A stretch of 64,000 nucleotides of DNA from Methanobacteriota archaeon (GTDB lineage Archaea > Thermoplasmatota > Poseidoniia > Poseidoniales > Thalassarchaeaceae). The stretch spans positions 683 through 64,682 of the forward strand of contig JABIGF010000014.1 of assembly GCA_018650285.1 (NCBI GenBank), written 5' to 3'. Under the pieces are notes generated by a model. The model saw only the letters and a list, made by a program, of their open reading frames with translations, did not search any database and was not told where the DNA came from. A program made the translations under genes and the position numbers. Shown piece by piece: positions 1 to 64,000 of the stretch; positions within the stretch are counted from its first letter, which is position 1, and each line of letters begins with the position of its first letter.

Positions 1-1
1 G

Positions 2-877
2 CGTGCTAATCTTGAACTTCCTCAACATGGAGAACCTACACTCCGTGAAGTATCTCGATGTATGCGCGCATGCAGAAAATCTGTAGAATACGACCCTGAA
101 AACCGCCCCGCTTGGTGGCGTGGAGGGCAAATACTCGTCCAAGAACTCGGGATGCTTGAAGAAGCTCTCAGTTGGTGGCAAAGACGCCGCGAAGTATCGC
201 CAACCGACCCCGAGCCACTGATTGAACAAGTAGCAATTCTATCTGACCTCGGACAATATGGTGCTGCTGCAGAGAGATTAAACCAACTCTGGGCAGAAGG
301 AATGGACGTCATGGCTCATTCGCAATTAATGCAAACAGCCCGACTTCATGGCACCGTGAAAAAGGCTGCAGACCGTGAAAAAACCCTCATTTTCCAACCT
401 TGGGAAAATGACCATCCTGGGTGGAAAGATATTGAATTTCAACGCAAGAAAAAACCAGCAAACGAACAAGTCACCTTCCTCATGCTTGCTGGACCTATCG
501 TCATGACCGAAGTGTTGTTATGGAATTCAATTGAATTCTCTGGTTCAGTATGGTTGCCTATGATTTCCGGATTTTTACTAGTTGTTGCAACCGTACTTAT
601 CGGCGTAAAATGGTCAAAATCAGTCACAATGCGACTAAATCGGCCTGCTTACAATGTTATCAGAGCAACTGATGTTGAAATGAGTTCAGGAAAAGTCTGC
701 TTCCCAACTGATTGGCGCCCTCTAAAGCTCTATCAAACCCTACTCAAATATCGAACTAAGGCATTCCAAGAACGTCTTGAAAAGGTGGTAAAATCAAATG
801 AACCTCTACCTAAAAATTGGAGGCCACGGATACCAGACCTCACTACTGTTGACATCGTTTTTGAGGAAGAAGAGTGA
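2..877 (+). CDS. TPR-like repeat protein with two hydrophobic helices, 5'-truncated by the window edge
   Basis: The frame of ORF 62..877 stays open back to nt 2, so the gene probably enters from the left edge. It has helical TPR-like repeats (EEALSWWQRRREVSPTDPEPLIEQVAILSDLGQYGAAAERL), then two hydrophobic segments (VTFLMLAGPIVMTEVLLW; VWLPMISGFLLVVATVLIGV). I recognised no catalytic motif. Confidence 0.5.
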   Translation, partial: RANLELPQHGEPTLREVSRCMRACRKSVEYDPENRPAWWRGGQILVQELGMLEEALSWWQRRREVSPTDPEPLIEQVAILSDLGQYGAAAERLNQLWAEGMDVMAHSQLMQTARLHGTVKKAADREKTLIFQPWENDHPGWKDIEFQRKKKPANEQVTFLMLAGPIVMTEVLLWNSIEFSGSVWLPMISGFLLVVATVLIGVKWSKSVTMRLNRPAYNVIRATDVEMSSGKVCFPTDWRPLKLYQTLLKYRTKAFQERLEKVVKSNEPLPKNWRPRIPDLTTVDIVFEEEE

Positions 878-887
878 CATTTTCTAG

Positions 888-2153
888 TTAAGTACCGTGT
901 GAATAATCTTCGTGGTATGCTTTCTGCTCTGCCGTTAATTCGTCTAGTTGTCGGCCTTCTGCTGCTAGTTTGAAGCCTGCCAATTCTGAATCTTGTTGAT
1001 GAGAGATGTCATAGACCAAGTTATCGTAACCCTTCCCTTCAGCCGCTAGTAAGCAAAGTGAGAGGAATTGATTTGCAAATGACATATCCATCACTTCCGA
1101 AGGATGGCCTTCAGCCGCTGCTAAGTTAACTAAACGACCGCGAGCAAGTAAGTGGATTTGACGCCCATTTTTCATTGAAAATTCCTCGTTATCGGTGCGT
1201 ATCGTACGCACTGAATCAGACAACGATTCCAAATCAGGCACATTGATTTCACAATCATAATGGCCAGTATTACAGACGATTGCACCGTTCTTCATTGACT
1301 CAAAGTGGCGCCCAACCAACACATCAACCATCCCAGTTGCAGTACAAAATATATCGCCAACTTTTGCAGCATCATCCATCTGCATTACTTGGAATCCATC
1401 CATGTGTGCCTTGAGAGCTGCTAGAGGATCAATCTCCGTAATTACGACATTCGAGCCCATTCCTCGGGCTCGATTTGCCAATCCTTTACCACAGTGACCA
1501 TATCCAGCAATAACAAAAGTTTTGCCTGCCAATAATACAGAAGTTGCTCGCAGTATCCCATCTAATGTAGATTGCCCCGTGCCATGAACATTGTCAAAAT
1601 CCCATTTTGTAATCGCGTCATTAACCGCAATAACCGGATAGCGAAGTTTTCCAGCATCAGCCATCCCTCTCAGCCTGTGAACACCAGTAGTGGTTTCTTC
1701 TGTACCCCCAATCACCTTGTCCATTGCATCGGTGCGTGAATCATGAACTCTGAAAATTAGGTCAGCCCCATCATCCAAAGTCAAGGTAGGTTCGGCATCA
1801 ATTGTTTGGTCGATACACCAGTAGAAATCTTCTACTGACTGGCCATGCCAAGCGTAAATTCCGTATCCTTCTCTTGCTAACCAAGCAGCGACATCGTCCT
1901 GAGTTGAAAGTGGATTGCATCCCGACCATGAAACTTTAGCACCGGCAGCCGCAATCGTCTCAATTAGCACTGCGGTCTCTTTGGTAACATGTAAACAACC
2001 GGCAACAGTCATACCTGCTAGGGGTTGTTCCTTCTCTGCTTTCTCTTTCAAAAGAGCGAGTACAGGCATCCTACTACGAGCCCAATCAACCCTTAGTGCA
2101 CCTTCATCAGCCAAGCTGAGGTCTGCAACCTTGTATTCGGCGCCTTCGTCCAT
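888..2153 (-). CDS. ahcY: S-adenosyl-L-homocysteine hydrolase
   Basis: Full-length match to the AhcY pattern: YKVADLSLADEG N-terminus, GCNPLSTQDDVAAWL, NAD-binding GYGHCGKGLANRARGMGSNVVITEIDP, and GHYDCEI. The ORF track starts at a GTG at 2186, but the ATG at 2153 (MDEGAEYKVADLSLA) fits archaeal AhcY N-termini better. Confidence 0.95.
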   Translation of the reverse strand: MDEGAEYKVADLSLADEGALRVDWARSRMPVLALLKEKAEKEQPLAGMTVAGCLHVTKETAVLIETIAAAGAKVSWSGCNPLSTQDDVAAWLAREGYGIYAWHGQSVEDFYWCIDQTIDAEPTLTLDDGADLIFRVHDSRTDAMDKVIGGTEETTTGVHRLRGMADAGKLRYPVIAVNDAITKWDFDNVHGTGQSTLDGILRATSVLLAGKTFVIAGYGHCGKGLANRARGMGSNVVITEIDPLAALKAHMDGFQVMQMDDAAKVGDIFCTATGMVDVLVGRHFESMKNGAIVCNTGHYDCEINVPDLESLSDSVRTIRTDNEEFSMKNGRQIHLLARGRLVNLAAAEGHPSEVMDMSFANQFLSLCLLAAEGKGYDNLVYDISHQQDSELAGFKLAAEGRQLDELTAEQKAYHEDYSHGT

Positions 2154-2243
2154 TGAATCGGCGAAACGGACTTGGTTCAAAAGCACGCGGTAGAACCCTT
2201 CAAGGTGAAATTCTCAAATGCTAGAGATGTGCGAATCGGCAAC

Positions 2244-2285
2244 CCTCCCTTTGCAGGGAGGTGGCCACAGCTGCCAAACGGCAGC
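2244..2285 (-). terminator. two adjacent GC-rich hairpins just after the stop of the 2123-aa gene (candidate terminator or RNA-stabilising structure)
   Basis: Hairpin 1 is CCTCCCT/TTGC/AGGGAGG (2244-2261, 7 bp). Hairpin 2 is GCTGCC/AAAC/GGCAGC (2270-2285, 6 bp). They begin 10 nt downstream (minus strand) of the stop at 2295-2297. No long T-run follows, so function is uncertain. Confidence 0.35.
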
Positions 2286-2294
2286 CGCGGCCCG

Positions 2295-5200
2295 TCACTG
2301 TTGGCCGAAATGGCCGGCATACTGTTGGGCGTATTGCCGAGCAGTGTCCTCAGGGTAGCCTTGTGCAATCAACTGCTGCACATATGCTTCCATTGGGTCC
2401 ATGTCTTCAACATTAGCGAAACCAGTTTCATCAGAGGAACCGCCACGCACACGGATTACAAGCAGAGTAGCAATTACAATCACAAGTAGAGCAAGTGCAC
2501 CAATTCCAGCAAAGAGGATTGTGTTAGACAATCCACCACCGCCTTGGGTGTCAGTTCCTCCACTATCACAGCCATCAGCTGTTGGGTCTGCTACACAAGG
2601 ATCAACATCAACAACCACTGGTGGTAGGTTGATGTCTATCTGTTGGTAAAGAGTCCATGTCTGACCATCACCCTCAACAATCTTCAGATAAATTGTCTGA
2701 GTTGAGCCATTTTCATCATACAAGTCTTCTACCTTCAACTTGAGACTGAATGCCGAGCCATCGCCAAGGTTACGTACATCTGCAAACTTGCCATCACGCA
2801 ACTGCTTAACCTTCTCATCGATTGTCTCATTCAAGATTGATGAATCCAATGCTGCTTCAATTGCTACATCTCCACCTTCGCTTCCAGAGAGAACTGAACC
2901 ATTAACCCAAACATAATCGCCAGTTTGAGTTGAACCGTCTAATGGAGTTGCAATTTCCCAAACAGGTGCATCATCACCCCAATCCTCAGGTACAATCACG
3001 AAATACATCTTGACCTTCTCAGAATCTCGACCTGCTCGGTCAAGAACTTCCAACTCAATACGAATTGGGTTTTCAGCAAATCCAGATGGGTCTGCAGTTT
3101 GGTTATGGAATGTGTATGTCCAGTCACAGCCCATTGCTGCAGTACGCTCAAAGGTGTGGCCATCATAATCGTTAGATGGGTTGTTCCATGGGTAATCCTG
3201 GAAGACCTTCCAAGTGTATGTGGTAATGCCACTCTCTCCACCCATTGCATCTGGGTCGTTTGAGCCACAAGCATCGAACTTGACCTTCACGTCACCACTT
3301 GCAGACAACTTTGCAAGGTATACTGGCCAGTCTGAACCACCAGAACTCTTGGTTCCATGGTCTTCCAAACTGTCAGGGTATAGTGGGTGCTCATCCACAG
3401 TTACGTTTGCAACTGGGTCTGATTCATCAGCCAAGATATCGTTTGTCTGTAGAGTTAGGTGAGTGATTCTTGTGTGTCCTGCTGCATCATGTAGGTATAG
3501 TGTGACATCCCATGAAGCATCTTGGATACAACCAGTGCCGTCAGGGTTTGTGTCAATTAAACAGAAAGTAACCTGATGTGAATCATCAGCACGGTGTGCA
3601 TATACAACATTTGGTGGGAACTGATTTCGGTCCCAATCTGTTGAACCTCTGATTTCCCAATCTGCATCTAAGCCTGCTAGAGTAGATGTGAAAGCAAAGT
3701 CAACAATACTACTTGACTTGAGATAAACTGTATCTGCATATTCACCTGACGCATCTGCTTGAGATGGTGCTGCACCGTTTACTGTGAGGTCCCATCCGTT
3801 ACCAGCAATTCCAAGTTCTGTTGGATATGGAGTCACTTGGTAAGCAAGCAAGTTGCTACGTAGAGGTGACGATGTACTGCCGTAAGGTTCTGAGACGCTT
3901 GGATTCTCAACATCTATTGTACTAACAATCAAACCACCACTACCTACACCACAAGTAGCAAGCATGTGCATGCTTGAATCTGAACTGTGACTTAGCAAAC
4001 TGTGGAAAGTTCCCTGTTGTGCATTGATGAGGCCGCCACAAGGTGTCGGCAACTTGTTTGCACCAGCACTTGCAGTAGACAATGCTGCATTTGCAACATA
4101 GTTACCGTTATTCATTCCTAACCATGCAGTATCACTTACATTTGCAAGAAGTGGATGATATGGGTCTGCGATATTGAGATCGCTATGACCGACTTGGTTA
4201 CCTGATGTATCACGGTTGAGAACAACCATGTTATACAACAAATTGTCATCTAATCCCTCAGCATACGGGCCAAGATGGACTTCAATTGTTCCACCAGCCA
4301 TCATGTAATTCTTCAAGATTGTTTCAGTTGCTGATTCACCAAGACGACCGTAGTAGTTTCCAGCCTGCACATTTGCAGTAGTCTGCCATGGGAGTAGAAC
4401 CTTGGAGTAGTGGTCAAGCCAACCACTCGCTAGGTATGTATCCCAATCCACTTGACGGAACTGTGTGTAGGTCAAGCCCATAGAATCCAAATCTTGTTTG
4501 ACACTCTGTAATCTGTTTTGGTCAGTTGGATTAGATAGAATCGCAACATCTACAGTATCAGCGAAACTGATTGTAAAGTTACGTTGGTTCCCTGATGGTG
4601 TACCATCAACGAGTTCAGCATAGAAACGTAAGTCATATGTCTCTCCATCAGTCCAACCATTATACGGTTGGAAAGTTGCCTGACTGTTTTCATGTGAGGT
4701 AAGAGTGATTGGACTATTTGTTGAAGTCGTGGAAGAAACTGTTGTTCCAGATGAATCAACGATATCTAGGTAGATATTGTAGTCACCAGCAAGTACACCG
4801 TTGCTCAGAGGCACGGTGAATTGATGAGTCAACGCTTGGTCAATAGGATAGACACAGTCGTAGTCTACATCTTCTACACAATCTAAGACATCTGGTCGAT
4901 AAAGTGTGACATCAACGGAAGCCACCTCGAAAATAACCTTTGAAACGTTGTTTCCAAGAGCTACTTCTGCAACATTGGTCCAGTTGTTTCCTGCTGTAGT
5001 GTTGTCAAAGATACTCATGACATCAATTCGATAAATTCCTTGTTGGAAGTTATGTGTAGCAATGGAAACATTGCGCTCTTCACGGGCATCAATTCCAGTA
5101 ACACTCGCGGTATAAGACTGGTCTGGGGTGAAGGTATACTCTTGCACTGTCAGGTTATCAATTGCGAAACCTGCGAAACCTGCCTGGCCGTTAATTCCAT

Positions 5201-8200
5201 CACCATTTGATAGGAAACGGAAAGTTAAGTCGACCTCTGCTCCAGCCATTGAAGTACACTCGGTACGCCACTGGGTAGATGCACCTGTGCGGTTCTGCAA
5301 TACAATGTGAGTCAAATCAAGTGTGACTGACTTTACAATTCCTTCACTGTCAAACCATACAACATAGTTCCCTTGATCTGTGTGGTCACCGATGTATTCA
5401 ACTTCGTCAAAGGTACCATCTTCATCAATATCTTCACAAGACTGATTTGGACCACCAAGAATTCCATTCTCATTGTAATCGTTCCATGAACCATAAACTA
5501 ATCCTTCGTAAGTTTGAGAGCCCTTTCTCCAACTAATCTCAAGTGCCGCATATTCGTTGACGTTCACAATGTTACCATTTGAATCTGTCAAATAATCTGA
5601 CTCTGCGAAATAATCATAAGTCAAGTAGGCAAAATCTCCGCCCATGTTTCTCAGGTCAATTGTTTGGAGAGTCATTGACTCGTTCCAATCATCACCATAG
5701 CCAGTATCTGGATGTCCGAACCAGTAGGCATTGCTACCAAACAGAGGTCGGTTACCTGGTACAATCGCATTTTGCACGCTTGCATCGCTATCATCGACAA
5801 TTCCACCAACACCGTCGCTGTCATCGCCAAACATGTATGCACATGCGCTTGGCTCAAAGTCCTCTACATCCTTACATGGATTTGTAAAGAGAGCATTTGG
5901 TTGTGCTGTGTATACTGTTGCTTGAACGTCAAAGTCCATCACAGTATTTCCAGAGTTTTCAACAATCACATCAATTGGCATATCACCAGAAGCATACAAC
6001 TGCCCACGGCCAAACGAAGTTATCTCATTGACTGCTGGGTCGTACAAATTTAGGACATTCATCTTCCAACGAGTATCATCGTTGCTTGAATCTTCATTTG
6101 CAAATCCTGTCGGAGCAGATAGTGCTCCTTCAATCATATATTCGGTACCATTCACAAAGTAAGCATTCAGAGTAATTGTCTGCTCGTCACCAGGAGCGAA
6201 GTTGTTGAGGTTAAGGGTCTGAGAGACCGGCTGAACCTGTCCGTATTGAGTGATTGTCTTCTTGATAGAGAGGTTGTCAAACGCCATTCCATCCCACTGG
6301 GTGTTTCGAGATGTGTTGTCACGCCCTACACTTCCTTCGTAACCTGTTCGGAAACGGAATCGAAGGTCAATTGTCTGGCCAGCCCATGGAGTCAAATCCA
6401 ATGAGTCGTTTCCAGACAAATCCATCCAACTGTAATTTGTTCCTGTGAAATGGTAGATGCTACTCGTGTATTCAACTGAGCCACCATTTCTATAATACTC
6501 ATTGAGTCTTACAAGGTCATACCCACCACGATAAATGACTGGGACCCAGCCTTCATCATCAGTATATACATCAATGTTACATGAGTCATCAAAAATTACC
6601 ATTCCAGAGATTGAACCCTGGGCATTGACATAATGGACAACTGAATATCCTGCACTGCAGAAGAGATCCAGTTCAAGTGAAGCTGCATCAGCACCAGTTA
6701 AATCGATATTTCTGAGAATCATTCCCTCATCTTGATTGGATAAGTATCCACTTTCCATCTGATTACTAGATGTTGCATTTGGATGCCATGTCCCAGCCCA
6801 CATGTAATCCGTCGGATTCACATCGGCTTCCCAACCATCAGGAGATGTAGAGTGGTTCGCTGCAACCTCTTCGTGCCAGAAGAATTCTTCATTATCATAA
6901 TCGGCATATGCCCAAGTACATCCTGTACCACAATTTACTGCCGCTGCTGTTTCATAATCATTTGAATAAACAACAGTATCAGCACCACCAGTGATTTCTT
7001 TGACTGAAACATCAACATCAACACTACCTGAAATAGAATCAAGGCCAGTGTTTTGCACAGTCACATTCACTTCACGAGTACCTTCACCAATGGTCATACG
7101 ACCAGTATCTGGATTGAAACTAGCCGGCGAGACTGTTATCCCTGATATCCCTAGGTCTTCATTGTCAAGTTGAACGACTGAGATTGCATCAAGATTACCG
7201 CATCCAAAACCATTCAGTTGTGGATTCAATGGGTCAAACGCACATCCCTTTGAGTCAATATGTAGAGCACCGTTAGAGTATTGGTATGTGTAATCACGAT
7301 TACCGATTGCTAAGTCAAGTGCACTCGATGCGCCACCAGCAAACTGGCCTACTAGAACCATTGTTGGTCGACGACCAACAGGCATTGACTGAGGGGTATG
7401 GAATCCACCAGAACCATCAGAAAGAATGATTTGAACGGTGTTCAATTCTTCCAAGTTATCCATTGAGTATGATGTAACAGTATTACCACTTGCACCAGTC
7501 AAACTAGTGATGGTAGAAGTTGTTGGCACAACCATGTCAATAGCACCATCTTGGTTAACATCCTGCAATTCAACCGAGGCAGGTACGAATGAACCTATAC
7601 TCGGAGATATGGCAATCTGTTGCCAATTGCTCTGAGATGGACAAGGTGCTGCTGCGCAACTCTGCAATACAACAGATGTCAAATTGGTAATTGCCATTGT
7701 GTCAATCTTTCCATCGCTATCTTCATCAGCGATATCAAATTCACCACTTTCAGAATTCAACTTGATTGTGTGTTGCTTGTTTGGGTCGTTCCATGCTGCG
7801 AATGTGTCGAGCGTACATTCGAATTCAACAATTGATACGTTATCCCAATCACCATCTTGGAAACCTGTCGCTGCATTAAATCCTGGCCAGAAATGTAGGA
7901 ATGCATCTAAGTCGTCACAATCATTTCCAATTGGACCACCAACTACTGCCTCACCAAAGTTTCCAAGTCTAATATCTGCATAGACCTTATTTGCCAAATT
8001 ATCAAGAGTTGTAATCTTGTGATTTGTTGCTGCGTTGTTTCGCTGTGCTCCACCCAAATAGGTCAACAAACGCTGAGTACCTGAAGCCATATCTTGTAAT
8101 TCAAGAACTACAATATCATCAACACCATCTCCGTTGACATCATCAATTTGGAAATTCCATACGATGTCCCCCATGGTGTATACTGCGTCCTCAGTAAAAG

Positions 8201-8666
8201 AACCGGCACAGTCATCATTCGTTAGAACAGTCAGGTTACCTCGAATAACTTCTGTAGAACCCCAAATTTGGATATTTCCTTGATAGAAGACTATGTCATC
8301 CTTGCCGTCATCATCAATATCTCCAACTTCAACACCGCCAACATCCGCAATATCGGTAAAACCTGCACGGCGGGTTGCATTGTTTGAAACCCACAAGTCC
8401 GTTCGGTCTTGGTAAGTTCCACCATCATTCCAGAGAATGGACAAGAAATTGCCCATCTCGCTCGCGGTCACGATATCATCATCACCATCACAATCGAAGT
8501 CACCAGTTGCAAGATCCAAAGGATTTCTTGTTACTGGGTACTGTTTCGAATTGCTCGCTGCGACATCCAATACTGCCAACGAAGTTGACAGCACCATTAA
8601 TGCAACCAGTGCGACGGCTTTAACTCGTGCCTTGTTCATGTTCAGTTCAAAGGTATGGCTCGACAT
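2295..8666 (-). CDS. giant (2123 aa) cell-surface protein: N-terminal signal/anchor, FG-GAP/VCBS-type beta-propeller repeats, CARDB-like and PKD-like Ig-fold modules, C-terminal TM anchor and 52-aa cytoplasmic tail
   Basis: One uninterrupted 6.4-kb ORF. N-terminal hydrophobic segment AVALVALMVLSTSLAVL. Repeated Ca-binding FG-GAP signatures (GDFDCDGDDDIV, GDIDDDGKDDIV, DDVNGDGVDDIVV, DVNQDGAIDMVV). CARDB-like strands (VNVTVQNTGLDSISGSVDVDVSV; IDVIVENSGNTVMDFDV). C-terminal TM ILFAGIGALALLVIVIATLLVI followed by RVRGG. Confidence 0.85.
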   Translation of the reverse strand: MSSHTFELNMNKARVKAVALVALMVLSTSLAVLDVAASNSKQYPVTRNPLDLATGDFDCDGDDDIVTASEMGNFLSILWNDGGTYQDRTDLWVSNNATRRAGFTDIADVGGVEVGDIDDDGKDDIVFYQGNIQIWGSTEVIRGNLTVLTNDDCAGSFTEDAVYTMGDIVWNFQIDDVNGDGVDDIVVLELQDMASGTQRLLTYLGGAQRNNAATNHKITTLDNLANKVYADIRLGNFGEAVVGGPIGNDCDDLDAFLHFWPGFNAATGFQDGDWDNVSIVEFECTLDTFAAWNDPNKQHTIKLNSESGEFDIADEDSDGKIDTMAITNLTSVVLQSCAAAPCPSQSNWQQIAISPSIGSFVPASVELQDVNQDGAIDMVVPTTSTITSLTGASGNTVTSYSMDNLEELNTVQIILSDGSGGFHTPQSMPVGRRPTMVLVGQFAGGASSALDLAIGNRDYTYQYSNGALHIDSKGCAFDPLNPQLNGFGCGNLDAISVVQLDNEDLGISGITVSPASFNPDTGRMTIGEGTREVNVTVQNTGLDSISGSVDVDVSVKEITGGADTVVYSNDYETAAAVNCGTGCTWAYADYDNEEFFWHEEVAANHSTSPDGWEADVNPTDYMWAGTWHPNATSSNQMESGYLSNQDEGMILRNIDLTGADAASLELDLFCSAGYSVVHYVNAQGSISGMVIFDDSCNIDVYTDDEGWVPVIYRGGYDLVRLNEYYRNGGSVEYTSSIYHFTGTNYSWMDLSGNDSLDLTPWAGQTIDLRFRFRTGYEGSVGRDNTSRNTQWDGMAFDNLSIKKTITQYGQVQPVSQTLNLNNFAPGDEQTITLNAYFVNGTEYMIEGALSAPTGFANEDSSNDDTRWKMNVLNLYDPAVNEITSFGRGQLYASGDMPIDVIVENSGNTVMDFDVQATVYTAQPNALFTNPCKDVEDFEPSACAYMFGDDSDGVGGIVDDSDASVQNAIVPGNRPLFGSNAYWFGHPDTGYGDDWNESMTLQTIDLRNMGGDFAYLTYDYFAESDYLTDSNGNIVNVNEYAALEISWRKGSQTYEGLVYGSWNDYNENGILGGPNQSCEDIDEDGTFDEVEYIGDHTDQGNYVVWFDSEGIVKSVTLDLTHIVLQNRTGASTQWRTECTSMAGAEVDLTFRFLSNGDGINGQAGFAGFAIDNLTVQEYTFTPDQSYTASVTGIDAREERNVSIATHNFQQGIYRIDVMSIFDNTTAGNNWTNVAEVALGNNVSKVIFEVASVDVTLYRPDVLDCVEDVDYDCVYPIDQALTHQFTVPLSNGVLAGDYNIYLDIVDSSGTTVSSTTSTNSPITLTSHENSQATFQPYNGWTDGETYDLRFYAELVDGTPSGNQRNFTISFADTVDVAILSNPTDQNRLQSVKQDLDSMGLTYTQFRQVDWDTYLASGWLDHYSKVLLPWQTTANVQAGNYYGRLGESATETILKNYMMAGGTIEVHLGPYAEGLDDNLLYNMVVLNRDTSGNQVGHSDLNIADPYHPLLANVSDTAWLGMNNGNYVANAALSTASAGANKLPTPCGGLINAQQGTFHSLLSHSSDSSMHMLATCGVGSGGLIVSTIDVENPSVSEPYGSTSSPLRSNLLAYQVTPYPTELGIAGNGWDLTVNGAAPSQADASGEYADTVYLKSSSIVDFAFTSTLAGLDADWEIRGSTDWDRNQFPPNVVYAHRADDSHQVTFCLIDTNPDGTGCIQDASWDVTLYLHDAAGHTRITHLTLQTNDILADESDPVANVTVDEHPLYPDSLEDHGTKSSGGSDWPVYLAKLSASGDVKVKFDACGSNDPDAMGGESGITTYTWKVFQDYPWNNPSNDYDGHTFERTAAMGCDWTYTFHNQTADPSGFAENPIRIELEVLDRAGRDSEKVKMYFVIVPEDWGDDAPVWEIATPLDGSTQTGDYVWVNGSVLSGSEGGDVAIEAALDSSILNETIDEKVKQLRDGKFADVRNLGDGSAFSLKLKVEDLYDENGSTQTIYLKIVEGDGQTWTLYQQIDINLPPVVVDVDPCVADPTADGCDSGGTDTQGGGGLSNTILFAGIGALALLVIVIATLLVIRVRGGSSDETGFANVEDMDPMEAYVQQLIAQGYPEDTARQYAQQYAGHFGQQ

Positions 8667-8845
8667 ACAAACACAACCGACTTTGTGCCTTCTTATTACT
8701 CCTTTCGTGCGCGTGTGCGAGTGCTGCTTCGTAAAATTGCTTGCAGTACAACGTTTAACATTTGCGAATATGTCGCCACCGAGTGGTTCGCAATACTCCT
8801 AGAATAACCAGAAAGTTGATGATTTACCATCAATGAAAACCAATT

Positions 8846-9478
8846 TCAAGGGGCATCAAGCCAAGCAGGTGAAGGGCCAAATCCTTCTTTAGTTCCGCCA
8901 TAAATTTTCACTAATTTTCCTAGTTGATATTGAGTTTCAAGCCACCCCTCGACAAGGTCATCGTCTAGGTCATGGCGCCCATGAATTGTTTTGATTATCA
9001 CATCGGCCGGTAAACCCATTACACCAAATCTACGAACTGCTATGCGCAATGCCTCGCGCAACCAACCCTCTGCTTCAGGTTCAGTTGAAGGTGACCCTTG
9101 AGGTGGTTTTGGCATCTCATCATATTCATCAAGAATTGCCCTGAGGTCGATGACCGTTGGTGATTCTTCCTTGAAGATTCCAAGTTTGGCCATCTCTTCT
9201 TCAATACTCAACTCGCCGATAATCCTCCTCACTGTGAGAACTTTCGAAGGGTCGGGAGTCGGCCCAGGTAAGGGCTTCTTCCCCCTTTGTGATGTAGTTG
9301 AAGATGAAATGATTGGGTCGCCGTCCGAACCAATTGAAAGTCGCTCAAGCAAACCAATATCAGTCAATTCCAATTGCTCCCTCCAATTTTCAACCCAATT
9401 TCGCTCACCTTCAACTAGGATTTCAATCCCTTCATCGGGTGAGCGGAAGCGGAAGCAGGTGCGGATTTCGTCTACCAC
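8846..9478 (-). CDS. hypothetical soluble protein (210 aa) with two Pro-rich linkers, encoded between the two giant surface-protein genes
   Basis: Clean ORF co-directional with both giants, with no TM segment. Pro-rich stretches are KKPLPGPTPDPSK and MPKPPQGSPSTEPE. The C-terminal part is helical (WLREALRIAVRRFGVMGLPADVIIKTIHG). I recognised no family. Confidence 0.55.
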   Translation of the reverse strand: MVDEIRTCFRFRSPDEGIEILVEGERNWVENWREQLELTDIGLLERLSIGSDGDPIISSSTTSQRGKKPLPGPTPDPSKVLTVRRIIGELSIEEEMAKLGIFKEESPTVIDLRAILDEYDEMPKPPQGSPSTEPEAEGWLREALRIAVRRFGVMGLPADVIIKTIHGRHDLDDDLVEGWLETQYQLGKLVKIYGGTKEGFGPSPAWLDAP

Positions 9479-9559
9479 GAACCAATAGCGAGCGGGGGTG
9501 GTTCTTGAACCAACCGTTGTAAAGTCACATCATATTTGCAAATAAAAACGGAACTTGAC

Positions 9560-12500
9560 TCAGTCAAGGCGGCGGAAAGAACCGCCATCTTCCATTTGCC
9601 ACTTCACACCATCTGCTTGCTTGTAAATAGTCACTCCATCAGCCTGTTCATAGTCTCCGCCACTTGGTAGATTCAGATATGATTCAATAACTTGCCCCCG
9701 GCTAATTGTTGAATCGACTTCACTGTCCGATGATGGTTCGGCCGTTATTTCTTCATCAACTATTTCCCCACCATCATTATTCTCAACTATTGATGGATGA
9801 ATATATGCAGCTTCAACGGATTCAATATCTGAATCAGATGTTTCACCAAATAACGATTCTTCATTATATTCTCCAATAATTGGCACCTTGCGATCACGTA
9901 ATGAGAACAATAAGGTGATAGCTCCGATACCAACTAATAACAGTGCCAAAGCAGAAATTATCCACACAATTGGGCTCTTCCCTGCAACATCTGCATTTGC
10001 ATCATCTTGTGGGTCTTTCTCGTCATCATCAACTACTCCATCAGTTGCGAACCTTGGAGATAGGAGAACTGCATTTGTTTCCCAGCCACCTATTGAGTTA
10101 TTACCCGATGCTATTACCTCTTCAAATCCGATTGAAAGGGAATGAATACCCGATATTGAGTCGCTCTCTTCCACATTACAATAGAATTCAGCCCTGCCAG
10201 CAGGCGTTACCTCTGTTACAGAAGAAGTGCAAACAAACGGCCCAACCGTAGAGTTTGGTGATAATTGAACAAATCCATTAGCTCCCCCACTATTTGTCAC
10301 CGCACAATTGACGAAATGTGTTGAGGTTGTTAAATTACCAATACCTCCATTATATGCGATGCCTATTTGTGTTATTTCTTCATCAAAATAACTGCACGAA
10401 ATATGCCATTCTGGCGCTGGTGGAGGCGTTGCAAAAACCTCCAATGAATCACTGCTTGAAGGAACCACCCAATCAGAAGTTGAAAGAGTCATTGAAATGG
10501 TATGTGCACCAATTGAAGGAATGTCAATTAGATAATTACCAGCCCCACCTGTTGGATAAATTACCTCAATAATTTCTCCATCTAATGATACCTCTAGTTG
10601 CATTGAACAACCAATTGAACACATTGCATCGTATGATACTTCAAACATTCCAGGATGCAAAGTAGTTGGAACAGGTGTCTGAATTGCAAATGTCAAAACC
10701 CCATCAGGTGGCAAGAGAGACATTGTTGCATCTGGCCCGGAAACAAAATCTGGTGCTATGTTCCCATACTCATCAACAACCTCAATCTCGAAATCGTATA
10801 CCCCTGGAGATAATGATGATGTATCAAGTAAATGAGTTCCTCCAAAGAGTGGTGAATAAGATGAACGCGCCCCCCTTATTCCATGAAGCATCGCTTCAGC
10901 CAAAGCATGATGGCCTGCATCTGTGAAATAGCCATTCTCATCTTTCCATTCTGGAGATGTAGGGCCATCATCGGATAGAGGAATAAGTGTCACCCAAGGC
11001 CTTGTTGCGGCAATATCATAGATGACCTTATTTTTCTCTTGGTTTACCTGATATGCTCCATAAGTATGACATCCTGCTGGGCCTGAATTAATGTGGCATA
11101 CATAGTCAGGATCCAAATGTACCACACCAATGTAAATCTGAGCGCCGGTTGATACTAAATTATCAAGTAAGATTGGATACGATGTTTGCCAAACACTTGT
11201 TGATGACGATGAATAATCACGCAATGGAATTAATGTAATGATATCGGGATTTGCTGCAATAATATCATCCTTCTTAGCAATGAAATCTTGAACTGCACCC
11301 CATGAATTTGAAATGTTTGTCAATTCAACTCCAGGCCATGTTTGATTGAGATGATTATGAATCAAACCAATTGTGCTATTATTTGCATTACTAGCCCCTA
11401 AGCCCATTGTTTCAGTTGAGCCAAGAGCAACGTACGAAGAGACGGCTTGAGAATCATTAGCAATGGTTTTTGAAAGTGAGGTTGTCAAAGAATAATCATT
11501 CGGCCCACTAACATGTAATGTTGCCGAAGAGTTGTCTGCCAAAGTAGCAAGCCACTCACCATATACTGCCCATGATTGGCTCGCAGTAGGATTGTTTGTG
11601 ACCTGTAAATTCCTCTCAGAAGGTGCCGTACTATCTATCAAATGAATCATATTTATTTCTGGTTCCGACCAGTTCCCTTCATTTTGATTGATGTCAATAG
11701 CGCGGAAAAGAATATCCCACCAACCAGATTCAGCAGAAGTTAGTGAAACTTTACCCATGTATAATTTTGAAACCTCGTCGTATGAAAGTTGAGTTACAAA
11801 TTCTTCCTCGGAATCAGATGGATTAATGATGTAAGCAAATACATCTAAATCCGTTCTCTCCTCAAGTGCAGATGCTGCGAATGTAATTTCTGTCCCAGCC
11901 TCTACTTCACAAATGGCTACAACTACTGTTTCACAACCACTTACTTGCATAGTTTCAAGTTCTGGGAATACAGGCTTCAGAATTAATGCCTCATACCATG
12001 CACTCACGCCTGAAGGATTACGTACGTTTCCAGCTGCATCCTCCATCCATAACCAAAGAGCCATTGAATCACCATATTCTGATGAATGTTGTCCAGTATC
12101 ATAAAAGCCAACATAGACATTGTGTAAAGTATCCCAAGACATTGTTGCTGTTGAGGCTGGAGGCCATGAAGAAATTACACTTAATCCCTCCATATACCAA
12201 TCAATTGTAGCATCAGATTCATTGCCTAATACGCTGACACGAATTTCGACAAGATCACCAACTCTAGCGTATGTGATTGGTGCGCCATCAACATAGAACG
12301 AAATATCACTAACTTCTGGTATGATGTCATCAATGAAATTAATCCATAAATCACTGAGTTCAATCCCATGGACATCTAAAGCAGAACCGCTAGATATCAC
12401 AGGGAATGTTGCAAAACTCGCTTCTGCCCATCGCCCACTAGTGACATTTACATGCTCATTTATAGACGCCAAAATGCTTCCATTCCCACCTAATCTTTCT

Positions 12501-15373
12501 GTTAATCTATACGGGATAATGACAAAATCTGAGTTGAAAGAACCCATCCAACCACCCGGTGCTGAACAACGAACTTCTAAATTACTCCAAGCAATTCCTG
12601 CTGAACCGTTTGTAGTGAAAGGAACCGTTGGCCAATGCATTTGAAGGAATGAATAATTCAATTCAATCGTTATTCCAATACTAGGGATTTCTGAACTATT
12701 AATAGTCAACAAATTTGTCCCATTAACTCTGAAATCAATATCAGTATCCGAAAAGAACATCGGAGGGATGACATGAATCCAAGCAGAACCTACAGGAGTT
12801 GCATTTGTTGGCACAAATGACCGTAATACGGTTGACCCTGGTGAAGCAATTGAGGTGACATTTCTAACTACACCAAAATCCTTCTGGAAATACCAAAATT
12901 CATTACTACCTGTGGTGTTAGCAATTGCAAGGGAAAAATCGTCAATAGAATTCCAATTAGATGCATTAATATTGATTGATGATACTGTCGGTGTCGTTGT
13001 ATTATTAGTTGTTGAAAGCCACATATTGAATTGTAATAATGCGAATGCTGGCAATACATCCCCTGATAAATTGAATGATAACCACGGTGACCAATTCGAA
13101 CCATCTAGAGAGTATTTGTAAGTCGCAATAATGGATGTATTCAAAGGTTCATTATGAGGTACAGAAACCTTCACTTCAACAGACTTCAGACCAACTTGGC
13201 CAAAGACTGGGCTAGTGAAATTACCATTGTAAATATAGGATACTGAACCTGTCCAACCAGCAAAAGTCCCTGGTCCTGAAAAGCCATTTGAACCTGCAGT
13301 CCCTACTGAACCTGCAACACCTGTACCATAAGGTGCACCACCCAAACCACCGCCACCACCGGCTACACTGATTGCGCCATTGTTAGTCAATTGGCCTGCC
13401 ATTGAAATTAGTAGTATTATTCCACCAGCGCCGCCGCCACCTCCGTGACCGCCATCATACATGAAAAGACATGGATTTCCTGGTGCGCAATTTCCATCTT
13501 CACCATCACCTCCATCTCCACCTTCTGCACTCAAAACCGCATTGCCACCAATGTAAATGATATTTGATAACAAAGCGATAGAACCGCCGCTACCGCCTCC
13601 AGCACCACTGCCACCAGGGCCACTACCACCAGGAGGTGTTGCACCATTGTCACCGCGGCCACCATTTGCAGAAAGTGTACCATTCAAGTAAATTTCACGC
13701 GCAAATAATTCAATGACACCACCGCCATATCCGCCATTAGCATCATTACTTGTTTGACCATTTGAATTAGTAAAAGTAACATTTCCTCCAGAAGAGCCGG
13801 GTTCGGAACCATTTCCGTAATTAGTTCCCCCTGAACCGCCATTTGTGCCACCACCAGAACCACCTTGGGCGCCATGACCTCCACCGCCAGCACCTGGACT
13901 CTTACCGTTAGTGCCACGAGATGTTGAACTTCCTGAACCATAATTCCCTAATACCATCTCATCAGCAATAATAGCAGTACCCAATTCTATTTTGATTACA
14001 TTAGCATAAATTCGCAACGGCCCACCTGAAGATGTTATTTCGCCACAACTTGCAATCCCACATAACAGATGAAGAGTATCATAAGAATGGTTTCCACTCA
14101 TTGATACAGGAGAGGAAATTACAGTATTATTTGTGCCAGCATTGGGGACACTACCGCCACCTGAATTGTTAAGGCGTAATTGATTAGATGTGTCAACTGT
14201 TGTTCCAATCATTGTTGAATTCGGAGCCATTAATTGCATACCATTGGTTGTGTTTGACCACATTTGCAATCCTGATGCAGTGACATTCATCTCGGCCTCA
14301 TCTATGCGTTGTCCTGGCCGATTAGTGATCTCTGTTGACTCATTAAGAGCAGGGTGCAAAATAACTGATGGATCACCATTTGAAAAGGTGGTTGAACTAG
14401 TTGGTGGGGCTCGCATCCATGGATAGTAAATATACGAAGTTTCATTGAATACTGTTGCTGCTGCTGCCTCTTGCAAATACATTGCAAAGGATGCTGAAAT
14501 ACCATTTGGTCGCGTATTCCCTACTGGTGAATCACCCGTAATGGTAGCATGTAATACACAAGTAGTGAGATAACTGCCGTATATTGATGGATGACTACCA
14601 TCAGATGTGTATAGATTGGAGAAAGAATTTCCAGCATTTTCAGGGGTGATACCTGCTGCCAATACATCATTGTATACATGTTTGAAAGCTTCTCCAGCAG
14701 GAGCAATCCAAGCAGGCCTATTCGCTGTTGATACATTTTCTGAATAGAGACGATATCCAGAATTTAAATTCGCCTGCATTGTAAGGAAATCAGGATTTCG
14801 AAAAGCGTTTTGAGAATCACCATCTTTTCTCCCCCAAGTCATCAAGAATATTGTCTCAGCACCACCTGCTGCAACCATTCCATCAAGCACTATTGCGCCA
14901 TTCTTACTCGCCTGCCAATACTGATTACTAGTTGGAAAACTTGGAACTTGACTTTGGTCTTGTAAGACCACCCAGTCCCATTGACCATTGTTAAGAGTCG
15001 TATTCCATTGATGGCCGGCAGTTTGTGCATCTGATGCATGGCCATCTAATTTCATCCCACCAGAAGTTAGACTCTGCACATTTGCTGAATTATCATATTC
15101 TCTCAATGAATCTTGAACCAAAGAGGCTAGATTGTTGGCGGAAGTGTAAGAATTACCAAGAAGCAACACCTCATAACCTTGATTTGCTGAAGAAGGTGAT
15201 TGCATATCTTCATCTAGGTATTCTTCAAACTGACCAATGATGCTCAGAAGAGGTACAAGGACAGTACTGATTATCATCAGCCCAGCAATCAATAGAGCCT
15301 GTTTCGGCTTCACTTGGGCCTTGAGGTCCAACCGCTGCGCCATATCCAAACTAATTGCCGCATCCTTGCTCAT
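9560..15373 (-). CDS. giant (1937 aa) cell-surface protein with SGNH/DUF4886-like regions, a Gly-rich beta-helix-like region, C-terminal TM anchor and a roughly 107-aa acidic cytoplasmic tail
   Basis: One uninterrupted 5.8-kb ORF. N-terminal TM ALLIAGLMIISTVLVPLLSII. GDSL-like block LLLGNSYTSANNL and a later block DENGYFTDAGHHALAEAM. Gly-rich region at residues ~476-706. C-terminal TM IVWIISALALLLVGIGAITLLF followed by SLRDRK and an acidic tail. Confidence 0.85.
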   Translation of the reverse strand: MSKDAAISLDMAQRLDLKAQVKPKQALLIAGLMIISTVLVPLLSIIGQFEEYLDEDMQSPSSANQGYEVLLLGNSYTSANNLASLVQDSLREYDNSANVQSLTSGGMKLDGHASDAQTAGHQWNTTLNNGQWDWVVLQDQSQVPSFPTSNQYWQASKNGAIVLDGMVAAGGAETIFLMTWGRKDGDSQNAFRNPDFLTMQANLNSGYRLYSENVSTANRPAWIAPAGEAFKHVYNDVLAAGITPENAGNSFSNLYTSDGSHPSIYGSYLTTCVLHATITGDSPVGNTRPNGISASFAMYLQEAAAATVFNETSYIYYPWMRAPPTSSTTFSNGDPSVILHPALNESTEITNRPGQRIDEAEMNVTASGLQMWSNTTNGMQLMAPNSTMIGTTVDTSNQLRLNNSGGGSVPNAGTNNTVISSPVSMSGNHSYDTLHLLCGIASCGEITSSGGPLRIYANVIKIELGTAIIADEMVLGNYGSGSSTSRGTNGKSPGAGGGGHGAQGGSGGGTNGGSGGTNYGNGSEPGSSGGNVTFTNSNGQTSNDANGGYGGGVIELFAREIYLNGTLSANGGRGDNGATPPGGSGPGGSGAGGGSGGSIALLSNIIYIGGNAVLSAEGGDGGDGEDGNCAPGNPCLFMYDGGHGGGGGAGGIILLISMAGQLTNNGAISVAGGGGGLGGAPYGTGVAGSVGTAGSNGFSGPGTFAGWTGSVSYIYNGNFTSPVFGQVGLKSVEVKVSVPHNEPLNTSIIATYKYSLDGSNWSPWLSFNLSGDVLPAFALLQFNMWLSTTNNTTTPTVSSININASNWNSIDDFSLAIANTTGSNEFWYFQKDFGVVRNVTSIASPGSTVLRSFVPTNATPVGSAWIHVIPPMFFSDTDIDFRVNGTNLLTINSSEIPSIGITIELNYSFLQMHWPTVPFTTNGSAGIAWSNLEVRCSAPGGWMGSFNSDFVIIPYRLTERLGGNGSILASINEHVNVTSGRWAEASFATFPVISSGSALDVHGIELSDLWINFIDDIIPEVSDISFYVDGAPITYARVGDLVEIRVSVLGNESDATIDWYMEGLSVISSWPPASTATMSWDTLHNVYVGFYDTGQHSSEYGDSMALWLWMEDAAGNVRNPSGVSAWYEALILKPVFPELETMQVSGCETVVVAICEVEAGTEITFAASALEERTDLDVFAYIINPSDSEEEFVTQLSYDEVSKLYMGKVSLTSAESGWWDILFRAIDINQNEGNWSEPEINMIHLIDSTAPSERNLQVTNNPTASQSWAVYGEWLATLADNSSATLHVSGPNDYSLTTSLSKTIANDSQAVSSYVALGSTETMGLGASNANNSTIGLIHNHLNQTWPGVELTNISNSWGAVQDFIAKKDDIIAANPDIITLIPLRDYSSSSTSVWQTSYPILLDNLVSTGAQIYIGVVHLDPDYVCHINSGPAGCHTYGAYQVNQEKNKVIYDIAATRPWVTLIPLSDDGPTSPEWKDENGYFTDAGHHALAEAMLHGIRGARSSYSPLFGGTHLLDTSSLSPGVYDFEIEVVDEYGNIAPDFVSGPDATMSLLPPDGVLTFAIQTPVPTTLHPGMFEVSYDAMCSIGCSMQLEVSLDGEIIEVIYPTGGAGNYLIDIPSIGAHTISMTLSTSDWVVPSSSDSLEVFATPPPAPEWHISCSYFDEEITQIGIAYNGGIGNLTTSTHFVNCAVTNSGGANGFVQLSPNSTVGPFVCTSSVTEVTPAGRAEFYCNVEESDSISGIHSLSIGFEEVIASGNNSIGGWETNAVLLSPRFATDGVVDDDEKDPQDDANADVAGKSPIVWIISALALLLVGIGAITLLFSLRDRKVPIIGEYNEESLFGETSDSDIESVEAAYIHPSIVENNDGGEIVDEEITAEPSSDSEVDSTISRGQVIESYLNLPSGGDYEQADGVTIYKQADGVKWQMEDGGSFRRLD

Positions 15374-15476
15374 GCACCCGCTACTAAATACATGCTTAAT
15401 GTAGCAGTTGGTTGATTGATTAGGTCAAAATATTCAATAAAACGGCAAAATTTAATGAATATGAATGGTTATCATT

Positions 15477-18152
15477 TCAAACAAGGTTTCGTAATACCGT
15501 TTGAAGAATACCACCATTGTTGTAATAATCAACTTCAACAGGAGTATCCAAACGAATAATTGTATCAAATTCAACTGTCTCCCCGTTACTCTTGTGAGCG
15601 GTTACGTTAATTGTGCTCAACGGCGTCATTTCTCCATGTGCAGGAATATCGAAAGTCTCGCTCCCGTCTAACCCAAGTGTCTCTGCATCTTCACCTGGTT
15701 TGAAAGTCAATGGAAGAACACCCATGCCAACTAAATTGGAACGGTGAATCCTTTCAAACGATGTTGAAATTACTGCTCTTACGCCAAGAAGATAAGTCCC
15801 TTTTGCCGCCCAATCACGACTGCTACCAGTGCCATACTGTGAACCAGCAAGCACGACTAGAGGGATACCCGCCTCTTGGTATTTCATACTCGCATCAAAG
15901 ACTGACATTACCTCACCGCTTGGGTAATGAGTTGTTACCCCACCCTCTGTACCGGGTGCTGTTTTATTGCGAATCCTAACATTAGCAAAAGTGCCTCGCA
16001 TCATTACTTCATGATTACCACGACGACTACCAAATGAGTTGAAATCACCCACCTCAACACCATGCTCTGTGAGATACTTTCCTGCTGGGCCATCCTTAGG
16101 GAACGCCCCTGCTGGTGAGATGTGGTCTGTGGTTGTAGAGTCACCCAGCATTAACAATACATTGGCGCCCACAATTTCTTCCACAGGCGCTGGCTTTGGA
16201 GTGATTCCTTCAAAGAAAGATGGTAATCGAATATATGTTGAATCATCTTGCCAATCGTAAAGGTCACTGCGCTCACTAGGTATTGAATTCCAGCGCGGTT
16301 CATCGGTTGCATCGGAATACCTCTCTCTAAACATTTCAGGATTTATTGAATCTGAAACTGTTGCTCGCACCTCTTCATCAGAAGGCCAAATATCAGCAAG
16401 GAACACATCGTTTCCATCCGAATCCTGACCAATTGCATCATTTTCTAAATCAATGTTCAGAGTGCCTGCCAAAGCATACGCGACTACTAGTGGGGGGCTA
16501 CCAAGATAACTGCCTTTCACTTTTTGATGGACACGCCCTTCGAAATTCCTATTTCCTGAAATTACACTTCCAACGATTAAATTTCCTTCATCTATTGCCG
16601 CCTCAATATTTGCAGCCAAAGGGCCTGAATTACCGATACAAGTTGTACAACCATATCCGACTGTATTGAATCCAAGAGCTGCCAAATCGCCATCAAGCCC
16701 AGCCGCCTCATAATATGAGGTTACCACTCTACTTCCCGGCGCCAAACTTGGTTTAACCCAAGGCTTGATTTTCATACCCTTTGCATGTGCATTTCTCGCC
16801 ACTAATCCTGCCGCTAACATTACAGATGGATTGGAAGTATTGGTACACGAAGTAATTGCAGCAATAACCACATCACCATGTTGCAAACAATAATCCTCGT
16901 CTTCAACTGCTATTTTTGCGCTTACAGCATCGGCCTCAAGACCATGCCCCTGATGGCCAACTGGGGCTGTCAAACTGTTAATCCAATGAGATTGCATATC
17001 TGAAAGATTTACACGGTCTTGCGGTCGCTTTGGACCAGCCAAAGCAGGCTCCACATCTGCCAAATCAAGTGAGAGAAGTGAGGTGAATTTTGGTGTATCT
17101 GAATCGTCTGTCAAGAACATACCTTGAGCACTCAAAAAACGCTTAACATTCTCAACATGTTCTTCATCTCGGCCAGAAAGACGCATGTAATCAAGTGCAG
17201 ATTCATCAACAGGGAAAAAGCCGCAAGTCGCACCATATTCTGGTGCCATATTTGCAATTGTAGCGCGGTCTGGTAGAGTCAAATTTGAAAGGCCACTACC
17301 AAAAAATTCTACGAATTTTCCAACCACGCCGTGCTCACGCAATAACTCAACAATAAGCAAAGTCATGTCAGTCGCCGTCACTCCAGGCTTCAAAGAGCCC
17401 TTTAATTCAAAACCAACAACTTCGGGCAAGAGCATGTAAATCGGCTGACCAAGCATTACCGCTTCAGCCTCAATTCCACCTACGCCCCAACCTAGAACAC
17501 CAAGACCGTTAATCATCGTTGTATGGGAGTCGGTGCCTACTAGTGAGTCGTTTAGCCATACTCCATTCTCTTCACGTGCGACACTAGCAAGCCACTCTAG
17601 GTTCACTTGATGGACAATACCCCTTCCCGGAGGAACGGCGCGAAAATTGTCTAGACTTTGTTGACCCCACTTGAGGAATTGATATCTCTCCATGTTTCGG
17701 CGATATTCAATTTCCATATTCATTTCACGAGCATCCTCAAAGAGTCCTGAAATGTCAACTTGCACTGAATGATCAATTACCAAGTCTACCGGAACTTGTG
17801 GGTTGACTTTCTTTGGGTCGCCACCCAATTCAACCATCGCATCACGTAAAGCAGCGATATCAACAACTGCTGGAACACCAGTGAAATCTTGTAAGATTAC
17901 GCGACTAGGCATAAATGGGATTTCAACCGGTTCCATGGTTGGATTCCAATTAGCAATTCGGCTAACATCTTGGTCTGTAACAAGAAAACCATCGGCTTTT
18001 CGAAGTGCTGCTTCCAACAATACTCTAATTGAATAAGGGAGGTCAGAAAGAGAGATATCCCACATTGATTCCATGGCCGGCAATGAATAGAATTTGCCGC
18101 TACTTCCATCGCTCAACTCGAATTCACGGACTGCGTTCATCATCATCCCCAA
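15477..18152 (-). CDS. acnA: aconitate hydratase (AcnA/IRP type)
   Basis: 891 aa. Fe-S ligand motifs [13 protein letters not shown] and [10 protein letters not shown], plus the swivel-domain motif [10 protein letters not shown]. Colinear with AcnA throughout. Confidence 0.95.
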
Positions 18153-18262
18153 TGCGACGGGGAAGGGTGAGCACTTTCAACATCACGCCCTAAAGAACTG
18201 TGTTAATACAGGCTAATACCAAAGGGCATTAAGCACAATAGTGCTTCCAAATCTTCCTATAT

Positions 18263-19333
18263 CTAAGGTAGAATTAGATGCATGTAAGCCACATCACCAT
18301 CAATTTCTATACTGTGAATGTAAGGAGGATTCAACGGCTTATTTTGTTCATCTGTTGTAACAATGCTGATTTTATCAATCAATTCAATTCCGCCAATTGA
18401 ACTGCCAAGATATGTGCTATCATCATTAGCCATTCCAAAGACTGTGTGTGCTCCATTAAGATGAGAGGGTGTGCTGTCTTTATCGACAAGGTAGAACTGG
18501 CTACCTCCTGTGTTAGGACCCGAATTTGCCATTGAGAGAGCGCCCGGTACATGGCAAGCTCCAACCCATTGACCTGACCCTTCAGGAGTTTCTATACAAC
18601 TAAACTCGTCTGGCATACTCCATGTAGTCATGTCAGTTTGGTCACCTTGACCATACCAAATTGCAGAATAGCCACCAGTACCAGCACCTCCGCCGGTCAA
18701 TGGATAAGCACCATTCTCAATGTCGCCGCCTTGAACCATGAATCCGTCAATAACTCTGTGGAATGCAATCCCATCATATCGGCCATTGCGAGCGTGGTCC
18801 TTGAATGAATCAACAGTCTTTGGTGCTGCTTCGGGATAGAGTTCGATGGCAATCGTTGCGTCCCAATCATCAGATGATTCTGAAGTTAGATGAAGGGCGG
18901 CCTTGATTTCTGGCATATATTTGATACTAGTCAACAGCAACATTCCAACAACAAGAATCGCCACCATACCATATATGGTAGGAGTGCCATCATCGATTAA
19001 TATTGGAAGCGATGAAGTACGTATTCCTAAACCATCCATCTTTGCTTGGATAGCGTTTGAAGCACGACGAGCGTTTCGGTGTTTAGGGTCCTTCTTTAGA
19101 GCGCTCTGGTATGCTTTATTTGCATCTCTCAACATCTTTCTGTTAACCGGCTCTGCAGCTTCAGCCAATGCTTGCTTTGCATCGCCGACCAAAGTCCAAG
19201 TGTTTGCGTGGTCGGCTTTATCGCCATGCTCAGACCAAGCACTCCTCAAAGTTTTCAATGCATCATCGTATTCACTAGCGTCAATCTGCTTCTCAGCGGC
19301 CTCCCATGCATCTTTCAAGCCGGATGGAATCAT
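18263..19333 (-). CDS. membrane-anchored cyclophilin-type peptidyl-prolyl cis-trans isomerase
   Basis: The C-terminal domain carries cyclophilin signatures FHRVIDGFMVQGGD and GALSMANSGPNTGGSQFYL. A single TM (IYGMVAILVVGMLLLTSI) separates it from a ~115-aa helical N-terminal region. Confidence 0.9.
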   Translation of the reverse strand: MIPSGLKDAWEAAEKQIDASEYDDALKTLRSAWSEHGDKADHANTWTLVGDAKQALAEAAEPVNRKMLRDANKAYQSALKKDPKHRNARRASNAIQAKMDGLGIRTSSLPILIDDGTPTIYGMVAILVVGMLLLTSIKYMPEIKAALHLTSESSDDWDATIAIELYPEAAPKTVDSFKDHARNGRYDGIAFHRVIDGFMVQGGDIENGAYPLTGGGAGTGGYSAIWYGQGDQTDMTTWSMPDEFSCIETPEGSGQWVGACHVPGALSMANSGPNTGGSQFYLVDKDSTPSHLNGAHTVFGMANDDSTYLGSSIGGIELIDKISIVTTDEQNKPLNPPYIHSIEIDGDVAYMHLILP

Positions 19334-19440
19334 GAACCGCCGACAAGCGTCTCATTGATGAAACCCACGCTCCCAAGAAAGAGAGAAAGTACCATGAAAA
19401 AAAACTCAAATATTCACTTTTTAGGCTATTTATCACACCT

Positions 19441-19466
19441 TTTATTGAAAATAAATAAAAAATAGA
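19441..19466 (+). promoter_or_regulatory. AT-rich TATA-like promoter candidate for korAB
   Basis: tttaTTGAAAATaaataaaaaatag lies in the divergent intergenic region. It resembles the TTGAWATA box seen upstream of both tRNAs and radA. It sits ~130 nt upstream of the korA ATG. Confidence 0.3.
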
Positions 19467-19503
19467 TTTATCGTTCAAAGAATTGAACTAAGCAAAATAT
19501 GAA

Positions 19504-19575
19504 GAGTCTCGTGCCACGCCCGAAAGCGCAAGGGAGAGGTTACTGTCCGTAGGACAAACCCGACAAAGGGGACTC
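19504..19575 (+). promoter_or_regulatory. structured 5' leader element upstream of korA
   Basis: A 7-bp closing helix GAGTCTC (19504-19510) / GGGACTC (19569-19575, one G:U) encloses the local hairpins CGC-CCGAAA-GCG and TGTCC-GTA-GGACA. The 3' arm overlaps the purine tract AAAGGGGA, which is the only SD-like sequence before the ATG at 19584. Confidence 0.3.
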
Positions 19576-19583
19576 AGAACAAG

Positions 19584-21368
19584 ATGGAACCCATCATCAA
19601 CGATTTCACATTCAACATCGCCACAGCCAACGGGACTGGGTCCCAATCAGCAAACCTGATATTACTACAAACTATGTTTGAGATGGGTGTTCCTGTTAGT
19701 GGAAAAAACCTCTTTCCTTCTAATATCTCAGGACTACCTACATGGTATATCATCCGCGTCTCTGATGACGGTTACCAAGCACCAGGCGACCGAACTCACA
19801 TTCAAGTATTGATGAACAAAGTCACTTGGGAAAAGGATGTTGCGGCTCTTGAAGCCGGCACTATTGTCATCTACAATACCGATGTAAAAATGCCTGTTGA
19901 AAGGGATGATTTGGTTCTATACCCTATCCCAATGACAAAAATTGCTCGGGGGTTAAATCCAAAATTAGCTCGCATGATCTCTAACATGGTCTATGTCGGT
20001 GTTATTGCAGAAATCATTGGTCTTGACCAATCGGTTCTAGAGACTGCAATCATCAAACAATTCGATGGCAAAACAAAGGCAATTGAATTAAATTCTACTG
20101 CCATCACTTTGGGCCGTGAATATGTGGCAGAAAATTTTGAAGAAATGTGCCCTTATGTCATTGAATCAAGAGAAAAAGACCCTGATGCTTTCATTATTGA
20201 TGGAAACAAAGCTGTTGCTCTCGGCTCAATATTTGGTGGTGTTACAATGCTTTCATGGTATCCAATTACTCCATCCACATCTATTGCTGAAGATATCATC
20301 TCATACTTACCAAGTCTTCGTACAGATGAAGATGGAAATCTCACATGTGCTGTCATTCAAACTGAGGATGAACTAGCAGCAGCAGGAATGGTCGTTGGTG
20401 CCGGATGGGCTGGTGGCCGAGCAATGACTTGTACCTCAGGCCCGGGGATTTCATTGATGTCTGAATTTGTTGGACTTGCCTATTTCTCAGAAGTACCCGG
20501 AGTCATCTGGGATGTCAACCGCGCTGGCCCTTCAACCGGTTTACCAACAAGAACCCAACAAGGAGACCTTTCTATGCTCTTCGAACTTGGTCATGGGGAT
20601 ACGAAACATATCGTGTTAATCCCCGGCAACATGGCGGAATGTTTTGAATTTGGATGGCGTGCTTTTGACTTAGCAGAACGCTACCAAACCATCGTCTTCG
20701 GATTCTCTGACCTTGACCTTGGAATGAATCGCTGGGTCTGCAAAGGTTTTGATTATCCTGAGAAAGTAGACCGCGGGAAAGTCTTGCATTCACAATCTGA
20801 AATTGATGCGATTGGAAATTTCGGTAGATATCGTGACATAGATGGCGATGGGATTTGTTACAGAACATTACCCGGAAGTGGCCTTGAGCCAATTCTCTAT
20901 CGTGGAACCGGCCGTGACGAAGATGGAGCATATTCCGAAAATCCAGAAGTTTATGTTGCCAACATGGAGCGATTGAAAAGAAAAATTAACGGTGCAAGAA
21001 CCGTTCTCCCTCAACCTATTCTCAGAGAAGAACCTGAAAAACAAGTGGGGATTATCTATTATGGTTCAATGGAAAATACCATACAAGAAATTGATGATGT
21101 TTTAGAATCAACAGGGCTGAAAGTAAGCCAATGCAGAATACGCTCATTGCCAATATCTCCTGTCGTTGAAGAGTTCGTTGCATCTCACGAACAAATTATC
21201 GTCCTAGAAGTCAATCGTGATGGGCAGTTATATGGTATTCTGCGTAAAGAATTGCCTATTAATCTCGTACCACGGGTACACAGTGTAGCCTATTCTGATG
21301 GGCTTCCAACACGTGCAAGAAAATATGCCGATATGATTCGTGAAAAGTTACTTGAGGTGATGCCTTGA
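19584..21368 (+). CDS. korA: 2-oxoacid:ferredoxin oxidoreductase, alpha subunit (fused gamma-alpha type)
   Basis: 594 aa. The N-terminal gamma-like domain (ATANGTGSQSANLIL) is followed by the alpha domain (GNKAVALGSIFGGVTMLSWYPITPST; TEDELAAAGMVVGAGWAGGRAMTCTSGPG). It overlaps the beta-subunit gene. Confidence 0.9.
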   Translation: MEPIINDFTFNIATANGTGSQSANLILLQTMFEMGVPVSGKNLFPSNISGLPTWYIIRVSDDGYQAPGDRTHIQVLMNKVTWEKDVAALEAGTIVIYNTDVKMPVERDDLVLYPIPMTKIARGLNPKLARMISNMVYVGVIAEIIGLDQSVLETAIIKQFDGKTKAIELNSTAITLGREYVAENFEEMCPYVIESREKDPDAFIIDGNKAVALGSIFGGVTMLSWYPITPSTSIAEDIISYLPSLRTDEDGNLTCAVIQTEDELAAAGMVVGAGWAGGRAMTCTSGPGISLMSEFVGLAYFSEVPGVIWDVNRAGPSTGLPTRTQQGDLSMLFELGHGDTKHIVLIPGNMAECFEFGWRAFDLAERYQTIVFGFSDLDLGMNRWVCKGFDYPEKVDRGKVLHSQSEIDAIGNFGRYRDIDGDGICYRTLPGSGLEPILYRGTGRDEDGAYSENPEVYVANMERLKRKINGARTVLPQPILREEPEKQVGIIYYGSMENTIQEIDDVLESTGLKVSQCRIRSLPISPVVEEFVASHEQIIVLEVNRDGQLYGILRKELPINLVPRVHSVAYSDGLPTRARKYADMIREKLLEVMP

Positions 21369-22387
21369 AGTTGAATATTATTGATTTACCAAAAGATGAT
21401 TACAAGGGCGGCCCATCTTCACTATGCCCTGGTTGTGGGCACGACCAAATTTCCAATGTTGTAATAAATGCTGCATGGGAAAATGGAATTGAACCTGATA
21501 GAATAGCAAAGATGAGCGGAATTGGTTGTTCATCAAAAACACCTGCATACTTCCTTGGGAAATCTCATGGTTTCAACACACTACATGGCAGAATGCCATC
21601 TGTCACCACTGGAGCAAATGTGACCAACAAAGATTTGCATTTCATCGCCGTCTCAGGCGATGGGGATACCGCGAGTATTGGAATCGGACAATTTGTCCAT
21701 GCAATCCGCAGAAACTTGAACATGGTTTACATCATTGAAAACAATGGTGTGTATGGATTGACAAAAGGGCAATACTCTGCAACAGTAGAAAAGGGCTCTC
21801 AGAAAAGAAAGGCCAAAATGAATGAGAGCCCACCAATTGACCTGTGCGCTATGGCAATTAACCTAGGTTGCACATTCGTAGCCCGCTCATTTTCAGGCTC
21901 AAAAAAGCAGTTGACTTCTCTGATGAAGGCAGCAATGAGTCATCGCGGTACTGCAATCATTGATGTGATTTCACCTTGTGTTACATTCAACAACAACGAT
22001 GAATCTTTCAGATCATACGGGTATGTCAAGGACAATCAGACCGAACTACACTCCTATGATTTCATTCCAAAATTCAAGCCCATTACAGAAGTGGAAGTAC
22101 CAGAAGGAGAATATAGGGACATCACTCTTTTTGACGGCTCTATTCTCAGACTTGAGACCATCGGAAGTGACCACGACCCATCGGATGCCGTAAACGCTCT
22201 TTCGCATATACACCATGCTGAACAAGAACAAAAACATGTGACTGGACTATTGTATCACAATCCTGTGCCAAAGACCCTAGATGAGATGCTCAACCTTTCC
22301 AATACTCCTCTAGCCGAACTTTCAGATGACATGATACGCCCAAGCGAAGAGAATTTAGAAGCACTGCTCAGTGAGTTGCGGTCATAA
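21365..22387 (+). CDS. korB: 2-oxoacid:ferredoxin oxidoreductase, beta (TPP-binding) subunit
   Basis: CPGCGHDQI N-terminal motif, and TPP-binding GDGDTASIGIGQFVHAIRRNLNMVYIIENNGVYGLTKGQ. The TTG start overlaps the korA stop by 4 nt (TTGA), implying translational coupling. Confidence 0.9.
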   Translation: MKLNIIDLPKDDYKGGPSSLCPGCGHDQISNVVINAAWENGIEPDRIAKMSGIGCSSKTPAYFLGKSHGFNTLHGRMPSVTTGANVTNKDLHFIAVSGDGDTASIGIGQFVHAIRRNLNMVYIIENNGVYGLTKGQYSATVEKGSQKRKAKMNESPPIDLCAMAINLGCTFVARSFSGSKKQLTSLMKAAMSHRGTAIIDVISPCVTFNNNDESFRSYGYVKDNQTELHSYDFIPKFKPITEVEVPEGEYRDITLFDGSILRLETIGSDHDPSDAVNALSHIHHAEQEQKHVTGLLYHNPVPKTLDEMLNLSNTPLAELSDDMIRPSEENLEALLSELRS

Positions 22388-22424
22388 GCACGGTTTGAAA
22401 ACGAATGACCTCTCGTTGCATCTC

Positions 22425-23285
22425 ATGGGACCACACCTCACCATAGGGCATGCCACAACAAATGGGGAATTAGCACACACTTCCAATGTCCCACAATTTG
22501 GCCTAGGTACATTCCTAATGAGTGAACCAGGAGAATGCAAAAAAGCAGTATATACTGCTTTAGATATGGGCTACAAGCATATTGACACCGCAATGGCTTA
22601 TGCAAATGAGCATGAAGTCGGCCAGGCAATTGCTGAAGCAATTGAAAATGGAATTATCACACGAGAAGAGTTGTTTGTTACAACAAAACTTCGTCGTCCG
22701 CATGCACTTGGATTTGAAGAGGCGAAGCAACGTTGTCAAGAATCATTAAAAAATCTAGGCTTAGATTATGTTGACCTGTATCTAGTACATGCACCACCTG
22801 AAAATCTAGAACATCGAGAACCCACTTGGAAGGGGATGGAGGCTTGTCTTCTAGAAGGATGGACAAAGGCGATAGGGGTCTCAAACTATGGAGCCCATCA
22901 TCTAGACAAAATGCGAAGTTATGCAACTTACATGCCTGCAGTCAACCAAATAGAAGTTCACCCATGGCTACAGCGAGATGCTTTACGCGCTGCTACAGAA
23001 GCTGTTGGTGCAAAGGTGATGGCTTATTCTCCGCTAGCGAGAGGCCACAAAGTAAACGACAAGAAATTGGTGGAAATTGCAAAAAAGGTTGATTCTACAC
23101 CTGCTCAAGCGGCAATAAAATGGTGCTTAGATGCAGGGTGTATTACTGTACCAAAATCAAGTAATTCAGGACGAATTGGAGAGAACCTTGAGGCACTTAA
23201 GGTTGATTTGTCTTCACACATTGAAGCATTTCAGGCACTTGACGAGCACTATATTTCAGGATGGGATCCTACTTCCGAAGCGTGA
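22425..23285 (+). CDS. aldo/keto reductase family oxidoreductase
   Basis: AKR signatures PQFGLGTF, GYKHIDTAMAYANE, YVDLYLVHAP, IGVSNY and SPLARG. The ORF track starts at 22371, overlapping korB; the ATG at 22425 gives a typical AKR N-terminus. Confidence 0.85.
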   Translation: MGPHLTIGHATTNGELAHTSNVPQFGLGTFLMSEPGECKKAVYTALDMGYKHIDTAMAYANEHEVGQAIAEAIENGIITREELFVTTKLRRPHALGFEEAKQRCQESLKNLGLDYVDLYLVHAPPENLEHREPTWKGMEACLLEGWTKAIGVSNYGAHHLDKMRSYATYMPAVNQIEVHPWLQRDALRAATEAVGAKVMAYSPLARGHKVNDKKLVEIAKKVDSTPAQAAIKWCLDAGCITVPKSSNSGRIGENLEALKVDLSSHIEAFQALDEHYISGWDPTSEA

Positions 23286-23294
23286 GGCGATAAC

Positions 23295-23510
23295 ATGGAA
23301 TGGTATTGGTGGGCTGCAATTATTGTTGGTATCCTCATCATTTTACCAGACCCTATTGGAATACTAATTGGCCTACTACTTGACCGCTGGTTCAATGAAT
23401 TTGAAGAAAAGGGAATTGACGTTAGTACAAGCCGCCACAAAAAATTGCGTGAATCGGGCCAAACCCGAGATTTCAGCGACAACAATTCAGAGGTGGGACC
23501 TGATGATTGA
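23295..23510 (+). CDS. small hypothetical membrane protein (71 aa)
   Basis: The ORF starts 10 nt after the AKR stop. It has one hydrophobic helix (WWAAIIVGILIILPDPIGILIGLLL) and then a charged tail. No family recognised. Confidence 0.35.
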   Translation: MEWYWWAAIIVGILIILPDPIGILIGLLLDRWFNEFEEKGIDVSTSRHKKLRESGQTRDFSDNNSEVGPDD

Positions 23511-23540
23511 AACTTCAATATTGAGTGGCTATCGGTTGGC

Positions 23541-23548
23541 TTGAAATA
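23541..23548 (+). promoter_or_regulatory. TATA-like box TTGAAATA upstream of tRNA-Gln
   Basis: The identical octamer occurs upstream of tRNA-iMet. Here its centre is ~32 nt upstream of the mature tRNA 5' end, consistent with an archaeal TATA box and a short leader. Confidence 0.35.
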
Positions 23549-23576
23549 ACCGAGGCTTCTCCCCACATATACGCAC

Positions 23577-23652
23577 AGCCCCTTAGTGTAGCGGTCCATC
23601 ATCTGTGACTCTGGATCATAGGACTCCAGTTCAAATCTGGAAGGGGCTACCA
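23577..23652 (+). tRNA. tRNA-Gln (anticodon CTG), CCA encoded
   Basis: Folded by hand. The acceptor stem AGCCCCT/AGGGGCT has 7 Watson-Crick pairs with A1:U72. D-arm GTGT-AGCGGTCCA-TCAT. Anticodon stem TGTGA/TCATA with loop CTCTGGA, giving anticodon CTG. T-arm TCCAG-TTCAAAT-CTGGA, discriminator A, then genomic CCA. No intron. Confidence 0.9.
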
Positions 23653-23727
23653 TTCACAATGAAATGGTTGTTTGAATGTTGCATGCATCTACTATTTTGA
23701 GAAAAAAGATAGAAGAATTCTGCCGAA

Positions 23728-24234
23728 TCAAGAGATTAATTTGCTTAAACTATCAACCACTGCGGTGATGCTTGCAGGATTCGCTTCTTTCCACGACTTA
23801 GAAATTACAACACGCCCAACTATTGTGCAACCTAAGAATGCAAATTGCATTCTCATTGCAGAAATAATGTATTCCCCGCCACCACCAGATGCAGTAGCGA
23901 GTCCAACTGGTTTACCATTAAACAAGGCTCGAAAATCCTCGCCTTCTTTAGATAACCATGAGACAGTATTAGCTAGAGATGGGGGGGTCAAACCATTGTA
24001 CTCAGGAGCACAAATAACCCAAGCATCTGCTGAAGAAAGGCGCTGCATTAATTCAGACATCCCATCAAGTGGCATTATTGTTCTTGCCAATTCTGGTGTA
24101 AAAAGTGGGAAGTTAAGTCCGCACAAGTCAACAATATCTGCTTCAAAACCTTTGTTTTCAACTTCTTCGGCAAATTTTTCAGCCAATTCCATGTTCTTCC
24201 CAGTCGATGCTGCCCAAATTGCAACCGTCACCAT
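23728..24234 (-). CDS. NAD(P)H-dependent FMN reductase / flavodoxin-like fold protein
   Basis: 168 aa. The N-terminal beta-strand plus loop VTVAIWAASTGKN and the family motif ICAPEYNGLTPPSLANTVSWLS match the FMN_red pattern. Confidence 0.8.
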   Translation of the reverse strand: MVTVAIWAASTGKNMELAEKFAEEVENKGFEADIVDLCGLNFPLFTPELARTIMPLDGMSELMQRLSSADAWVICAPEYNGLTPPSLANTVSWLSKEGEDFRALFNGKPVGLATASGGGGEYIISAMRMQFAFLGCTIVGRVVISKSWKEANPASITAVVDSLSKLIS

Positions 24235-24298
24235 AAAAATATGGCATAGATAATGACATTTGAACCGTTGTCTGTAAAATAAAATTAAAATTTAATAA

Positions 24299-24487
24299 TT
24301 ATATTAATCGATAGGCATATCTTGATACCCATCCCAACATTAAGAGAATCATAAACCAAGCAAGAGAAATACGTGAAATGCGTGAAATAAACGCCTTCCT
24401 TTTTCGCTCTTTTTCCACCTCTTCAAGAAGTGGAGCGAGGGGGTCATCCCGGCTCATGTATCCTCGGATAGGTGCAAGAGATTTCAA
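24299..24487 (-). CDS. small hypothetical membrane protein (62 aa)
   Basis: A short ORF with a basic stretch (EKERKRKAF) followed by one hydrophobic helix (ISLAWFMILLMLGWV). There is no support beyond ORF integrity. Confidence 0.3.
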   Translation of the reverse strand: MKSLAPIRGYMSRDDPLAPLLEEVEKERKRKAFISRISRISLAWFMILLMLGWVSRYAYRLI

Positions 24488-24499
24488 GCGAGGGGGTCT

Positions 24500-26038
24500 G
24501 TGGGTATATTGATGAGCGAAGTGCCTGAAGGATTCGCACCCCCAAAAACGGAGGAGGCTCGCATTCGCCCATCAGCATCTTTAGTTGCAACAAGAGATGG
24601 TTCAAATGGTATTGAAATCTTATTTTGTCATAGAGTCCCACAAATGCCTTCCTTCCCTGATTTTTGGGCCTTCCCTGGTGGAGGAGTAACTCGTTTTGAC
24701 CGCAATGCAGCAGAAGAATTGACTCAATTATCAGCAGATGAAAACGGTGCTGCTCTTGTCGCCTTAATGCGGGAAATGGTAGAAGAGATAGGTTGGATGA
24801 ATAGCCAAGAAGGCGTAGTAATCGTAGACAGCACAAGTAGAGATTCTGTTGTGGAAAATGGCAAAAATTGGCATCCACTTGTAATACAAGGGGAACTATT
24901 AGCAGAACCTGCAAGATTCAAATTAATTTCAATCAGAACCACGCCACCCCTATCTCCTATGCGATTTACCAACCGCTTTTTCCATCTTCATGATACATCT
25001 CCTCCTGAACCAACCGTGCCAAATGGCCGCAGTGAATTTGATGAATTCCGTTGGCTAACACCTAAGCAAGCACTTGATGCTTGGAATAATAGTGAAATGA
25101 GAATTCCACCACCTCAAATTACTCTTCTACGTGATATGATAATACATCTTGAAAAAACAGGAGGAGATATTGAATCTGCTACTACAACAATGTGTGAAAA
25201 CCCACCTTGTGGTGAGCATAGAATTGAATTTGCACCAAGTGTTGAATGTATACCTCTCCCAACCTATACACTGCCTCCAGCCACCCATACTAATTGCTAC
25301 ATCATTGGAGATTGCGGCGGCGACTTAATTGTCGTTGATCCTGCTGCAAAAACAGATGAAGGGCTCACATATCTAGAGCGACGAATAAGGGTGGCAGAAG
25401 AAAAAGGAGGAACGGTGATTGCCACAATTTTCACACATCGACACCCAGACCACATAGGTGATTTAACAAAAATCTCAAACATCTATCAAGCGCCTATTTG
25501 GGCCACTGAAGAAACACATTCCGTGATTCCTTCTTGCGATACTGATAGAATACTAAGTGAAGGTGATTCTTTCACTTTAGGTGAAAAGAGATGGGATGTC
25601 TTGGAAACTCCAGGACACTGCCCCGGGCATATTTGTCTTTCAAGTGATGTGGGTATGATTTCAGGCGACATGGCTGTAATGGTTGGAACTATTCTCATCC
25701 CGCCAAGTGATGGAGATATGGCTCAATACCTATCTAGTCTTGAAAGAATGCGTGACTTGAAACCACCCATTCTATTACCTGCGCACGGACCTCTTTCCCC
25801 AGTGCCAGAAAAACTACTAAATCATTATCTAAAACATAGAAGAGCTAGGCATGATAGAGTACTAGATGCGGTCAAGAATGGTATTAGTGAAATAACTCAA
25901 ATTGCCAACTATACCTACGAAGATACACCTGATGCTCATCCAATTCTCAAAGTTGACCAAACTCTATCCCACCTACACACGCACGAAAGAGATGGTAATG
26001 TTAAACAGATTCAAGGCAATTGGCATCTTGCAGACTAA
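24500..26038 (+). CDS. Nudix hydrolase domain fused to an MBL-fold metallo-hydrolase with a C-terminal winged-helix-like segment
   Basis: The N-terminal part has the Nudix box core REMVEEIGW preceded by FPGGGV, with an insertion inside the box. The C-terminal part has the MBL motifs THRHPDHIGD, ETPGHCPGHICL and LPAHGP, followed by LLNHYLKHRRARHDRVLDAV. The start is a GTG at 24500 or the ATG at 24512, which is preceded by AGGGGG. Confidence 0.85.
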   Translation: MGILMSEVPEGFAPPKTEEARIRPSASLVATRDGSNGIEILFCHRVPQMPSFPDFWAFPGGGVTRFDRNAAEELTQLSADENGAALVALMREMVEEIGWMNSQEGVVIVDSTSRDSVVENGKNWHPLVIQGELLAEPARFKLISIRTTPPLSPMRFTNRFFHLHDTSPPEPTVPNGRSEFDEFRWLTPKQALDAWNNSEMRIPPPQITLLRDMIIHLEKTGGDIESATTTMCENPPCGEHRIEFAPSVECIPLPTYTLPPATHTNCYIIGDCGGDLIVVDPAAKTDEGLTYLERRIRVAEEKGGTVIATIFTHRHPDHIGDLTKISNIYQAPIWATEETHSVIPSCDTDRILSEGDSFTLGEKRWDVLETPGHCPGHICLSSDVGMISGDMAVMVGTILIPPSDGDMAQYLSSLERMRDLKPPILLPAHGPLSPVPEKLLNHYLKHRRARHDRVLDAVKNGISEITQIANYTYEDTPDAHPILKVDQTLSHLHTHERDGNVKQIQGNWHLAD

Positions 26039-26051
26039 ATGAGGGGATTAG

Positions 26052-27629
26052 ATGGTCACAAATAATTCTGAAATCAAATTTAATCCTCAAATGTGTGAGT
26101 GTAACAATGTCCCAATTAGTGAATGTGAAGATACAGGGTGTTTGAACTGTGATTGTGACACATATTTACCAAAATGGTTCTGTTGGACTTGGCCTAGTTC
26201 TTTTTGGTGGTGGGTACTTTGGTCAGCGGGATGTGTGTTGTTGGGATTTGGATTATTTTCTAGCATAACATCATTATTAGGCACTAAAAGTGGAGCAGGT
26301 TTGATTCCATTACTTTTGTGCGCACCTGGCTTATTTATGATGGGATTTGCTAGCCCCAACCCATTCCAACAAATGATGAATGTTGCAGTTCCCAATACTC
26401 AAATTGGTGAATGGAATGTTGATCCAAAGCCACCAATGGAATCATCTCAATGGCATTTAAACAGGCTGGAATGGAATGAAAAGTTGGGAGAATGGATTCC
26501 TAATCCATTGTCAAGATATGAACAAGACGGCCCCACTATTTCTGTAACACAAGATGGTGAGGAATGGATTTTATTAATGGATGATGAAGAAATGGGTAGG
26601 TTTGATTCTGAAATAGAAGCATCAAAGGAAATGATGAAATCATTGAAAAAATCAGACAAATTAGATGCACAGGAAATGATATTTTCCGAACACCCTCGCC
26701 ATAATCGTTTCAGAGCCCTATTTAATGCGTCACCACCTCAATTTTCCGCCACCTTTTTCCTTTACATTTTTTCTGTGTTGTTTCTAATGGGTGGTTGGTT
26801 TGGTTTCCCTAAGGATGCAAGAATCGAATTATTTGGAATTACTGTTGGATTGATGTTACTTGGAGCAGCGAACTTGTCAATTTCATTTTACAACAATAGG
26901 AAAATCTTGGAAGCATGGGATACAGTAACTTCAATTGTGAAATTTGTTGATGCTGGTCACAATGAATTTGTTGGGCAAGTTCGCCCAATTAACGATGTTT
27001 CAAATTCAGTATTGCATGTTGATGGCTGCAAAGACAAGAGTTGGACATTCAGAAATTTAGCTGTGTGGTCATGGTCTTATGACGCTACAGAAACATGGAC
27101 CGAACGATATTACGATTCTAATGAAAAGAAATGGAAAACGCGAACTAGAAGAGAAACAAGGCATGTTCGTGGTGGCAACCATGTTTCGGATTATCTACTA
27201 CATGATGGGACTGGGGGGATTTTAGTAAAAACATCTACTTTTGAAGATTTCAACACAGGTCCTGCAATATGGTCTAGTAATAAACGTGGTAAGAAGGGAT
27301 GTGGGCCTTATGATAGACCACGACATGGCGGATCAATGAGCCATGATTGGTCATTATATGCACTCGCTTTTGGAGACCCTACCTATGTCATGGCTAGAGT
27401 AACAAATAGGCCGCATGATGATATCCCAAGAGGGACTGTTTCAGAAAATGCCAGTAGAGTACATCACACATTGATGGCTATTGGGGAAGATGCACCGCGT
27501 AGGCATGCTAGGATATTGAAGGGGACTGAGTTTTCAGTATTGAAGCCAAAGAGGTCGGCATTTGGAAACTTTGGACCTTCGGCTTTGCTAATTATTTCAA
27601 TGCTAATCGTGCTGATGACATCAATGTAA
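26052..27629 (+). CDS. polytopic membrane protein with a Cys-rich N-terminus and a GIDE-like C-terminal domain (tentative)
   Basis: Cys cluster CECNNVPISECEDTGCLNCDC. Five hydrophobic helices. The segment VGQVRPINDV...YLLHDGTGGILVKTSTFEDF resembles the bacterial GIDE (PF12483-type) pattern F-x-L-x-D-x-T-G-x-x-x-V. That family assignment is from memory only. Confidence 0.6.
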   Translation: MVTNNSEIKFNPQMCECNNVPISECEDTGCLNCDCDTYLPKWFCWTWPSSFWWWVLWSAGCVLLGFGLFSSITSLLGTKSGAGLIPLLLCAPGLFMMGFASPNPFQQMMNVAVPNTQIGEWNVDPKPPMESSQWHLNRLEWNEKLGEWIPNPLSRYEQDGPTISVTQDGEEWILLMDDEEMGRFDSEIEASKEMMKSLKKSDKLDAQEMIFSEHPRHNRFRALFNASPPQFSATFFLYIFSVLFLMGGWFGFPKDARIELFGITVGLMLLGAANLSISFYNNRKILEAWDTVTSIVKFVDAGHNEFVGQVRPINDVSNSVLHVDGCKDKSWTFRNLAVWSWSYDATETWTERYYDSNEKKWKTRTRRETRHVRGGNHVSDYLLHDGTGGILVKTSTFEDFNTGPAIWSSNKRGKKGCGPYDRPRHGGSMSHDWSLYALAFGDPTYVMARVTNRPHDDIPRGTVSENASRVHHTLMAIGEDAPRRHARILKGTEFSVLKPKRSAFGNFGPSALLIISMLIVLMTSM

Positions 27630-27631
27630 TA

Positions 27632-28366
27632 TTATTCAGCTTCAGCCATTTGTTCCTTTAGTGCTGCAAGTTCTGCCTTTGCTTTCATCAGTTCTGTCTC
27701 AGCCTCAATTGCAGCGATTTCATCCTTTAATTCCTCGGTTTTCAAATCTGCTTCTGATTGCTTTGACTCTACAAAACTACCAAGACTTGCTCGGCGGTCA
27801 AACATCTGTTCAACTTGCTCTCTAGAGTATATATCAAACAAATCTGCACGCTCGAATCCAAACATTCGGGCAACAAGTAATGTGGGAAACATCTCTGTAA
27901 CGGTGTTGTAATTCTTTGCTGCTTGATTGTATTCTTCAACTTCATTCGCCATCTTTGCTATTGCTTGAACACCTTCTTCAAGTCCAGCAACCAAAACATT
28001 GTGAGAAGTTAGTTGTGGGTTATCTTCTGCAAATGCAAGAACTTGGGGGATGACAGAATCTAGCAAACCATTTGCTGCCATCATGTCTCCTCTATTGCCA
28101 CTGCTTTTTGCTTCGGCAAATTTCTTTCGAGCATTGACGATTTTGTCATATACTGCGCTTTCTAATCCTAATTGCGCTAAATCGGTTTCTTCAACTAAAG
28201 CAACTTTCTGGTCTTTAACACCAATTTGTGTTTCTAAATTCTGATATTGGTTTTCAACTTCATTACGAAGGTCAACCATTCTGTTATATGCACTAATTAT
28301 CCAAAATAATAGCATCAACAATATGATGACAGACACTACTACCATTAACAATAAGGCTCCAGCCAT
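27632..28366 (-). CDS. lemA: LemA family membrane protein with a C-terminal coiled-coil extension
   Basis: N-terminal TM, then the LemA signatures ISAYNRMVDLRNEVENQYQNLETQ and YNQAAKNYNTVTEMFPTLLVARMFGFE. The C-terminal tail is coiled-coil-like (AIEAETELMKAKAELAALKEQMAEAE). Confidence 0.85.
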   Translation of the reverse strand: MAGALLLMVVVSVIILLMLLFWIISAYNRMVDLRNEVENQYQNLETQIGVKDQKVALVEETDLAQLGLESAVYDKIVNARKKFAEAKSSGNRGDMMAANGLLDSVIPQVLAFAEDNPQLTSHNVLVAGLEEGVQAIAKMANEVEEYNQAAKNYNTVTEMFPTLLVARMFGFERADLFDIYSREQVEQMFDRRASLGSFVESKQSEADLKTEELKDEIAAIEAETELMKAKAELAALKEQMAEAE

Positions 28367-28497
28367 GCTATTCGGGACAACTGTTTCACCTATCAGTCTA
28401 TGGCCGTCTGCAAGAATGATATTATGACGAGTTTGATGAAGGGTCGGCGCTGGGACGTTAATTGTCAGGCGAGGGGCAACAGCGAGGAGGTGGAAAA

Positions 28498-30636
28498 ATG
28501 AAGGGGCAAATGAGCAGTTTTGATGTCGCTAGAATTGTCGCTGAACTGCGCCCATACATTGGTTCACGCGCTCGGAAATCATATCATCCTCATTGGGAAC
28601 AAGTTGTACTACGTCTCAATCCAAAAGAAGAAGCGCAGGTCGACTTGGTTGTAGTGCGCGGTAAGAGAATATACCTATCACGACGGGATAGGCCAATGCC
28701 TCCAAACCCTTCCTCATTCTCTATGCTTCTACGTAAACACTTGATGAATGGACGATTTGTTGATGTGCGACAACACTCTTTTGACCGTATAATAACTCTT
28801 GATTTTGAAACTAGAGATGGGATTCGAAGTCTAGTTATTGAAATGTTTCGCGACGGCAATGTATTGCTTCTTGACTCTGAAGGAGTCATTATTCAGCCGC
28901 TAACTAATGTAAAATATGCAAAAAGGGTGTTGAAGCGAGGTGAAATCTATGAATTTCCGCCTGCACAAATTGATCCAAGAACTCTATCTGTGAAAGAATT
29001 AGTTCCACTACTAGCAGATAGTGATGCAGACATTGTCCGAACTTTAGCAAGCAGAGCAAATCTTGCAGGCACTTATGCTGAAGCCATCTGTGAAATTGCT
29101 GAGATTTCTGCTGACCGTTTAGCTGCTGACCTAGAAGAAGATGACATTGAAGCCTTGATTGAAGGCCTGCATTCACTAACTAGGCAACTCGATAATGGCA
29201 GTGGTGGTCACCTTCTGATGGAAAATGAGGCTAAAGCGAAATTATCTGAAGCAGGTGCAAATGCGTTAGCGCGCGACCAAGTATTTGATGAACATGCCAG
29301 TGAAGCGTTACCATTTTTATTGCCTGCAAATAATGACGGGTATTCAATTGAATTCCCTACTCTAGCTGCTGCGGTAGATGCAATGAAAGGCGGCTGGGAT
29401 GCAACGGCGATGGCTCGCCGCCTACAAGAAAAGGCGGCGCAAATGGTTGATGAGCGTCAACAACGAGACGATGGAAGTTCACTTGAGCGCCGCTTGGCTC
29501 AGCAAGAAAGAGCCATTATCGGTTTTGAAGCAAAAGGTGCATCCCAACAACAACTTGGAATCTCAATTCAAGATAATTGGGGCCATATTGATACTCTCCT
29601 CTCTCAAACTTTGTCAGCAATAGAAGCCGACGGGTGGGATAGCATTAGAGGAAAAGTTCGCAGCATAGAATGGATAGAATCACTTGACCCTGCCAAACGA
29701 ACAATGAAGGCATATCTACCTGATGAAAATGGCGAGCCAGACCAAAGAATTGAGTTGTATCTTGACCAGTCAGTACACCAAAATGCGCAACGGTATTTTG
29801 ATGCTGGACGGAAACAAAAGGACAAGACGATTGGTGCAAAAAGGGCAATTGAAGAGACACGCACTAAAATCGCTAGCAGTGAAAAGAAACGGGCAAAGGC
29901 TGACGCTGCCGGAAAACTTCACGCTACCAAGAGAAGCAAGCAGTTGTGGATAGAGAGACACCGATGGGCGGTAGTCGGAGAAGGACACCTCATTTTGGGA
30001 GGGAAGGATGCCAAAGGAAACGATGCGGTGGTGAACAAATACCTCAAGCGAGAAGACCTCTATTTCCACGCCGACTTACACGGCGCACCATCTTGTGCAC
30101 TCAAACTCAAAGAGGGACTTGAGACTGACCCACATCCTCTACCAGGATTACCCGACGGCGTCCCAGCATTACGTTTAACTCAAACATTTGAGACAGAAGA
30201 ATTCTCTGAAAAATGCATCAAAGAGGCTGCTGAGTTGGCAGTTGTTTGGAGCCGCGGTTGGTCTGGAGGCGGGGCAGCAGCGACTGCATTTTGGGTTGAA
30301 CCACCTCAAGTTAGCAAGACTGCAGAAACAGGTGAAGCACTTGGCCGAGGAGCGTGGATTGTGCGCGGAAAGCGCAATTGGTTACGCGATTTGACCATGG
30401 AGATGACCTTGGGGATGGCGGTCATCAACGGGATTCCACTACCACTTGTTGGATCTCATGATGCCGTTACAAAATGGTGCGAGCGCTGGGTCAGAATTGG
30501 CACTGGTACAGTCAAGAAAGAAGCGATGGCAAACAAAATTTCCAAGGCAACCGGTCTAGTTCAGGACGATGTCTTGGCCGCTTTACCGCCAGGAAATGTA
30601 CAAATTCTCAAAGACTACAACTTGTTAAAAGCATAA
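28498..30636 (+). CDS. NFACT-family protein (FbpA/RqcH/Rqc2 homologue, ribosome quality control)
   Basis: NFACT-N start MSSFDVARIVAELRPYIGSRARKSY, a central coiled coil, and the NFACT-R/DUF814 motif YFHADLHGAPSCALKL. The ATG at 28498 is preceded by a strong SD, GAGGAGGTGG. The ORF track begins at an upstream TTG at 28462. Confidence 0.85.
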   Translation: MKGQMSSFDVARIVAELRPYIGSRARKSYHPHWEQVVLRLNPKEEAQVDLVVVRGKRIYLSRRDRPMPPNPSSFSMLLRKHLMNGRFVDVRQHSFDRIITLDFETRDGIRSLVIEMFRDGNVLLLDSEGVIIQPLTNVKYAKRVLKRGEIYEFPPAQIDPRTLSVKELVPLLADSDADIVRTLASRANLAGTYAEAICEIAEISADRLAADLEEDDIEALIEGLHSLTRQLDNGSGGHLLMENEAKAKLSEAGANALARDQVFDEHASEALPFLLPANNDGYSIEFPTLAAAVDAMKGGWDATAMARRLQEKAAQMVDERQQRDDGSSLERRLAQQERAIIGFEAKGASQQQLGISIQDNWGHIDTLLSQTLSAIEADGWDSIRGKVRSIEWIESLDPAKRTMKAYLPDENGEPDQRIELYLDQSVHQNAQRYFDAGRKQKDKTIGAKRAIEETRTKIASSEKKRAKADAAGKLHATKRSKQLWIERHRWAVVGEGHLILGGKDAKGNDAVVNKYLKREDLYFHADLHGAPSCALKLKEGLETDPHPLPGLPDGVPALRLTQTFETEEFSEKCIKEAAELAVVWSRGWSGGGAAATAFWVEPPQVSKTAETGEALGRGAWIVRGKRNWLRDLTMEMTLGMAVINGIPLPLVGSHDAVTKWCERWVRIGTGTVKKEAMANKISKATGLVQDDVLAALPPGNVQILKDYNLLKA

Positions 30637-30683
30637 AAAACATAAAAAAAACCACCATTTGGAGCATTAAGGGAAGTGATGAT

Positions 30684-32435
30684 ATGAGGACTATTTCATT
30701 TTTCATATCAATAATATTCATTACCATGTTATTGTTTTCACAATTACCTGAAGACCATTTGGAATCTAAAGTGTTAACATCAGTGTATTCCAATGAATAT
30801 GATGGATACTATGTTAATTTAACAGATGTCAGCATTGTAGATTTACATTCAGAATTAAATGAATTAATATCAACAAGTCACACAAAAATATACTATGTAG
30901 ATAATTGGGACCATATTGCCGAATTTCATAAATCACCTTATGATGAAGGTAATATCACATTATTTTACACACAAAGGTCACATGATAGTAATGATTCTAG
31001 ATGGTATGATGGGGGTACACTAATTGGAAACGATGATTCTTGGAATCGTGAACATATTTGGCCTAAGTCTCATGGTGATTTCACTACAGATGATATTGTT
31101 GGAACAGATCTTCATAATATAGTCCCTACAGACTATTCAGTTAACTACGATAGGTGGGCAAAGGATTTTGGTGAAGCTAGTACCCCTCACAATGAATGTT
31201 CTGGATGCTATTATGCAGATTATATTTGGGAACCACCAAATATTGTCAAGGGCGATGTGGCGAGAATTTTATTTTACATGGATGTCAGGTATGAGGGTTT
31301 AGGAGATGAACCCTCATTAGAATTAGTTGACAAAACATCAACATATCCTACATCGTCATCTGGAAAAACTGAGTTGGGAAAACTTTGCACGATGTATCAA
31401 TGGCATGTGTTAGACCCTGTAGATAGCAGAGAACTTGAAAGAAATATGGCAATATTTGAGATTCAAGGAAACCGCAACCCATTCATTGATTATTCTGATT
31501 TTGTAATGGATATTTGGGGTGCAGATTGTGATTCAGATTTTGACAATGACGGCCTTTGGGGTATTGAAGATTCGGATGATGATAATGATGGTGTAGATGA
31601 TAACAATGATTCCTGCCTCAGAACAATTATTTCAAACGAAAGTGTGAACGATGACGGTTGTGGCCTTTATGAATTGGATTCTGATGGAGACGGATACACT
31701 GATGATGTTGATGCATTTGTCAATGACATCAGTCAATGGGCTGATTCAGATAGTGATGGATGTGGAGATAATTTAGAGGGGAACAATTCAGACTCACTGC
31801 CTAATGACCCCTCTGAATGTAATGATTCAGATGGAGATGGAATCGGTGACAATTCTGATTCATGCCCTGGTTTTGATGATGCAATTGATGTAGATTCGGA
31901 TAATGTTTCTGATGGTTGTGATGATTTTATTGACAGTGATAATGATGGAGTCATTGATGAAAATGATGATTGTGAAAATACACCATTAGGAATACAAACA
32001 ACACCAAATGGTTGCAACTTAATATTCAATTCAAATAATAACCCCAGTGGTGAATCAAAATTCCCAGTGATTGGAATATCAATCGTATTGTTGATTGTCC
32101 TGATAGCTATTGTATCCATCACAGTTGTTAGATCAAATCCGAATTTACTTCAAAACATATTCAATAAAGACACCACAGAAATTACACCATCAACTAAACC
32201 AGAACCGCCCAAACATTGGTCGGATGATGAGGGGAATAATTTCCGTAAAATGGGAGATAACCCTGTTCAAATTTGGGATGATGATGAAAAAATTTGGAAT
32301 ACTTTTGAAAGCGAAATTAAGAAACCTGAACTGCCAAAACATTGGTCAGATGGTGAATTTAATTATAGACAGATTGCAGGCGGACCAATACAAAAATGGG
32401 ATGATAATAACAAAAAATGGGATTCTGAGGGCTAA
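30684..32435 (+). CDS. membrane-anchored extracellular endonuclease I-family nuclease with TSP3-type Ca-binding repeats and a cytoplasmic tail bearing two WW-like repeats
   Basis: Signal/anchor ISFFISIIFITMLLF. Endonuclease_1 signatures WNREHIWPKSHG, DLHNIVPTDYSVNYDRWAKDFG, KGDVARILFYMDVRYEG and QGNRNPFID. Asp-rich repeats (DSDGDGYTDDVD, DSDGDGIGDNSD). TM VIGISIVLLIVLIAIVSITVV. The ATG at 30684 was chosen because the upstream part of ORF 30474.. overlaps the NFACT gene. Confidence 0.85.
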   Translation: MRTISFFISIIFITMLLFSQLPEDHLESKVLTSVYSNEYDGYYVNLTDVSIVDLHSELNELISTSHTKIYYVDNWDHIAEFHKSPYDEGNITLFYTQRSHDSNDSRWYDGGTLIGNDDSWNREHIWPKSHGDFTTDDIVGTDLHNIVPTDYSVNYDRWAKDFGEASTPHNECSGCYYADYIWEPPNIVKGDVARILFYMDVRYEGLGDEPSLELVDKTSTYPTSSSGKTELGKLCTMYQWHVLDPVDSRELERNMAIFEIQGNRNPFIDYSDFVMDIWGADCDSDFDNDGLWGIEDSDDDNDGVDDNNDSCLRTIISNESVNDDGCGLYELDSDGDGYTDDVDAFVNDISQWADSDSDGCGDNLEGNNSDSLPNDPSECNDSDGDGIGDNSDSCPGFDDAIDVDSDNVSDGCDDFIDSDNDGVIDENDDCENTPLGIQTTPNGCNLIFNSNNNPSGESKFPVIGISIVLLIVLIAIVSITVVRSNPNLLQNIFNKDTTEITPSTKPEPPKHWSDDEGNNFRKMGDNPVQIWDDDEKIWNTFESEIKKPELPKHWSDGEFNYRQIAGGPIQKWDDNNKKWDSEG

Positions 32436-32492
32436 AATAACTATCTAGCACGAGGATTATATTAAAATAATATATAATTACTCCATTTATTC

Positions 32493-35402
32493 ATGCGCGG
32501 AATAGTGAAAGTAGTTTGCCAATTATCATGTCTTATGATATTTGTATTAATGTTGGCACCCTCTGCTACGGCTGAACCAAATGATACAGCGAGTGGAGCG
32601 ACAATTATCGGAACTGGAACTACATATTCATATGTTTGTTGGGATGATGATTGCTCATATGGAATAGACCATTATGATTATTACAAATTTTATGTATATT
32701 ATGGCGATGACGTTACTGTTTATGTTCAAAATACCTGTGACATAGATTATGTTAACGTATATTCAAAAATCTATGCTAATAACGGATGGGAAAGTGACTA
32801 CAGGCTAGGTACCGGCGGATATACATCATGCGGTTCTCCAACTGCTGTAACGTACGACTGGACACATACTGGTACCAATGGATATAGGTATGTGAAAATC
32901 ACGGGCATAGATGACGATGCCTCCTTTAACGGAGATGACCAAGCCAAAGTGAAGATTGTATTATCTATTGATTCCTCTGATCGAGATCGTGATTATGATG
33001 GATACGATGACGATGTTGATGATTGCAAATATGATGATGGTGATTCATATCAAGATAGAAATGGTTGCCCAGATTCTGATAGTGATGGTTGGTCAGATTA
33101 TGGAGATGATTGTCCCAATGATTACTATGAACATTTAGATACAGATGGGGACGGACATTGTGATGGAGACGATGAATTTCCAAATGATGATACCCAATGG
33201 GAGGATTATGATGGCGATAACCATGGAGATAATTCAGATGGAAACCAAGGAGACCACTTCCCCTACGATAACACACAATGGTATGACACAGATGACGATG
33301 GTTATGGTGACAACTCTGATGGAAATAATCCAGACCACTGTAGATTCGTAGAAGGATATAGTTCTCAAGATAGAAACGGTTGTCCTGATACTGATGGGGA
33401 TGGATATAGCAACCCAGATTCTACATTCCCTGCACATCCAATTGGAATTGCTGATGCATTCATATATGATTGGAATGAATGGAATGATACCGATAGTGAC
33501 GATTATGGAGATAATTCAGACCAATGTATAGAAGTTGAAGGAACTAGTGCATTCAAGGTGTTTCATAGAATTTGGAATGGGACATCAGAAGTAGGACCAT
33601 TAGCGATAGAAGTAGTTTCGTGGGACCATTATGGTGGAGATGCTAAAGATTTGACTGATATTATTTATTCACAAATGACTTTAGAAGAACTTGAAGAAGC
33701 AACAGAAATCTTAGAATATCTGAATTTTGATTATACGCCTCGAAACGATAACCCTTACCCTCTTGGTGCTGGTTCAAATTACTACTTCCAACATTACCCT
33801 GGATGTATTGATTCTGATGGAGACGGATTTGAAGATGATACCGATCATTTCCCCCAAGACTCAACTCAATGGGTTGATTCAGATGGCGACGGTTTTGGAG
33901 ACAATGCCATGCATCCAGCACTTGTAAATTATGACCCATCTAATTGCATGAATGAGATAAGAAATGCAATCAATAATGGAGAATATCAAACAAGCGCAAA
34001 AGGAATAGATGTGCTATTATGTGTGGCATGGGGTGCAGAAAATGATTTCATTGCAATTATGGACGAAGATTATGTTTGTGATAACGGCAACACCATTCCT
34101 CAAAGATGGGTTAATGATGAATGGGATGATTGTGGAGATAATTCAGATGAGGGTGTAGATGATTATGATTCTTTATTCAATCCAAACTCTAGATATTTTC
34201 ACCATCAAGATTATGATATCGGCTGGGCCATTCCTGGTGCATTTCAAAGCGATGATTGCCCCTTAGATTCGGGAACAAGCACAATGGATAGATTTGGATG
34301 TCTTGACACCGATGGTGACGGATATAGTGATGCTGACGCAAATTGGGCCATTGAGGATGGGGCTGATGCTTGGCCTATTGATTCTAGCCAATATTCCGAT
34401 ACCGATGGAGATGGGTATGGAGATAATTCAGCAGGTACACAGGGCGACTCTTGTCCGTTTGGGGATAGCACACAATCCTCTACAATAGACAGATGGGGTT
34501 GCACTGATACTGATGGAGATGGGTATAGTGACGCTGACGGCGGATGGTTAGCACACCCTGATGGTTCTGCAGATGCTTTCCCCAACGATGACACACAATG
34601 GCATGACATAGATGGAGACAGGCACGGAGATAACGCTGATGGAACCGATTATGATCATTTTACTATTGACCCTACACAATGGAAAGATGAAGATGGAGAT
34701 GGATTGAATAAATCTGAATCAACATCTCATTGTGGCGATGATGTAAACGGAAATAATCCCGATTTATATCCAAACGACCCTACTCAATGTAAAGATACTG
34801 ATGGGGATGGATTTGGAGATAACTCCGAAGGAACCACAATGCCTGATTTGTTCCCTCTTGATGCCACTCAATGGAGTGATATTGATGGAGATGGTTATGG
34901 AGATAATGGTATTGGAAACAATTCTGATTCATGTATTAGCAACTATGGGACATCAACTGTGGATAGATACGGATGTCCTGACTCAGATTCTGATGGCTAC
35001 AGTGACATGAATGGATTCTTTGCAACTGTCACAGATAAAGCAGGAAAGGGTGATATCGGTTCAATTTTGACTTTGGCTATTGTCCCATTCCTAGCAATTA
35101 TCATTATTACTGTTTTACAAATTTCTAAAAAGAAGAAAAATGATGATGGATTAAATCGAGATGATATCCATGAGGCAATGCAGGATGCTGTTGCATGGGG
35201 TCTTGATGAAGCAGCATATCAATCAACTGCATCTACATCTAGCCAACCACCACGAGCAGAAATGCCACCACCTAGTAATGAAAGGGCTTTACCACCAAAT
35301 TCAAACCAAGGTGATTCTGGAGAATGGATTGAGCAATATGACCAGCAAGGAAATATGTATTACTTCAACCCAGAAACACAAGAATCAAAATGGGAATTAT
35401 AA
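32493..35402 (+). CDS. secreted, membrane-anchored protein: PPC-like N-domain, about 20 thrombospondin-type-3-like Ca-binding repeats, an LDLa-like module, a TM helix, a Pro-rich segment and a C-terminal WW domain
   Basis: Signal peptide ending APSATA/EPND. The EPNDTASGA...HYDYYKFYV pattern matches the pre-peptidase C-terminal domain. The repeats D-x-D-x-DG-x-x-D (DTDGDGYGDNSD and similar) recur throughout. TM ILTLAIVPFLAIIIITVLQI followed by KKKKND. The last 27 aa form a WW domain. Confidence 0.85.
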   Translation: MRGIVKVVCQLSCLMIFVLMLAPSATAEPNDTASGATIIGTGTTYSYVCWDDDCSYGIDHYDYYKFYVYYGDDVTVYVQNTCDIDYVNVYSKIYANNGWESDYRLGTGGYTSCGSPTAVTYDWTHTGTNGYRYVKITGIDDDASFNGDDQAKVKIVLSIDSSDRDRDYDGYDDDVDDCKYDDGDSYQDRNGCPDSDSDGWSDYGDDCPNDYYEHLDTDGDGHCDGDDEFPNDDTQWEDYDGDNHGDNSDGNQGDHFPYDNTQWYDTDDDGYGDNSDGNNPDHCRFVEGYSSQDRNGCPDTDGDGYSNPDSTFPAHPIGIADAFIYDWNEWNDTDSDDYGDNSDQCIEVEGTSAFKVFHRIWNGTSEVGPLAIEVVSWDHYGGDAKDLTDIIYSQMTLEELEEATEILEYLNFDYTPRNDNPYPLGAGSNYYFQHYPGCIDSDGDGFEDDTDHFPQDSTQWVDSDGDGFGDNAMHPALVNYDPSNCMNEIRNAINNGEYQTSAKGIDVLLCVAWGAENDFIAIMDEDYVCDNGNTIPQRWVNDEWDDCGDNSDEGVDDYDSLFNPNSRYFHHQDYDIGWAIPGAFQSDDCPLDSGTSTMDRFGCLDTDGDGYSDADANWAIEDGADAWPIDSSQYSDTDGDGYGDNSAGTQGDSCPFGDSTQSSTIDRWGCTDTDGDGYSDADGGWLAHPDGSADAFPNDDTQWHDIDGDRHGDNADGTDYDHFTIDPTQWKDEDGDGLNKSESTSHCGDDVNGNNPDLYPNDPTQCKDTDGDGFGDNSEGTTMPDLFPLDATQWSDIDGDGYGDNGIGNNSDSCISNYGTSTVDRYGCPDSDSDGYSDMNGFFATVTDKAGKGDIGSILTLAIVPFLAIIIITVLQISKKKKNDDGLNRDDIHEAMQDAVAWGLDEAAYQSTASTSSQPPRAEMPPPSNERALPPNSNQGDSGEWIEQYDQQGNMYYFNPETQESKWEL

Positions 35403-35450
35403 TTGAAAACATTCTCTTACGAGATTGTTTGAATTATTTTTCTAGTTTCG

Positions 35451-36563
35451 CTAAGACAAGATGTCGTGTAATCTGTTCTTATCAGCAGCCTTGCGAATGC
35501 ATCTTGCAATACGACGGCCTACGCTCATGTTATCCTCATTGATATTCATGTACGGCGAGCCGCCAATGCTGACGTTACTACCCGCCACAATTCTAGCAGA
35601 TACTTCGAATACTCGGAATTCCAATTTGTCAGTGACGATTGCCTCAAGACAGAATGGTCCTATCATTCCACGTGCACCTTCCTCTAACTCAAGCGAAGCA
35701 GCAACTGCTCCCTCTCCTAGACGAAATGCTTCAGGGAGAAGTGACTCACGCAAAACTACCTCTGCGTTACCAGTCACTACAAATGATGGTTCCAAACCCA
35801 TATCTCTCAAATCTCTGAGTGAACCTAGTTTGTAGAATTCGTCAACATTTGCTTCGTCGCGGCGGTCAATCGTAAGCAATTCTAACCGACCTAGTTCTTG
35901 ACCATCTCTTGACATCATACCTTCAACTTGGTAGCCGTCATCACAAATTGGATCGTAAAAGAATTGCATGTAGTAGCGTGTACCCAAAATGTATTCTTGG
36001 ATTGTAAAATCCTCTTCTAAGTCGACATTACGCCTGAAATCTCTAAAATTTCTAGCTACGAAATAACCTCTGCCGCCTTTGGCACCAGCATATTTTACAA
36101 TAACTGGGCCATCAATATCATGAGGGTCATCAATGAGTTTTGGCATTGTACAACCACCCAATTCTAACCATTCACGCTGAGTATCTCTACCCGCCTCCCA
36201 CTTGAGAATACGGCGATTACCAAAAGTTGGTACTTGTAAGTCAATGAAATTGTCAGGGCCAAGATATTCCACTAGAGATCCGTGTGGAATGATAATGACA
36301 TTACGCTCTCTGAACCATTCTGCTTTGTCTAACATTTGCTTGTAATCATCAAGCATCAACCACTCATCAGGTTCAGCACCAGGGAACGCTTTGAACATCT
36401 TTCGGCGGCCTTCGCCAACAGCAATTCCAAGTGTCCTGAAACCCTCAGCACGAGCGCCATGAAGGATTTGAAGGGCTGAATGAGAAGCGACAACACCTAT
36501 CGTAATCTCATCAGGATTGTATGCGGAAAGCCACTCCGCCAGCTGCCCCGAGGTATCTGCCAT
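35451..36563 (-). CDS. purP: 5-formaminoimidazole-4-carboxamide ribonucleotide (FAICAR) synthetase, archaeal PurP
   Basis: Colinear with recalled M. jannaschii PurP: DEITIGVVASHSALQILHGARAEGF, IIIPHGSLVEY, VPTFGNRRILKWE, IVKYAGAKGGRGYF, GMIGPFCLE, FEVSARIVAG. Confidence 0.93.
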   Translation of the reverse strand: MADTSGQLAEWLSAYNPDEITIGVVASHSALQILHGARAEGFRTLGIAVGEGRRKMFKAFPGAEPDEWLMLDDYKQMLDKAEWFRERNVIIIPHGSLVEYLGPDNFIDLQVPTFGNRRILKWEAGRDTQREWLELGGCTMPKLIDDPHDIDGPVIVKYAGAKGGRGYFVARNFRDFRRNVDLEEDFTIQEYILGTRYYMQFFYDPICDDGYQVEGMMSRDGQELGRLELLTIDRRDEANVDEFYKLGSLRDLRDMGLEPSFVVTGNAEVVLRESLLPEAFRLGEGAVAASLELEEGARGMIGPFCLEAIVTDKLEFRVFEVSARIVAGSNVSIGGSPYMNINEDNMSVGRRIARCIRKAADKNRLHDILS

Positions 36564-36680
36564 TAGGAATGGGTGATAGGTCCACTAAATGAGCGTAACG
36601 CTTTAACTGCCTTAGAACCAACTAATGCACAGAGATAACATGAGGGAAGAGTTAGTTAAGTGAGTGACTAACGAAAGTCT

Positions 36681-37739
36681 ATGGGCGGAAGTAAAACCTA
36701 TGCTGATTATCTAGACTTACACACACTGTTAAGCCTACAGGGCGATGATTCTAAACTCTCTAATGATGAACAACATTTCATTATCGTTCACCAAAATTTC
36801 GAACTTTGGTTCCGCCTTGTACTGATTGAGTTGCGCGCTGCTAGAACCCTACTCCTCCAACCAACTCTTCCTGAAGAAGATGTACCGCGTATTGTTCACC
36901 ACCTCAAGCGATGCACCGAAATTTTCCGCTTAATGACAAGCCAATGGAAAGTTATGGAGACTATGACTCCTCAAGATTTCTTAGCATTCCGAGATGGACT
37001 AGGCACTGCTTCTGGTTTTGAATCATACCAGATGCGAGAATTAGAACTACTACTCGGTCTAAAACAAAGCCAACGTGTTGGCGAAATGGACCCTCTTGGC
37101 CACTTCCGCAAATTGGCCGAACGTGGTGGCCCTGATGCTGAAGTTTTGAAGAAATTAGAAGCGGAATCAGCAATTCCAGCCTTAGGCGAAATTCTTGCCA
37201 CATGGTTATCACGAACACCAATTCAAGGTTCTGTTGCCGGCTCAGATAACGACGATGACATGGTAAAACAATTTGTCAATGAATATCTAGCAGCCCACAA
37301 AAAAGTGGGTGATGACACTGTTGCTAGAATGACAGGACATGGAGTCAATAACATGGTTGCTGTTGAAGAAAGATTCGCTTTTGCCCACCAAGCCGCAATA
37401 GATTTCCTAATGCCTGATGGTGAAATTTCACGCCCTCGTGCCGGTCTATTGTTCATCGAATCATACCGCAACCTACCTCTCTTGACTTGGCCAAGAATAT
37501 TAATTGATACACTCGTTGAACTTGAGGAATCATTAGTTCTCTTCCGCACCCATCACGTACGCATGGTTGAGAGGATGATTGGACGCCGAGTTGGCTCAGG
37601 AGGCTCTTCAGGAGTTGACTATCTTGAAGCGACACTCAAATACCGAGTCTTTGGTGACCTTTGGGCAGTTCGAACAATGCTCATCAAGCAAGAGAGGTTG
37701 CCTGAATTGAAGAACCCTGATTTCTACGGCTTTGCATAA
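36681..37739 (+). CDS. kynA: tryptophan 2,3-dioxygenase
   Basis: TDO signatures YADYLDLHTLLSLQ, FIIVHQNFELWFRLVLIEL, GTASGFESYQMRELELLLG and THHVRMVERMIGRRVGSGGSSGVDYL. Confidence 0.9.
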   Translation: MGGSKTYADYLDLHTLLSLQGDDSKLSNDEQHFIIVHQNFELWFRLVLIELRAARTLLLQPTLPEEDVPRIVHHLKRCTEIFRLMTSQWKVMETMTPQDFLAFRDGLGTASGFESYQMRELELLLGLKQSQRVGEMDPLGHFRKLAERGGPDAEVLKKLEAESAIPALGEILATWLSRTPIQGSVAGSDNDDDMVKQFVNEYLAAHKKVGDDTVARMTGHGVNNMVAVEERFAFAHQAAIDFLMPDGEISRPRAGLLFIESYRNLPLLTWPRILIDTLVELEESLVLFRTHHVRMVERMIGRRVGSGGSSGVDYLEATLKYRVFGDLWAVRTMLIKQERLPELKNPDFYGFA

Positions 37740-37819
37740 ACAAAAACAAATATTTGCACTCAATCATTCTGATTGGTTTGGGGTATTCTTCAAAGGGTGG
37801 ATGCCGGCACGGCTATTCA

Positions 37820-38998
37820 ATGGCAGAGCCGGTCATCTGTGCAGTTGCTCGCACACCAGTTGGGCGCTATCGTGGTAGTTTACGAAATCACGCTGCAACT
37901 GATCTTGGCGCATTAGCAGTCGCGGAACTGCTAGATAGAGCCGGAATAGATGCTACATCAGGTATCGTTGACGAAGTTATTTTCGGACAGGTGCTACAAA
38001 CAGGTGCTGGACAGGCTCCTGCTCGCCAAGTTGCAATTGGCGCTGGACTACCACATTCCACCCCCTGTACTACAATCAACAAAGTATGCGGCTCAAGTCT
38101 GAAAGCGGTGATGATAGCCGCATCAGCAATTCGAGCCGGCGAATACGAAGTAGTAGTTGCTGGAGGAATGGAATCAATGACTAACGCCCCATTTTTCGGC
38201 CAAAAGACCGGACGCAATGAGTATAGCGAGATGCAGAGTGTAATGATTCACGATGGATTGTGGGATGTTTACAATGACGAACACATGGGTAATACTGGGG
38301 AAAAGGTCGCAAATGATTTTGAGATTTCAAGAGAGGATGCCGACAATTTTTCTGTTCGCTCACACAAATTAGCAGACCAAGCATGGGAGGCTGGTTGGCT
38401 AGAGTGGGAGGCTTTTCCTATTGAAGGGGTTGACAAAGATGGTAAGTCACACATCATTGTACGCGACGAAGGAATTCGTGCATCCACAGACATTCAAGGA
38501 CTAAGTGAATTGAAACCAGTCTTTACTACTGATGGGCAAGTTACAGCAGGAAATGCGAGTCAATTATCAGACGGTGCTTCTGCCGTACTAGTCACTAGTC
38601 GCGAACGTGCATTGAGTGAAGGTTGGGAGATTCTTGCAACAATTGTTGACCAAACCACTTCTGGACTTGCACCAGAAGATGTCATGGCAGCTCCTCTTCC
38701 TGCTGCTAGAACATTGATGGAGAGAAACCACTTGACAATTGATGACATTGATATTGTTGAGCACAATGAAGCCTTCGCAGCAGCCTCATGCACAATTGCA
38801 AAAGAATTGCAAATCCCTGATGAAAAATTCAACCCTCATGGTGGTGCAATATCTATTGGACACCCACTTGGTTCTACTGGGACTCGTTGCCTCATGACGC
38901 TAATCAGCGCACTACGAAGAACTGGTGGCAGCAAAGGAATTGTCACTATTTGCCTTGGCGGGGGTAATGCCGTAGCCATGCTTGTTCAGGCAGAATAA
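37820..38998 (+). CDS. acetyl-CoA C-acetyltransferase (bacterial-type thiolase II)
   Basis: Active-site Cys motif NKVCGSSLKAV, NEAFAAA, GGAISIGHPLGSTGTR, and the C-terminal CLGGGNAVAMLV. The ATG at 37820 (MAEPVICAVARTPVGRY) is the expected N-terminus; the ORF track starts 66 nt upstream. Confidence 0.92.
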   Translation: MAEPVICAVARTPVGRYRGSLRNHAATDLGALAVAELLDRAGIDATSGIVDEVIFGQVLQTGAGQAPARQVAIGAGLPHSTPCTTINKVCGSSLKAVMIAASAIRAGEYEVVVAGGMESMTNAPFFGQKTGRNEYSEMQSVMIHDGLWDVYNDEHMGNTGEKVANDFEISREDADNFSVRSHKLADQAWEAGWLEWEAFPIEGVDKDGKSHIIVRDEGIRASTDIQGLSELKPVFTTDGQVTAGNASQLSDGASAVLVTSRERALSEGWEILATIVDQTTSGLAPEDVMAAPLPAARTLMERNHLTIDDIDIVEHNEAFAAASCTIAKELQIPDEKFNPHGGAISIGHPLGSTGTRCLMTLISALRRTGGSKGIVTICLGGGNAVAMLVQAE

Positions 38999-39087
38999 AT
39001 TCCATAATATCGTGAAGCATCCCATTGAATAAATCGGTAGGCAATGCTTCAATAATATGCAACCAAATAGGCCACAAAATATGATAC

Positions 39088-39351
39088 TCAATCTAGATGA
39101 GGGTCAACATCAATTGGGATGAGATGCTTCTCATATTCTAGAGTAGCAATCTTGAGTGGGTCAAGAACGAAACGAATGTTGGCTTCTTCAACGCCATAAA
39201 GTGAGACTAACTCCTCTCGGAAGTTAACTCGCAACTCTTCTTCGGTCGCATATAGTGGTGCGCCCATGCTGATTTGCAAAGCACGGGATCCAATGATTCT
39301 AGCCTTCTCAAAACGGGTGTGTGGTCTTCGTGGTTTTACCATTTCATTCAC
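39088..39351 (-). CDS. rpoK: DNA-directed RNA polymerase subunit K (Rpo6)
   Basis: Core motif TRFEKARIIGSRALQISMGAP, with a C-terminal ...DPLKIATLEYEKHLIPI. It contains a ~25-aa insertion relative to short archaeal RpoK proteins. The start is a GTG at 39351 or the ATG at 39342. Confidence 0.85.
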   Translation of the reverse strand: MNEMVKPRRPHTRFEKARIIGSRALQISMGAPLYATEEELRVNFREELVSLYGVEEANIRFVLDPLKIATLEYEKHLIPIDVDPHLD

Positions 39352-39419
39352 CTACAGACTATGTCTGTGTGTTGGGGGCGAGCGCCCCTCTCTCATAAGG
39401 CATTCGTAATTGCAAAAAT

Positions 39420-40397
39420 TTACTCTTCGCTATCGTTTTGTTCTGAATAGATTGTATTTACATTACTTGAGCGCCATAATATTGGAAGTGTATGACGCAT
39501 TGGAATAAGAGCAAGTATGACAATTATTGCTGTGAAAATTGCAATTGCTTGAGGTGAAAGTGTTCTACCTTGCACTGGATTGGTCCACGAATCCGGCAGA
39601 CCACTTGTCAATGGAATTTCAGAACCCGATTCAAGTTCCACTGCACCAGATATGCGAACAACCGCTGTTAATGTGAGGTTGTCTAACTCTGTTTGATTTA
39701 GAGAGAAGGTCGCCACATCATCTCCTGTCATGTTTGTCAATCCACCCCGCACAACTTGGTCAAGTGTTTGAATTGTGCCTGGCCAAAGTACCCCGTCTTG
39801 GCTGATTAAGAAATCAACTTGTACATCTATCATCGATGTCAAATTCCAGTTTATTGTAATGTTCTCTCCTGTCATCTGCCAAGAAAAGTCAAGGTTAGCA
39901 CCACCCGGTTTCGGGAGGTCATTTGCAGACAAATTTGTCAACAGTGATTGCAGGTCAGTCACCTGTTTATCCCCCAATAATAACCAATGCCCATCAACGA
40001 CTATTGTAGGGTATCCTCCAAGACGATAATCCTGATATAATTCGGCACTAGCATTTGTTACCAACTCATCAGGGCTATCAACTGATGAATGCAGAGATAG
40101 GGTCTCAACTGCCGTCCACCATCCTGTCAACTCATTGACTTCTTCTTCAGCAACGCGGCATGGACTGCACCATGTCGCAGTATAGAGTTCAACTAGATGA
40201 GGCGCTTGGGTAGCGCCACTCGAATTCCCAGTTCCATTTGAAATTGGCATCGTCATTACCATTACGACTTCACCAGCCGTAAAATTAGCCTCATGACTAT
40301 CAGCTAATGCAGGTGTAGCCAATGTGCCGACAGGAATTAGAGATGAGGCGCAGAGTAGAAGCGCGGCAAGCAAAATCACCACCCTATTGCTCGCCAT
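39420..40397 (-). CDS. secreted/anchored thioredoxin-fold protein (WCSPC active site)
   Basis: N-terminal signal VVILLAALLLCASSLIPV. Thioredoxin motif ELYTATWCSPCRVAEEE. C-terminal TM AIAIFTAIIVILALIP. It lies beside ctaA/ctaB. Confidence 0.7.
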   Translation of the reverse strand: MASNRVVILLAALLLCASSLIPVGTLATPALADSHEANFTAGEVVMVMTMPISNGTGNSSGATQAPHLVELYTATWCSPCRVAEEEVNELTGWWTAVETLSLHSSVDSPDELVTNASAELYQDYRLGGYPTIVVDGHWLLLGDKQVTDLQSLLTNLSANDLPKPGGANLDFSWQMTGENITINWNLTSMIDVQVDFLISQDGVLWPGTIQTLDQVVRGGLTNMTGDDVATFSLNQTELDNLTLTAVVRISGAVELESGSEIPLTSGLPDSWTNPVQGRTLSPQAIAIFTAIIVILALIPMRHTLPILWRSSNVNTIYSEQNDSEE

Positions 40398-40449
40398 CCG
40401 AATTGGTCGCGGCCGTTTGTTGATATAGCGGCTACCGTAGCGGACTCAC

Positions 40450-41484
40450 ATGCAAAAGTGGTTGCGCACCCACCATATTCCACTATTGTTAGCCCTAATG
40501 GCACTCTCAGTTATTGTCGCCGGCGGTTTTGTCAGAATCAACGATGCCGGCGAATCGTGCCCCGATTGGCCAACCTGTTTTGGCACATTTGGATTCGATG
40601 TTAGCGAAGCAGACCAAGCAGCATGGTACGAATCAACTGAAGATTACGATTCACGCGGAATGGATCATCGCTACTCATCATTTGAAATCTTTACAGAATG
40701 GTTTCACCGATTACTCGCCACTGGCTCAGGCGCAGTGGTCATTGCTGGCCTTTTCATGGTCCATAAAAAACGTGACAAACTCTCAGATGAAAACTGGAGA
40801 GCAGCAATAATCGCCCTTGTTGTGGTAATCGCTCAAGGAGCGCTAGGGGCAATCACAGTAATGTTTGACAATGATTCATGGTCAGTAGTACTCCACCTAA
40901 TTTTCGCACTTGCATATACTGGATGGCTGCTTTATTGGTGGTTGATTTGGCTACGTGATGTTGATGAATTACCGAGTTGGGCCATTCTATCACAAACACA
41001 CTCTAGCGAGGAAAAAAAGAATTTTGGAATCTTTACTTTGGGTTCCCTTCCCGTTCTACTCCTTGGAGTATGGATTGCTACTGGTGAAGGTGGCATATAC
41101 AATCAAGGGTGCTCTGTAGGATGGTGGCAAGGCTGGCCATTATGTCAAGGGGAGGTTATCCCCGATATTATGGCTAACATGGCTGTACTAGCAGCATGGG
41201 TTCACCGCGTTGCAGTATTGCTAGTAGCAATCTGGCTTGTCAAGGGTTATCTTGACTTGAAGAAAAGATTAGATGGCTCTGCAAAATATCTACAACTTAT
41301 TTTCGGGCTAGCAACCATTGGTTTCCTATTGAATATCGCCGTTGGTGCTCTCTACGTCATACTTGCTGGAAGTGGTGAATTCCCTGAATGGCTATCACTC
41401 GTTCACCTCTCTCTAGGAAGTGATGTAATTCTATTATTTGGGCTAGGATATACACTCTGTCATCTCAATGATAATGATGAGTGA
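40450..41484 (+). CDS. ctaA: heme A synthase (COX15/CtaA family)
   Basis: Polytopic membrane protein. It carries the family motif RINDAGESCPDWPTCFG and conserved His-containing helices (EWFHRLLA; VVLHLIFAL; AAWVHRVAVLL; LVHLSLG). Confidence 0.8.
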   Translation: MQKWLRTHHIPLLLALMALSVIVAGGFVRINDAGESCPDWPTCFGTFGFDVSEADQAAWYESTEDYDSRGMDHRYSSFEIFTEWFHRLLATGSGAVVIAGLFMVHKKRDKLSDENWRAAIIALVVVIAQGALGAITVMFDNDSWSVVLHLIFALAYTGWLLYWWLIWLRDVDELPSWAILSQTHSSEEKKNFGIFTLGSLPVLLLGVWIATGEGGIYNQGCSVGWWQGWPLCQGEVIPDIMANMAVLAAWVHRVAVLLVAIWLVKGYLDLKKRLDGSAKYLQLIFGLATIGFLLNIAVGALYVILAGSGEFPEWLSLVHLSLGSDVILLFGLGYTLCHLNDNDE

Positions 41485-41571
41485 ACTCTTCAAAAAAACC
41501 CTTGAAGTAATCATAGTGATTGATTCCAAGGTGCGATGGTTGATAGATGAGCGGCGTGCCGATGTGGATTA

Positions 41572-42702
41572 ATGGCCGAGGCGGCACCTGAGATAGATAG
41601 CAGCAGTATGCTTGGTGCTCTATTCGCATTGATGAAGCCTGTTGTCATTATTCTTCTACAAGTAACGGCGATATCAGCAGTATTGATTCACGACTTGATT
41701 GAATACCATCAAGGGGCAAGTTTTGACCTGATGGCTACTATCTGGACTAGTTTTGTTGTCTTTGTTGGTGGCTTCCTAACTGCTGGTGGAGCAAATTCAA
41801 TCAATATGTGGTATGATGCTGACATTGACCCACATATGGGCCGCACTGCTGAGCGTCCCGTCCCAGCTGGAAACGTAACGCCAAGAACTGCTCTATTATT
41901 CGGCATATTCCTCTCAATCATTGGCACCATCTGGCTCATTGAATTAGCAAACCCTGTCGCTGCATTTTGGGCCGCTTTTAGCATCGTTTTCTATGTCATT
42001 ATCTATACGATATGGCTGAAAAGAAGAACTAGTCAAAACATCGTCATTGGTGGAATTGCGGGGTCAACGCCTCCACTTGTTGGTTGGGCTGCAGCAAATG
42101 ATACTCTAACAATGGCAAGCCCGCTTGATTTTGGAGCAGTACTCGACCTTGGCGCTGCGCTGCCTTGGTTGATGTTCATGCTCATCTTCCTTTGGACACC
42201 ACCTCACTTCTGGGCTCTTGCACTATTCCGTGACAAAGAATATTCACAAGCAAAGGTTCCAATGCTACCAAATGTAAAGGGTGGCAAACACACTATTGCA
42301 GAAATGCGTGTCTATACTGCTCTCCTAATTGGCATCTCAGCGATGTTCATTGACCCAATAATGTGGGGCTTTCCACGCGCTGATGTATGGAGTACTGGAT
42401 GGGCAATATCCACTACCTACTTTGCTTGGGCATTATTGTTAGGGATTTGGTACAATCAATCTGTGCTCAATATTGATCTTCGAGAAACACGTGATGAGAA
42501 AGGGAAAATACCCTCAGCATTCAACTCATTCATGATTTCAATGAAATATCTAGCATTACTATTTGTGACTATGGTGATGTCTGTTGCAAACTTCTATGTA
42601 GGAATTATCATGCTTGCAATGGTCGCCCTTCGTGAAGTCTATATTCGTGTAAAAAAAGTTGAAGGAACGAACATGAATGCCGCTTCTTTGTCAACAGACT
42701 GA
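41572..42702 (+). CDS. ctaB: protoheme IX farnesyltransferase (heme O synthase)
   Basis: UbiA-family motifs NMWYDADIDPHMGRTAERPVPAG and WTPPHFWALAL. It has a ~90-aa C-terminal membrane extension. Confidence 0.9.
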   Translation: MAEAAPEIDSSSMLGALFALMKPVVIILLQVTAISAVLIHDLIEYHQGASFDLMATIWTSFVVFVGGFLTAGGANSINMWYDADIDPHMGRTAERPVPAGNVTPRTALLFGIFLSIIGTIWLIELANPVAAFWAAFSIVFYVIIYTIWLKRRTSQNIVIGGIAGSTPPLVGWAAANDTLTMASPLDFGAVLDLGAALPWLMFMLIFLWTPPHFWALALFRDKEYSQAKVPMLPNVKGGKHTIAEMRVYTALLIGISAMFIDPIMWGFPRADVWSTGWAISTTYFAWALLLGIWYNQSVLNIDLRETRDEKGKIPSAFNSFMISMKYLALLFVTMVMSVANFYVGIIMLAMVALREVYIRVKKVEGTNMNAASLSTD

Positions 42703-42778
42703 GTCGTTGAGTCTTTACACAAGGAGCACCTCTCAGCACCTGCGGGCGTAGCCGCCCAAACCACAATGGGGGATTCAA

Positions 42779-44032
42779 ATGAAGGAGAGTGACCTTGTCT
42801 ATGATTGGAATGTAGTGAACTATGATTTCAACCGTGATGCAACTAATCACCCTCACGGCGTTTGGTTTGATGATGAAACATTGCGTGACGGACTGCAAAG
42901 TCCTAGCGCACGTAATCCCACCATTGAGGAAAAAATTGAGTTACTCAACTACATGGAAAAACTTGGAATGCAAAAAGTGGATCTTGGTCTACCAGGCGCC
43001 GGTCCTTTCCATGTAGGTCACATTGATGCAATGCTATCTGAAATCAATGAAAATGGATTCCAAATCCGACCCGGATGTGCTGTCAGAACAGTTGTCGGTG
43101 ATATTGAACCGCTCGTTGATTTGCAAGCAAAACACGAAATGCAAATTCAAGCAAGTGCCTTCCTTGGCACTTCACCTATTCGCCAATATGCTGAAAATTG
43201 GACGATGGAACGAATACTTTCAACCGCTGAAAAAGCCGTAACTTTTGCTGTTGACAACGATATTCCAGTGATGTTTGTGACAGAAGATACTACCCGCTCA
43301 AAGCCTGATGAAATCAAACAAGTCTACACGCGAGCAATTGAATTGGGAGCCGATAGAATCTGTGTCTGCGATACCTGTGGTCACGTGACTCCAAACGGAG
43401 TAAAGCAACTATTGACTTTCATCCAAAATGAAGTGATTCCAGATGCTGGAGTGAAACGACGGGACATTGAGGTCAACTGGCATGGTCACCAAGACCGTGG
43501 TTTGGGTGTAGCCAACAATTTAGCCGCTGTTGAAGCAGGTGCCGATGTGATTCACGGTACTGCTCTAGGGGTTGGAGAACGGGCTGGTAATGCACCACTT
43601 GACCAAACCTTGGTCAATCTCAGTTTAATGGGTGTAATCAACAATGATTTGACTCTGCTCAATGAATACATGCGAAAAGCGCATGAATATGTTGAAGTCG
43701 CTTTACCACGTAATTATCCAGTATTTGGCGCTGATGCGTTTGAAACTGGAACTGGTGTTCACGCATCAGCCGTAATCAAGGCGATGAAAAAGGGCGACCA
43801 CTGGTTGGCTGACCGCGTATATTCTGGTGTACCAGCTGCTGATTTTGGACTTGAACAAGTAATTCGAATTGGCCATATGTCTGGGCGTTCAAATATCATT
43901 TATTGGTTAGAGAAAAACAATTACGAAGTTAGTGATGAACTAGTTGCTCATCTATTTGAAGTCGCAAAAAGTCAACGACGATTAATGGAAGACGGTGAGG
44001 TTCACACTGCTATTAAATCGTTTAACAACTAA
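42779..44032 (+). CDS. 2-isopropylmalate synthase / homocitrate synthase family enzyme (HMGL-like aldolase domain, no LeuA regulatory domain)
   Basis: DRE-TIM motifs FDDETLRDGLQSP and HGHQDRGLGVANNLAAVEAGADVIHGTALGVGERAGNAPLDQ. At 417 aa it is too short to include the allosteric domain. Substrate not assignable by eye. Confidence 0.8.
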   Translation: MKESDLVYDWNVVNYDFNRDATNHPHGVWFDDETLRDGLQSPSARNPTIEEKIELLNYMEKLGMQKVDLGLPGAGPFHVGHIDAMLSEINENGFQIRPGCAVRTVVGDIEPLVDLQAKHEMQIQASAFLGTSPIRQYAENWTMERILSTAEKAVTFAVDNDIPVMFVTEDTTRSKPDEIKQVYTRAIELGADRICVCDTCGHVTPNGVKQLLTFIQNEVIPDAGVKRRDIEVNWHGHQDRGLGVANNLAAVEAGADVIHGTALGVGERAGNAPLDQTLVNLSLMGVINNDLTLLNEYMRKAHEYVEVALPRNYPVFGADAFETGTGVHASAVIKAMKKGDHWLADRVYSGVPAADFGLEQVIRIGHMSGRSNIIYWLEKNNYEVSDELVAHLFEVAKSQRRLMEDGEVHTAIKSFNN

Positions 44033-44113
44033 CATTCAATTTGATAAATTGGTGAAGCATCTCTGTATCCCTGTGGGGGAAGTGCTAATTGGGACCTCGT
44101 GGCGCTTTGCACT

Positions 44114-47100
44114 ATGAGGAGAGCGTTGGTTGCCGTAATGATGGTTCTATCCATTCTCGCACCTCTAACTAATGCTGATGTGCTAGAAACAAGTAAGATT
44201 ACTGAAACTGAAATTTCTGATGATTCTATCGTCAGTAGTTTTTCTCCCGCGGTAAGGGCTGCTTTTGCCCGAGTCAGTGATATCTCTCAGTATTCTGATG
44301 AAGAATTAGCCTCAGTTGAACAATGGGTCGTGGTAAGTACAACACCATTTGGAGAAGCCGCACCAAATCTTCCTAACACTTGGATTGTTGATGTTGATGG
44401 TGAACAAGCGGTCGCAAAGTTTGCTAGTTTACAATCAGACGGAGTTATTGAAGTCGCATATCCATTGGTGAAGTGGGAGGCTTCAAAAAAATTAATTCCT
44501 AATGATACCAAGTTTTCTGACCAATGGCATCTGCAAAATACTGGGCAAACCAGTGGAACTACTGGTGAAGATGTCAATATCACAGCAGTTTGGGACAATT
44601 ATACTGGATTTGGCACTGTTATCGGAATCGTTGATGATGGATTAGATTGGAATCATCCTGACCTTGATGACTACTATGAAAGCACTCTAGACTACGATTA
44701 CTGTGGCAACGATGGCGACCCATCCCCATCAAATTGGGATGGTCATGGCACTTCTGCTGCTGGCGTAGCCGCTGCAGTAGGGAACAACAGCATTGGAGTC
44801 TCAGGCGCTGCTCCTGAAGCAGGGCTTGCAGGAATACAACTAATCTCTTGTGGCCTTTCAGATACCAAAGAAGCGAATGCCATTACACACCTTCAACAAT
44901 CTATTGATATCTACTCAAATTCATGGGGGCCAAGTGACAATGGACACACATTAGAAGCACCTGGGCCACTAATGCTAGCGGGATTTGAATCAGATGCTTA
45001 CCAAGGTCGTTCAGGCCTAGGCAACATCATCACTTGGGCTGCAGGAAATGGACTCAACAATGATGACAACTCAAATTACGATGGTTATGCCAACAGCCGC
45101 TTCACCATCGCCGTTTCAGCAACCACTCATTACGGCGATAACTCGTGGTATTCTGAGCCTGGCGCAAACATCCTAGTCGCCGCTCCATCAGATGGAGATG
45201 GAGAGGGAATTACTACAACTGACATTGAAGGTTCAGGTGGCTACAACAATGGAGATTACAATGACAACTTTGGTGGCACATCGTCAGCAACGCCTCTTGT
45301 TTCAGGAGTTATTGCCCTCATGTTGGAAGCAAATCCAAACATTACTTGGAGAGATGTACAACACATTCTTGTCAACTCTGCTAGAGTAAATGATGCCAGC
45401 GATTGGTCATGGGAAGTAAACGGTGCTGGCCATGACACCAGCCAAAAATATGGCTTTGGTGTGATTGATGCTGGGGCAGCAATCCACTTGGCAAACAACT
45501 GGACAAATGTTGCAGCAGAAGCAAATGACACCAGTGGTGTTCAAACTGCCAACTTAGCAATTCCTGATGGGCCAAGTTCACCTGTCACCGAAACGTTTCA
45601 AATGACAACGGACCTGCAACTAGAATCTGTTGATGTCATAGTTGATATTGATCACAACAACCGCGGCGATTTAGAAATCAAATTGATTTCACCATCAGGA
45701 ACAGAATCTGTTCTAGCAGCTCAACACAATGATAATGGTAACGACTACAATAATTGGCTTTTCTCATCAGTACAATTTTGGGATGAAAGTAGTGTAGGAA
45801 ATTGGACATTAAGTCTTGATGATAGAAGTAGTGGCACAACAGGAACACTATACGACTGGGAACTCATTATCCATGGAGTTGAAATTAACCGCGATAGTGA
45901 TTTAGACGGACTTCTAGATGATGACGAAACTGCAAATTACTCTACAGACCCATACGACAACGATACTGACGATGATTTCCTAGACGACGGTTTGGAAGTA
46001 CTCAACTACTCTACAGACCCACTTAACCCAGACAGCGATGGTGATGGCTTGCTCGATGGTGTAGAAGTTTTCGTCAACGGAACTGACCCGCTAAACAGTG
46101 ATACTGATGGGGATGGAATGTCTGACGGTTTTGAAGTCAATACTGCCTTTTCAAATCCACTTGTCTATGACAATGACACCGATTCTGATGGATGGTATTG
46201 GTTCAATGATTGTAACGATAGTGACCCATTAATTCGGCCCGATATCAATGAATCATTGAACGGAATTGATGATGATTGTGACCTCTATATTGATGAGGGT
46301 TTCAACGCCACCGATAGCGATGTTGACCAACTCGTAGATTGGCAAGAATATCACATTTACGGCACAAATCGAACCCTTTGGGATACTGATGGAGACGGAC
46401 TTTCAGATGGAGATGAGGTGTTAAATCACGGTAGCAATCCACTAATTTTTGATAATGATTCGGACTTAGATGGATGGTATTGGTTTGATGATTGTGATGA
46501 TGAAAATTTCTCAATGAATCCTGGACAAGTTGAGTTACTTGATGGGCTTGACAACGATTGTGACGATGCAATTGACGAGGATTTCTATGGACAAGATAGT
46601 GATGGAGACGGACTATTTGACTTGGACGAATACAACCTGATAGGAACAGATCCATTTCACAATGATACCGACCGTGATGGCATTACTGATGGAGATGAGT
46701 TACTTATCACCCATACCGACCCTCTCTCCCCAGACTTAGATGAAGATGGTGATGGATTCCGCTGGTTCGATGACTGCGATGACAACAACTCTGCGCGCTC
46801 GCCTGACGTCAATGAAACTTGGAATTGGATTGATGATGACTGTGATGGGGAAATAGACAACGATGTCAACCGCTCCGCACATCTAGTATTGTACCCTAAA
46901 GGCAATGCGCAAGTCCTTGGCATCAATCCAACAAGTGGTGAAATCTCTCTCAATACCAACAATTCGGCATTTAGTTTAGATATTGAAAATTACAATGTTA
47001 ATTGGGAAATTTATGACTTAATTTCAAACGGTACAATCACTTGGACAATTACAGACAATGATGGCGCAACCACCCAATTAGATGGAGTTGAAACATACGC

Positions 47101-47500
47101 TGTAGAAGATGTTGATTGTAGTGAGCCGTTTGGCTATAATATACTAGAAAACAAAATTTGCCCACATCACAACACAACCATTGGACATTGGTCTATATTA
47201 CTACAAATAATCGATGGGGATGAGGTGTTAAGCTGGAGTTTTACCTACTCCTACTTTGTCTGGAACCCACCAATCGTTGACCCTAACGATGGCAACGGAG
47301 ATGGTTCACAAGATGGCACTAATGGAGGCGATAATGATGGAGGTTCTGGAGCCCTTAGCGGCGGACCTGTGATTCAATCTGAAATTGTGATTGGGCTTGC
47401 CGCACTGCTTGTTCTCTCTATTCTAGTGCTATTATTTATGCGAAGAAAGCCACCTGTTAGTCCGCCAAAATTGATTAAACCTGACTTCTATCAATTTTGA
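44114..47500 (+). CDS. kexin-like subtilisin (S8) protease with P-domain, TSP3-type repeats, three Cys-containing MopE-like repeats, TM anchor and a short Pro-rich tail
   Basis: Catalytic triad motifs GIVDDGLDWNHPDL (D), DGHGTSAAGVAAA (H) and GGTSSATPLVSGVIALM (S). P-domain DVIVDIDHNNRGDLEIKLISPSGTESVL...WTLSLDD. Repeats CNDSDPLIRPDINESLNGIDDDCDLYIDEG (x3). TM IVIGLAALLVLSILVLLF. The ATG at 44114 is preferred over the GTG at 44099. Confidence 0.9.
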   Translation: MRRALVAVMMVLSILAPLTNADVLETSKITETEISDDSIVSSFSPAVRAAFARVSDISQYSDEELASVEQWVVVSTTPFGEAAPNLPNTWIVDVDGEQAVAKFASLQSDGVIEVAYPLVKWEASKKLIPNDTKFSDQWHLQNTGQTSGTTGEDVNITAVWDNYTGFGTVIGIVDDGLDWNHPDLDDYYESTLDYDYCGNDGDPSPSNWDGHGTSAAGVAAAVGNNSIGVSGAAPEAGLAGIQLISCGLSDTKEANAITHLQQSIDIYSNSWGPSDNGHTLEAPGPLMLAGFESDAYQGRSGLGNIITWAAGNGLNNDDNSNYDGYANSRFTIAVSATTHYGDNSWYSEPGANILVAAPSDGDGEGITTTDIEGSGGYNNGDYNDNFGGTSSATPLVSGVIALMLEANPNITWRDVQHILVNSARVNDASDWSWEVNGAGHDTSQKYGFGVIDAGAAIHLANNWTNVAAEANDTSGVQTANLAIPDGPSSPVTETFQMTTDLQLESVDVIVDIDHNNRGDLEIKLISPSGTESVLAAQHNDNGNDYNNWLFSSVQFWDESSVGNWTLSLDDRSSGTTGTLYDWELIIHGVEINRDSDLDGLLDDDETANYSTDPYDNDTDDDFLDDGLEVLNYSTDPLNPDSDGDGLLDGVEVFVNGTDPLNSDTDGDGMSDGFEVNTAFSNPLVYDNDTDSDGWYWFNDCNDSDPLIRPDINESLNGIDDDCDLYIDEGFNATDSDVDQLVDWQEYHIYGTNRTLWDTDGDGLSDGDEVLNHGSNPLIFDNDSDLDGWYWFDDCDDENFSMNPGQVELLDGLDNDCDDAIDEDFYGQDSDGDGLFDLDEYNLIGTDPFHNDTDRDGITDGDELLITHTDPLSPDLDEDGDGFRWFDDCDDNNSARSPDVNETWNWIDDDCDGEIDNDVNRSAHLVLYPKGNAQVLGINPTSGEISLNTNNSAFSLDIENYNVNWEIYDLISNGTITWTITDNDGATTQLDGVETYAVEDVDCSEPFGYNILENKICPHHNTTIGHWSILLQIIDGDEVLSWSFTYSYFVWNPPIVDPNDGNGDGSQDGTNGGDNDGGSGALSGGPVIQSEIVIGLAALLVLSILVLLFMRRKPPVSPPKLIKPDFYQF

Positions 47501-47517
47501 GATGATGCAAATATTTG

Positions 47518-47859
47518 TTACCAAATTATTGAGCCACCAAATATGACTGAAACGGCAAGACCACCTAACAAGACAATAACTCCTAATCCAGTAACTATCC
47601 AAGTGAGAAGATCTGTCAACTGATTTGCATGCGCTTGCTCACCGCTACTTGTATCAAGGCGGCGGTCACCCTTTGCGGCTCTCTTTGCTCTCGCAATATC
47701 CTCGTTAATTCCTGATGTGTCGGACTTTTTACGCAGTATCTCAAGCGAACTATCATTGATTATTTCGGCTTCCTTAGATTCCAACTTGGAACGCAATAAT
47801 GATTCATCGGCAGGAACCCAGCCATGCTCTTCCATGATATCTCTCCGCACCTTCGTCAC
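47518..47859 (-). CDS. hypothetical tail-anchored membrane protein (113 aa)
   Basis: A charged, helical N-terminal ~80 aa is followed by a single C-terminal TM (LLTWIVTGLGVIVLLGGLAVSVIFGG). No family recognised. Confidence 0.45.
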   Translation of the reverse strand: MTKVRRDIMEEHGWVPADESLLRSKLESKEAEIINDSSLEILRKKSDTSGINEDIARAKRAAKGDRRLDTSSGEQAHANQLTDLLTWIVTGLGVIVLLGGLAVSVIFGGSIIW

Positions 47860-47933
47860 CCTTCAAAGTATTCAAGGCTCACGGAAAATTGCTTCAAAAT
47901 AAGTAACAATAATTGTGGCCGTCAATTGTGACT

Positions 47934-49523
47934 TCACTCTTCATCTTCTTCTTCTTGACCTTCTTCTTCACCGGCTGCAGCGGCAAAATTGGCACCAATA
48001 TCAGCCCAATCTCGCTGCCATTCAGAATCTACATCGCCGCCTTGCCATTCACCCTCGATAGCAATCTCATCGACTTCAAACTCTTCACGCCAAGGTGGGT
48101 CCTCTACACTACCGCTTACAATCAAACGATTATGGCTATCGAGTTGACTCTTGACTAGTCTAACACCTCGTGAAATTGGCAATAAATGGCCAACAGGAGT
48201 GCCGGCTGTGACAAATGGGTTTGTTGCAGAACAAATCAACAACCCTCTTTCAGGGGATAAAATATCTGCACTTCGGCCCGGTTTATGTGGGTCAACAATA
48301 CGGCCGATAATATCGTCTTTCTCAATGAACGAACCTGATTGTACAAACATATCTACAAGCCCTCCTTCTTCTGCCCGAACCCATGTTGAACCAGAAGCAA
48401 GTAATCGGAAACGTGGACGTGAAGGATATCCTGGAATCACCTTCAACGAGCGCAATACATTCAGCACACCATAAACCGCGACTTTTACCGCTTCATGATC
48501 TGTCAAAGTAGCTCCACCACCTTCGTAAGTTAACGCACCAATGCCTTCATCTGTAGCGTTTCTGCGTAATGTCCCACGCGGCCCCTTTGAATCAAGTACA
48601 ACCTCTACACCAAACGCACGAGCAATTCTATTGCTCCCAGAGTGAGCAAGATTTGCCCTCACCTGTGGAAGATTTGTCCTTCCTTTTGCTGCAGAATGCA
48701 AATCAATTAGATAATCCGATGAAATAATGAGATTTTCCCATATTTTATCTGCTACTCTACTAGTCGTGTTACCATCAGGAGAACCTGGGAATTGACGATT
48801 TAAATCACGACCGTCAGGGAAGTATCTACTGTGACCGCGGTATCCTGGCGGATTGAGAATTGGTACAATTCTAACTGTGCCCGCCATTGCATTTGGGTCA
48901 AGTGCTCTGCCAGAACCTGTCATTGATTCTTGGCAAAGCATACTGCAAGCTAATGGGCCAACTAATTCATCACCATGGATCGCCCCTGTAACTGTTACAA
49001 CTGGCCCAGGCCTTGCTCCATGAATCACAGTGATTGGAGTATCCCATGATTCACCCAGTGTGACATCCAATAGTGGCATTGAAATTCTACGGATTGTATT
49101 CGGCTTAATCCGTTTATTCTCAATTCTGTGTTGTTTTGCGCCTTTTGCACGGTCCCAATCCAAACGCTTTCCCGTTTTCGCCTTTGAAAGCGATTTTTTG
49201 ATTGTCGCCCGTCTTTCCTTAGGAATCTGGTTGCTCACCTTCAATGCTGTTTTACTACTATCAACAGTCTTTGATTTGCTTTTTTTGCCCTTCTTCGACT
49301 TTGATTTCGGTGGCGATTTCTTAGACGGAGAGGTTGTCTTTTTCGCCGTAGATTTCTTCTTTGTTTTGGGTTTCTTTGTATCAGCTTTTGCCGATAAATT
49401 TGTCACTTTACCAGACTTCTTTTGCGCCTTTTGAGTAGACGCTTTTTTTGTTTTTTGGGCAACGCCTTCCTCTTTAGAGGAAGAGGTAGAATCAGAGTCA
49501 GTTTTTGATGGCATCAAATACAC
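47934..49523 (-). CDS. succinylglutamate desuccinylase/aspartoacylase (AstE/AspA, M14-like) family protein with a Lys/Ser-rich N-terminal extension and an acidic C-terminal tail
   Basis: Zn-binding signature VTVTGAIHGDELVG and the downstream YLIDLHSA. The N-terminal ~135 aa are K/S/T/P-rich (TSPSKKSPPKSKSKKGKKSKSK). The C-terminus ends EEEGQEEEDEE. A shorter product from the internal Met (MPLLDVTLGE) cannot be excluded. Confidence 0.75.
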   Translation of the reverse strand: MYLMPSKTDSDSTSSSKEEGVAQKTKKASTQKAQKKSGKVTNLSAKADTKKPKTKKKSTAKKTTSPSKKSPPKSKSKKGKKSKSKTVDSSKTALKVSNQIPKERRATIKKSLSKAKTGKRLDWDRAKGAKQHRIENKRIKPNTIRRISMPLLDVTLGESWDTPITVIHGARPGPVVTVTGAIHGDELVGPLACSMLCQESMTGSGRALDPNAMAGTVRIVPILNPPGYRGHSRYFPDGRDLNRQFPGSPDGNTTSRVADKIWENLIISSDYLIDLHSAAKGRTNLPQVRANLAHSGSNRIARAFGVEVVLDSKGPRGTLRRNATDEGIGALTYEGGGATLTDHEAVKVAVYGVLNVLRSLKVIPGYPSRPRFRLLASGSTWVRAEEGGLVDMFVQSGSFIEKDDIIGRIVDPHKPGRSADILSPERGLLICSATNPFVTAGTPVGHLLPISRGVRLVKSQLDSHNRLIVSGSVEDPPWREEFEVDEIAIEGEWQGGDVDSEWQRDWADIGANFAAAAGEEEGQEEEDEE

Positions 49524-49611
49524 TCATCCAAGTCGTAGAGACTCCATTAATCCAATGCGGGCGTAGGTTAAACAAAAAGGCGCCGCTATTATTCTCTACA
49601 AAATCAAAGAT

Positions 49612-50139
49612 TTGCACCCCTTAACAAGGGCAAAAGAGATGGTTTGTCAGTTACACGACATAGATATGACCGATGAGGACGAGGGGGTACAAAGACAGTT
49701 TGCGCCATCTTCAATCTGTTTTGGCTGTGGACCTGCCAACGAAAAAGGATTGAAAATCAATTCAACACGAACAGAAGATGGTTTAGAACTCTGGTTCACT
49801 ACATCTGATGAACATCAAGCATTCCCTGGAATGGTCAATGGAGGCATCATCGGAACTCTTCTTGATTGCCATGGAAATTGGGCTGCGGCAATAGCAATAA
49901 TGGATGCTCGTCAAGAAAGTGAGCCGCCCTGTACTGTCACCGCATCTTACTCTGTACAACTCAGAAGACCAACCCCTGCAAATGTGCCACTGCACGTCAC
50001 TGCAAGAGTTACCGAATTAGATGGTGATAGAGCAAATGTGGAAATGGAGATGCACGCAGAAGGCAAACTTTGCGCCAAAGGAAAGGGTTTGTTCGTGGCT
50101 GTAAAAGAGGGCCACCCAGCATATCACCGTTGGAGTTGA
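49612..50139 (+). CDS. PaaI/hotdog-fold thioesterase family protein
   Basis: Motifs CFGCGPANEKGLKI and VNGGIIGTLLDCHGNWAAA are typical of PaaI-type thioesterases. The start is ambiguous: a TTG at 49612 or the ATG at 49639. Confidence 0.75.
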   Translation: MHPLTRAKEMVCQLHDIDMTDEDEGVQRQFAPSSICFGCGPANEKGLKINSTRTEDGLELWFTTSDEHQAFPGMVNGGIIGTLLDCHGNWAAAIAIMDARQESEPPCTVTASYSVQLRRPTPANVPLHVTARVTELDGDRANVEMEMHAEGKLCAKGKGLFVAVKEGHPAYHRWS

Positions 50140-50150
50140 TAGGTGAAATA

Positions 50151-50678
50151 ATGAGTAGTGCTTCTTTGGAATTTTTGCGCTACCGAGTTCTTGGAATCAT
50201 GTCTCGAATGGACGCACTTTCAGGAAAGAATTTGCAACCACTTGCAGAAATACCTTTAGCACTAATACGAAAAAATGCAACTAGATTACACGGCGCATGC
50301 CGCTTCAAAAAGGGCGTTGACAAATGGCGTCAAGACCTCTCTCCACTTCATGTCAAAGAGGTTGCTTTGCATCCTGAATCTTTGAATGATGAATGGTTAA
50401 GATATGCCGAGTTTTTGATGTTTCATGAGTTTTTACACGCACTAGGACATGGTGGCCACGATCAAATATTTCGGAACTTAGAAGCTCAATGGCCAGATAA
50501 AGATGCAAAACAAATGGGTATTAATTTTACTAGATACTTGCGACAAAGAAATGCAAAGTTTGCTTGGACTTGTCCAAAATGTAGTTGGAAAACTGAGCGC
50601 TCAATCAAATCTGGCGGGAGATACCTCTGCCGCAAATGTAAGGTGAAATTGGTTGACTGTGCGATATCAACCAATTGA
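50151..50678 (+). CDS. SprT-like zinc metalloprotease with a C-terminal zinc ribbon
   Basis: HExxH motif HEFLHALGH, then a CxxC...CxxC ribbon (WTCPKCSW...YLCRKCKVKL). The ATG at 50151 follows AGGTGA and lies 12 nt after the thioesterase stop. The longer ORF-track start at 50070 overlaps the upstream gene. Confidence 0.7.
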   Translation: MSSASLEFLRYRVLGIMSRMDALSGKNLQPLAEIPLALIRKNATRLHGACRFKKGVDKWRQDLSPLHVKEVALHPESLNDEWLRYAEFLMFHEFLHALGHGGHDQIFRNLEAQWPDKDAKQMGINFTRYLRQRNAKFAWTCPKCSWKTERSIKSGGRYLCRKCKVKLVDCAISTN

Positions 50679-50758
50679 ATTGTTCACACTATCAAACAAA
50701 TTAGAATACAATTCATTACTACGAAGTCTCCCCTAGAAAATGATGGGGGCAATCTATC

Positions 50759-52759
50759 TTGATTCAAGGCGATAAAGACTTGACAAGAAGATTCGGCATA
50801 GCCGCATGCATAGTTTTACTGCTGATGCTTGGATTAATGCCAACAACAACATCAGCAGAATTATCGAGAACTACGACAACTCTCAACCTCGCTTGCCTCT
50901 CTGAATCGAGTTGTTTGCTAGACAATTCCGAAGTGGGAGTTGAAATGATGTCTCGTCAAGAGAGTTCTGCATCTCCACTATCGCCAAAGATAGTAAAAAT
51001 TGAATTCATTATGAATCCTGAACAATCTCATCTTGCCTTGTTACCTACGATGGTCGATGAACTAGTAATTGACCTTCGAATTCAAGAGGATACTGCTGGA
51101 ATTTCATCGCCTGACATTGTCGTTGAATTTTGGGCTGGCCCAAGCACAAACAGTTGGACACTAGAAGGGGGCAGTCCTACCTCGCCAAAAGTTGGTGATT
51201 ATCGACTTGAAAATGCTGAACTTGACCTCTCACAAGGACGATTAGTTAGGCCAAATGATGGTGTTGGACTTTCTATCTCATTTGAGATTAGAGAACCCGT
51301 AACTTGGGAGCTTCATCTTAGAGGAGATTCAAGGATTATTATTCCAATTGAATGGAGTACGAACATTGCCGTAGCAAATGTCGACGAGCCAAGCAGTGCT
51401 GGAAATCCGGTGCAAGTCTCAGATGTTGAAACGCTTTCACACGGAGCACTGCTTGATGCTGACCAAGACTGCTTTAGATTCCAACTTCCAGATCACCTAC
51501 GCGGTATGACAATCATAGTACATTGGACCTCTGTCCCTCTAGAAATAGAGCAACCTCACACCCCGCCTGAGTTGATTAGAGAGGGTGGTAAAACACCAAA
51601 AAACCCTGCCGTTAAGACCACTTACGAGGCAGGCACACAGATTACTGAAATCTATTATGAAGACCCGCCAGATGGTAGTTACCTCGCTTGTTGGTCGGGA
51701 AAAAATAACCATTTTCAAGAATACTCTTGGTTCGCAAGACTCTCTCATGAAGGATTGGGGAGTGCATCCCCTACGCAATTTTCTGGCGACGCAAACTGGC
51801 TCGCTGGAGAAGCATACGTTGGTGACTCAGATGATGTATCCAAAGTGATTGGCTCCCATGGCATTACCCTTCTTGTTGGAATAATTGCAACTGCTGCCTG
51901 TTTCCTTGGATTCGCGCTACCGAGCAACAACCCTTGGTCAAAGCGCTATATTCTTCCTGTGGCGATGCTGATTCTGATAATTGGTGGCATCGCATCGCCC
52001 GTATGGGGATTAACTGGAGAAGCGCCACGAACTGGCGAACTGACGCTTGATGAGGCGCTTAATGTCAGAATGGGAGCAATTGATGATGCGGGCCGCTCAG
52101 AAGCGGCCGCGGCTACCGCAAGTGGTTTCTTTGGCATTGCACCAGAAGAAACGCTATCTTTGAGAATGCACATAACAGGTTCACATCCCACTGGTGATGG
52201 ACGTTGGCAAGTCCACACTGAAGAGATGGAGAGCATTCGATTAGATAGTCACGTATTTGGCTGGGTTGGAGACCATCCAATGGGGGCCGATGATGAAATT
52301 CGTTTTATTCTGCAAGCAGGACGCTCCCTAACTCTTGATTTGTTGATGCTAGAAGCATTATTGGTTGTTGATGAAAAACCAGAGGGGGAATTAATCCATA
52401 TCAATTGGAAAATGAAAGCCGCCGAGCCTGCTGGTTCCGCAACTGAGCCAATCTGGTCAACCCGACCAGAATCAATATCACCTTCTGAATGGTCCACCAT
52501 TCAAGACAAACTATTCCCTGAATTATTGACTATTTCATACTGTGATTGTGGCGTTGATGGCATGGAAGTAAGTTGGCGCTCTAGTGAACTATTCAACGCT
52601 CATAGCATACCTCAAACCGTGGATGTATCTGTTGCTGGTGGTTTAGTCAACGACGAACATATTTGGTTAACCGCTGGTATTGGGCTAATTCTCTTTGCAG
52701 GGGGAATTGAATACTACCGCATCAAAGCAGCAGAAAAGTTAGCTAGTGAATACCTTTGA
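50759..52759 (+). CDS. hypothetical secreted/membrane protein (666 aa)
   Basis: N-terminal signal (IAACIVLLLMLGLMPTTTSA), two central TM helices and one C-terminal TM helix. TTG start. No catalytic motif recognised. Confidence 0.6.
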   Translation: MIQGDKDLTRRFGIAACIVLLLMLGLMPTTTSAELSRTTTTLNLACLSESSCLLDNSEVGVEMMSRQESSASPLSPKIVKIEFIMNPEQSHLALLPTMVDELVIDLRIQEDTAGISSPDIVVEFWAGPSTNSWTLEGGSPTSPKVGDYRLENAELDLSQGRLVRPNDGVGLSISFEIREPVTWELHLRGDSRIIIPIEWSTNIAVANVDEPSSAGNPVQVSDVETLSHGALLDADQDCFRFQLPDHLRGMTIIVHWTSVPLEIEQPHTPPELIREGGKTPKNPAVKTTYEAGTQITEIYYEDPPDGSYLACWSGKNNHFQEYSWFARLSHEGLGSASPTQFSGDANWLAGEAYVGDSDDVSKVIGSHGITLLVGIIATAACFLGFALPSNNPWSKRYILPVAMLILIIGGIASPVWGLTGEAPRTGELTLDEALNVRMGAIDDAGRSEAAAATASGFFGIAPEETLSLRMHITGSHPTGDGRWQVHTEEMESIRLDSHVFGWVGDHPMGADDEIRFILQAGRSLTLDLLMLEALLVVDEKPEGELIHINWKMKAAEPAGSATEPIWSTRPESISPSEWSTIQDKLFPELLTISYCDCGVDGMEVSWRSSELFNAHSIPQTVDVSVAGGLVNDEHIWLTAGIGLILFAGGIEYYRIKAAEKLASEYL

Positions 52760-52767
52760 CGGTGCTC

Positions 52768-53409
52768 TCATACTTTACCGAGTATTTCATCTAGCATTTT
52801 CTTCTCATCATCATCAATAATGCCATCTTCTAATGCAAGGCGTATCTTATTGCAATCTTCATCAGTCAAGTTTGCCGATTGCATTGCGCCTTCAATAAGT
52901 GCCATTTCAGCAGCAGTAACCTTGCCATCATCAACTGCCGCATTGATAGCAGCCCTAGTTGCAATTCTTGCTGCCTGTCGTGGAGGTATCTCCAAAGCAG
53001 TTGTGAGTGCAGTTAATTCGTCATGCTCATCTTGTGTTAGTACACCATCTTCGTACGCTCGATGATACGCTTCAAGAAGGAATTTGCCATACTGATCAGG
53101 ATGTAGTAATACATCACGGATAAGTCCATAATCCACGATTCTTTTGCTAGAAGAAGTTGTTTGACCGAGTGATGCCTGAACTTCCTTCACTGCCATATCT
53201 TTCAAACCGTGACCAACCCAAGCAAAACCCAAAGCAATAACTCCCGAAGCAAGCCATTGCATGGTTACTTCTGAAAATAATGAACCCGGATGCATCAATT
53301 GATTCAAGCCAATAACAATGAGGAGAGAGCCCCAAAACATCTCTAGCCAATCATTGACATCTTTGCCATCAGCGAGGTCATCTTCTGTCGGCTCACCCTC
53401 TGTCATCAT
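52768..53409 (-). CDS. hypothetical membrane protein with a TerB-like helical repeat C-domain (tentative)
   Basis: Two TM helices (FWGSLLIVIGLNQL; WLASGVIALGFAWVG), then repeated acidic helical units (LTQDEHDELTALTTAL; VTAAEMALIEGAMQSA; IIDDDEKKMLDEIL) reminiscent of TerB/DjlA-N folds. Confidence 0.5.
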   Translation of the reverse strand: MMTEGEPTEDDLADGKDVNDWLEMFWGSLLIVIGLNQLMHPGSLFSEVTMQWLASGVIALGFAWVGHGLKDMAVKEVQASLGQTTSSSKRIVDYGLIRDVLLHPDQYGKFLLEAYHRAYEDGVLTQDEHDELTALTTALEIPPRQAARIATRAAINAAVDDGKVTAAEMALIEGAMQSANLTDEDCNKIRLALEDGIIDDDEKKMLDEILGKV

Positions 53410-53545
53410 TCTGACACGATAGACAATAGCCCTTGAAAGTATCTCGCGAAGAAGGGGATATATTGGGTACTGAGGACTTTCTCACTATTGAGAACTGCTT
53501 TTCGGACCGCTATCCTCTTGTGCCTTGGTTCGCGGACTGTGTTGC

Positions 53546-56110
53546 ATGGCGAAGGAAACGAGTGGTTCACCTTCGCATTTCGGGCTACCAAAAACAATGG
53601 TTGATTTCCTCGCAAATGTATGGGAGATTGAGAAATTTCATCCGCCACAAATTGAAGCATTGCCATACGCACTGGCTGGTGATAATTTGCTTTTAGCCGC
53701 ACCAACTGCTAGCGGCAAAACATTAGTGGCGCAGTTGGCAATATTCCAAAAAATCGTTGTCACTGAACCAGGAAGTCGCGCTATTTACATCGTTCCTTTG
53801 AAAGCGCTTGCTAGCGAAAAAGTAAGTGAAATGGAAGAATTAGCAGCACTTCTTGGGCTAAAAGTAGGAATTGGAATTGGCGACAGGGGTGGTGAAAATA
53901 GAAACATAAATGATGCTGATATTGTTGTTTGCACTTCTGAAAAATTTGACTCATTACTACGGAATAGAAGTGGTTTTCTTGACAAAGTGAGCATTGTGAT
54001 TGCTGATGAAATTCATTTGGTCAATGAAACAAGCCGTGGGCCAACTCTCGAGATAAATCTTGCACGAATCATCCACGAAAAACCAGATGCGCAAATTGTA
54101 GCTCTTTCAGCCACCGTAGGTAATGCAGTGGCTGTTGCTGGTTGGTTAGATGCCAAACTTGTAATTTCCGAATGGCGACCAGTACCCCTGCGCTATGCAA
54201 CTCTAGCAGATCTTCATGTAGAAGTTAGAAAAGAAATTAGCCCTGATGCATCTGAGCCAATTCTACCTCCACCAAAGAATTTAGATGGGCCAAAATCGAA
54301 TCAAGTTTGGGCCGTATTAACCGATACGATAGATGAAGGTGGTCAATTACTATGTTTTGTTAGTACAAGGAAATCCGCTCAGGCTGTTGCCAAAGATTTA
54401 GCAAAGCGAATGAGAAAGAAAGCGGAAAAAAATGAAGATGAGAAGTCACTAAAAATATGGGCTAAACTTTCTGAAAAATCTAAGTCTAGTGAAGGTTCAC
54501 AAACCGGTGATATTCTAGCAGAATGTCTGCTTGGTGGAGTTGCATTCCATCATGCCGGTTTGACTTCAAAACAAAGAAAATTGATTGAATCCGCCTTCAA
54601 AAAGGGCGAATTATTCTGCTTAAGTGCTACTCCAACTCTTGCTGCTGGAGTTAATCTTCCAGCCCGCAGAGTTCTCATTCGCGACCTTCGTCGCTGGGAT
54701 GGAAGTGGCAGTAATCTTCTCTCCCGAATGGAAGTACACCAAATGATGGGGCGAGCGGGAAGACCTCGATACGATAATTTTGGAGAAGCATGGATAAAAT
54801 GCAAAAACACTCTAGAGGCTGATGACCTTGCTCAATATTACTTTGAATCCGACCCAGAAGATATTGTCTCGAAACTGCATATGGAAACTCCGATGAGAAT
54901 GCATGTCCTAGCCGCTATTGCCACAGGAGGGCAAACTAACCGTTATTCCCTAGGCGAATTCTTTTCCAAAACATTCCTTGCAACCGACCTACCTCCTGAA
55001 AAACTAGCCGACAATATTGACGGCATTGTCGATTGGCTATGCAATCATGACATGGTTCAAAGGATGGGTGTTGACGATAAACTTGCGGCGGAAATCGAAA
55101 AAACTCATTTAGAAATTAATGAGAAGAGTAGCAAGCAAAACAATCAAGAAAATCTGAATGAAGATTGGGATGATACACTCCCTCCTTGGGCGAGCGTTGC
55201 TTTTGCAACTACTGGAATTAGTGTTGAATCATCTACAGAAGAAAAACACCCGAAACGTAAGGGGCCAGCAGTAATGGGATTCCAATCGGCAACCGATATT
55301 GTACGAAGCACTCACTTTGAACCACCACAGCCTGAAGATGATGCTATGACATATCAAGCCACACCTTTTGGTACACAAATATCACGGCTCTATCTAGACC
55401 CACTTTCAGGCCATGTATTGCAAACTGGATTACAAAAAGCCACAGAAATAATTGCTGGGCTTGATGATGAATTAACTCTTTCACCATACAGTTTATTGCA
55501 TCTAATTTCAACAGTCCCAGACTTCATGGTTTTATGGCCTAGAGTGGCTGAAACAGGACTTTTACAATCTAGAATGTTGGCTGGCGAATCACATGAATTA
55601 GTCTCAAATGAACTACTTCGAATATCTAAATTAGACCTTGACCCGCTTGTCCATGTCAAATGTGCTGCTTCACTAGAAGCGTGGATTGATGAAGATAGCA
55701 ATCGCGATATTGAACGAAAGTATGGTGTCGCCCCTGGCGACTTACGCCTGAGAATTGAATTAGCAGAATGGTTACTTTATGCAAGCCGTGAAATTGTAAG
55801 GTACGAACAGGGAAATGAGGAGCACTTTGAACAGGCACGCAAAAAATTAATCAAATTAATAGATGAATTACGACTACGAATTATCAATGGATGTAAGCCC
55901 GATTTACTTGAATTAGTTTCAATCAATGGAGTTGGCAGAGTAAGGGCTCGTCGTTTTGCAAAATTAGGCCTCCGTACAGTTGATGATGTCCTAGAATTGA
56001 CAGATAAAGATAGACAGACACTCGCAGATAATAGAGGATGGAGTCTGCAATTAGTTGATGGAATCATTGAGAAAGCGAAAAAAGTCAGAGGAATTAATCG
56101 CCACAGATAA
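53546..56110 (+). CDS. hel308: Ski2-like ATP-dependent DNA helicase Hel308
   Basis: Helicase motifs AAPTASGKT (I), ADEIH (II), LSATVGN (III), FHHAGL and QMMGRAGR (VI), followed by winged-helix/ratchet and HhH-like C-terminal domains. The ATG at 53546 gives the usual ~30 aa before the PPQ motif. Confidence 0.9.
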   Translation: MAKETSGSPSHFGLPKTMVDFLANVWEIEKFHPPQIEALPYALAGDNLLLAAPTASGKTLVAQLAIFQKIVVTEPGSRAIYIVPLKALASEKVSEMEELAALLGLKVGIGIGDRGGENRNINDADIVVCTSEKFDSLLRNRSGFLDKVSIVIADEIHLVNETSRGPTLEINLARIIHEKPDAQIVALSATVGNAVAVAGWLDAKLVISEWRPVPLRYATLADLHVEVRKEISPDASEPILPPPKNLDGPKSNQVWAVLTDTIDEGGQLLCFVSTRKSAQAVAKDLAKRMRKKAEKNEDEKSLKIWAKLSEKSKSSEGSQTGDILAECLLGGVAFHHAGLTSKQRKLIESAFKKGELFCLSATPTLAAGVNLPARRVLIRDLRRWDGSGSNLLSRMEVHQMMGRAGRPRYDNFGEAWIKCKNTLEADDLAQYYFESDPEDIVSKLHMETPMRMHVLAAIATGGQTNRYSLGEFFSKTFLATDLPPEKLADNIDGIVDWLCNHDMVQRMGVDDKLAAEIEKTHLEINEKSSKQNNQENLNEDWDDTLPPWASVAFATTGISVESSTEEKHPKRKGPAVMGFQSATDIVRSTHFEPPQPEDDAMTYQATPFGTQISRLYLDPLSGHVLQTGLQKATEIIAGLDDELTLSPYSLLHLISTVPDFMVLWPRVAETGLLQSRMLAGESHELVSNELLRISKLDLDPLVHVKCAASLEAWIDEDSNRDIERKYGVAPGDLRLRIELAEWLLYASREIVRYEQGNEEHFEQARKKLIKLIDELRLRIINGCKPDLLELVSINGVGRVRARRFAKLGLRTVDDVLELTDKDRQTLADNRGWSLQLVDGIIEKAKKVRGINRHR

Positions 56111-56111
56111 T

Positions 56112-56702
56112 ATGAGGGCGAGAGGTAGCGCCCAACTGATGGAGGAGGCTCAACCACCTTGGTTTACGGCTTGGTCCGTAAAATTTCAGGAACCTATTTC
56201 TGACCCAAGAGTCATTGCTGCAATGCTTCTGCAAAAACGACCTGATGAGAGGTGGCTATTGCTTGGCCATGCAACTCCTGTTTCAGAACGCCATCTCTGG
56301 GCAGCTTGGTTAGCACTTCGGGAAAGAGTAAACTCAAGCACAATGATTAGCAATTCAATAGATGGTGAATTCATGAGATTATTGGCTGGAACCCATCAAA
56401 TGAGTGTAGCGTTCCATAGAACTGGTGTAAGAGCGGGTGATGAAAAAGCATGGTTGGTCAGGCTGCCAGAATGGAATGAATCAATGGATGATGATCAAAT
56501 TTCAATAATTGGCCCTAGCGGAAATTATGACGATGATTTGTACCAATTAATGAGTTGGTTAGAGTGTGATTTGGTACCAGAAAGACCAACTGCAAGCAAA
56601 TTAACTATTGAAAGATTAGAACTTACAAATCAGCCTAATCAGAATGAATATTCCCTTGAACAGCAACTAATGATGAGATTGTCAATAACTGATCTTGACT
56701 GA
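56112..56702 (+). CDS. hypothetical protein, possible Cgi121-like KEOPS subunit (weak)
   Basis: The ATG lies 1 nt after the hel308 stop. The segment EFMRLLAGTHQMSVAFHRTGV resembles the recalled Cgi121 helix EILVRASGQRQIHEAIKIIG. The C-terminal LEQQLMMRLSITDL resembles the terminal Cgi121 helix. The resemblance is by eye only. Confidence 0.4.
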   Translation: MRARGSAQLMEEAQPPWFTAWSVKFQEPISDPRVIAAMLLQKRPDERWLLLGHATPVSERHLWAAWLALRERVNSSTMISNSIDGEFMRLLAGTHQMSVAFHRTGVRAGDEKAWLVRLPEWNESMDDDQISIIGPSGNYDDDLYQLMSWLECDLVPERPTASKLTIERLELTNQPNQNEYSLEQQLMMRLSITDLD

Positions 56703-56717
56703 AGGGTTCATAGAGCG

Positions 56718-56978
56718 ATGTCTCTGGCCCACAAATACATGGCACGCTTTCATGGATACCGAACTTGCACTACTTGTGGAACTGCAAATGCTACTGGTCA
56801 TTTCCTTGACTTACATAAAGAACGATACTGCTTACCTTGCTATTCGCGCAAAGTGAATCCTGAACACCCATCTCTTGAAGAGATGGTCTCTGCAAGAGAT
56901 GAGTCTCTTGCAACTTGGAAATGCCAAAAATGGCGCCGTTCTGATTCAAAGTTACCCAATGGGCCTCAATCATACTGA
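56718..56978 (+). CDS. small zinc-ribbon-like protein (86 aa)
   Basis: CTTC(x18)CLPC cysteine pairs. The ORF sits 15 nt after the preceding gene. No family recognised. Confidence 0.4.
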   Translation: MSLAHKYMARFHGYRTCTTCGTANATGHFLDLHKERYCLPCYSRKVNPEHPSLEEMVSARDESLATWKCQKWRRSDSKLPNGPQSY

Positions 56979-57009
56979 TGTATCAACATCAATAACATTG
57001 CATATCCGA

Positions 57010-58059
57010 TTAATCTCGGATTCCATCTTCAGTAACGTGGAAGATTGCCTCGCCTTCTGGAAGGTTTGGAGAATCGACTAAGCGACCAATTCTTCGTCCA
57101 GCCTTTGACTTTCGTAGGTAGAGACGGAATGTGCTTGCGTGACCAACGATGTGTCCGCCGATTGGCTTTGTTGGGTCACCCCACATTGCGTCTGGTTTCG
57201 AATGAACCTGGTTAGTAACCAATACAAGAGCATTGTTTACATCAGCTAATTGTTTGAGTTCTTTCAAATGTTTATTCAACTTCTGTTGACGCTCTGCAAG
57301 TTTACCCCGCCCAAGATACTCAGCACGGAAATGGCTAGTCAAAGAGTCAACAATGACCATTTTCACTTCAATATTCTTTGACATACGCTTGATTTCATCC
57401 ACCAACAACATTTGATGTGCTGAATTGTATGCTCTTGCAACATGAATTCTCTCAAGAACCGCATCTGGATCCAATCCATTACCTCGTGCCATCTGTGAAA
57501 TTCGCTCAGGCCTGAAAGTATCTTCAGTATCAATATAGAATACTTCACCATCTAAACCGCCTTCGGATACTGGCATGATTGTATTTACAGCCAACTGGTG
57601 ACCAATTTGTGTCTTTCCTGAACCAAATTCACCGTATACTTCGCAAATTGCTTGTGTTTCAAAACCACCGCCAAATAACTCATCGAGAGCAACACTGCCT
57701 GTAGTCACTTTGAGGACTTCACTGCGCTTCTCAAGTAAAGCACCACCACTGATAAATCCGCCAATATTAGCCAATTTCTTTGCGCCATTAATGATTTTCG
57801 CTGACACAGCCTCACCAAGTTCGGCTGCGTCTGCCAATGCACTTGGAGACATTACCGCAATACCTAGCAGGTCATCAAACCCAGCTTCTCTCAACTTCTC
57901 CGCGGTTGCAGGCCCTACGCCTGGGAGGTCATCTAAAGTCGGTTCTTCTTCGGGTACCTCTACCAAAACTGTGGTCTCCTCCTCCTCTAGGGATTCGTCG
58001 ACCTCCTTCAACTCTTTCTCATCATCTGATTCTTTCTTTGCTACCATGTTTCTCATCAC
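57010..58059 (-). CDS. radA: DNA repair and recombination protein RadA
   Basis: HhH N-domain [20 protein letters not shown], Walker [10 protein letters not shown], and Walker B/L1 region [15 protein letters not shown]. There is a ~40-aa acidic N-terminal extension. The start is a GTG at 58059 or the ATG at 58056. Confidence 0.95.
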
Positions 58060-58088
58060 TCACTAAACCTCACTACGACCAGCGGGGG

Positions 58089-58096
58089 TATATCAA
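58089..58096 (-). promoter_or_regulatory. TATA-like box TTGATATA upstream of radA
   Basis: On the minus strand the box lies 30-40 nt upstream of the radA start codons. This implies a leaderless or very short-leader mRNA. It is related to the TTGAAATA boxes at the two tRNA genes. Confidence 0.35.
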
Positions 58097-58159
58097 TCAA
58101 CTATAGAGGGGGTTGACCCGGTTGAAAGTGATTCGCAATGAAAAATGCTTATTTTTTCC

Positions 58160-58207
58160 AAAAAACAATCAAAATTCACTTTCAGTTTTCATTCACAAAA
58201 AACTGAA
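58160..58207 (-). terminator. hairpin plus T-tracts downstream of the 58229..58684 gene
   Basis: A perfect 9-bp stem, ttcagtttt (58181-58189) / aaaactgaa (58199-58207), with a 9-nt loop starts 22 nt after the stop codon. On the minus strand it is followed by TTTT (58171-58174) and TTTTTT (58160-58165). Confidence 0.5.
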
Positions 58208-58228
58208 TCTGAAACTAATATTTTCCTC

Positions 58229-58684
58229 TCATGCCTTCTTTAATCCCATTGTTGGAGGAATAATCCCCACCATCCCACACGTAAAGAATTGGAATGTGGC
58301 CACTACATGATGCCATAATACCCAGCCAATACCGTCAGCGGTTTCGTCAGTTATTACTCCTGCAATTACTATGTTCACAAACATTACTGCAAATACCACC
58401 CAACCAGCTCCTTGAATTCTGCGAAGAATCAATCCGCCACATACTATCAAAATTAGCGCGACGATTATACTAACTATGTCAGGAAGTGGATTACTGCTTG
58501 AGATATCAATTGCCAAATATCCTTTCAAGATCCCAGCAAGAATGAGAAAGACTCCACTGCCAGTATACACCCAATATGGCTCTTCCATTATCAGCAGGTG
58601 TGGCGCTTTCTCTGGTTTGTCACCAACACCTATGGCAATAAATTCGCGGTCACCAGGAATTGCTTCCAAGGTCTTCTCATCCAC
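58229..58684 (-). CDS. hypothetical polytopic membrane protein (151 aa)
   Basis: Four hydrophobic helices. No family recognised. Confidence 0.5.
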   Translation of the reverse strand: MDEKTLEAIPGDREFIAIGVGDKPEKAPHLLIMEEPYWVYTGSGVFLILAGILKGYLAIDISSSNPLPDIVSIIVALILIVCGGLILRRIQGAGWVVFAVMFVNIVIAGVITDETADGIGWVLWHHVVATFQFFTCGMVGIIPPTMGLKKA

Positions 58685-58727
58685 GATTCAACGGAGATGT
58701 CACCCAATATCAACCTTGACAACCAAC

Positions 58728-59576
58728 CTATTCTGCAACAGGCGGTTCAGGCAATGGTGTCTCTAACGGCTCATACTCAATAGTTAGGAATGTTTCAGTC
58801 TCGATTTGGTCGCCTTCAACATCAATATCCATTCTCCAACCGCCTGCAAGTGGGTCGTTTGTGCCCCAGCCATACTGGTCTTGGCCACCGTCAGCAATTT
58901 CCTTGGTTGAGGCATCTTCCTCTGTATCAGCAGGGTTTCGTACAGACCAAGTGACTGTTGATGGACCTCCTCCAATGATAAAGGCAGGAGAATTGGTCGC
59001 ATTGCTAATCAAATCAACACGCCTTGGTGAAGCCTCTGAAGAACCGGGTGAGGTATCAAACCAAACAGGGTATGGATTGTCTGTACTTTGAGTATTATCG
59101 TAATGTAATTCATACTCAACCCGCAATAGAACCTCTACTTCTCCTGTATTGCCATCAGAATCGTTCGCCCCAAGAGTCGCTCGGTAAATCCCATGTGTAT
59201 CATAGGATACTGTGACTGTTGACATATCAGCAGCATTGACCTCAACTACTGCGTCTCCGTTGCCAGGGTCAACCCAAAATGTGGATATATCTCCCTCTTC
59301 GCTGTAAGTCTCATTGAAATCAAAGGTAAATCCTGCCTCATCTAACGATTGTGTCTGATTTTGAGAATTCGGTGCCATGATGTGAAGAATGGTGCCAGAG
59401 GTTGCATCTGCACCCCAAACCACGTGAACCTTGCTTGGTTTTGTCTCATCATCGCCACCCAAACAGCCAGCCATTGGAGAGAGTAGTAGAAGAAGCATCA
59501 AGGCTATGCTAGGCAATACTCGGCTACCTAAACCCGCACTAATCAAGCGTGTCATAACAACTACGGGAGGGCTCAT
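58728..59576 (-). CDS. hypothetical secreted lipoprotein-like protein with a PKD/Ig-like segment
   Basis: The N-terminal hydrophobic region ends in the lipobox-like LLSPMAGC. The strand pattern VTVSYDTHGIYRATLGANDSDGNTGEVEV resembles a PKD domain. Confidence 0.6.
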   Translation of the reverse strand: MSPPVVVMTRLISAGLGSRVLPSIALMLLLLLSPMAGCLGGDDETKPSKVHVVWGADATSGTILHIMAPNSQNQTQSLDEAGFTFDFNETYSEEGDISTFWVDPGNGDAVVEVNAADMSTVTVSYDTHGIYRATLGANDSDGNTGEVEVLLRVEYELHYDNTQSTDNPYPVWFDTSPGSSEASPRRVDLISNATNSPAFIIGGGPSTVTWSVRNPADTEEDASTKEIADGGQDQYGWGTNDPLAGGWRMDIDVEGDQIETETFLTIEYEPLETPLPEPPVAE

Positions 59577-59672
59577 CTAAGAAAAAGGCAACGGCGAAAC
59601 CCACAAACAATTACTTCGCACACCTATTGATGTAATCGGGTGCCTTGATAGCGTGAACCACATGGCCATAAC

Positions 59673-60344
59673 ATGCGCCGAGAGGTTGTCTACATCCTCA
59701 CTATTAGCATCGGTTTGTGGGTGGATCAGAATGGTGCTGATTGGGCCATAAAAGGCGAATATTTTGTCGACATTTTTTGCTGGAGTCTCTTCGCGACAAT
59801 CTATGCACGGGGTGAACGGTTAGAGCGTATTGAGATGCTTACCGTTTTGGCATTTGCAACACCAATGGAACTGTTCTTCAGCGAAGTTTGGCATTTGTAT
59901 GAATACCGTGAGGGAATGATGCCACTATTCGTGCCGGTGGGGCATTGGTTCCTGTTTGATTTGGGACGACGACTTTCTCGTCACTTACCTGAAAAATGGT
60001 CGTGGTTTACCATTCTTCCATTTATCCCATTGTCATTGTATTTCGCCTACAAAGGTGTTGACACATCTGGTTTGTTCTTGCTCGTCGCTTTGCTTTCTTT
60101 CATGCGTTGGAGACCTGAACGGCGTCTGTATGCCACGATGGCATGGTTGGCGCTCGCAATGGAATTATGGGGCACACATTTGGGAAACTGGACTTGGTAT
60201 CCAGATGTGGGTTGGACACCACTGACCGCATTGAATCCACCACTTCTATGCGGTGTTGTCTACGCGTTGGGTGATTTGTTGGTGAATGTGACTGTCAATC
60301 GATTCACTCAAACAGAATCGACGGACAATCACCCAGTGGATTGA
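59673..60344 (+). CDS. hypothetical polytopic membrane protein (223 aa)
   Basis: Five to six hydrophobic helices, rich in Trp. No family recognised. Confidence 0.5.
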   Translation: MRREVVYILTISIGLWVDQNGADWAIKGEYFVDIFCWSLFATIYARGERLERIEMLTVLAFATPMELFFSEVWHLYEYREGMMPLFVPVGHWFLFDLGRRLSRHLPEKWSWFTILPFIPLSLYFAYKGVDTSGLFLLVALLSFMRWRPERRLYATMAWLALAMELWGTHLGNWTWYPDVGWTPLTALNPPLLCGVVYALGDLLVNVTVNRFTQTESTDNHPVD

Positions 60345-60395
60345 GCGTTTGCTGATTGGTATTGACTACGATGACTTCGCCCACATTGAATTGAA

Positions 60396-60403
60396 TTGAA
60401 ATA
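60396..60403 (+). promoter_or_regulatory. TATA-like box TTGAAATA upstream of initiator tRNA
   Basis: The octamer centre lies ~27 nt upstream of the mature tRNA 5' end at 60426, which is the canonical archaeal TATA-to-start spacing. It is identical to the octamer at 23541-23548. Confidence 0.4.
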
Positions 60404-60425
60404 GGGGTGGCGTTCCCGATGGGTC

Positions 60426-60503
60426 AGCGCTTTGGAGTAGTCAGGTCATCTCGTCGGGCTCATAACCCGGAGACCGGTAGTTCAAATCTACCAGGCGCTA
60501 CCA
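60426..60503 (+). tRNA. initiator tRNA-Met (anticodon CAT), CCA encoded
   Basis: Folded by hand. Acceptor stem AGCGCTT/AGGCGCT (A1:U72, one G:U). D-arm GAGT-AGTCAGGTCA-TCTC. Anticodon stem TCGGG/CCCGG with three consecutive G:C pairs next to the loop CTCATAA. T-arm GGTAG-TTCAAAT-CTACC, discriminator A, then CCA. The 3' half closely matches my recollection of a haloarchaeal initiator tRNA. Confidence 0.9.
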
Positions 60504-60504
60504 A

Positions 60505-60984
60505 TTATTCATCTTCATTACTGACATCACCCATTACTACTGAATCTTTGATTATGATAGTTTTTACCTCTGTAGTTGTCGCTGCTGCCGGTGTTGTTGT
60601 ATTGTTAGAATCTGTTTTTTTGAAGTGAACCCAAAGCACGTAAGGTAGGCTCCAGAAGGCACCTCCAACAGCTCCTATGGCAACCACTGTGGCTAATGTG
60701 ATTGGTTCGTTGTTTGGTAATCCAAATAGAGGGCCAAATAGGGGGATTATAGATGTGATAAAAGCTATGGGAATCAGTATCTTTAGGTTCAATTCAGGAC
60801 CTCCTAATCGTATCGATATTTGATTAACAGTTACTGCGGAAAGGGCAGCCAATGCAAAAAAACCACCGCAGAGTCCTGCAAAAGAACCTGGATCAATCTC
60901 ACCAAGGACGAATACGACGATAATGAATATCGCCAATAAAGCACCTGTTCCTGCGCCAGCAAAAATGATGTCTCTTTTTCTCAT
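60505..60984 (-). CDS. hypothetical polytopic membrane protein (159 aa)
   Basis: Four hydrophobic helices, then a Thr/Ala-rich C-terminal tail. The stop codon begins 2 nt after the tRNA CCA end on the opposite strand. Confidence 0.5.
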   Translation of the reverse strand: MRKRDIIFAGAGTGALLAIFIIVVFVLGEIDPGSFAGLCGGFFALAALSAVTVNQISIRLGGPELNLKILIPIAFITSIIPLFGPLFGLPNNEPITLATVVAIGAVGGAFWSLPYVLWVHFKKTDSNNTTTPAAATTTEVKTIIIKDSVVMGDVSNEDE

Positions 60985-61067
60985 AATACCACTATCGCTG
61001 ATAATTTGTATTATGTGTTAATTTATGTATCTGTGTATCAAGATAAGGGAAACCGGCGGAATCATCA

Positions 61068-62477
61068 ATGGCTGCTCTCCCCGTTGAAGGGGCGAGGGAG
61101 CAGATGAGTGGCGGTTCAATGTTGATACGTGACGCTGAAATGGTGCTCTCGGACCGCATCGTTGCTGGTGATTTGCGAGTAGTCGCAGGCAAGATAGAAT
61201 CAATCGCTATTGGAGGAGGTCTAGTCCCTAATGGAGATGAGATGCTTGTTGAGGCTGAGGGTCTACACCTGATGGCTGGGGCAATTGACCCTCAAGTCCA
61301 TTTCAGAGAGCCTGGCAACCCTGAGAAAGAAACCATCGGTTCAGGCTCTAGAGCAGCCGCAGCAGGTGGTGTGACATCATTCTTAGATATGCCAAACAAC
61401 AAACCTGCCACTACCAGTTTAGCCGCAATGCAGGCAAAAATAGACTCAGCTGCAGCAACAGCAGTCACAAACTACGGATTTTTCATCGGTGCTACACCAA
61501 CTAACGTTGCAGACTTGCAAGAGGCTGTAGGAACTGCAGAAGCACCTTCACCAACTGATGGAATCTGTGGAATCAAGGTATTCATGGGCTCATCAACTGG
61601 CGACCTTCTAGTTCACCAACAAGAACATCTTGAGAACATCTTTGCTAACACAGGTGGAATCATCGCTGTCCACGCAGAGGATGAAGACAGACTCAATGCT
61701 AGATGGCCAGAGTTCCAAGACCGCACTGATATCGCCGCTCACGCTGAATGGCGTGACTACGAATGCGCTCTGATAGCAACTAAGCGAGCAACGGCTCTAG
61801 CAAAAGAATTCAACCACAAATTGCATGTTCTTCACCTTACAACAGGTGTAGAAGCGGATTGGTTAGCCCAAAACAAGGGTGATTTAGTGACTACGGAAGT
61901 ATGTCCGCAGCACCTCACTTTTGACGAAGAGGATGTGACGCGCGTGGGCACCCGTCTGAAAATGAACCCACCAATTCGCTATGCTCAAGACCGTGACACG
62001 TTATGGCGCCGTCTCAAGGATGGAACGATTGACTGCATTGCAACCGACCACGCCCCTCACACTTTGGAAAACAAGGCACTAGGGTTCCCTGCCGCCCACT
62101 CTGGAATGCCTGGAGTGGAAACTTCTCTCCCCCTCATGCTCACACACGCACTGGATGGGAAGTGCTCTGTCTCTGACGTCGCACGCTGGATGTGTGAAGG
62201 GCCTGCCCGAGTTTATGGCATGAAGAACAAGGGTCGTCTTGAAGAAGGATTTGATGGAGACTTGGTGCTTGTTGACTTAGAAAACTCTCACACCATCCAA
62301 GATGCAGATACTTGGACTAATGTCGGCTGGACACCACTTGCTGGCATGGAATTGACTGGATTCCCACAACTAACTGTTGTGGGTGGAATTCCTGTTCATG
62401 GACGAGGGATTGGCGGCTCGCTGCGCGGCGAGCCTTTCTGTGAATCCGGCGAAGCCGGAACTGCTCTCAAATTCTGA
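61068..62477 (+). CDS. pyrC: dihydroorotase (cyclic amidohydrolase family)
   Basis: Metal-binding motifs DPQVHFREPG, FLDMPN, KVFMGSSTG, AVHAEDE, HVLHLTT and ATDHAPH. The real start may be the internal ATG at 61104 or 61119 (MLIRDAEMV). Confidence 0.85.
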   Translation: MAALPVEGAREQMSGGSMLIRDAEMVLSDRIVAGDLRVVAGKIESIAIGGGLVPNGDEMLVEAEGLHLMAGAIDPQVHFREPGNPEKETIGSGSRAAAAGGVTSFLDMPNNKPATTSLAAMQAKIDSAAATAVTNYGFFIGATPTNVADLQEAVGTAEAPSPTDGICGIKVFMGSSTGDLLVHQQEHLENIFANTGGIIAVHAEDEDRLNARWPEFQDRTDIAAHAEWRDYECALIATKRATALAKEFNHKLHVLHLTTGVEADWLAQNKGDLVTTEVCPQHLTFDEEDVTRVGTRLKMNPPIRYAQDRDTLWRRLKDGTIDCIATDHAPHTLENKALGFPAAHSGMPGVETSLPLMLTHALDGKCSVSDVARWMCEGPARVYGMKNKGRLEEGFDGDLVLVDLENSHTIQDADTWTNVGWTPLAGMELTGFPQLTVVGGIPVHGRGIGGSLRGEPFCESGEAGTALKF

Positions 62478-62479
62478 TT

Positions 62480-64000
62480 TCAGGATCTATCTGGGTCTGA
62501 TGATGCTTCTCCGCTTTCACTGCTTGAGCCCTCTCCATCTTCACGGACCTCATCAGAACGTACGACATCTTCTTCCCAACCCCAATAACTTGGGGCATCA
62601 ATTCTATCAGGAAGCGACACTGAGTCTGAAAGATTCATTGTCGTATAATTAGTCACAGTCACGCCTTCTGCAGAGAATGCATAGACGTAATCGCCCATGA
62701 AAATTGAGCGCCTAACATTTGGACTACCGTAGTAGTAGGATTCACGTAGGCCATTCTCATCATTATAGAAACCTGAGTGGTCGATTGTACCATACTTGAC
62801 TAGTGTGTTATTCTCAGCATCAACCTTGACAAGCACTAACTGAGAGACATATTCGTAACCACTGCGGGAGTATTTTTGCCCATCAATCACAACTTCATCG
62901 TAGGTGTAGCGGGATGTTGAAAGTGGGATTGCTAACAGTTCAGCAGGTGCCCAGTAGGTGAACGCCTTGTGCTCATAGGTAGCCTCACTGTACGACCATG
63001 ACCAGTCCCGCCAATCCTCACTGTTGCGGTCAATAGGTGCAAGTTGCAGAGCTGACGCCAATGTTGGGTCAGAGAAGTTTGAGACATCAAACAGTGAAAT
63101 CTGGGTGTTACCCCAATCCAATCCCAATCCATCTTCGCCGCCAGCAATACCGATTGTCAATAGATGGTCTTCACTTAGTGGGTGAATGTAAGTTGACACA
63201 CCTGGAACCTCTAACTCACCAATCACTCTTGGATCGGTTGGGTCTGAAAGGTCAATTGTCCATAGTGGGTCCATGTTTCTGAATGTGACAAGGTATCCCT
63301 TCTCACCGATGAAACGGCAAGACCAGATGGTCTCGCCTTCAGCAATGTCACCAACGTGACCAATTTGCATTAATTCATCGCCGCCGTTCTCATCTGGCGC
63401 AAGAACATAGACATCGTTAGTTGGACCGGTCCAATCTTCGCCATCTAACCACCAGCGCCCCCAAACATCCTGTGTTGTAGCAACACGGATGGTGCCGTTG
63501 TATTCAGAAAGTGAAAACTGGTCGTTGACAGTACCTGTCACTCGACCTGAACCGATATAGGTGGTCAATCCGCCATCTGAGATGTCGAAAGCATGTATGT
63601 TGGTTGCCTCTTCAAAGTCATCATTTCGCCAATACCACCACCAATCGTTGGCTGGTTCTGAAAGAATCAACATATCTTCGCTAGCGTATACTTCAACCCA
63701 TGATGAAGAGACATGGTCTAGTTCGTATTCAACCATGTCACCAAACAATTCAATGGTCATTATAGTTGTAAATCCACGACCTACCGAATCTGCTGCTGCA
63801 GAAAATTCTTCGCAAGTTGCGCTTACTGTTGATTGTTCAACAACTGTTCCGTCAGCCATTCGCTCATGCATTCTTGGAGAGAAATCTGCTAATGTTAGGC
63901 CTGCAATAACTTCTAGATTGTAGGCAATTGCTTCATCAACACTCGTATTCCAAACATCTTGTCGGTCTGGGTCATCGTAGTCAATCTCCCAGTAAGTATC
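62480..64000 (-). CDS. secreted beta-propeller-domain protein (COG4880/PF09826-like), N-terminus beyond the right window edge
   Basis: The frame remains open from 63871 to nt 64000 (43 further codons, no stop). The pattern IHAFDISDGGLTTYIGSGRVTGTVNDQFSLSEYNGTIRVATTQD and KAFTYW...LLAIPLS matches my memory of the Beta_propel family. The C-terminal tail is acidic and Ser-rich. Confidence 0.7.
   Translation of the reverse strand, partial: DTYWEIDYDDPDRQDVWNTSVDEAIAYNLEVIAGLTLADFSPRMHERMADGTVVEQSTVSATCEEFSAAADSVGRGFTTIMTIELFGDMVEYELDHVSSSWVEVYASEDMLILSEPANDWWWYWRNDDFEEATNIHAFDISDGGLTTYIGSGRVTGTVNDQFSLSEYNGTIRVATTQDVWGRWWLDGEDWTGPTNDVYVLAPDENGGDELMQIGHVGDIAEGETIWSCRFIGEKGYLVTFRNMDPLWTIDLSDPTDPRVIGELEVPGVSTYIHPLSEDHLLTIGIAGGEDGLGLDWGNTQISLFDVSNFSDPTLASALQLAPIDRNSEDWRDWSWSYSEATYEHKAFTYWAPAELLAIPLSTSRYTYDEVVIDGQKYSRSGYEYVSQLVLVKVDAENNTLVKYGTIDHSGFYNDENGLRESYYYGSPNVRRSIFMGDYVYAFSAEGVTVTNYTTMNLSDSVSLPDRIDAPSYWGWEEDVVRSDEVREDGEGSSSESGEASSDPDRS

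Follow-up and report, generated by a model that had tools for sequence, protein, structure and literature searches.

The WW domain is a three-stranded antiparallel sheet with two tryptophans 20-23 residues apart and a proline two or three positions beyond the second, and it binds proline-rich peptides (PPxY, PPLP or pS-P). The small tryptophan-rich module described here resembles the WW domains of the FBP11/PRPF40A/TCERG1 type (PF00397) in its length of ~35 residues, its predicted antiparallel beta-meander, its conserved tryptophans, its place in cytoplasmic tails, and an aromatic pair after a 'DG' turn. It differs from them in having four strands, not three, and four or five conserved tryptophans, not two, in lacking a conserved C-terminal proline, and in its apparent confinement to one archaeal order. 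The blades of beta-propellers (Kelch, WD40, and the two-component-regulator propeller of BT4663) likewise are four-stranded antiparallel meanders, of 35-45 residues. DUF2510 (PF10708, 'GWYpDP...RYWDGtaWT') is, like the module, a short Trp-rich beta element beside a membrane anchor, and its RYWDG..W core is similar to the last hairpin of typical modules (YWDGDAW, WWNGTDW), while the copies studied here have a longer hairpin (WDDDEKIW). The sorting signals PGF-CTERM/archaeosortase, PEP-CTERM and LPXTG are also C-terminal elements common to unrelated surface proteins of one lineage. In such prokaryotic signals a motif is followed by a helix and a basic stub and the signal is cleaved, whereas the module comes as helix, basic residues, long tether and a folded 33-residue cytoplasmic domain. 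Three further tail classes of Poseidoniales, namely A (vDeDGtEWW.De.GvWWYR....dW), B (LP.GG.Y...G.T.Y..pDG..W.M..DGSF) and C (PPLP..GLP.GW..EQW.YYG.QW), share with the module an extreme C-terminal location after helix and tether on giant surface proteins. Their consensus sequences are separate, the module profile detects none of them, and a two-copy tail is found on the endonuclease and in none of the three classes.

The window (the whole stretch of 64,000 nucleotides that was analysed) carries the endonuclease gene and the other tails as follows.

30684..32435, + strand: endonuclease I gene with two tail modules (583 aa, type-I membrane-anchored)
30840..31490, + strand: Endonuclease_1 catalytic domain, extracellular part (residues 53-269, Pfam PF04231, E 4.8e-34)
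31491..32066, + strand: Asp-rich calcium-type stalk (TSP3-like, DxDxDG) and short Asn-rich spacer (COMP type-3 repeat match, E 4.4e-4)
32067..32129, + strand: single membrane-spanning helix VIGISIVLLIVLIAIVSITVV, with Arg directly after it
32130..32198, + strand: cytoplasmic linker RSNPNLLQNIFNKDTTEITPSTK, 23 aa (low AlphaFold2 confidence where the tail model begins)
32199..32312, + strand: tail module copy 1 PEPPKHWSDDEGNNFRKMGDNPVQIWDDDEKIWNTFES (PEPPKHW...NTFES; family profile 75.9 bits, E 6.5e-21)
32313..32324, + strand: inter-module linker EIKK, a pLDDT dip between the modules
32325..32432, + strand: tail module copy 2 PELPKHWSDGEFNYRQIAGGPIQKWDDNNKKWDSEG (PELPKHW...DSEG; family profile 66.1 bits, E 7.5e-18)
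35322..35396, + strand: canonical WW domain closing the cytoplasmic tail of the adjacent 969-aa surface protein (PF00397, 30.8 bits, residues 944-968)
9563..9670, - strand: class B tail module LPSGGDYEQADGVTIYKQADGVKWQMEDGGSFRRLD ending a 1937-aa surface protein (hhalign to the module, P 0.003)

The start codon of the endonuclease gene is ambiguous (30684 or about 30726); the orthologs P0007-P0009 and L033/L034 start at equivalent positions, and the N-terminus of the translated frame is signal-like. The PF04231 match scored 118.6 bits (cut-off 25) and covered profile positions 4-232 of 235. Both endonuclease I motifs, NREHIWPKSHG and HNIVPTDYSVNYDR, are readable in the protein, and phmmer matched it weakly to 1oup/1ouo, which are structures of endonuclease I. 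The stalk additionally had a weak Pfam match to TSP_3. A region-restricted protein search returned four orthologs of the endonuclease and no more.

The sequence-only reading had reported two tandem Trp repeats after the membrane helix, and we found them exactly as quoted, with 19 of 36 positions identical (53%; BLASTP E 2e-12), a sequence similarity that is far above chance. The details that it listed are all there as well: the [PL]PKHW start, the FR/YR pair, a second Trp 19 or 18 positions on, and W-D-D-x4-W. With the conserved 'PE' lead-in the repeats are 36-38 residues long; repeat 2 is the extreme C-terminus of the protein and the stop codon follows directly. Both repeats are under purifying selection similar to that on the catalytic domain, with a dN/dS of 0.05-0.12 for repeat 1 and of about 0.25 for repeat 2. 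Family profiles were built from two alignments, A1 and the broader A2, and with A2 the repeats scored 64.9 and 51.4 bits. W7, D9, R16, W26 and W33 (repeat-1 numbering) are kept in both copies. The departures from the family core are W15 to F/Y, W25 to I/K, G21 to N in repeat 1, and a last hairpin longer by two residues. Judged from these profile scores and substitutions, the window repeats are divergent family members. As two near-invariant tryptophans are replaced and the hairpin is longer, the window copies may bind differently or more weakly than typical members.

AlphaFold2 predicted repeat 1, modelled as an isolated module, as a four-stranded beta-meander (pLDDT 93.2) with strands KHWS, NFRK, QIWD and IWNT. 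The model of the whole tail (pLDDT 75.9) gave the same fold with four strands in each copy, although with a pTM of just 0.47 the relative placement of the two copies is not readable from this tandem model. The 'W-D-D-x4-W extension' had been taken for an appendage; in the model it forms strand four of the domain. One conserved aromatic falls on each strand (W7, W/F/Y15, W26, W33), and from the strand boundaries and their pairing these residues should line one face of the sheet as a cross-strand ladder. R16 and W25 are placed on the opposite face, and the turns are formed by the invariant D9 and G12 and the highly conserved D20 and G21. In the family alignment, D9, G12 and W33 are conserved at 99-100% and W15, R16, W25 and W26 at 93-96%.

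The family has the consensus EP.v.QQWTDenG.TWR.MsDGs..WWnGtdWq and a length of about 33-38 residues. A profile built from the repeats and two other tails of the same genome retrieved an independent member, C19 (E 5e-6), and profile searches found single copies of the module in 39 of the 41 related genomes examined. Of 301 sampled genomes of the phylum, 51 had the module, all of them Poseidoniales (51/51), and the profile search did not find it in the sampled sister-order genomes or the other Thermoplasmatota. By this survey the family is restricted to Poseidoniales. A library of 1.84 billion proteins gave 255 matches. Among the best 150 of these (cluster representatives), 131 cover the full-length module, and in every one of the 131 the module ends 0-6 residues from the C-terminus. 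Repeat 1 is the sole internal copy observed anywhere, and the 131 are matches other than repeat 1. A membrane helix was found upstream of the module in 80 of the 131, the spacer between them having a median length of 34 aa. The tether is flexible and rich in Ala, Pro and Gln, spans 14-131 aa, and extends into the cytoplasm from a single membrane anchor. The positive-inside rule supports this orientation, since across the family the ten residues after the helix hold on average 1.49 Lys or Arg against 0.49 in those before it. The ectodomains of the carriers are diverse and adhesion-type (fasciclin, PKD/FG-GAP, TSP3 and PPC surface proteins). Two copies per protein were observed exclusively in the endonuclease orthologs, both in the 41 related genomes and among the best 150 of the 255 library matches, and this tandem arrangement, seen in only a handful of species within one genus, is unique to the endonuclease lineage.

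Pfam had no family for the whole tail, for each repeat or for eight other tails, and NCBIfam, its CTERM models included, had no match to the module. The literature search found no paper joining Poseidoniales with WW domains and nothing relevant on prokaryotic WW-like domains; the module family is not described in Pfam, NCBIfam or the searched papers. DUF2510 was rejected as the identity of the module, being below its threshold of 24 bits everywhere in the genome: its best match was noise of 11.2 bits at an unrelated locus on contig C3, its best match to a module reached 8.1 bits (E 9.2, contig C1), and it gave none on the window repeats. Six library proteins matched in multiple stretches (P0011, P0012, P0013, P0023, P0067 and P0098) were discarded as unrelated repetitive proteins whose likeness to the module is a 'W[ND]G..W' or 'DENG.T' hairpin only. 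Short open frames with the module (76-115 aa) were rejected as soluble carriers, being contig-end fragments or, for one frame, the product of a frameshift in a QPV repeat; no soluble carrier of the window module subtype was found among the short module-bearing frames checked. Two other sites had been suggested for pooling with the repeats. The one at 9563-9655 on the minus strand proved to be a real tail module, but of class B, and the one at 26451-26507 (WHLNRLEWNEKLGEWIPNP) was rejected as a member with an E of about 8 in the profile search.

Class B has four members in the genome, and its HMM cross-matches a module on contig C1, which, with the hhalign score given above, suggests a weak relationship to the module; against the PDB its profile matched unrelated beta-hairpins such as DsbG. 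Class A aligned with the module over 29 columns (hhalign P 1.6e-5, probability 79%) and, judged by this profile alignment, is homologous to it. The presence and absence of class A over the 301 genomes follow the same pattern as the module, a co-distribution that could stem from a single gain or loss event and not from a shared partner. One carrier of class A is a soluble protein of 230 aa, as would suit a role in cytoplasmic interactions; this protein has no Pfam domain, and its gene neighbourhood contains no informative operon. Class C was present in 64 of 64 sampled Poseidoniales genomes, including 13, from genera g12-g16, without both the module and class A. In 50 of the sampled genomes the module and class A are found together.

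Taken together, we lean, by a little, towards reading the tail as tandem diverged copies of an undescribed beta-meander domain particular to Poseidoniales that acts as a cytoplasmic docking handle. Docking to a common cytoplasmic partner is the most likely function that we would predict for it. In this reading the domain folds on its own and hangs from the membrane anchor on its flexible tether, normally as the last element of the protein, and it has spread by shuffling to numerous unrelated ectodomains (fasciclin, PKD/FG-GAP, TSP3, PPC and endonuclease I). Its aromatic face may bind a shared partner in the cytoplasm, peptide or protein, and the proline-rich segments in the tails of other surface proteins are a candidate ligand. 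Such docking would link surface proteins with a component of the cell interior. The endonuclease lineage appears to have duplicated this handle in tandem, and we propose that this duplication may add avidity or allow two partners to be bound simultaneously.

A second reading, which we regard as unlikely, sees in the repeats divergent true WW domains with shortened loops, homologous to the eukaryotic domains and to that of the neighbour, that would read PPxY- or PPLP-type motifs. The repeats had indeed been called WW-like, with a core at 'LPxxW'. The best three PDB matches of the module profile are all WW domains (FBP11, TCERG1 and PRPF40A), hhalign of the module against nine spliceosomal WW sequences aligned the DG hairpin, and class A reached P 0.0028 against the same set. 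The tails of the window genome are also rich in PPLP and polyproline motifs, the latter being 6.6 times enriched in its cytoplasmic tails. However, every WW signal of the module is sub-significant (E 0.16-0.76 for the PDB matches; P 0.018, 11 columns and a probability of 2.5% for hhalign), and the class A profile had no match in the PDB. The PF00397 model (curated threshold 26.9 bits) was silent on the tail and on either repeat even at E<=10. In the whole-genome scan it matched the neighbour's domain alone (37.2 bits), with one 11.9-bit noise match elsewhere. The weak alignments, moreover, are in another register than the one first proposed: 'R.m.DG...WW....W' is set onto 'hk.pDGr.YYYN......W', putting WW strands 1-3 on module strands 2-4 and leaving 'LPKHW' as an extra N-terminal strand. 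AlphaFold2 gives four strands and not three. The Trp spacings of 18-19 (W7-W26) and 18 (position 15-W33) are below the 20-23 of canonical WW domains, as had been noticed from the sequence, and the family alignment has no conserved Pro column after the last Trp (21% at best). None of the significance tests places the module among true WW domains. A canonical WW domain is indeed present in the neighbouring gene (32493..35402), after its membrane helix and in the same topological position as had been said, with PDB matches to the WW domains of PRPF40A/Prp40/WBP4/TCERG1, but by sequence comparison it is not a detectable relative of the repeats; the two have a common position and no demonstrable ancestry. 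What held of the first interpretation is its suggestion of a new small Trp module, given the confident four-strand prediction and the recurrence on many other membrane-protein tails.

Somewhat less probable still is that the modules are free-standing beta-propeller blades that self-associate or assemble in trans and so cluster surface proteins, with the endonuclease contributing two. The fold is a four-stranded meander, the Foldseek top matches of both the single module and the tandem are propeller blades (BT4663, HIRA, WDR26, Kelch), with query-normalised TM scores of 0.55-0.68 for the single module, and a 'WW[ND]G..W' hairpin recurs in repetitive proteins found by profile. These structural matches are not significant, though, with E-values no lower than 2 for the single module and 0.019 for the tandem (TM 0.34, rmsd 11 A). 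The majority of carriers bear just one copy, at the end of a long, floppy tether, and AlphaFold2 predicts the isolated monomer very confidently. We give little weight to an extension of this idea in which blades or self-complementary aromatic sheets, from various tails and soluble adaptors, would co-assemble in trans into ring-like hubs under the membrane. If it were true, Poseidoniales would have a coat of adhesins and hydrolases organised by a modular cytoplasmic 'tail code', an arrangement that, to our knowledge, has not been described in any prokaryote.

It also seems improbable that the module is a membrane-interface anchor or topology plug without a specific partner. Trp favours membrane interfaces and the module always comes after a membrane anchor, but the tether is long and differs in length between carriers, the module carries a net negative charge (about -5 for repeat 1) that an anionic membrane surface would disfavour, and topology is already fixed by the helix and its positive-inside residues. 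The homologous class A module is carried by a soluble protein as well, and the tight turn and Arg conservation are as for a specific fold with a specific surface. A functionless lineage-specific tail, arisen as a chance or low-complexity repeat, is hardly credible: the narrow range of the two-copy form would suit it, but the internal repeat has an E of 2e-12, the family is order-wide, dN/dS is 0.05-0.25 and the fold prediction is confident, and the low-complexity alternative that the sequence-only reading had allowed for, a tail with neither fold nor recurrence, is thus refuted; the repeats are a genuine domain of an undescribed family.

In the surface ocean, Poseidoniales, the marine archaea also called Marine Group II, belong to the most abundant archaea, and none has so far been brought into culture. 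The combination of adhesion-type ectodomain, single helix, tether and adaptor-like module is closer to eukaryotic adhesion receptors than to the prokaryotic anchoring described so far. For work on binding and avidity, the tandem tail of this surface DNase offers a natural construct, and the split of 50 versus 13 genomes is a phylogenetic profile usable for finding the partner. The module family offers a concrete object for studying how the large surface proteins of Poseidoniales, adhesins, proteases and nucleases among them, are held, sorted or connected to the cell interior.

The membrane-anchored endonuclease I ends, as the sequence-only reading had described, in two tandem Trp repeats placed after its membrane helix, and all the sequence details listed for them were found in the 583-aa open reading frame, whose parts are as follows.

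30684..32435, + strand: open reading frame of the 583-aa membrane-anchored endonuclease I
start of the protein: hydrophobic, signal-like N-terminus
residues 53-269: Endonuclease_1 domain (PF04231, E 4.8e-34)
after the Endonuclease_1 domain: Asp-rich TSP3-like stalk (COMP-type repeat match)
32067-32129: single membrane helix
between membrane helix and repeat 1: linker of 23 aa
32199-32312: repeat 1, including the conserved 'PE' lead-in
32325-32432: repeat 2, including the conserved 'PE' lead-in, with the stop codon directly after

The repeats, separated by an EIKK spacer, are 53% identical (BLASTP E 2e-12). All single-anchor proteins of the same genome had their C-termini inspected; small Trp-rich modules close many of them, and the tails of three further proteins align with the repeats.

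contig C1: protein tail EQWVDDNGVTWHRQPDGVLLYWDGDAWVPAN
contig C14, outside the window: protein tail YVDPTGVHWRQHPDGNVDWYDSVSGQWVAY
contig C19: protein tail QQWSDEAGNTWRTMDNGTTLWWNGTDWQQV, an independent profile match (E 5e-6)

A first profile (A1), built from the repeats and these three tails, detected the module in 39 of 41 related genomes, including 17/17 of those of high quality. With a broader profile (A2), 51 genomes of a 301-genome phylum sample were matched, all in the order Poseidoniales, and none among the sister-order genomes or other Thermoplasmatota of that sample. Among 1.84 billion cluster representatives the profile search gave 255 matches at E<=1e-3, and 131 of the best 150 of these were full length. 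The module ended 0-6 residues from the C-terminus in 131/131 of the full-length matches, and an upstream membrane helix was present in all 80 that were long enough to show one. The recurrence on other membrane-protein tails that the earlier reading had asked for is thus present, and the repeats belong to a domain family, not to a private low-complexity tail. Neither Pfam nor NCBIfam holds a model matching the module, and no description of it was found in paper searches.

The spacer between helix and module (median 34 aa, range 14-131) is rich in A, P, Q, E, S and T, and the ectodomains carried are fasciclin (3-8 copies), PKD/FG-GAP, TSP3 or PPC. K+R residues average 1.49 immediately behind the helix against 0.49 immediately in front of it, a threefold difference in density that by the positive-inside rule places the tail in the cytoplasm. 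In one relative (L113, G224:C3:243800-245400), the module is out of frame with its own TSP3 ectodomain, the frame changing within a QPVAAQPVAAQ repeat of the low-complexity tether, through either a frameshift or an assembly error. Separately, 6-28 copies of a 'G.vL.W[ND]G..W.P' beta-hairpin matching the last hairpin of the module were seen in very large repetitive library proteins of quite different overall architecture (P0011, P0012, P0067, P0098); this hairpin motif is therefore widespread outside Poseidoniales.

AlphaFold2, given a 24-sequence alignment, modeled repeat 1 with a mean pLDDT of 93.2 and four strands (KHWS, NFRK, QIWD and IWNT). The same four strands were seen in each repeat of a whole-tail model (pLDDT 75.9, pTM 0.47, alignment of five orthologs only), so the proposed structure prediction did yield a fold for both. 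With its less confident linker and pTM of 0.47, this model shows two beads whose mutual arrangement that pTM does not fix. Column statistics over 133 sequences (repeat-1 numbering) gave 99-100% conservation for D9, G12 and W33, 93-96% for W15, R16, W25 and W26, and about 80-88% for W7, T8, D20, G21 and G28. If the hairpins pair according to the strand limits, W7, W15, W26 and W33 would form a cross-strand aromatic ladder on one face, with R16 and W25 on the opposite one. The window's copies have F/Y at position 15, I/K at position 25 and a last hairpin two residues longer, and judged by these differences are divergent family members.

The repeats had been read as WW-like, with 'LPxxW' as the WW start, and a true WW domain is one rival explanation of the module. 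The three best PDB matches of the family profile were indeed WW domains (FBP11, TCERG1 and PRPF40A), suggestive of WW likeness at non-significant E values (0.16-0.76), and comparison with nine WW sequences gave P 0.018 over 11 columns (hhalign). In a whole-genome scan with the Pfam WW model, the sole match was the domain of the neighboring gene, significant and located after that protein's own membrane helix as had been claimed; the module was not matched. The weak alignments use another register, in which WW strands 1-3 correspond to strands 2-4 of the module; relative to the WW domain, the 'LPKHW' strand would then be an N-terminal addition, and what had been called an extension would be the counterpart of the last WW strand. 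On these sequence comparisons, the module is not a WW domain by any criterion tested.

Other types of C-terminal tail were found in the genome.

C2:33112-33825, + strand, outside the window: soluble acidic protein of ~230 aa, without membrane helix, ending in a class A tail YYVDDENVEWWRDDDGAWWYRMPGDEDWYPGE
C13:23528-23638, C5:122268-122378 and C16:12027-12134: class C tails
C3:104725-108336, C6:64691-68401, C7:87472-90855, C18:15298-20136, C22:24444-26588 and C27:122538-127481: examples of giant single-anchor surface proteins with other tails

Class A (vDeDGtEWW.De.GvWWYR....dW), carried by nine surface proteins of the genome, aligns with the module over 29 columns (hhalign P 1.6e-5, probability 79%), and by this alignment is homologous to it. 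Its position at the end of the soluble protein, in which Pfam found no domain, is as expected of a cytoplasmic interaction module, and most class A-bearing Poseidoniales genomes have comparably sized open frames (about 237-266 aa) that contain a class A module. In the 301-genome sample, class A and the module share 50 genomes (the module has one extra weak match), and both are missing in 13 small-genome Poseidoniales genomes (genera g12-g16), a pattern that could stem from a single gain or loss in an ancestor. The Pro/Trp class C tail (APPLP..GLP.GW..EQW.YYG.QW) was present in 64/64 sampled Poseidoniales genomes, with 1-11 copies each, and in none of the other Thermoplasmatota sampled. It is kept in all 13 genomes without the module and class A, whose absence is therefore not due to missing surface proteins.

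Pooling of two further segments with the repeats had also been proposed. The first, 9563-9655, is a member of another tail type, class B, and is related to the module weakly. The second, 26451-26507 (WHLNRLEWNEKLGEWIPNP), lies inside a polytopic 525-aa protein and not at its C-terminus, and with an E of about 8 against the module profile was rejected as unrelated. The cytoplasmic ends of other giant single-anchor surface proteins are zinc-ribbon-like CxxC...CxxC tails, acidic stretches or helix-like 'GWTIEQL.DW' motifs, so that the genome appears to draw on a set of different small tail modules.

Two modules per protein were seen, among the profile matches examined, only in endonuclease orthologs (genomes G000, G001 and G011, and metagenomic relatives); a region-restricted protein search found four whole-protein orthologs. 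The dN/dS was 0.05-0.12 for repeat 1, about 0.25 for repeat 2 and about 0.2 for the catalytic domain, and both repeats are under purifying selection. The NFACT - endonuclease - WW protein gene order is kept in two congeneric genomes. Against two congeneric orthologs, dS is 0.056 over residues 479-505 (32121-32198), which cover the linker and part of the membrane helix; the corresponding values are about 0.4 for the stalk, about 1.4 for the catalytic domain and about 1.0-1.7 for the repeats. Because of this near-absent synonymous divergence, the gene looks mosaic (recombination or gene conversion), or the segment looks constrained at the nucleotide level. GC3 is 0.25-0.26 in both the endonuclease and WW genes (30684-35402); the mean for long open reading frames of the genome is 0.344 +/- 0.041 (5th percentile 0.282). 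This fits acquisition of the pair from a lower-GC donor, probably another Poseidoniales lineage, given the restriction of the tail module to this order.

Besides a WW domain, the modules might be blades that assemble in trans, or anchors at the membrane interface. The most likely function is that of a docking handle, to which a cytoplasmic partner common to the carriers would bind. This is suggested jointly by the strictly terminal placement at the end of a flexible tether, the shuffling onto unrelated ectodomains, the conserved aromatic surface, the purifying selection on the repeats and the co-inheritance with a homologous module also found on a soluble protein. Proline-rich segments, enriched 6.6 times in the tails of this genome, are one candidate ligand class for such a handle.

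Follow-up and report, generated by a model that had tools for sequence, protein, structure and literature searches.

Few eukaryotic interaction modules have been studied as well as WW domains, whose C-terminal proline normally packs on and buttresses the first tryptophan, which stabilises the fold. Many of the automatic WW labels found in bacteria mark segments that fold differently. In the Nedd4-family systems, the tail of a membrane protein carries a PPxY motif and a soluble ligase carries the WW domain. The WW domain of HYPB/SETD2 is reportedly a precedent for auto-inhibition in cis by a poly-proline tract. A 2025 paper notes that every WW domain characterised to date belongs to a eukaryotic protein (PMC12331936), in agreement with the initial annotation of the DNA described here, which treated them as eukaryotic modules. 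The same paper describes a WW-like motif in loop EL4 of the Mycobacterium tuberculosis protein O-mannosyltransferase (MtPMT). In archaea, thrombospondin-like genes encoding Asp-rich ectodomains with DxDxDG motifs were reported in Ca. Poseidoniales and a role in adhesion was proposed for them (Rinke et al. 2019, PMC6461757); neither cytoplasmic tails nor WW domains are described there. Our search for literature linking WW domains with Marine Group II, Asgard or other archaea found nothing relevant.

The window, the whole 64-kb stretch of Poseidoniales DNA analysed here, contains 40 open reading frames (ORFs). The ORF at 32493-35402 (forward strand, as are all features given below) encodes a 969-aa type I membrane protein and, as judged from profile searches and structure prediction, its last 27 codons specify a genuine WW domain, homologous to those of eukaryotes. 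The domain (35319-35399, residues 943-969) reads GEWIEQYDQQGNMYYFNPETQESKWEL and is directly followed by the stop codon TAA at 35400-35402. Translation confirmed the peptide proposed by the initial annotation, its position in the gene and the 21 residues between its two tryptophans, W945 and W967; an M-Y-Y-F-N block occupies strand 2, and this block and both tryptophans are invariant across all homologues. The Pfam WW profile PF00397, proposed as a check, matched above its gathering cut-off of 26.9 bits both in the whole protein (E=3.1e-7, 30.8 bits) and in the last 52 aa (E=2.3e-9, 37.6 bits), spanning profile positions 4-29 of 31, and the homologues P0001 and P0006 likewise carry a precomputed Pfam WW label. 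A WW profile built in this work matched only the 969-aa protein among the 40 window ORFs, and one site per archaeal locus in six-frame translations of about 185 kb. In a phmmer search of the PDB the tandem WW domains of FBP11/PRPF40A were the top match (E=1.2e-7), and the matches to FBP11/PRPF40A, Prp40 and WBP4/FBP21 had E-values from 1e-7 to 5e-6.

The fold was predicted with AF2 from the single sequence, without an alignment. Three strands were obtained (residues 946-949, 955-959 and 964-967, pLDDT 81-89), the antiparallel arrangement that had been suggested as a second check. The 50 PDB matches listed by Foldseek were essentially all solved WW domains, many with an rmsd of 0.9-2.0 A over 23-28 columns, and included 1ywi (FBP11 WW1 bound to APPTPPPLPP) and 2mdi (the HYPB poly-Pro-WW construct); their E-values fall short of significance owing to the small size of the domain. 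The usual W-x-x-P proline is missing, since the protein stops two residues past the second tryptophan. The proteins of the window and of loci L008, L009 and L010 all end in KWEL-stop and lack this proline, and the diverged homologue P0006 has it (SWDPPQN). With the buttressing proline missing, the isolated window domain may be only marginally stable. The proline is dispensable for the Pfam WW call. The initial annotation had called the domain a textbook one that aligns position for position with human Pin1. Its identity as a WW domain stood, and "textbook" is slightly generous given the missing proline; the likeness to Pin1 also held, but not strictly position for position, because loop 1 of Pin1 is longer and the quoted Pin1 string has 22 residues between its tryptophans.

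The best sequence matches are the WW domains of FBP11/PRPF40A, Prp40, FBP21/WBP4 and FBP28/TCERG1 (E 1e-7 to 2e-3, 36-46% identity). Features in common with this group are a D-x-G in a short loop 1, an aromatic triplet (YYF in the archaeal domain, YYY in the group), the N-x-E-T-x-x-S-x-W hairpin and the predicted three-stranded fold. Members of the FBP11/PRPF40A group act in splicing or transcription as soluble nuclear proteins and usually combine tandem WW domains with FF domains, whereas the archaeal protein has a single WW domain without the W-x-x-P proline at the end of a membrane-protein tail. The MtPMT EL4 element is likewise a WW-type element for binding Pro-rich peptides in a prokaryotic protein, but it is imperfect and located in an enzyme loop on the periplasmic face, while the archaeal domain passes the Pfam threshold and is terminal and cytoplasmic. 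The archaeal sequence is a real WW domain, and both its host and its architecture, on the cytoplasmic tail of a type I surface protein, are new.

Only two segments of the protein are hydrophobic. Residues 1-27 (32493-32573) form a predicted signal peptide, MRGIVKVVCQLSCLMIFVLMLAPSATA followed by EP, recognised by its hydropathy peak and AxA motif, and residues 858-877 (35064-35123) form the single transmembrane (TM) helix ILTLAIVPFLAIIIITVLQI, where the Kyte-Doolittle maximum is 2.8 and which is spanned by AF2 helix H14-42 of the tail fragment. Directly after the latter comes SKKKKND, as the initial annotation had it, and this sequence together with the conserved helix DDIHEAMQDAVAWGLDEAAY makes up the juxtamembrane region (residues 878-909, 35124-35219; AF2 helix at fragment residues 48-62), in which EAMQDAVAWG is invariant across all homologues. 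A Pro-rich linker predicted to be disordered (residues 910-942, 35220-35318, ending in QPPRAEMPPPSNERALPPNSNQGDS; pLDDT 50-59) leads to the WW domain. The cytoplasmic tail has 92 residues and no cysteine, and all 24 cysteines of the mature protein are in the ectodomain. The signal segment with AxA, the one TM helix, its flank of four lysines and this distribution of cysteines agree with the inside location of the C-terminus proposed earlier; by these sequence criteria the protein is type I (N-out, C-in) and single-pass, with the WW domain at the end of the cytoplasmic tail.

The ectodomain (residues 28-857, 32574-35063), delimited by motif and composition counts, contains 18% Asp and 12 DxDxDGxxD motifs, which are thrombospondin type-3-like, and has a net charge of about -165. 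Residues 525-553 resemble an LDL-receptor-A module (Ldl_recept_a 18.3-21.8 bits, under the 24.1 cut-off). Thrombospondin type-3 profiles (PF02412 and PF18884) gave no match at E<=10 in the whole protein or at E<=1 in four fragments, so that, 12 motifs yet no profile match being found, the resemblance is at the motif level only. For the Ca-binding adhesin of the initial annotation, the motifs speak in favour and the Pfam searches against, the other support being the published inference for Poseidoniales thrombospondin-like genes. The Ca. Poseidoniales proteins of Rinke et al. come from the same group and have the same DxDxDG ectodomain type. An S8 protease encoded in the same window does match TSP3_bac. 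As in the Nedd4 systems, a contact between a WW domain and a Pro motif would take place at the inner face of the membrane on the tail of a surface protein, but the polarity is reversed, the archaeal membrane protein itself carrying the WW domain, and we know of no Nedd4-like partner in Poseidoniales archaea.

The same gene with its neighbourhood was found in a MAG labelled 'Candidatus Poseidoniales archaeon' and in another labelled 'Methanobacteriota archaeon', and gene and synteny recur in at least five assemblies obtained independently, among them a 162-kb contig of a Poseidoniales MAG. The organism is therefore archaeal, as proposed. Loci L008, L009 and L010 contain full-length orthologues, and P0006, from locus L007, is a homologue with 46% identity overall in which 24 of the 27 WW residues are identical to those of the window protein. 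An exact copy of the window protein is not on record, and no relatives were found on viral contigs. A phmmer search of the tail against 1.84 billion representatives yielded 250 matches, the best 150 of which were mostly multi-WW, eukaryote-like proteins, together with a few repeat proteins of Bacteroidota-like type whose summed matches were weak. Among the matches listed, P0006 was the only one with the same architecture, at an E-value limit that misses single-WW proteins at <=50% identity and hence also distant archaeal WW tails. A word-index protein search with the TM helix and tail returned only a deletion-fusion protein. The family was found in two of 185,579 GTDB species, on two contigs of JGI metagenomes and on one diverged contig in ENA; it is very narrow and not a general feature of the Poseidoniales.

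The comparison with L007 indicates that purifying selection maintains the WW domain, where pS is 0.61, pN 0.10 and dN/dS 0.086; dN/dS is 0.43 in the linker and 0.15 in the segment of the juxtamembrane helix. Between the window and L008-L010 the tail shows zero synonymous changes. A hidden nucleotide-level element in the tail was considered and rejected: nucleotide identity forms a mosaic over the gene as a whole (0.61-0.98), and high identity, 91-98%, extends over the entire 3' half. As a 4.1-kb in-frame deletion that takes out the ectodomain and the TM helix occurs commonly within the same population (on 12 contigs), the gene is dispensable.

Among single-domain matches the best have the pattern W.E.YD..GN.YYFN..T.ESSW..P and lie on contigs with sparse, short gene calls without Pfam matches, which look eukaryotic. 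Of the top matches, the named ones come from the diatom Cylindrotheca and the bolidophyte Triparma, in a rank order of eukaryotic matches that is inflated by multi-WW proteins. With the nearest WW domains on eukaryote-like contigs and the named matches in diatoms and a bolidophyte, the domain was probably acquired from a eukaryote, planktonic algae being the likely source, although we infer the direction of transfer. It would have been captured from a planktonic eukaryote and then fused onto the tail of an existing archaeal surface protein.

As its closest relatives by sequence do, the WW domain probably binds a poly-proline peptide of the PPLP, PPPP or PPR type, and the contact would be made by the YYF aromatic block and the second tryptophan. 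The preferred candidate ligand lies in the same tail, where a PPP(S/P) tract is found 11-24 residues upstream of the domain. Within it, MPPPSNERALPP is invariant among the close orthologues, and P0006 keeps SPPPPK (in SPPPPKVQGG) at the same place though the remaining linker has changed. The own-linker peptide is EMPPPSNERALPPN and its P0006 counterpart is TSPPPPKVQG. The HYPB/SETD2 domain (2mdc, 2mdi) likewise has a poly-Pro tract directly N-terminal to its WW domain; its linker is shorter than the archaeal one of 11-24 residues, and intramolecular binding was shown for HYPB while it is proposed here. Binding in cis would produce a closed or auto-inhibited tail comparable to that of HYPB/SETD2, and binding in trans between neighbouring molecules could chain the tails and cluster the surface protein in patches. 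In the AF2 model the linker, at pLDDT 50-59, is not confidently docked on the domain. Pro motifs in the tails of co-located surface proteins are secondary candidates: the conserved adjacent membrane nuclease has KPEPPKHW and KPELPKHW, and the S8 protease (44099-47500) has KPPVSPPK. The tail peptide of the latter is RRKPPVSPPKLIK.

Several other explanations were weighed. The tail might be something other than a WW domain or not be cytoplasmic, that is, a convergent hairpin of the cell-wall or choline-binding kind, a cleaved sorting signal, or a chimera created by assembly with eukaryotic DNA. The repeat hairpins of SleB and TcdB, matched weakly in the PDB (E 0.04-0.15), would fit the first of these, but the WW matches are better by five to six orders of magnitude. 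The placement of a basic patch behind a C-terminal TM helix does resemble archaeosortase signals; NCBIfam sorting models gave no match at E<=1, however, and sorting-signal helices are followed by few residues while this tail has 92 that are structured and conserved. Both the archaeosortase/PGF-CTERM signal and the cell-wall repeat were rejected on these grounds. A chimera is contradicted by the same junction and the same flanking archaeal genes in independent assemblies from different samples. This group of explanations is already largely refuted, and we regard it as very improbable.

That the domain is a eukaryote-derived passenger without present function, picked up in a chance event by a variable surface-protein gene at its 3' end, would agree with the very narrow taxonomic distribution, the deletion of the gene in many members of the same population and the absence of the C-terminal proline from the window allele. 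It is nonetheless improbable, if somewhat less so than the preceding group, in view of a dN/dS of 0.086 at a pS of 0.61, with the linker evolving about five times faster at non-synonymous sites, and of 24 identical WW residues out of 27 in a homologue with an overall identity of 46%. Recruitment of a separate, soluble Pro-rich protein of the cytoplasm, the reading of the initial annotation, is a more serious contender; it would link the surface protein to a scaffold, a signalling component or turnover machinery inside the cell. It is the usual role of WW domains, it suits a domain that is intact and under purifying selection, and PxPP or PPP motifs occur in several proteins of the window. Yet no candidate stands out among the 40 ORFs of the 64-kb window, most of these motifs are in enzymes or extracellular regions, and the conserved poly-Pro tract of the same tail already supplies a candidate ligand, so we consider this role possible but doubtful. 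The explanation that we favour, with moderate confidence, combines a real cytoplasmic WW domain, poly-proline binding with the own tract as the preferred ligand, and capture from a eukaryote.

The call of an archaeal WW domain survives profile, structure-prediction, synteny and selection tests. It provides a small, easily expressed domain to probe Pro-motif recognition in the archaeal cytoplasm, a handle on how the abundant, uncultured Marine Group II organise their large surface proteins, and a probable case of domain capture from co-occurring phytoplankton, its general importance being limited by the narrow distribution and dispensability of the gene. A broader and tentative proposal is that binding of poly-proline by the eukaryote-derived domain at the inner face of the membrane organises Poseidoniales surface proteins, the WW tail binding poly-Pro tracts on copies of itself or on the adjacent membrane nuclease and so holding Ca-repeat adhesin and DNase together in a surface patch. 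If true, this would give archaea their first functional network of WW-based protein interactions, and a signalling module would have been transferred from an alga to an archaeon.

The adjacent nuclease gene (30684-32435) encodes a membrane-anchored Endonuclease I (Pfam Endonuclease_1, E=5.7e-34) with a D-rich stalk, a TM helix and a cytoplasmic tail. It lies upstream of the WW gene on the same strand, 27-91 bp away, in the window, L007, L008 and L009, a gene pair kept in all four lineages. Its tail contains two W-rich repeats (32211-32423) of the form P[EK]xPKHWSD..G.N[FY]RK...P[VI]Q.W......W. As WW domains these were rejected, with no Pfam match, a probability below 1% in hhalign against a WW profile, no report at E<=100 from the WW profile of this work and a predicted four-stranded fold. 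Foldseek gave only non-significant matches to propeller blades. AF2 predicted 4+4 strands in the two repeats (pLDDT 70-82), each of which forms a four-stranded beta meander.

The 969-aa ORF at 32493-35402 (+) ends with a segment (35319-35399, +) whose translation is GEWIEQYDQQGNMYYFNPETQESKWEL, followed by a TAA stop. The Pfam WW profile PF00397, with a gathering cut-off of 26.9 bits, matched the whole protein at 30.8 bits (E=3.1e-7) and its last 52 residues at 37.6 bits (E=2.3e-9). A phmmer search of all PDB sequences returned mainly WW domains, the best being those of FBP11/PRPF40A (E=1.2e-7), Prp40 (1.6e-6) and WBP4/FBP21 (4.9e-6), with TCERG1/FBP28 also present; the SleB and TcdB cell-wall-repeat hairpins were found only at E >= 0.04. 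AlphaFold2, run on residues 842-969 without an alignment, predicted the three strands expected by the initial annotation (946-949, 955-959 and 964-967; pLDDT 81-89), preceded by the TM helix, a second helix at 889-903 and a low-confidence Pro-rich linker. The 50 Foldseek matches listed from the PDB were essentially all WW domains, many of them superposing at 0.9-2.0 Å over 23-28 columns; the shortness of the domain kept their E-values from reaching significance. A custom profile built from 300 WW segments matched one of 40 window ORFs, the 969-aa protein, and in about 185 kb of six-frame translation it gave a single hit for each archaeal locus. The tail domain is a WW domain by its PF00397 match, the distance between its two Trp, its aromatic block and its predicted fold; its binding activity is putative. 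The description "textbook" holds for the profile and the predicted fold and fails for the usual W-x-x-P proline, which is absent from the window allele, where the stop comes two residues past the second Trp. Similarly, the likeness to Pin1 is sound as to WW identity and not as to position-for-position spacing, as 22 residues, not 21, separate the two Trp of the quoted Pin1 string.

A hydropathy scan of the 969-aa protein showed only two hydrophobic segments, a signal-peptide-like stretch (residues 1-27, MRGIVKVVCQLSCLMIFVLMLAPSATA followed by EP, with an AxA site) and a TM helix (residues 858-877, ILTLAIVPFLAIIIITVLQI) with SKKKKND immediately after it. The peptide, TM helix and KKKKND described initially were thus confirmed. 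Since one more TM helix follows the N-terminal segment, the predicted topology places the C-terminus in the cytoplasm whether that segment is cleaved or retained as an anchor, as had been proposed, and the Lys cluster agrees with this placement. Asp makes up 18% of the whole protein. The 830 residues between the two segments have a net charge of about -165 and 12 DxDxDGxxD motifs. Of the protein's 26 Cys, 24 fall here, two in the signal peptide and none in the 92-residue tail. Pfam found no TSP3 match in the protein, and the terms "Ca-binding" and "adhesin" were inferred at the level of motifs.

Scanning one genome per GTDB species (185,579 species) for the tail pattern produced two records, L008 (162 kb long, from a MAG labelled "uncultured Candidatus Poseidoniales archaeon") and L009 (a "Methanobacteriota archaeon" MAG). 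Their full-length orthologues (980 and 971 aa) lie in the same neighbourhood as in the window, with an NFACT-family gene and the membrane Endonuclease I gene upstream and, downstream, genes for an archaeal-type PurP (DUF1246/DUF1297) and for a tryptophan dioxygenase. JGI metagenomes contributed two further loci, the full-length L010 and the deletion allele L011; a viral collection had no match. When 1.84 billion representatives were searched exhaustively with phmmer, a single diverged homologue emerged, P0006, with 847 aa and 46% identity. Its architecture is that of the window protein: signal peptide, 13 DxDxDG motifs, TM, RKKK, an EAMQDAVAWG helix, Pro-rich linker and a WW domain ending SWDPPQN. 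On its short contig, L007, the nuclease gene is again just upstream. Full-length orthologues in archaeal MAGs, the shared neighbourhood and this homologue establish that the gene is genuinely archaeal and not a chimera. The WW-tail family is very narrow within the reach of the large searches, whose E-value limits would miss single-WW tails of other archaea at greater distance. In L009 ("Methanobacteriota archaeon BH15" MAG, 6484-9832), the WW gene and purP are separated by two additional genes, coding for 745 and 353 aa and each with a hydrophobic segment at the N-terminus, so that this site acts as a variable island.

WW domains have so far been characterised only in eukaryotic proteins; many automatic bacterial WW labels fall on helical segments, and a mycobacterial mannosyltransferase has a WW-like loop (PMC12331936). 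Thrombospondin-type genes, described by Rinke et al. as putative adhesion factors, are widespread in Poseidoniales, and that report contains nothing on the tails of their products (PMC6461757). Our literature search found no paper tying WW domains to Marine Group II or other archaea. Public pipelines already assign the Pfam WW label to P0006 and to P0001, the 180-aa product of the deletion allele, so the archaeal match is undescribed rather than hidden. What is new is the host and the architecture; this kind of domain is itself known.

The best single-domain matches were to short AWIEAYDESGNLYYFNTETEESSWDPP-type proteins, at 34 bits, on contigs where gene calls are sparse, short and without Pfam matches; on one such contig, WW segments fall in two different frames. 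This looks like eukaryotic DNA under a prokaryotic gene caller. Named high-scoring proteins came from the diatoms Cylindrotheca closterium and C. fusiformis and the bolidophyte Triparma laevis, in a ranking inflated by multi-WW proteins. Considering these contigs, the diatom and bolidophyte matches and the narrow archaeal distribution, the most economical reading is that the domain would have been captured from a planktonic eukaryote. An LDL-receptor class A-like module (34065-34151, residues 525-553, CDNGNTIPQRWVNDEWDDCGDNSDE) was also observed at 18-22 bits, just under the 24.1 cut-off, and is kept in P0006; with it, the protein would contain two modules of a mainly eukaryotic kind.

The WW domain is under selection. 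Between the window and L007 its dN/dS is 0.086 (pS 0.61, pN 0.10), compared with 0.15 for the juxtamembrane helix and 0.43 for the linker, and 24 of 27 WW residues are identical in P0006 whereas the whole proteins share only 46%. The tail has no synonymous changes relative to the closer orthologues; this is not peculiar to the tail, the whole 3' half of the gene being 91-98% identical. DNA identity to L008 and L009 across 32300-35400 is strongly mosaic: it is 0.61 at the gene's 5' end and in places reaches 0.98, which suggests recombination among alleles. The same population has a 4134-bp in-frame deletion allele, with breakpoints at 31006-31011 and 35140-35145 sharing an ATGATG microhomology; L001, a deletion-allele contig, matches the window at 100% identity as far as 31011 and at 99.7% from 35140. 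The few positions that separate the deletion allele from the window are concentrated in the Pro-rich linker, and there the deletion allele is similar to L009, which also suggests recombination. The deletion takes out both ectodomains and both TM helices and joins the first ~95 nuclease residues to the WW tail, giving P0001. It was found in 12 contigs from several samples, plus L011, more than carry the full-length gene.

Beyond the predicted fold, the cytoplasmic site and the selection, the mechanism is inferred. The nearest WW relatives are poly-proline motif readers (PPLP, PPR, PPPP), and the archaeal domain shares with them a short D-x-G loop 1, an aromatic triplet (YYF) and an N-x-E-T-x-x-S-x-W hairpin. 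In Pin1, a long Arg/Ser-rich loop is tied to phospho-Ser-Pro reading; the archaeal domain lacks such a loop, so phospho-Ser-Pro reading seems unlikely. Just upstream of the domain, in the same tail, is the poly-Pro tract MPPPSNERALPP, which does not vary among the window, L008, L009, L010 and the deletion allele, unlike the residues ahead of it; in P0006 the corresponding position has SPPPPK, within an otherwise different linker. In HYPB/SETD2 a poly-Pro stretch N-terminal to the WW domain binds that domain, and its PP2WW construct, 2mdi, was among the Foldseek matches listed. Poly-Pro precedes the WW domain in both proteins, binding in the archaeal tail being a proposal. Given the kept tract and the HYPB/SETD2 arrangement, self-recognition of this tract is the favoured reading by analogy. 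Bound in cis, the tract would close the tail; bound in trans, it would chain tails and cluster the surface protein. Alternative candidate ligands within the 64-kb window are KPEPPKHW and KPELPKHW in the adjacent nuclease tail and KPPVSPPK in the S8 protease tail. Recruitment of a separate soluble partner, as the initial annotation proposed, is possible.

The adjacent Endonuclease I (30684-32435, +) is membrane-anchored, with a D-rich stalk, a TM helix and a cytoplasmic tail containing two W-rich repeats (32211-32423; PPKHWSD..G.NFRK...PVQ.W....W). Each repeat was predicted as a four-stranded beta meander (pLDDT 70-82); no Pfam family matched them and they are not demonstrably WW domains. The nuclease/WW gene pair is kept in the window, L007 (one repeat), L008 and L009. 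A C-terminal TM helix and cytoplasmic tail were also found in a 1937-aa surface protein (9560-15373, -; ending in DYEQADGVTIYKQADGVKWQMEDGGSFRRLD, which looks like beta hairpins), a 2123-aa surface protein (2295-8666, -; ending in MEAYVQQLIAQGYPEDTARQYAQQYAGHF, which looks helical) and the S8 protease (44099-47500, +; Pro-rich tail RRKPPVSPPKLIKPDFYQF). The short modules in these three tails are distinct from one another. It may be common for archaeal surface proteins of this sort to have a structured tail in the cytoplasm.
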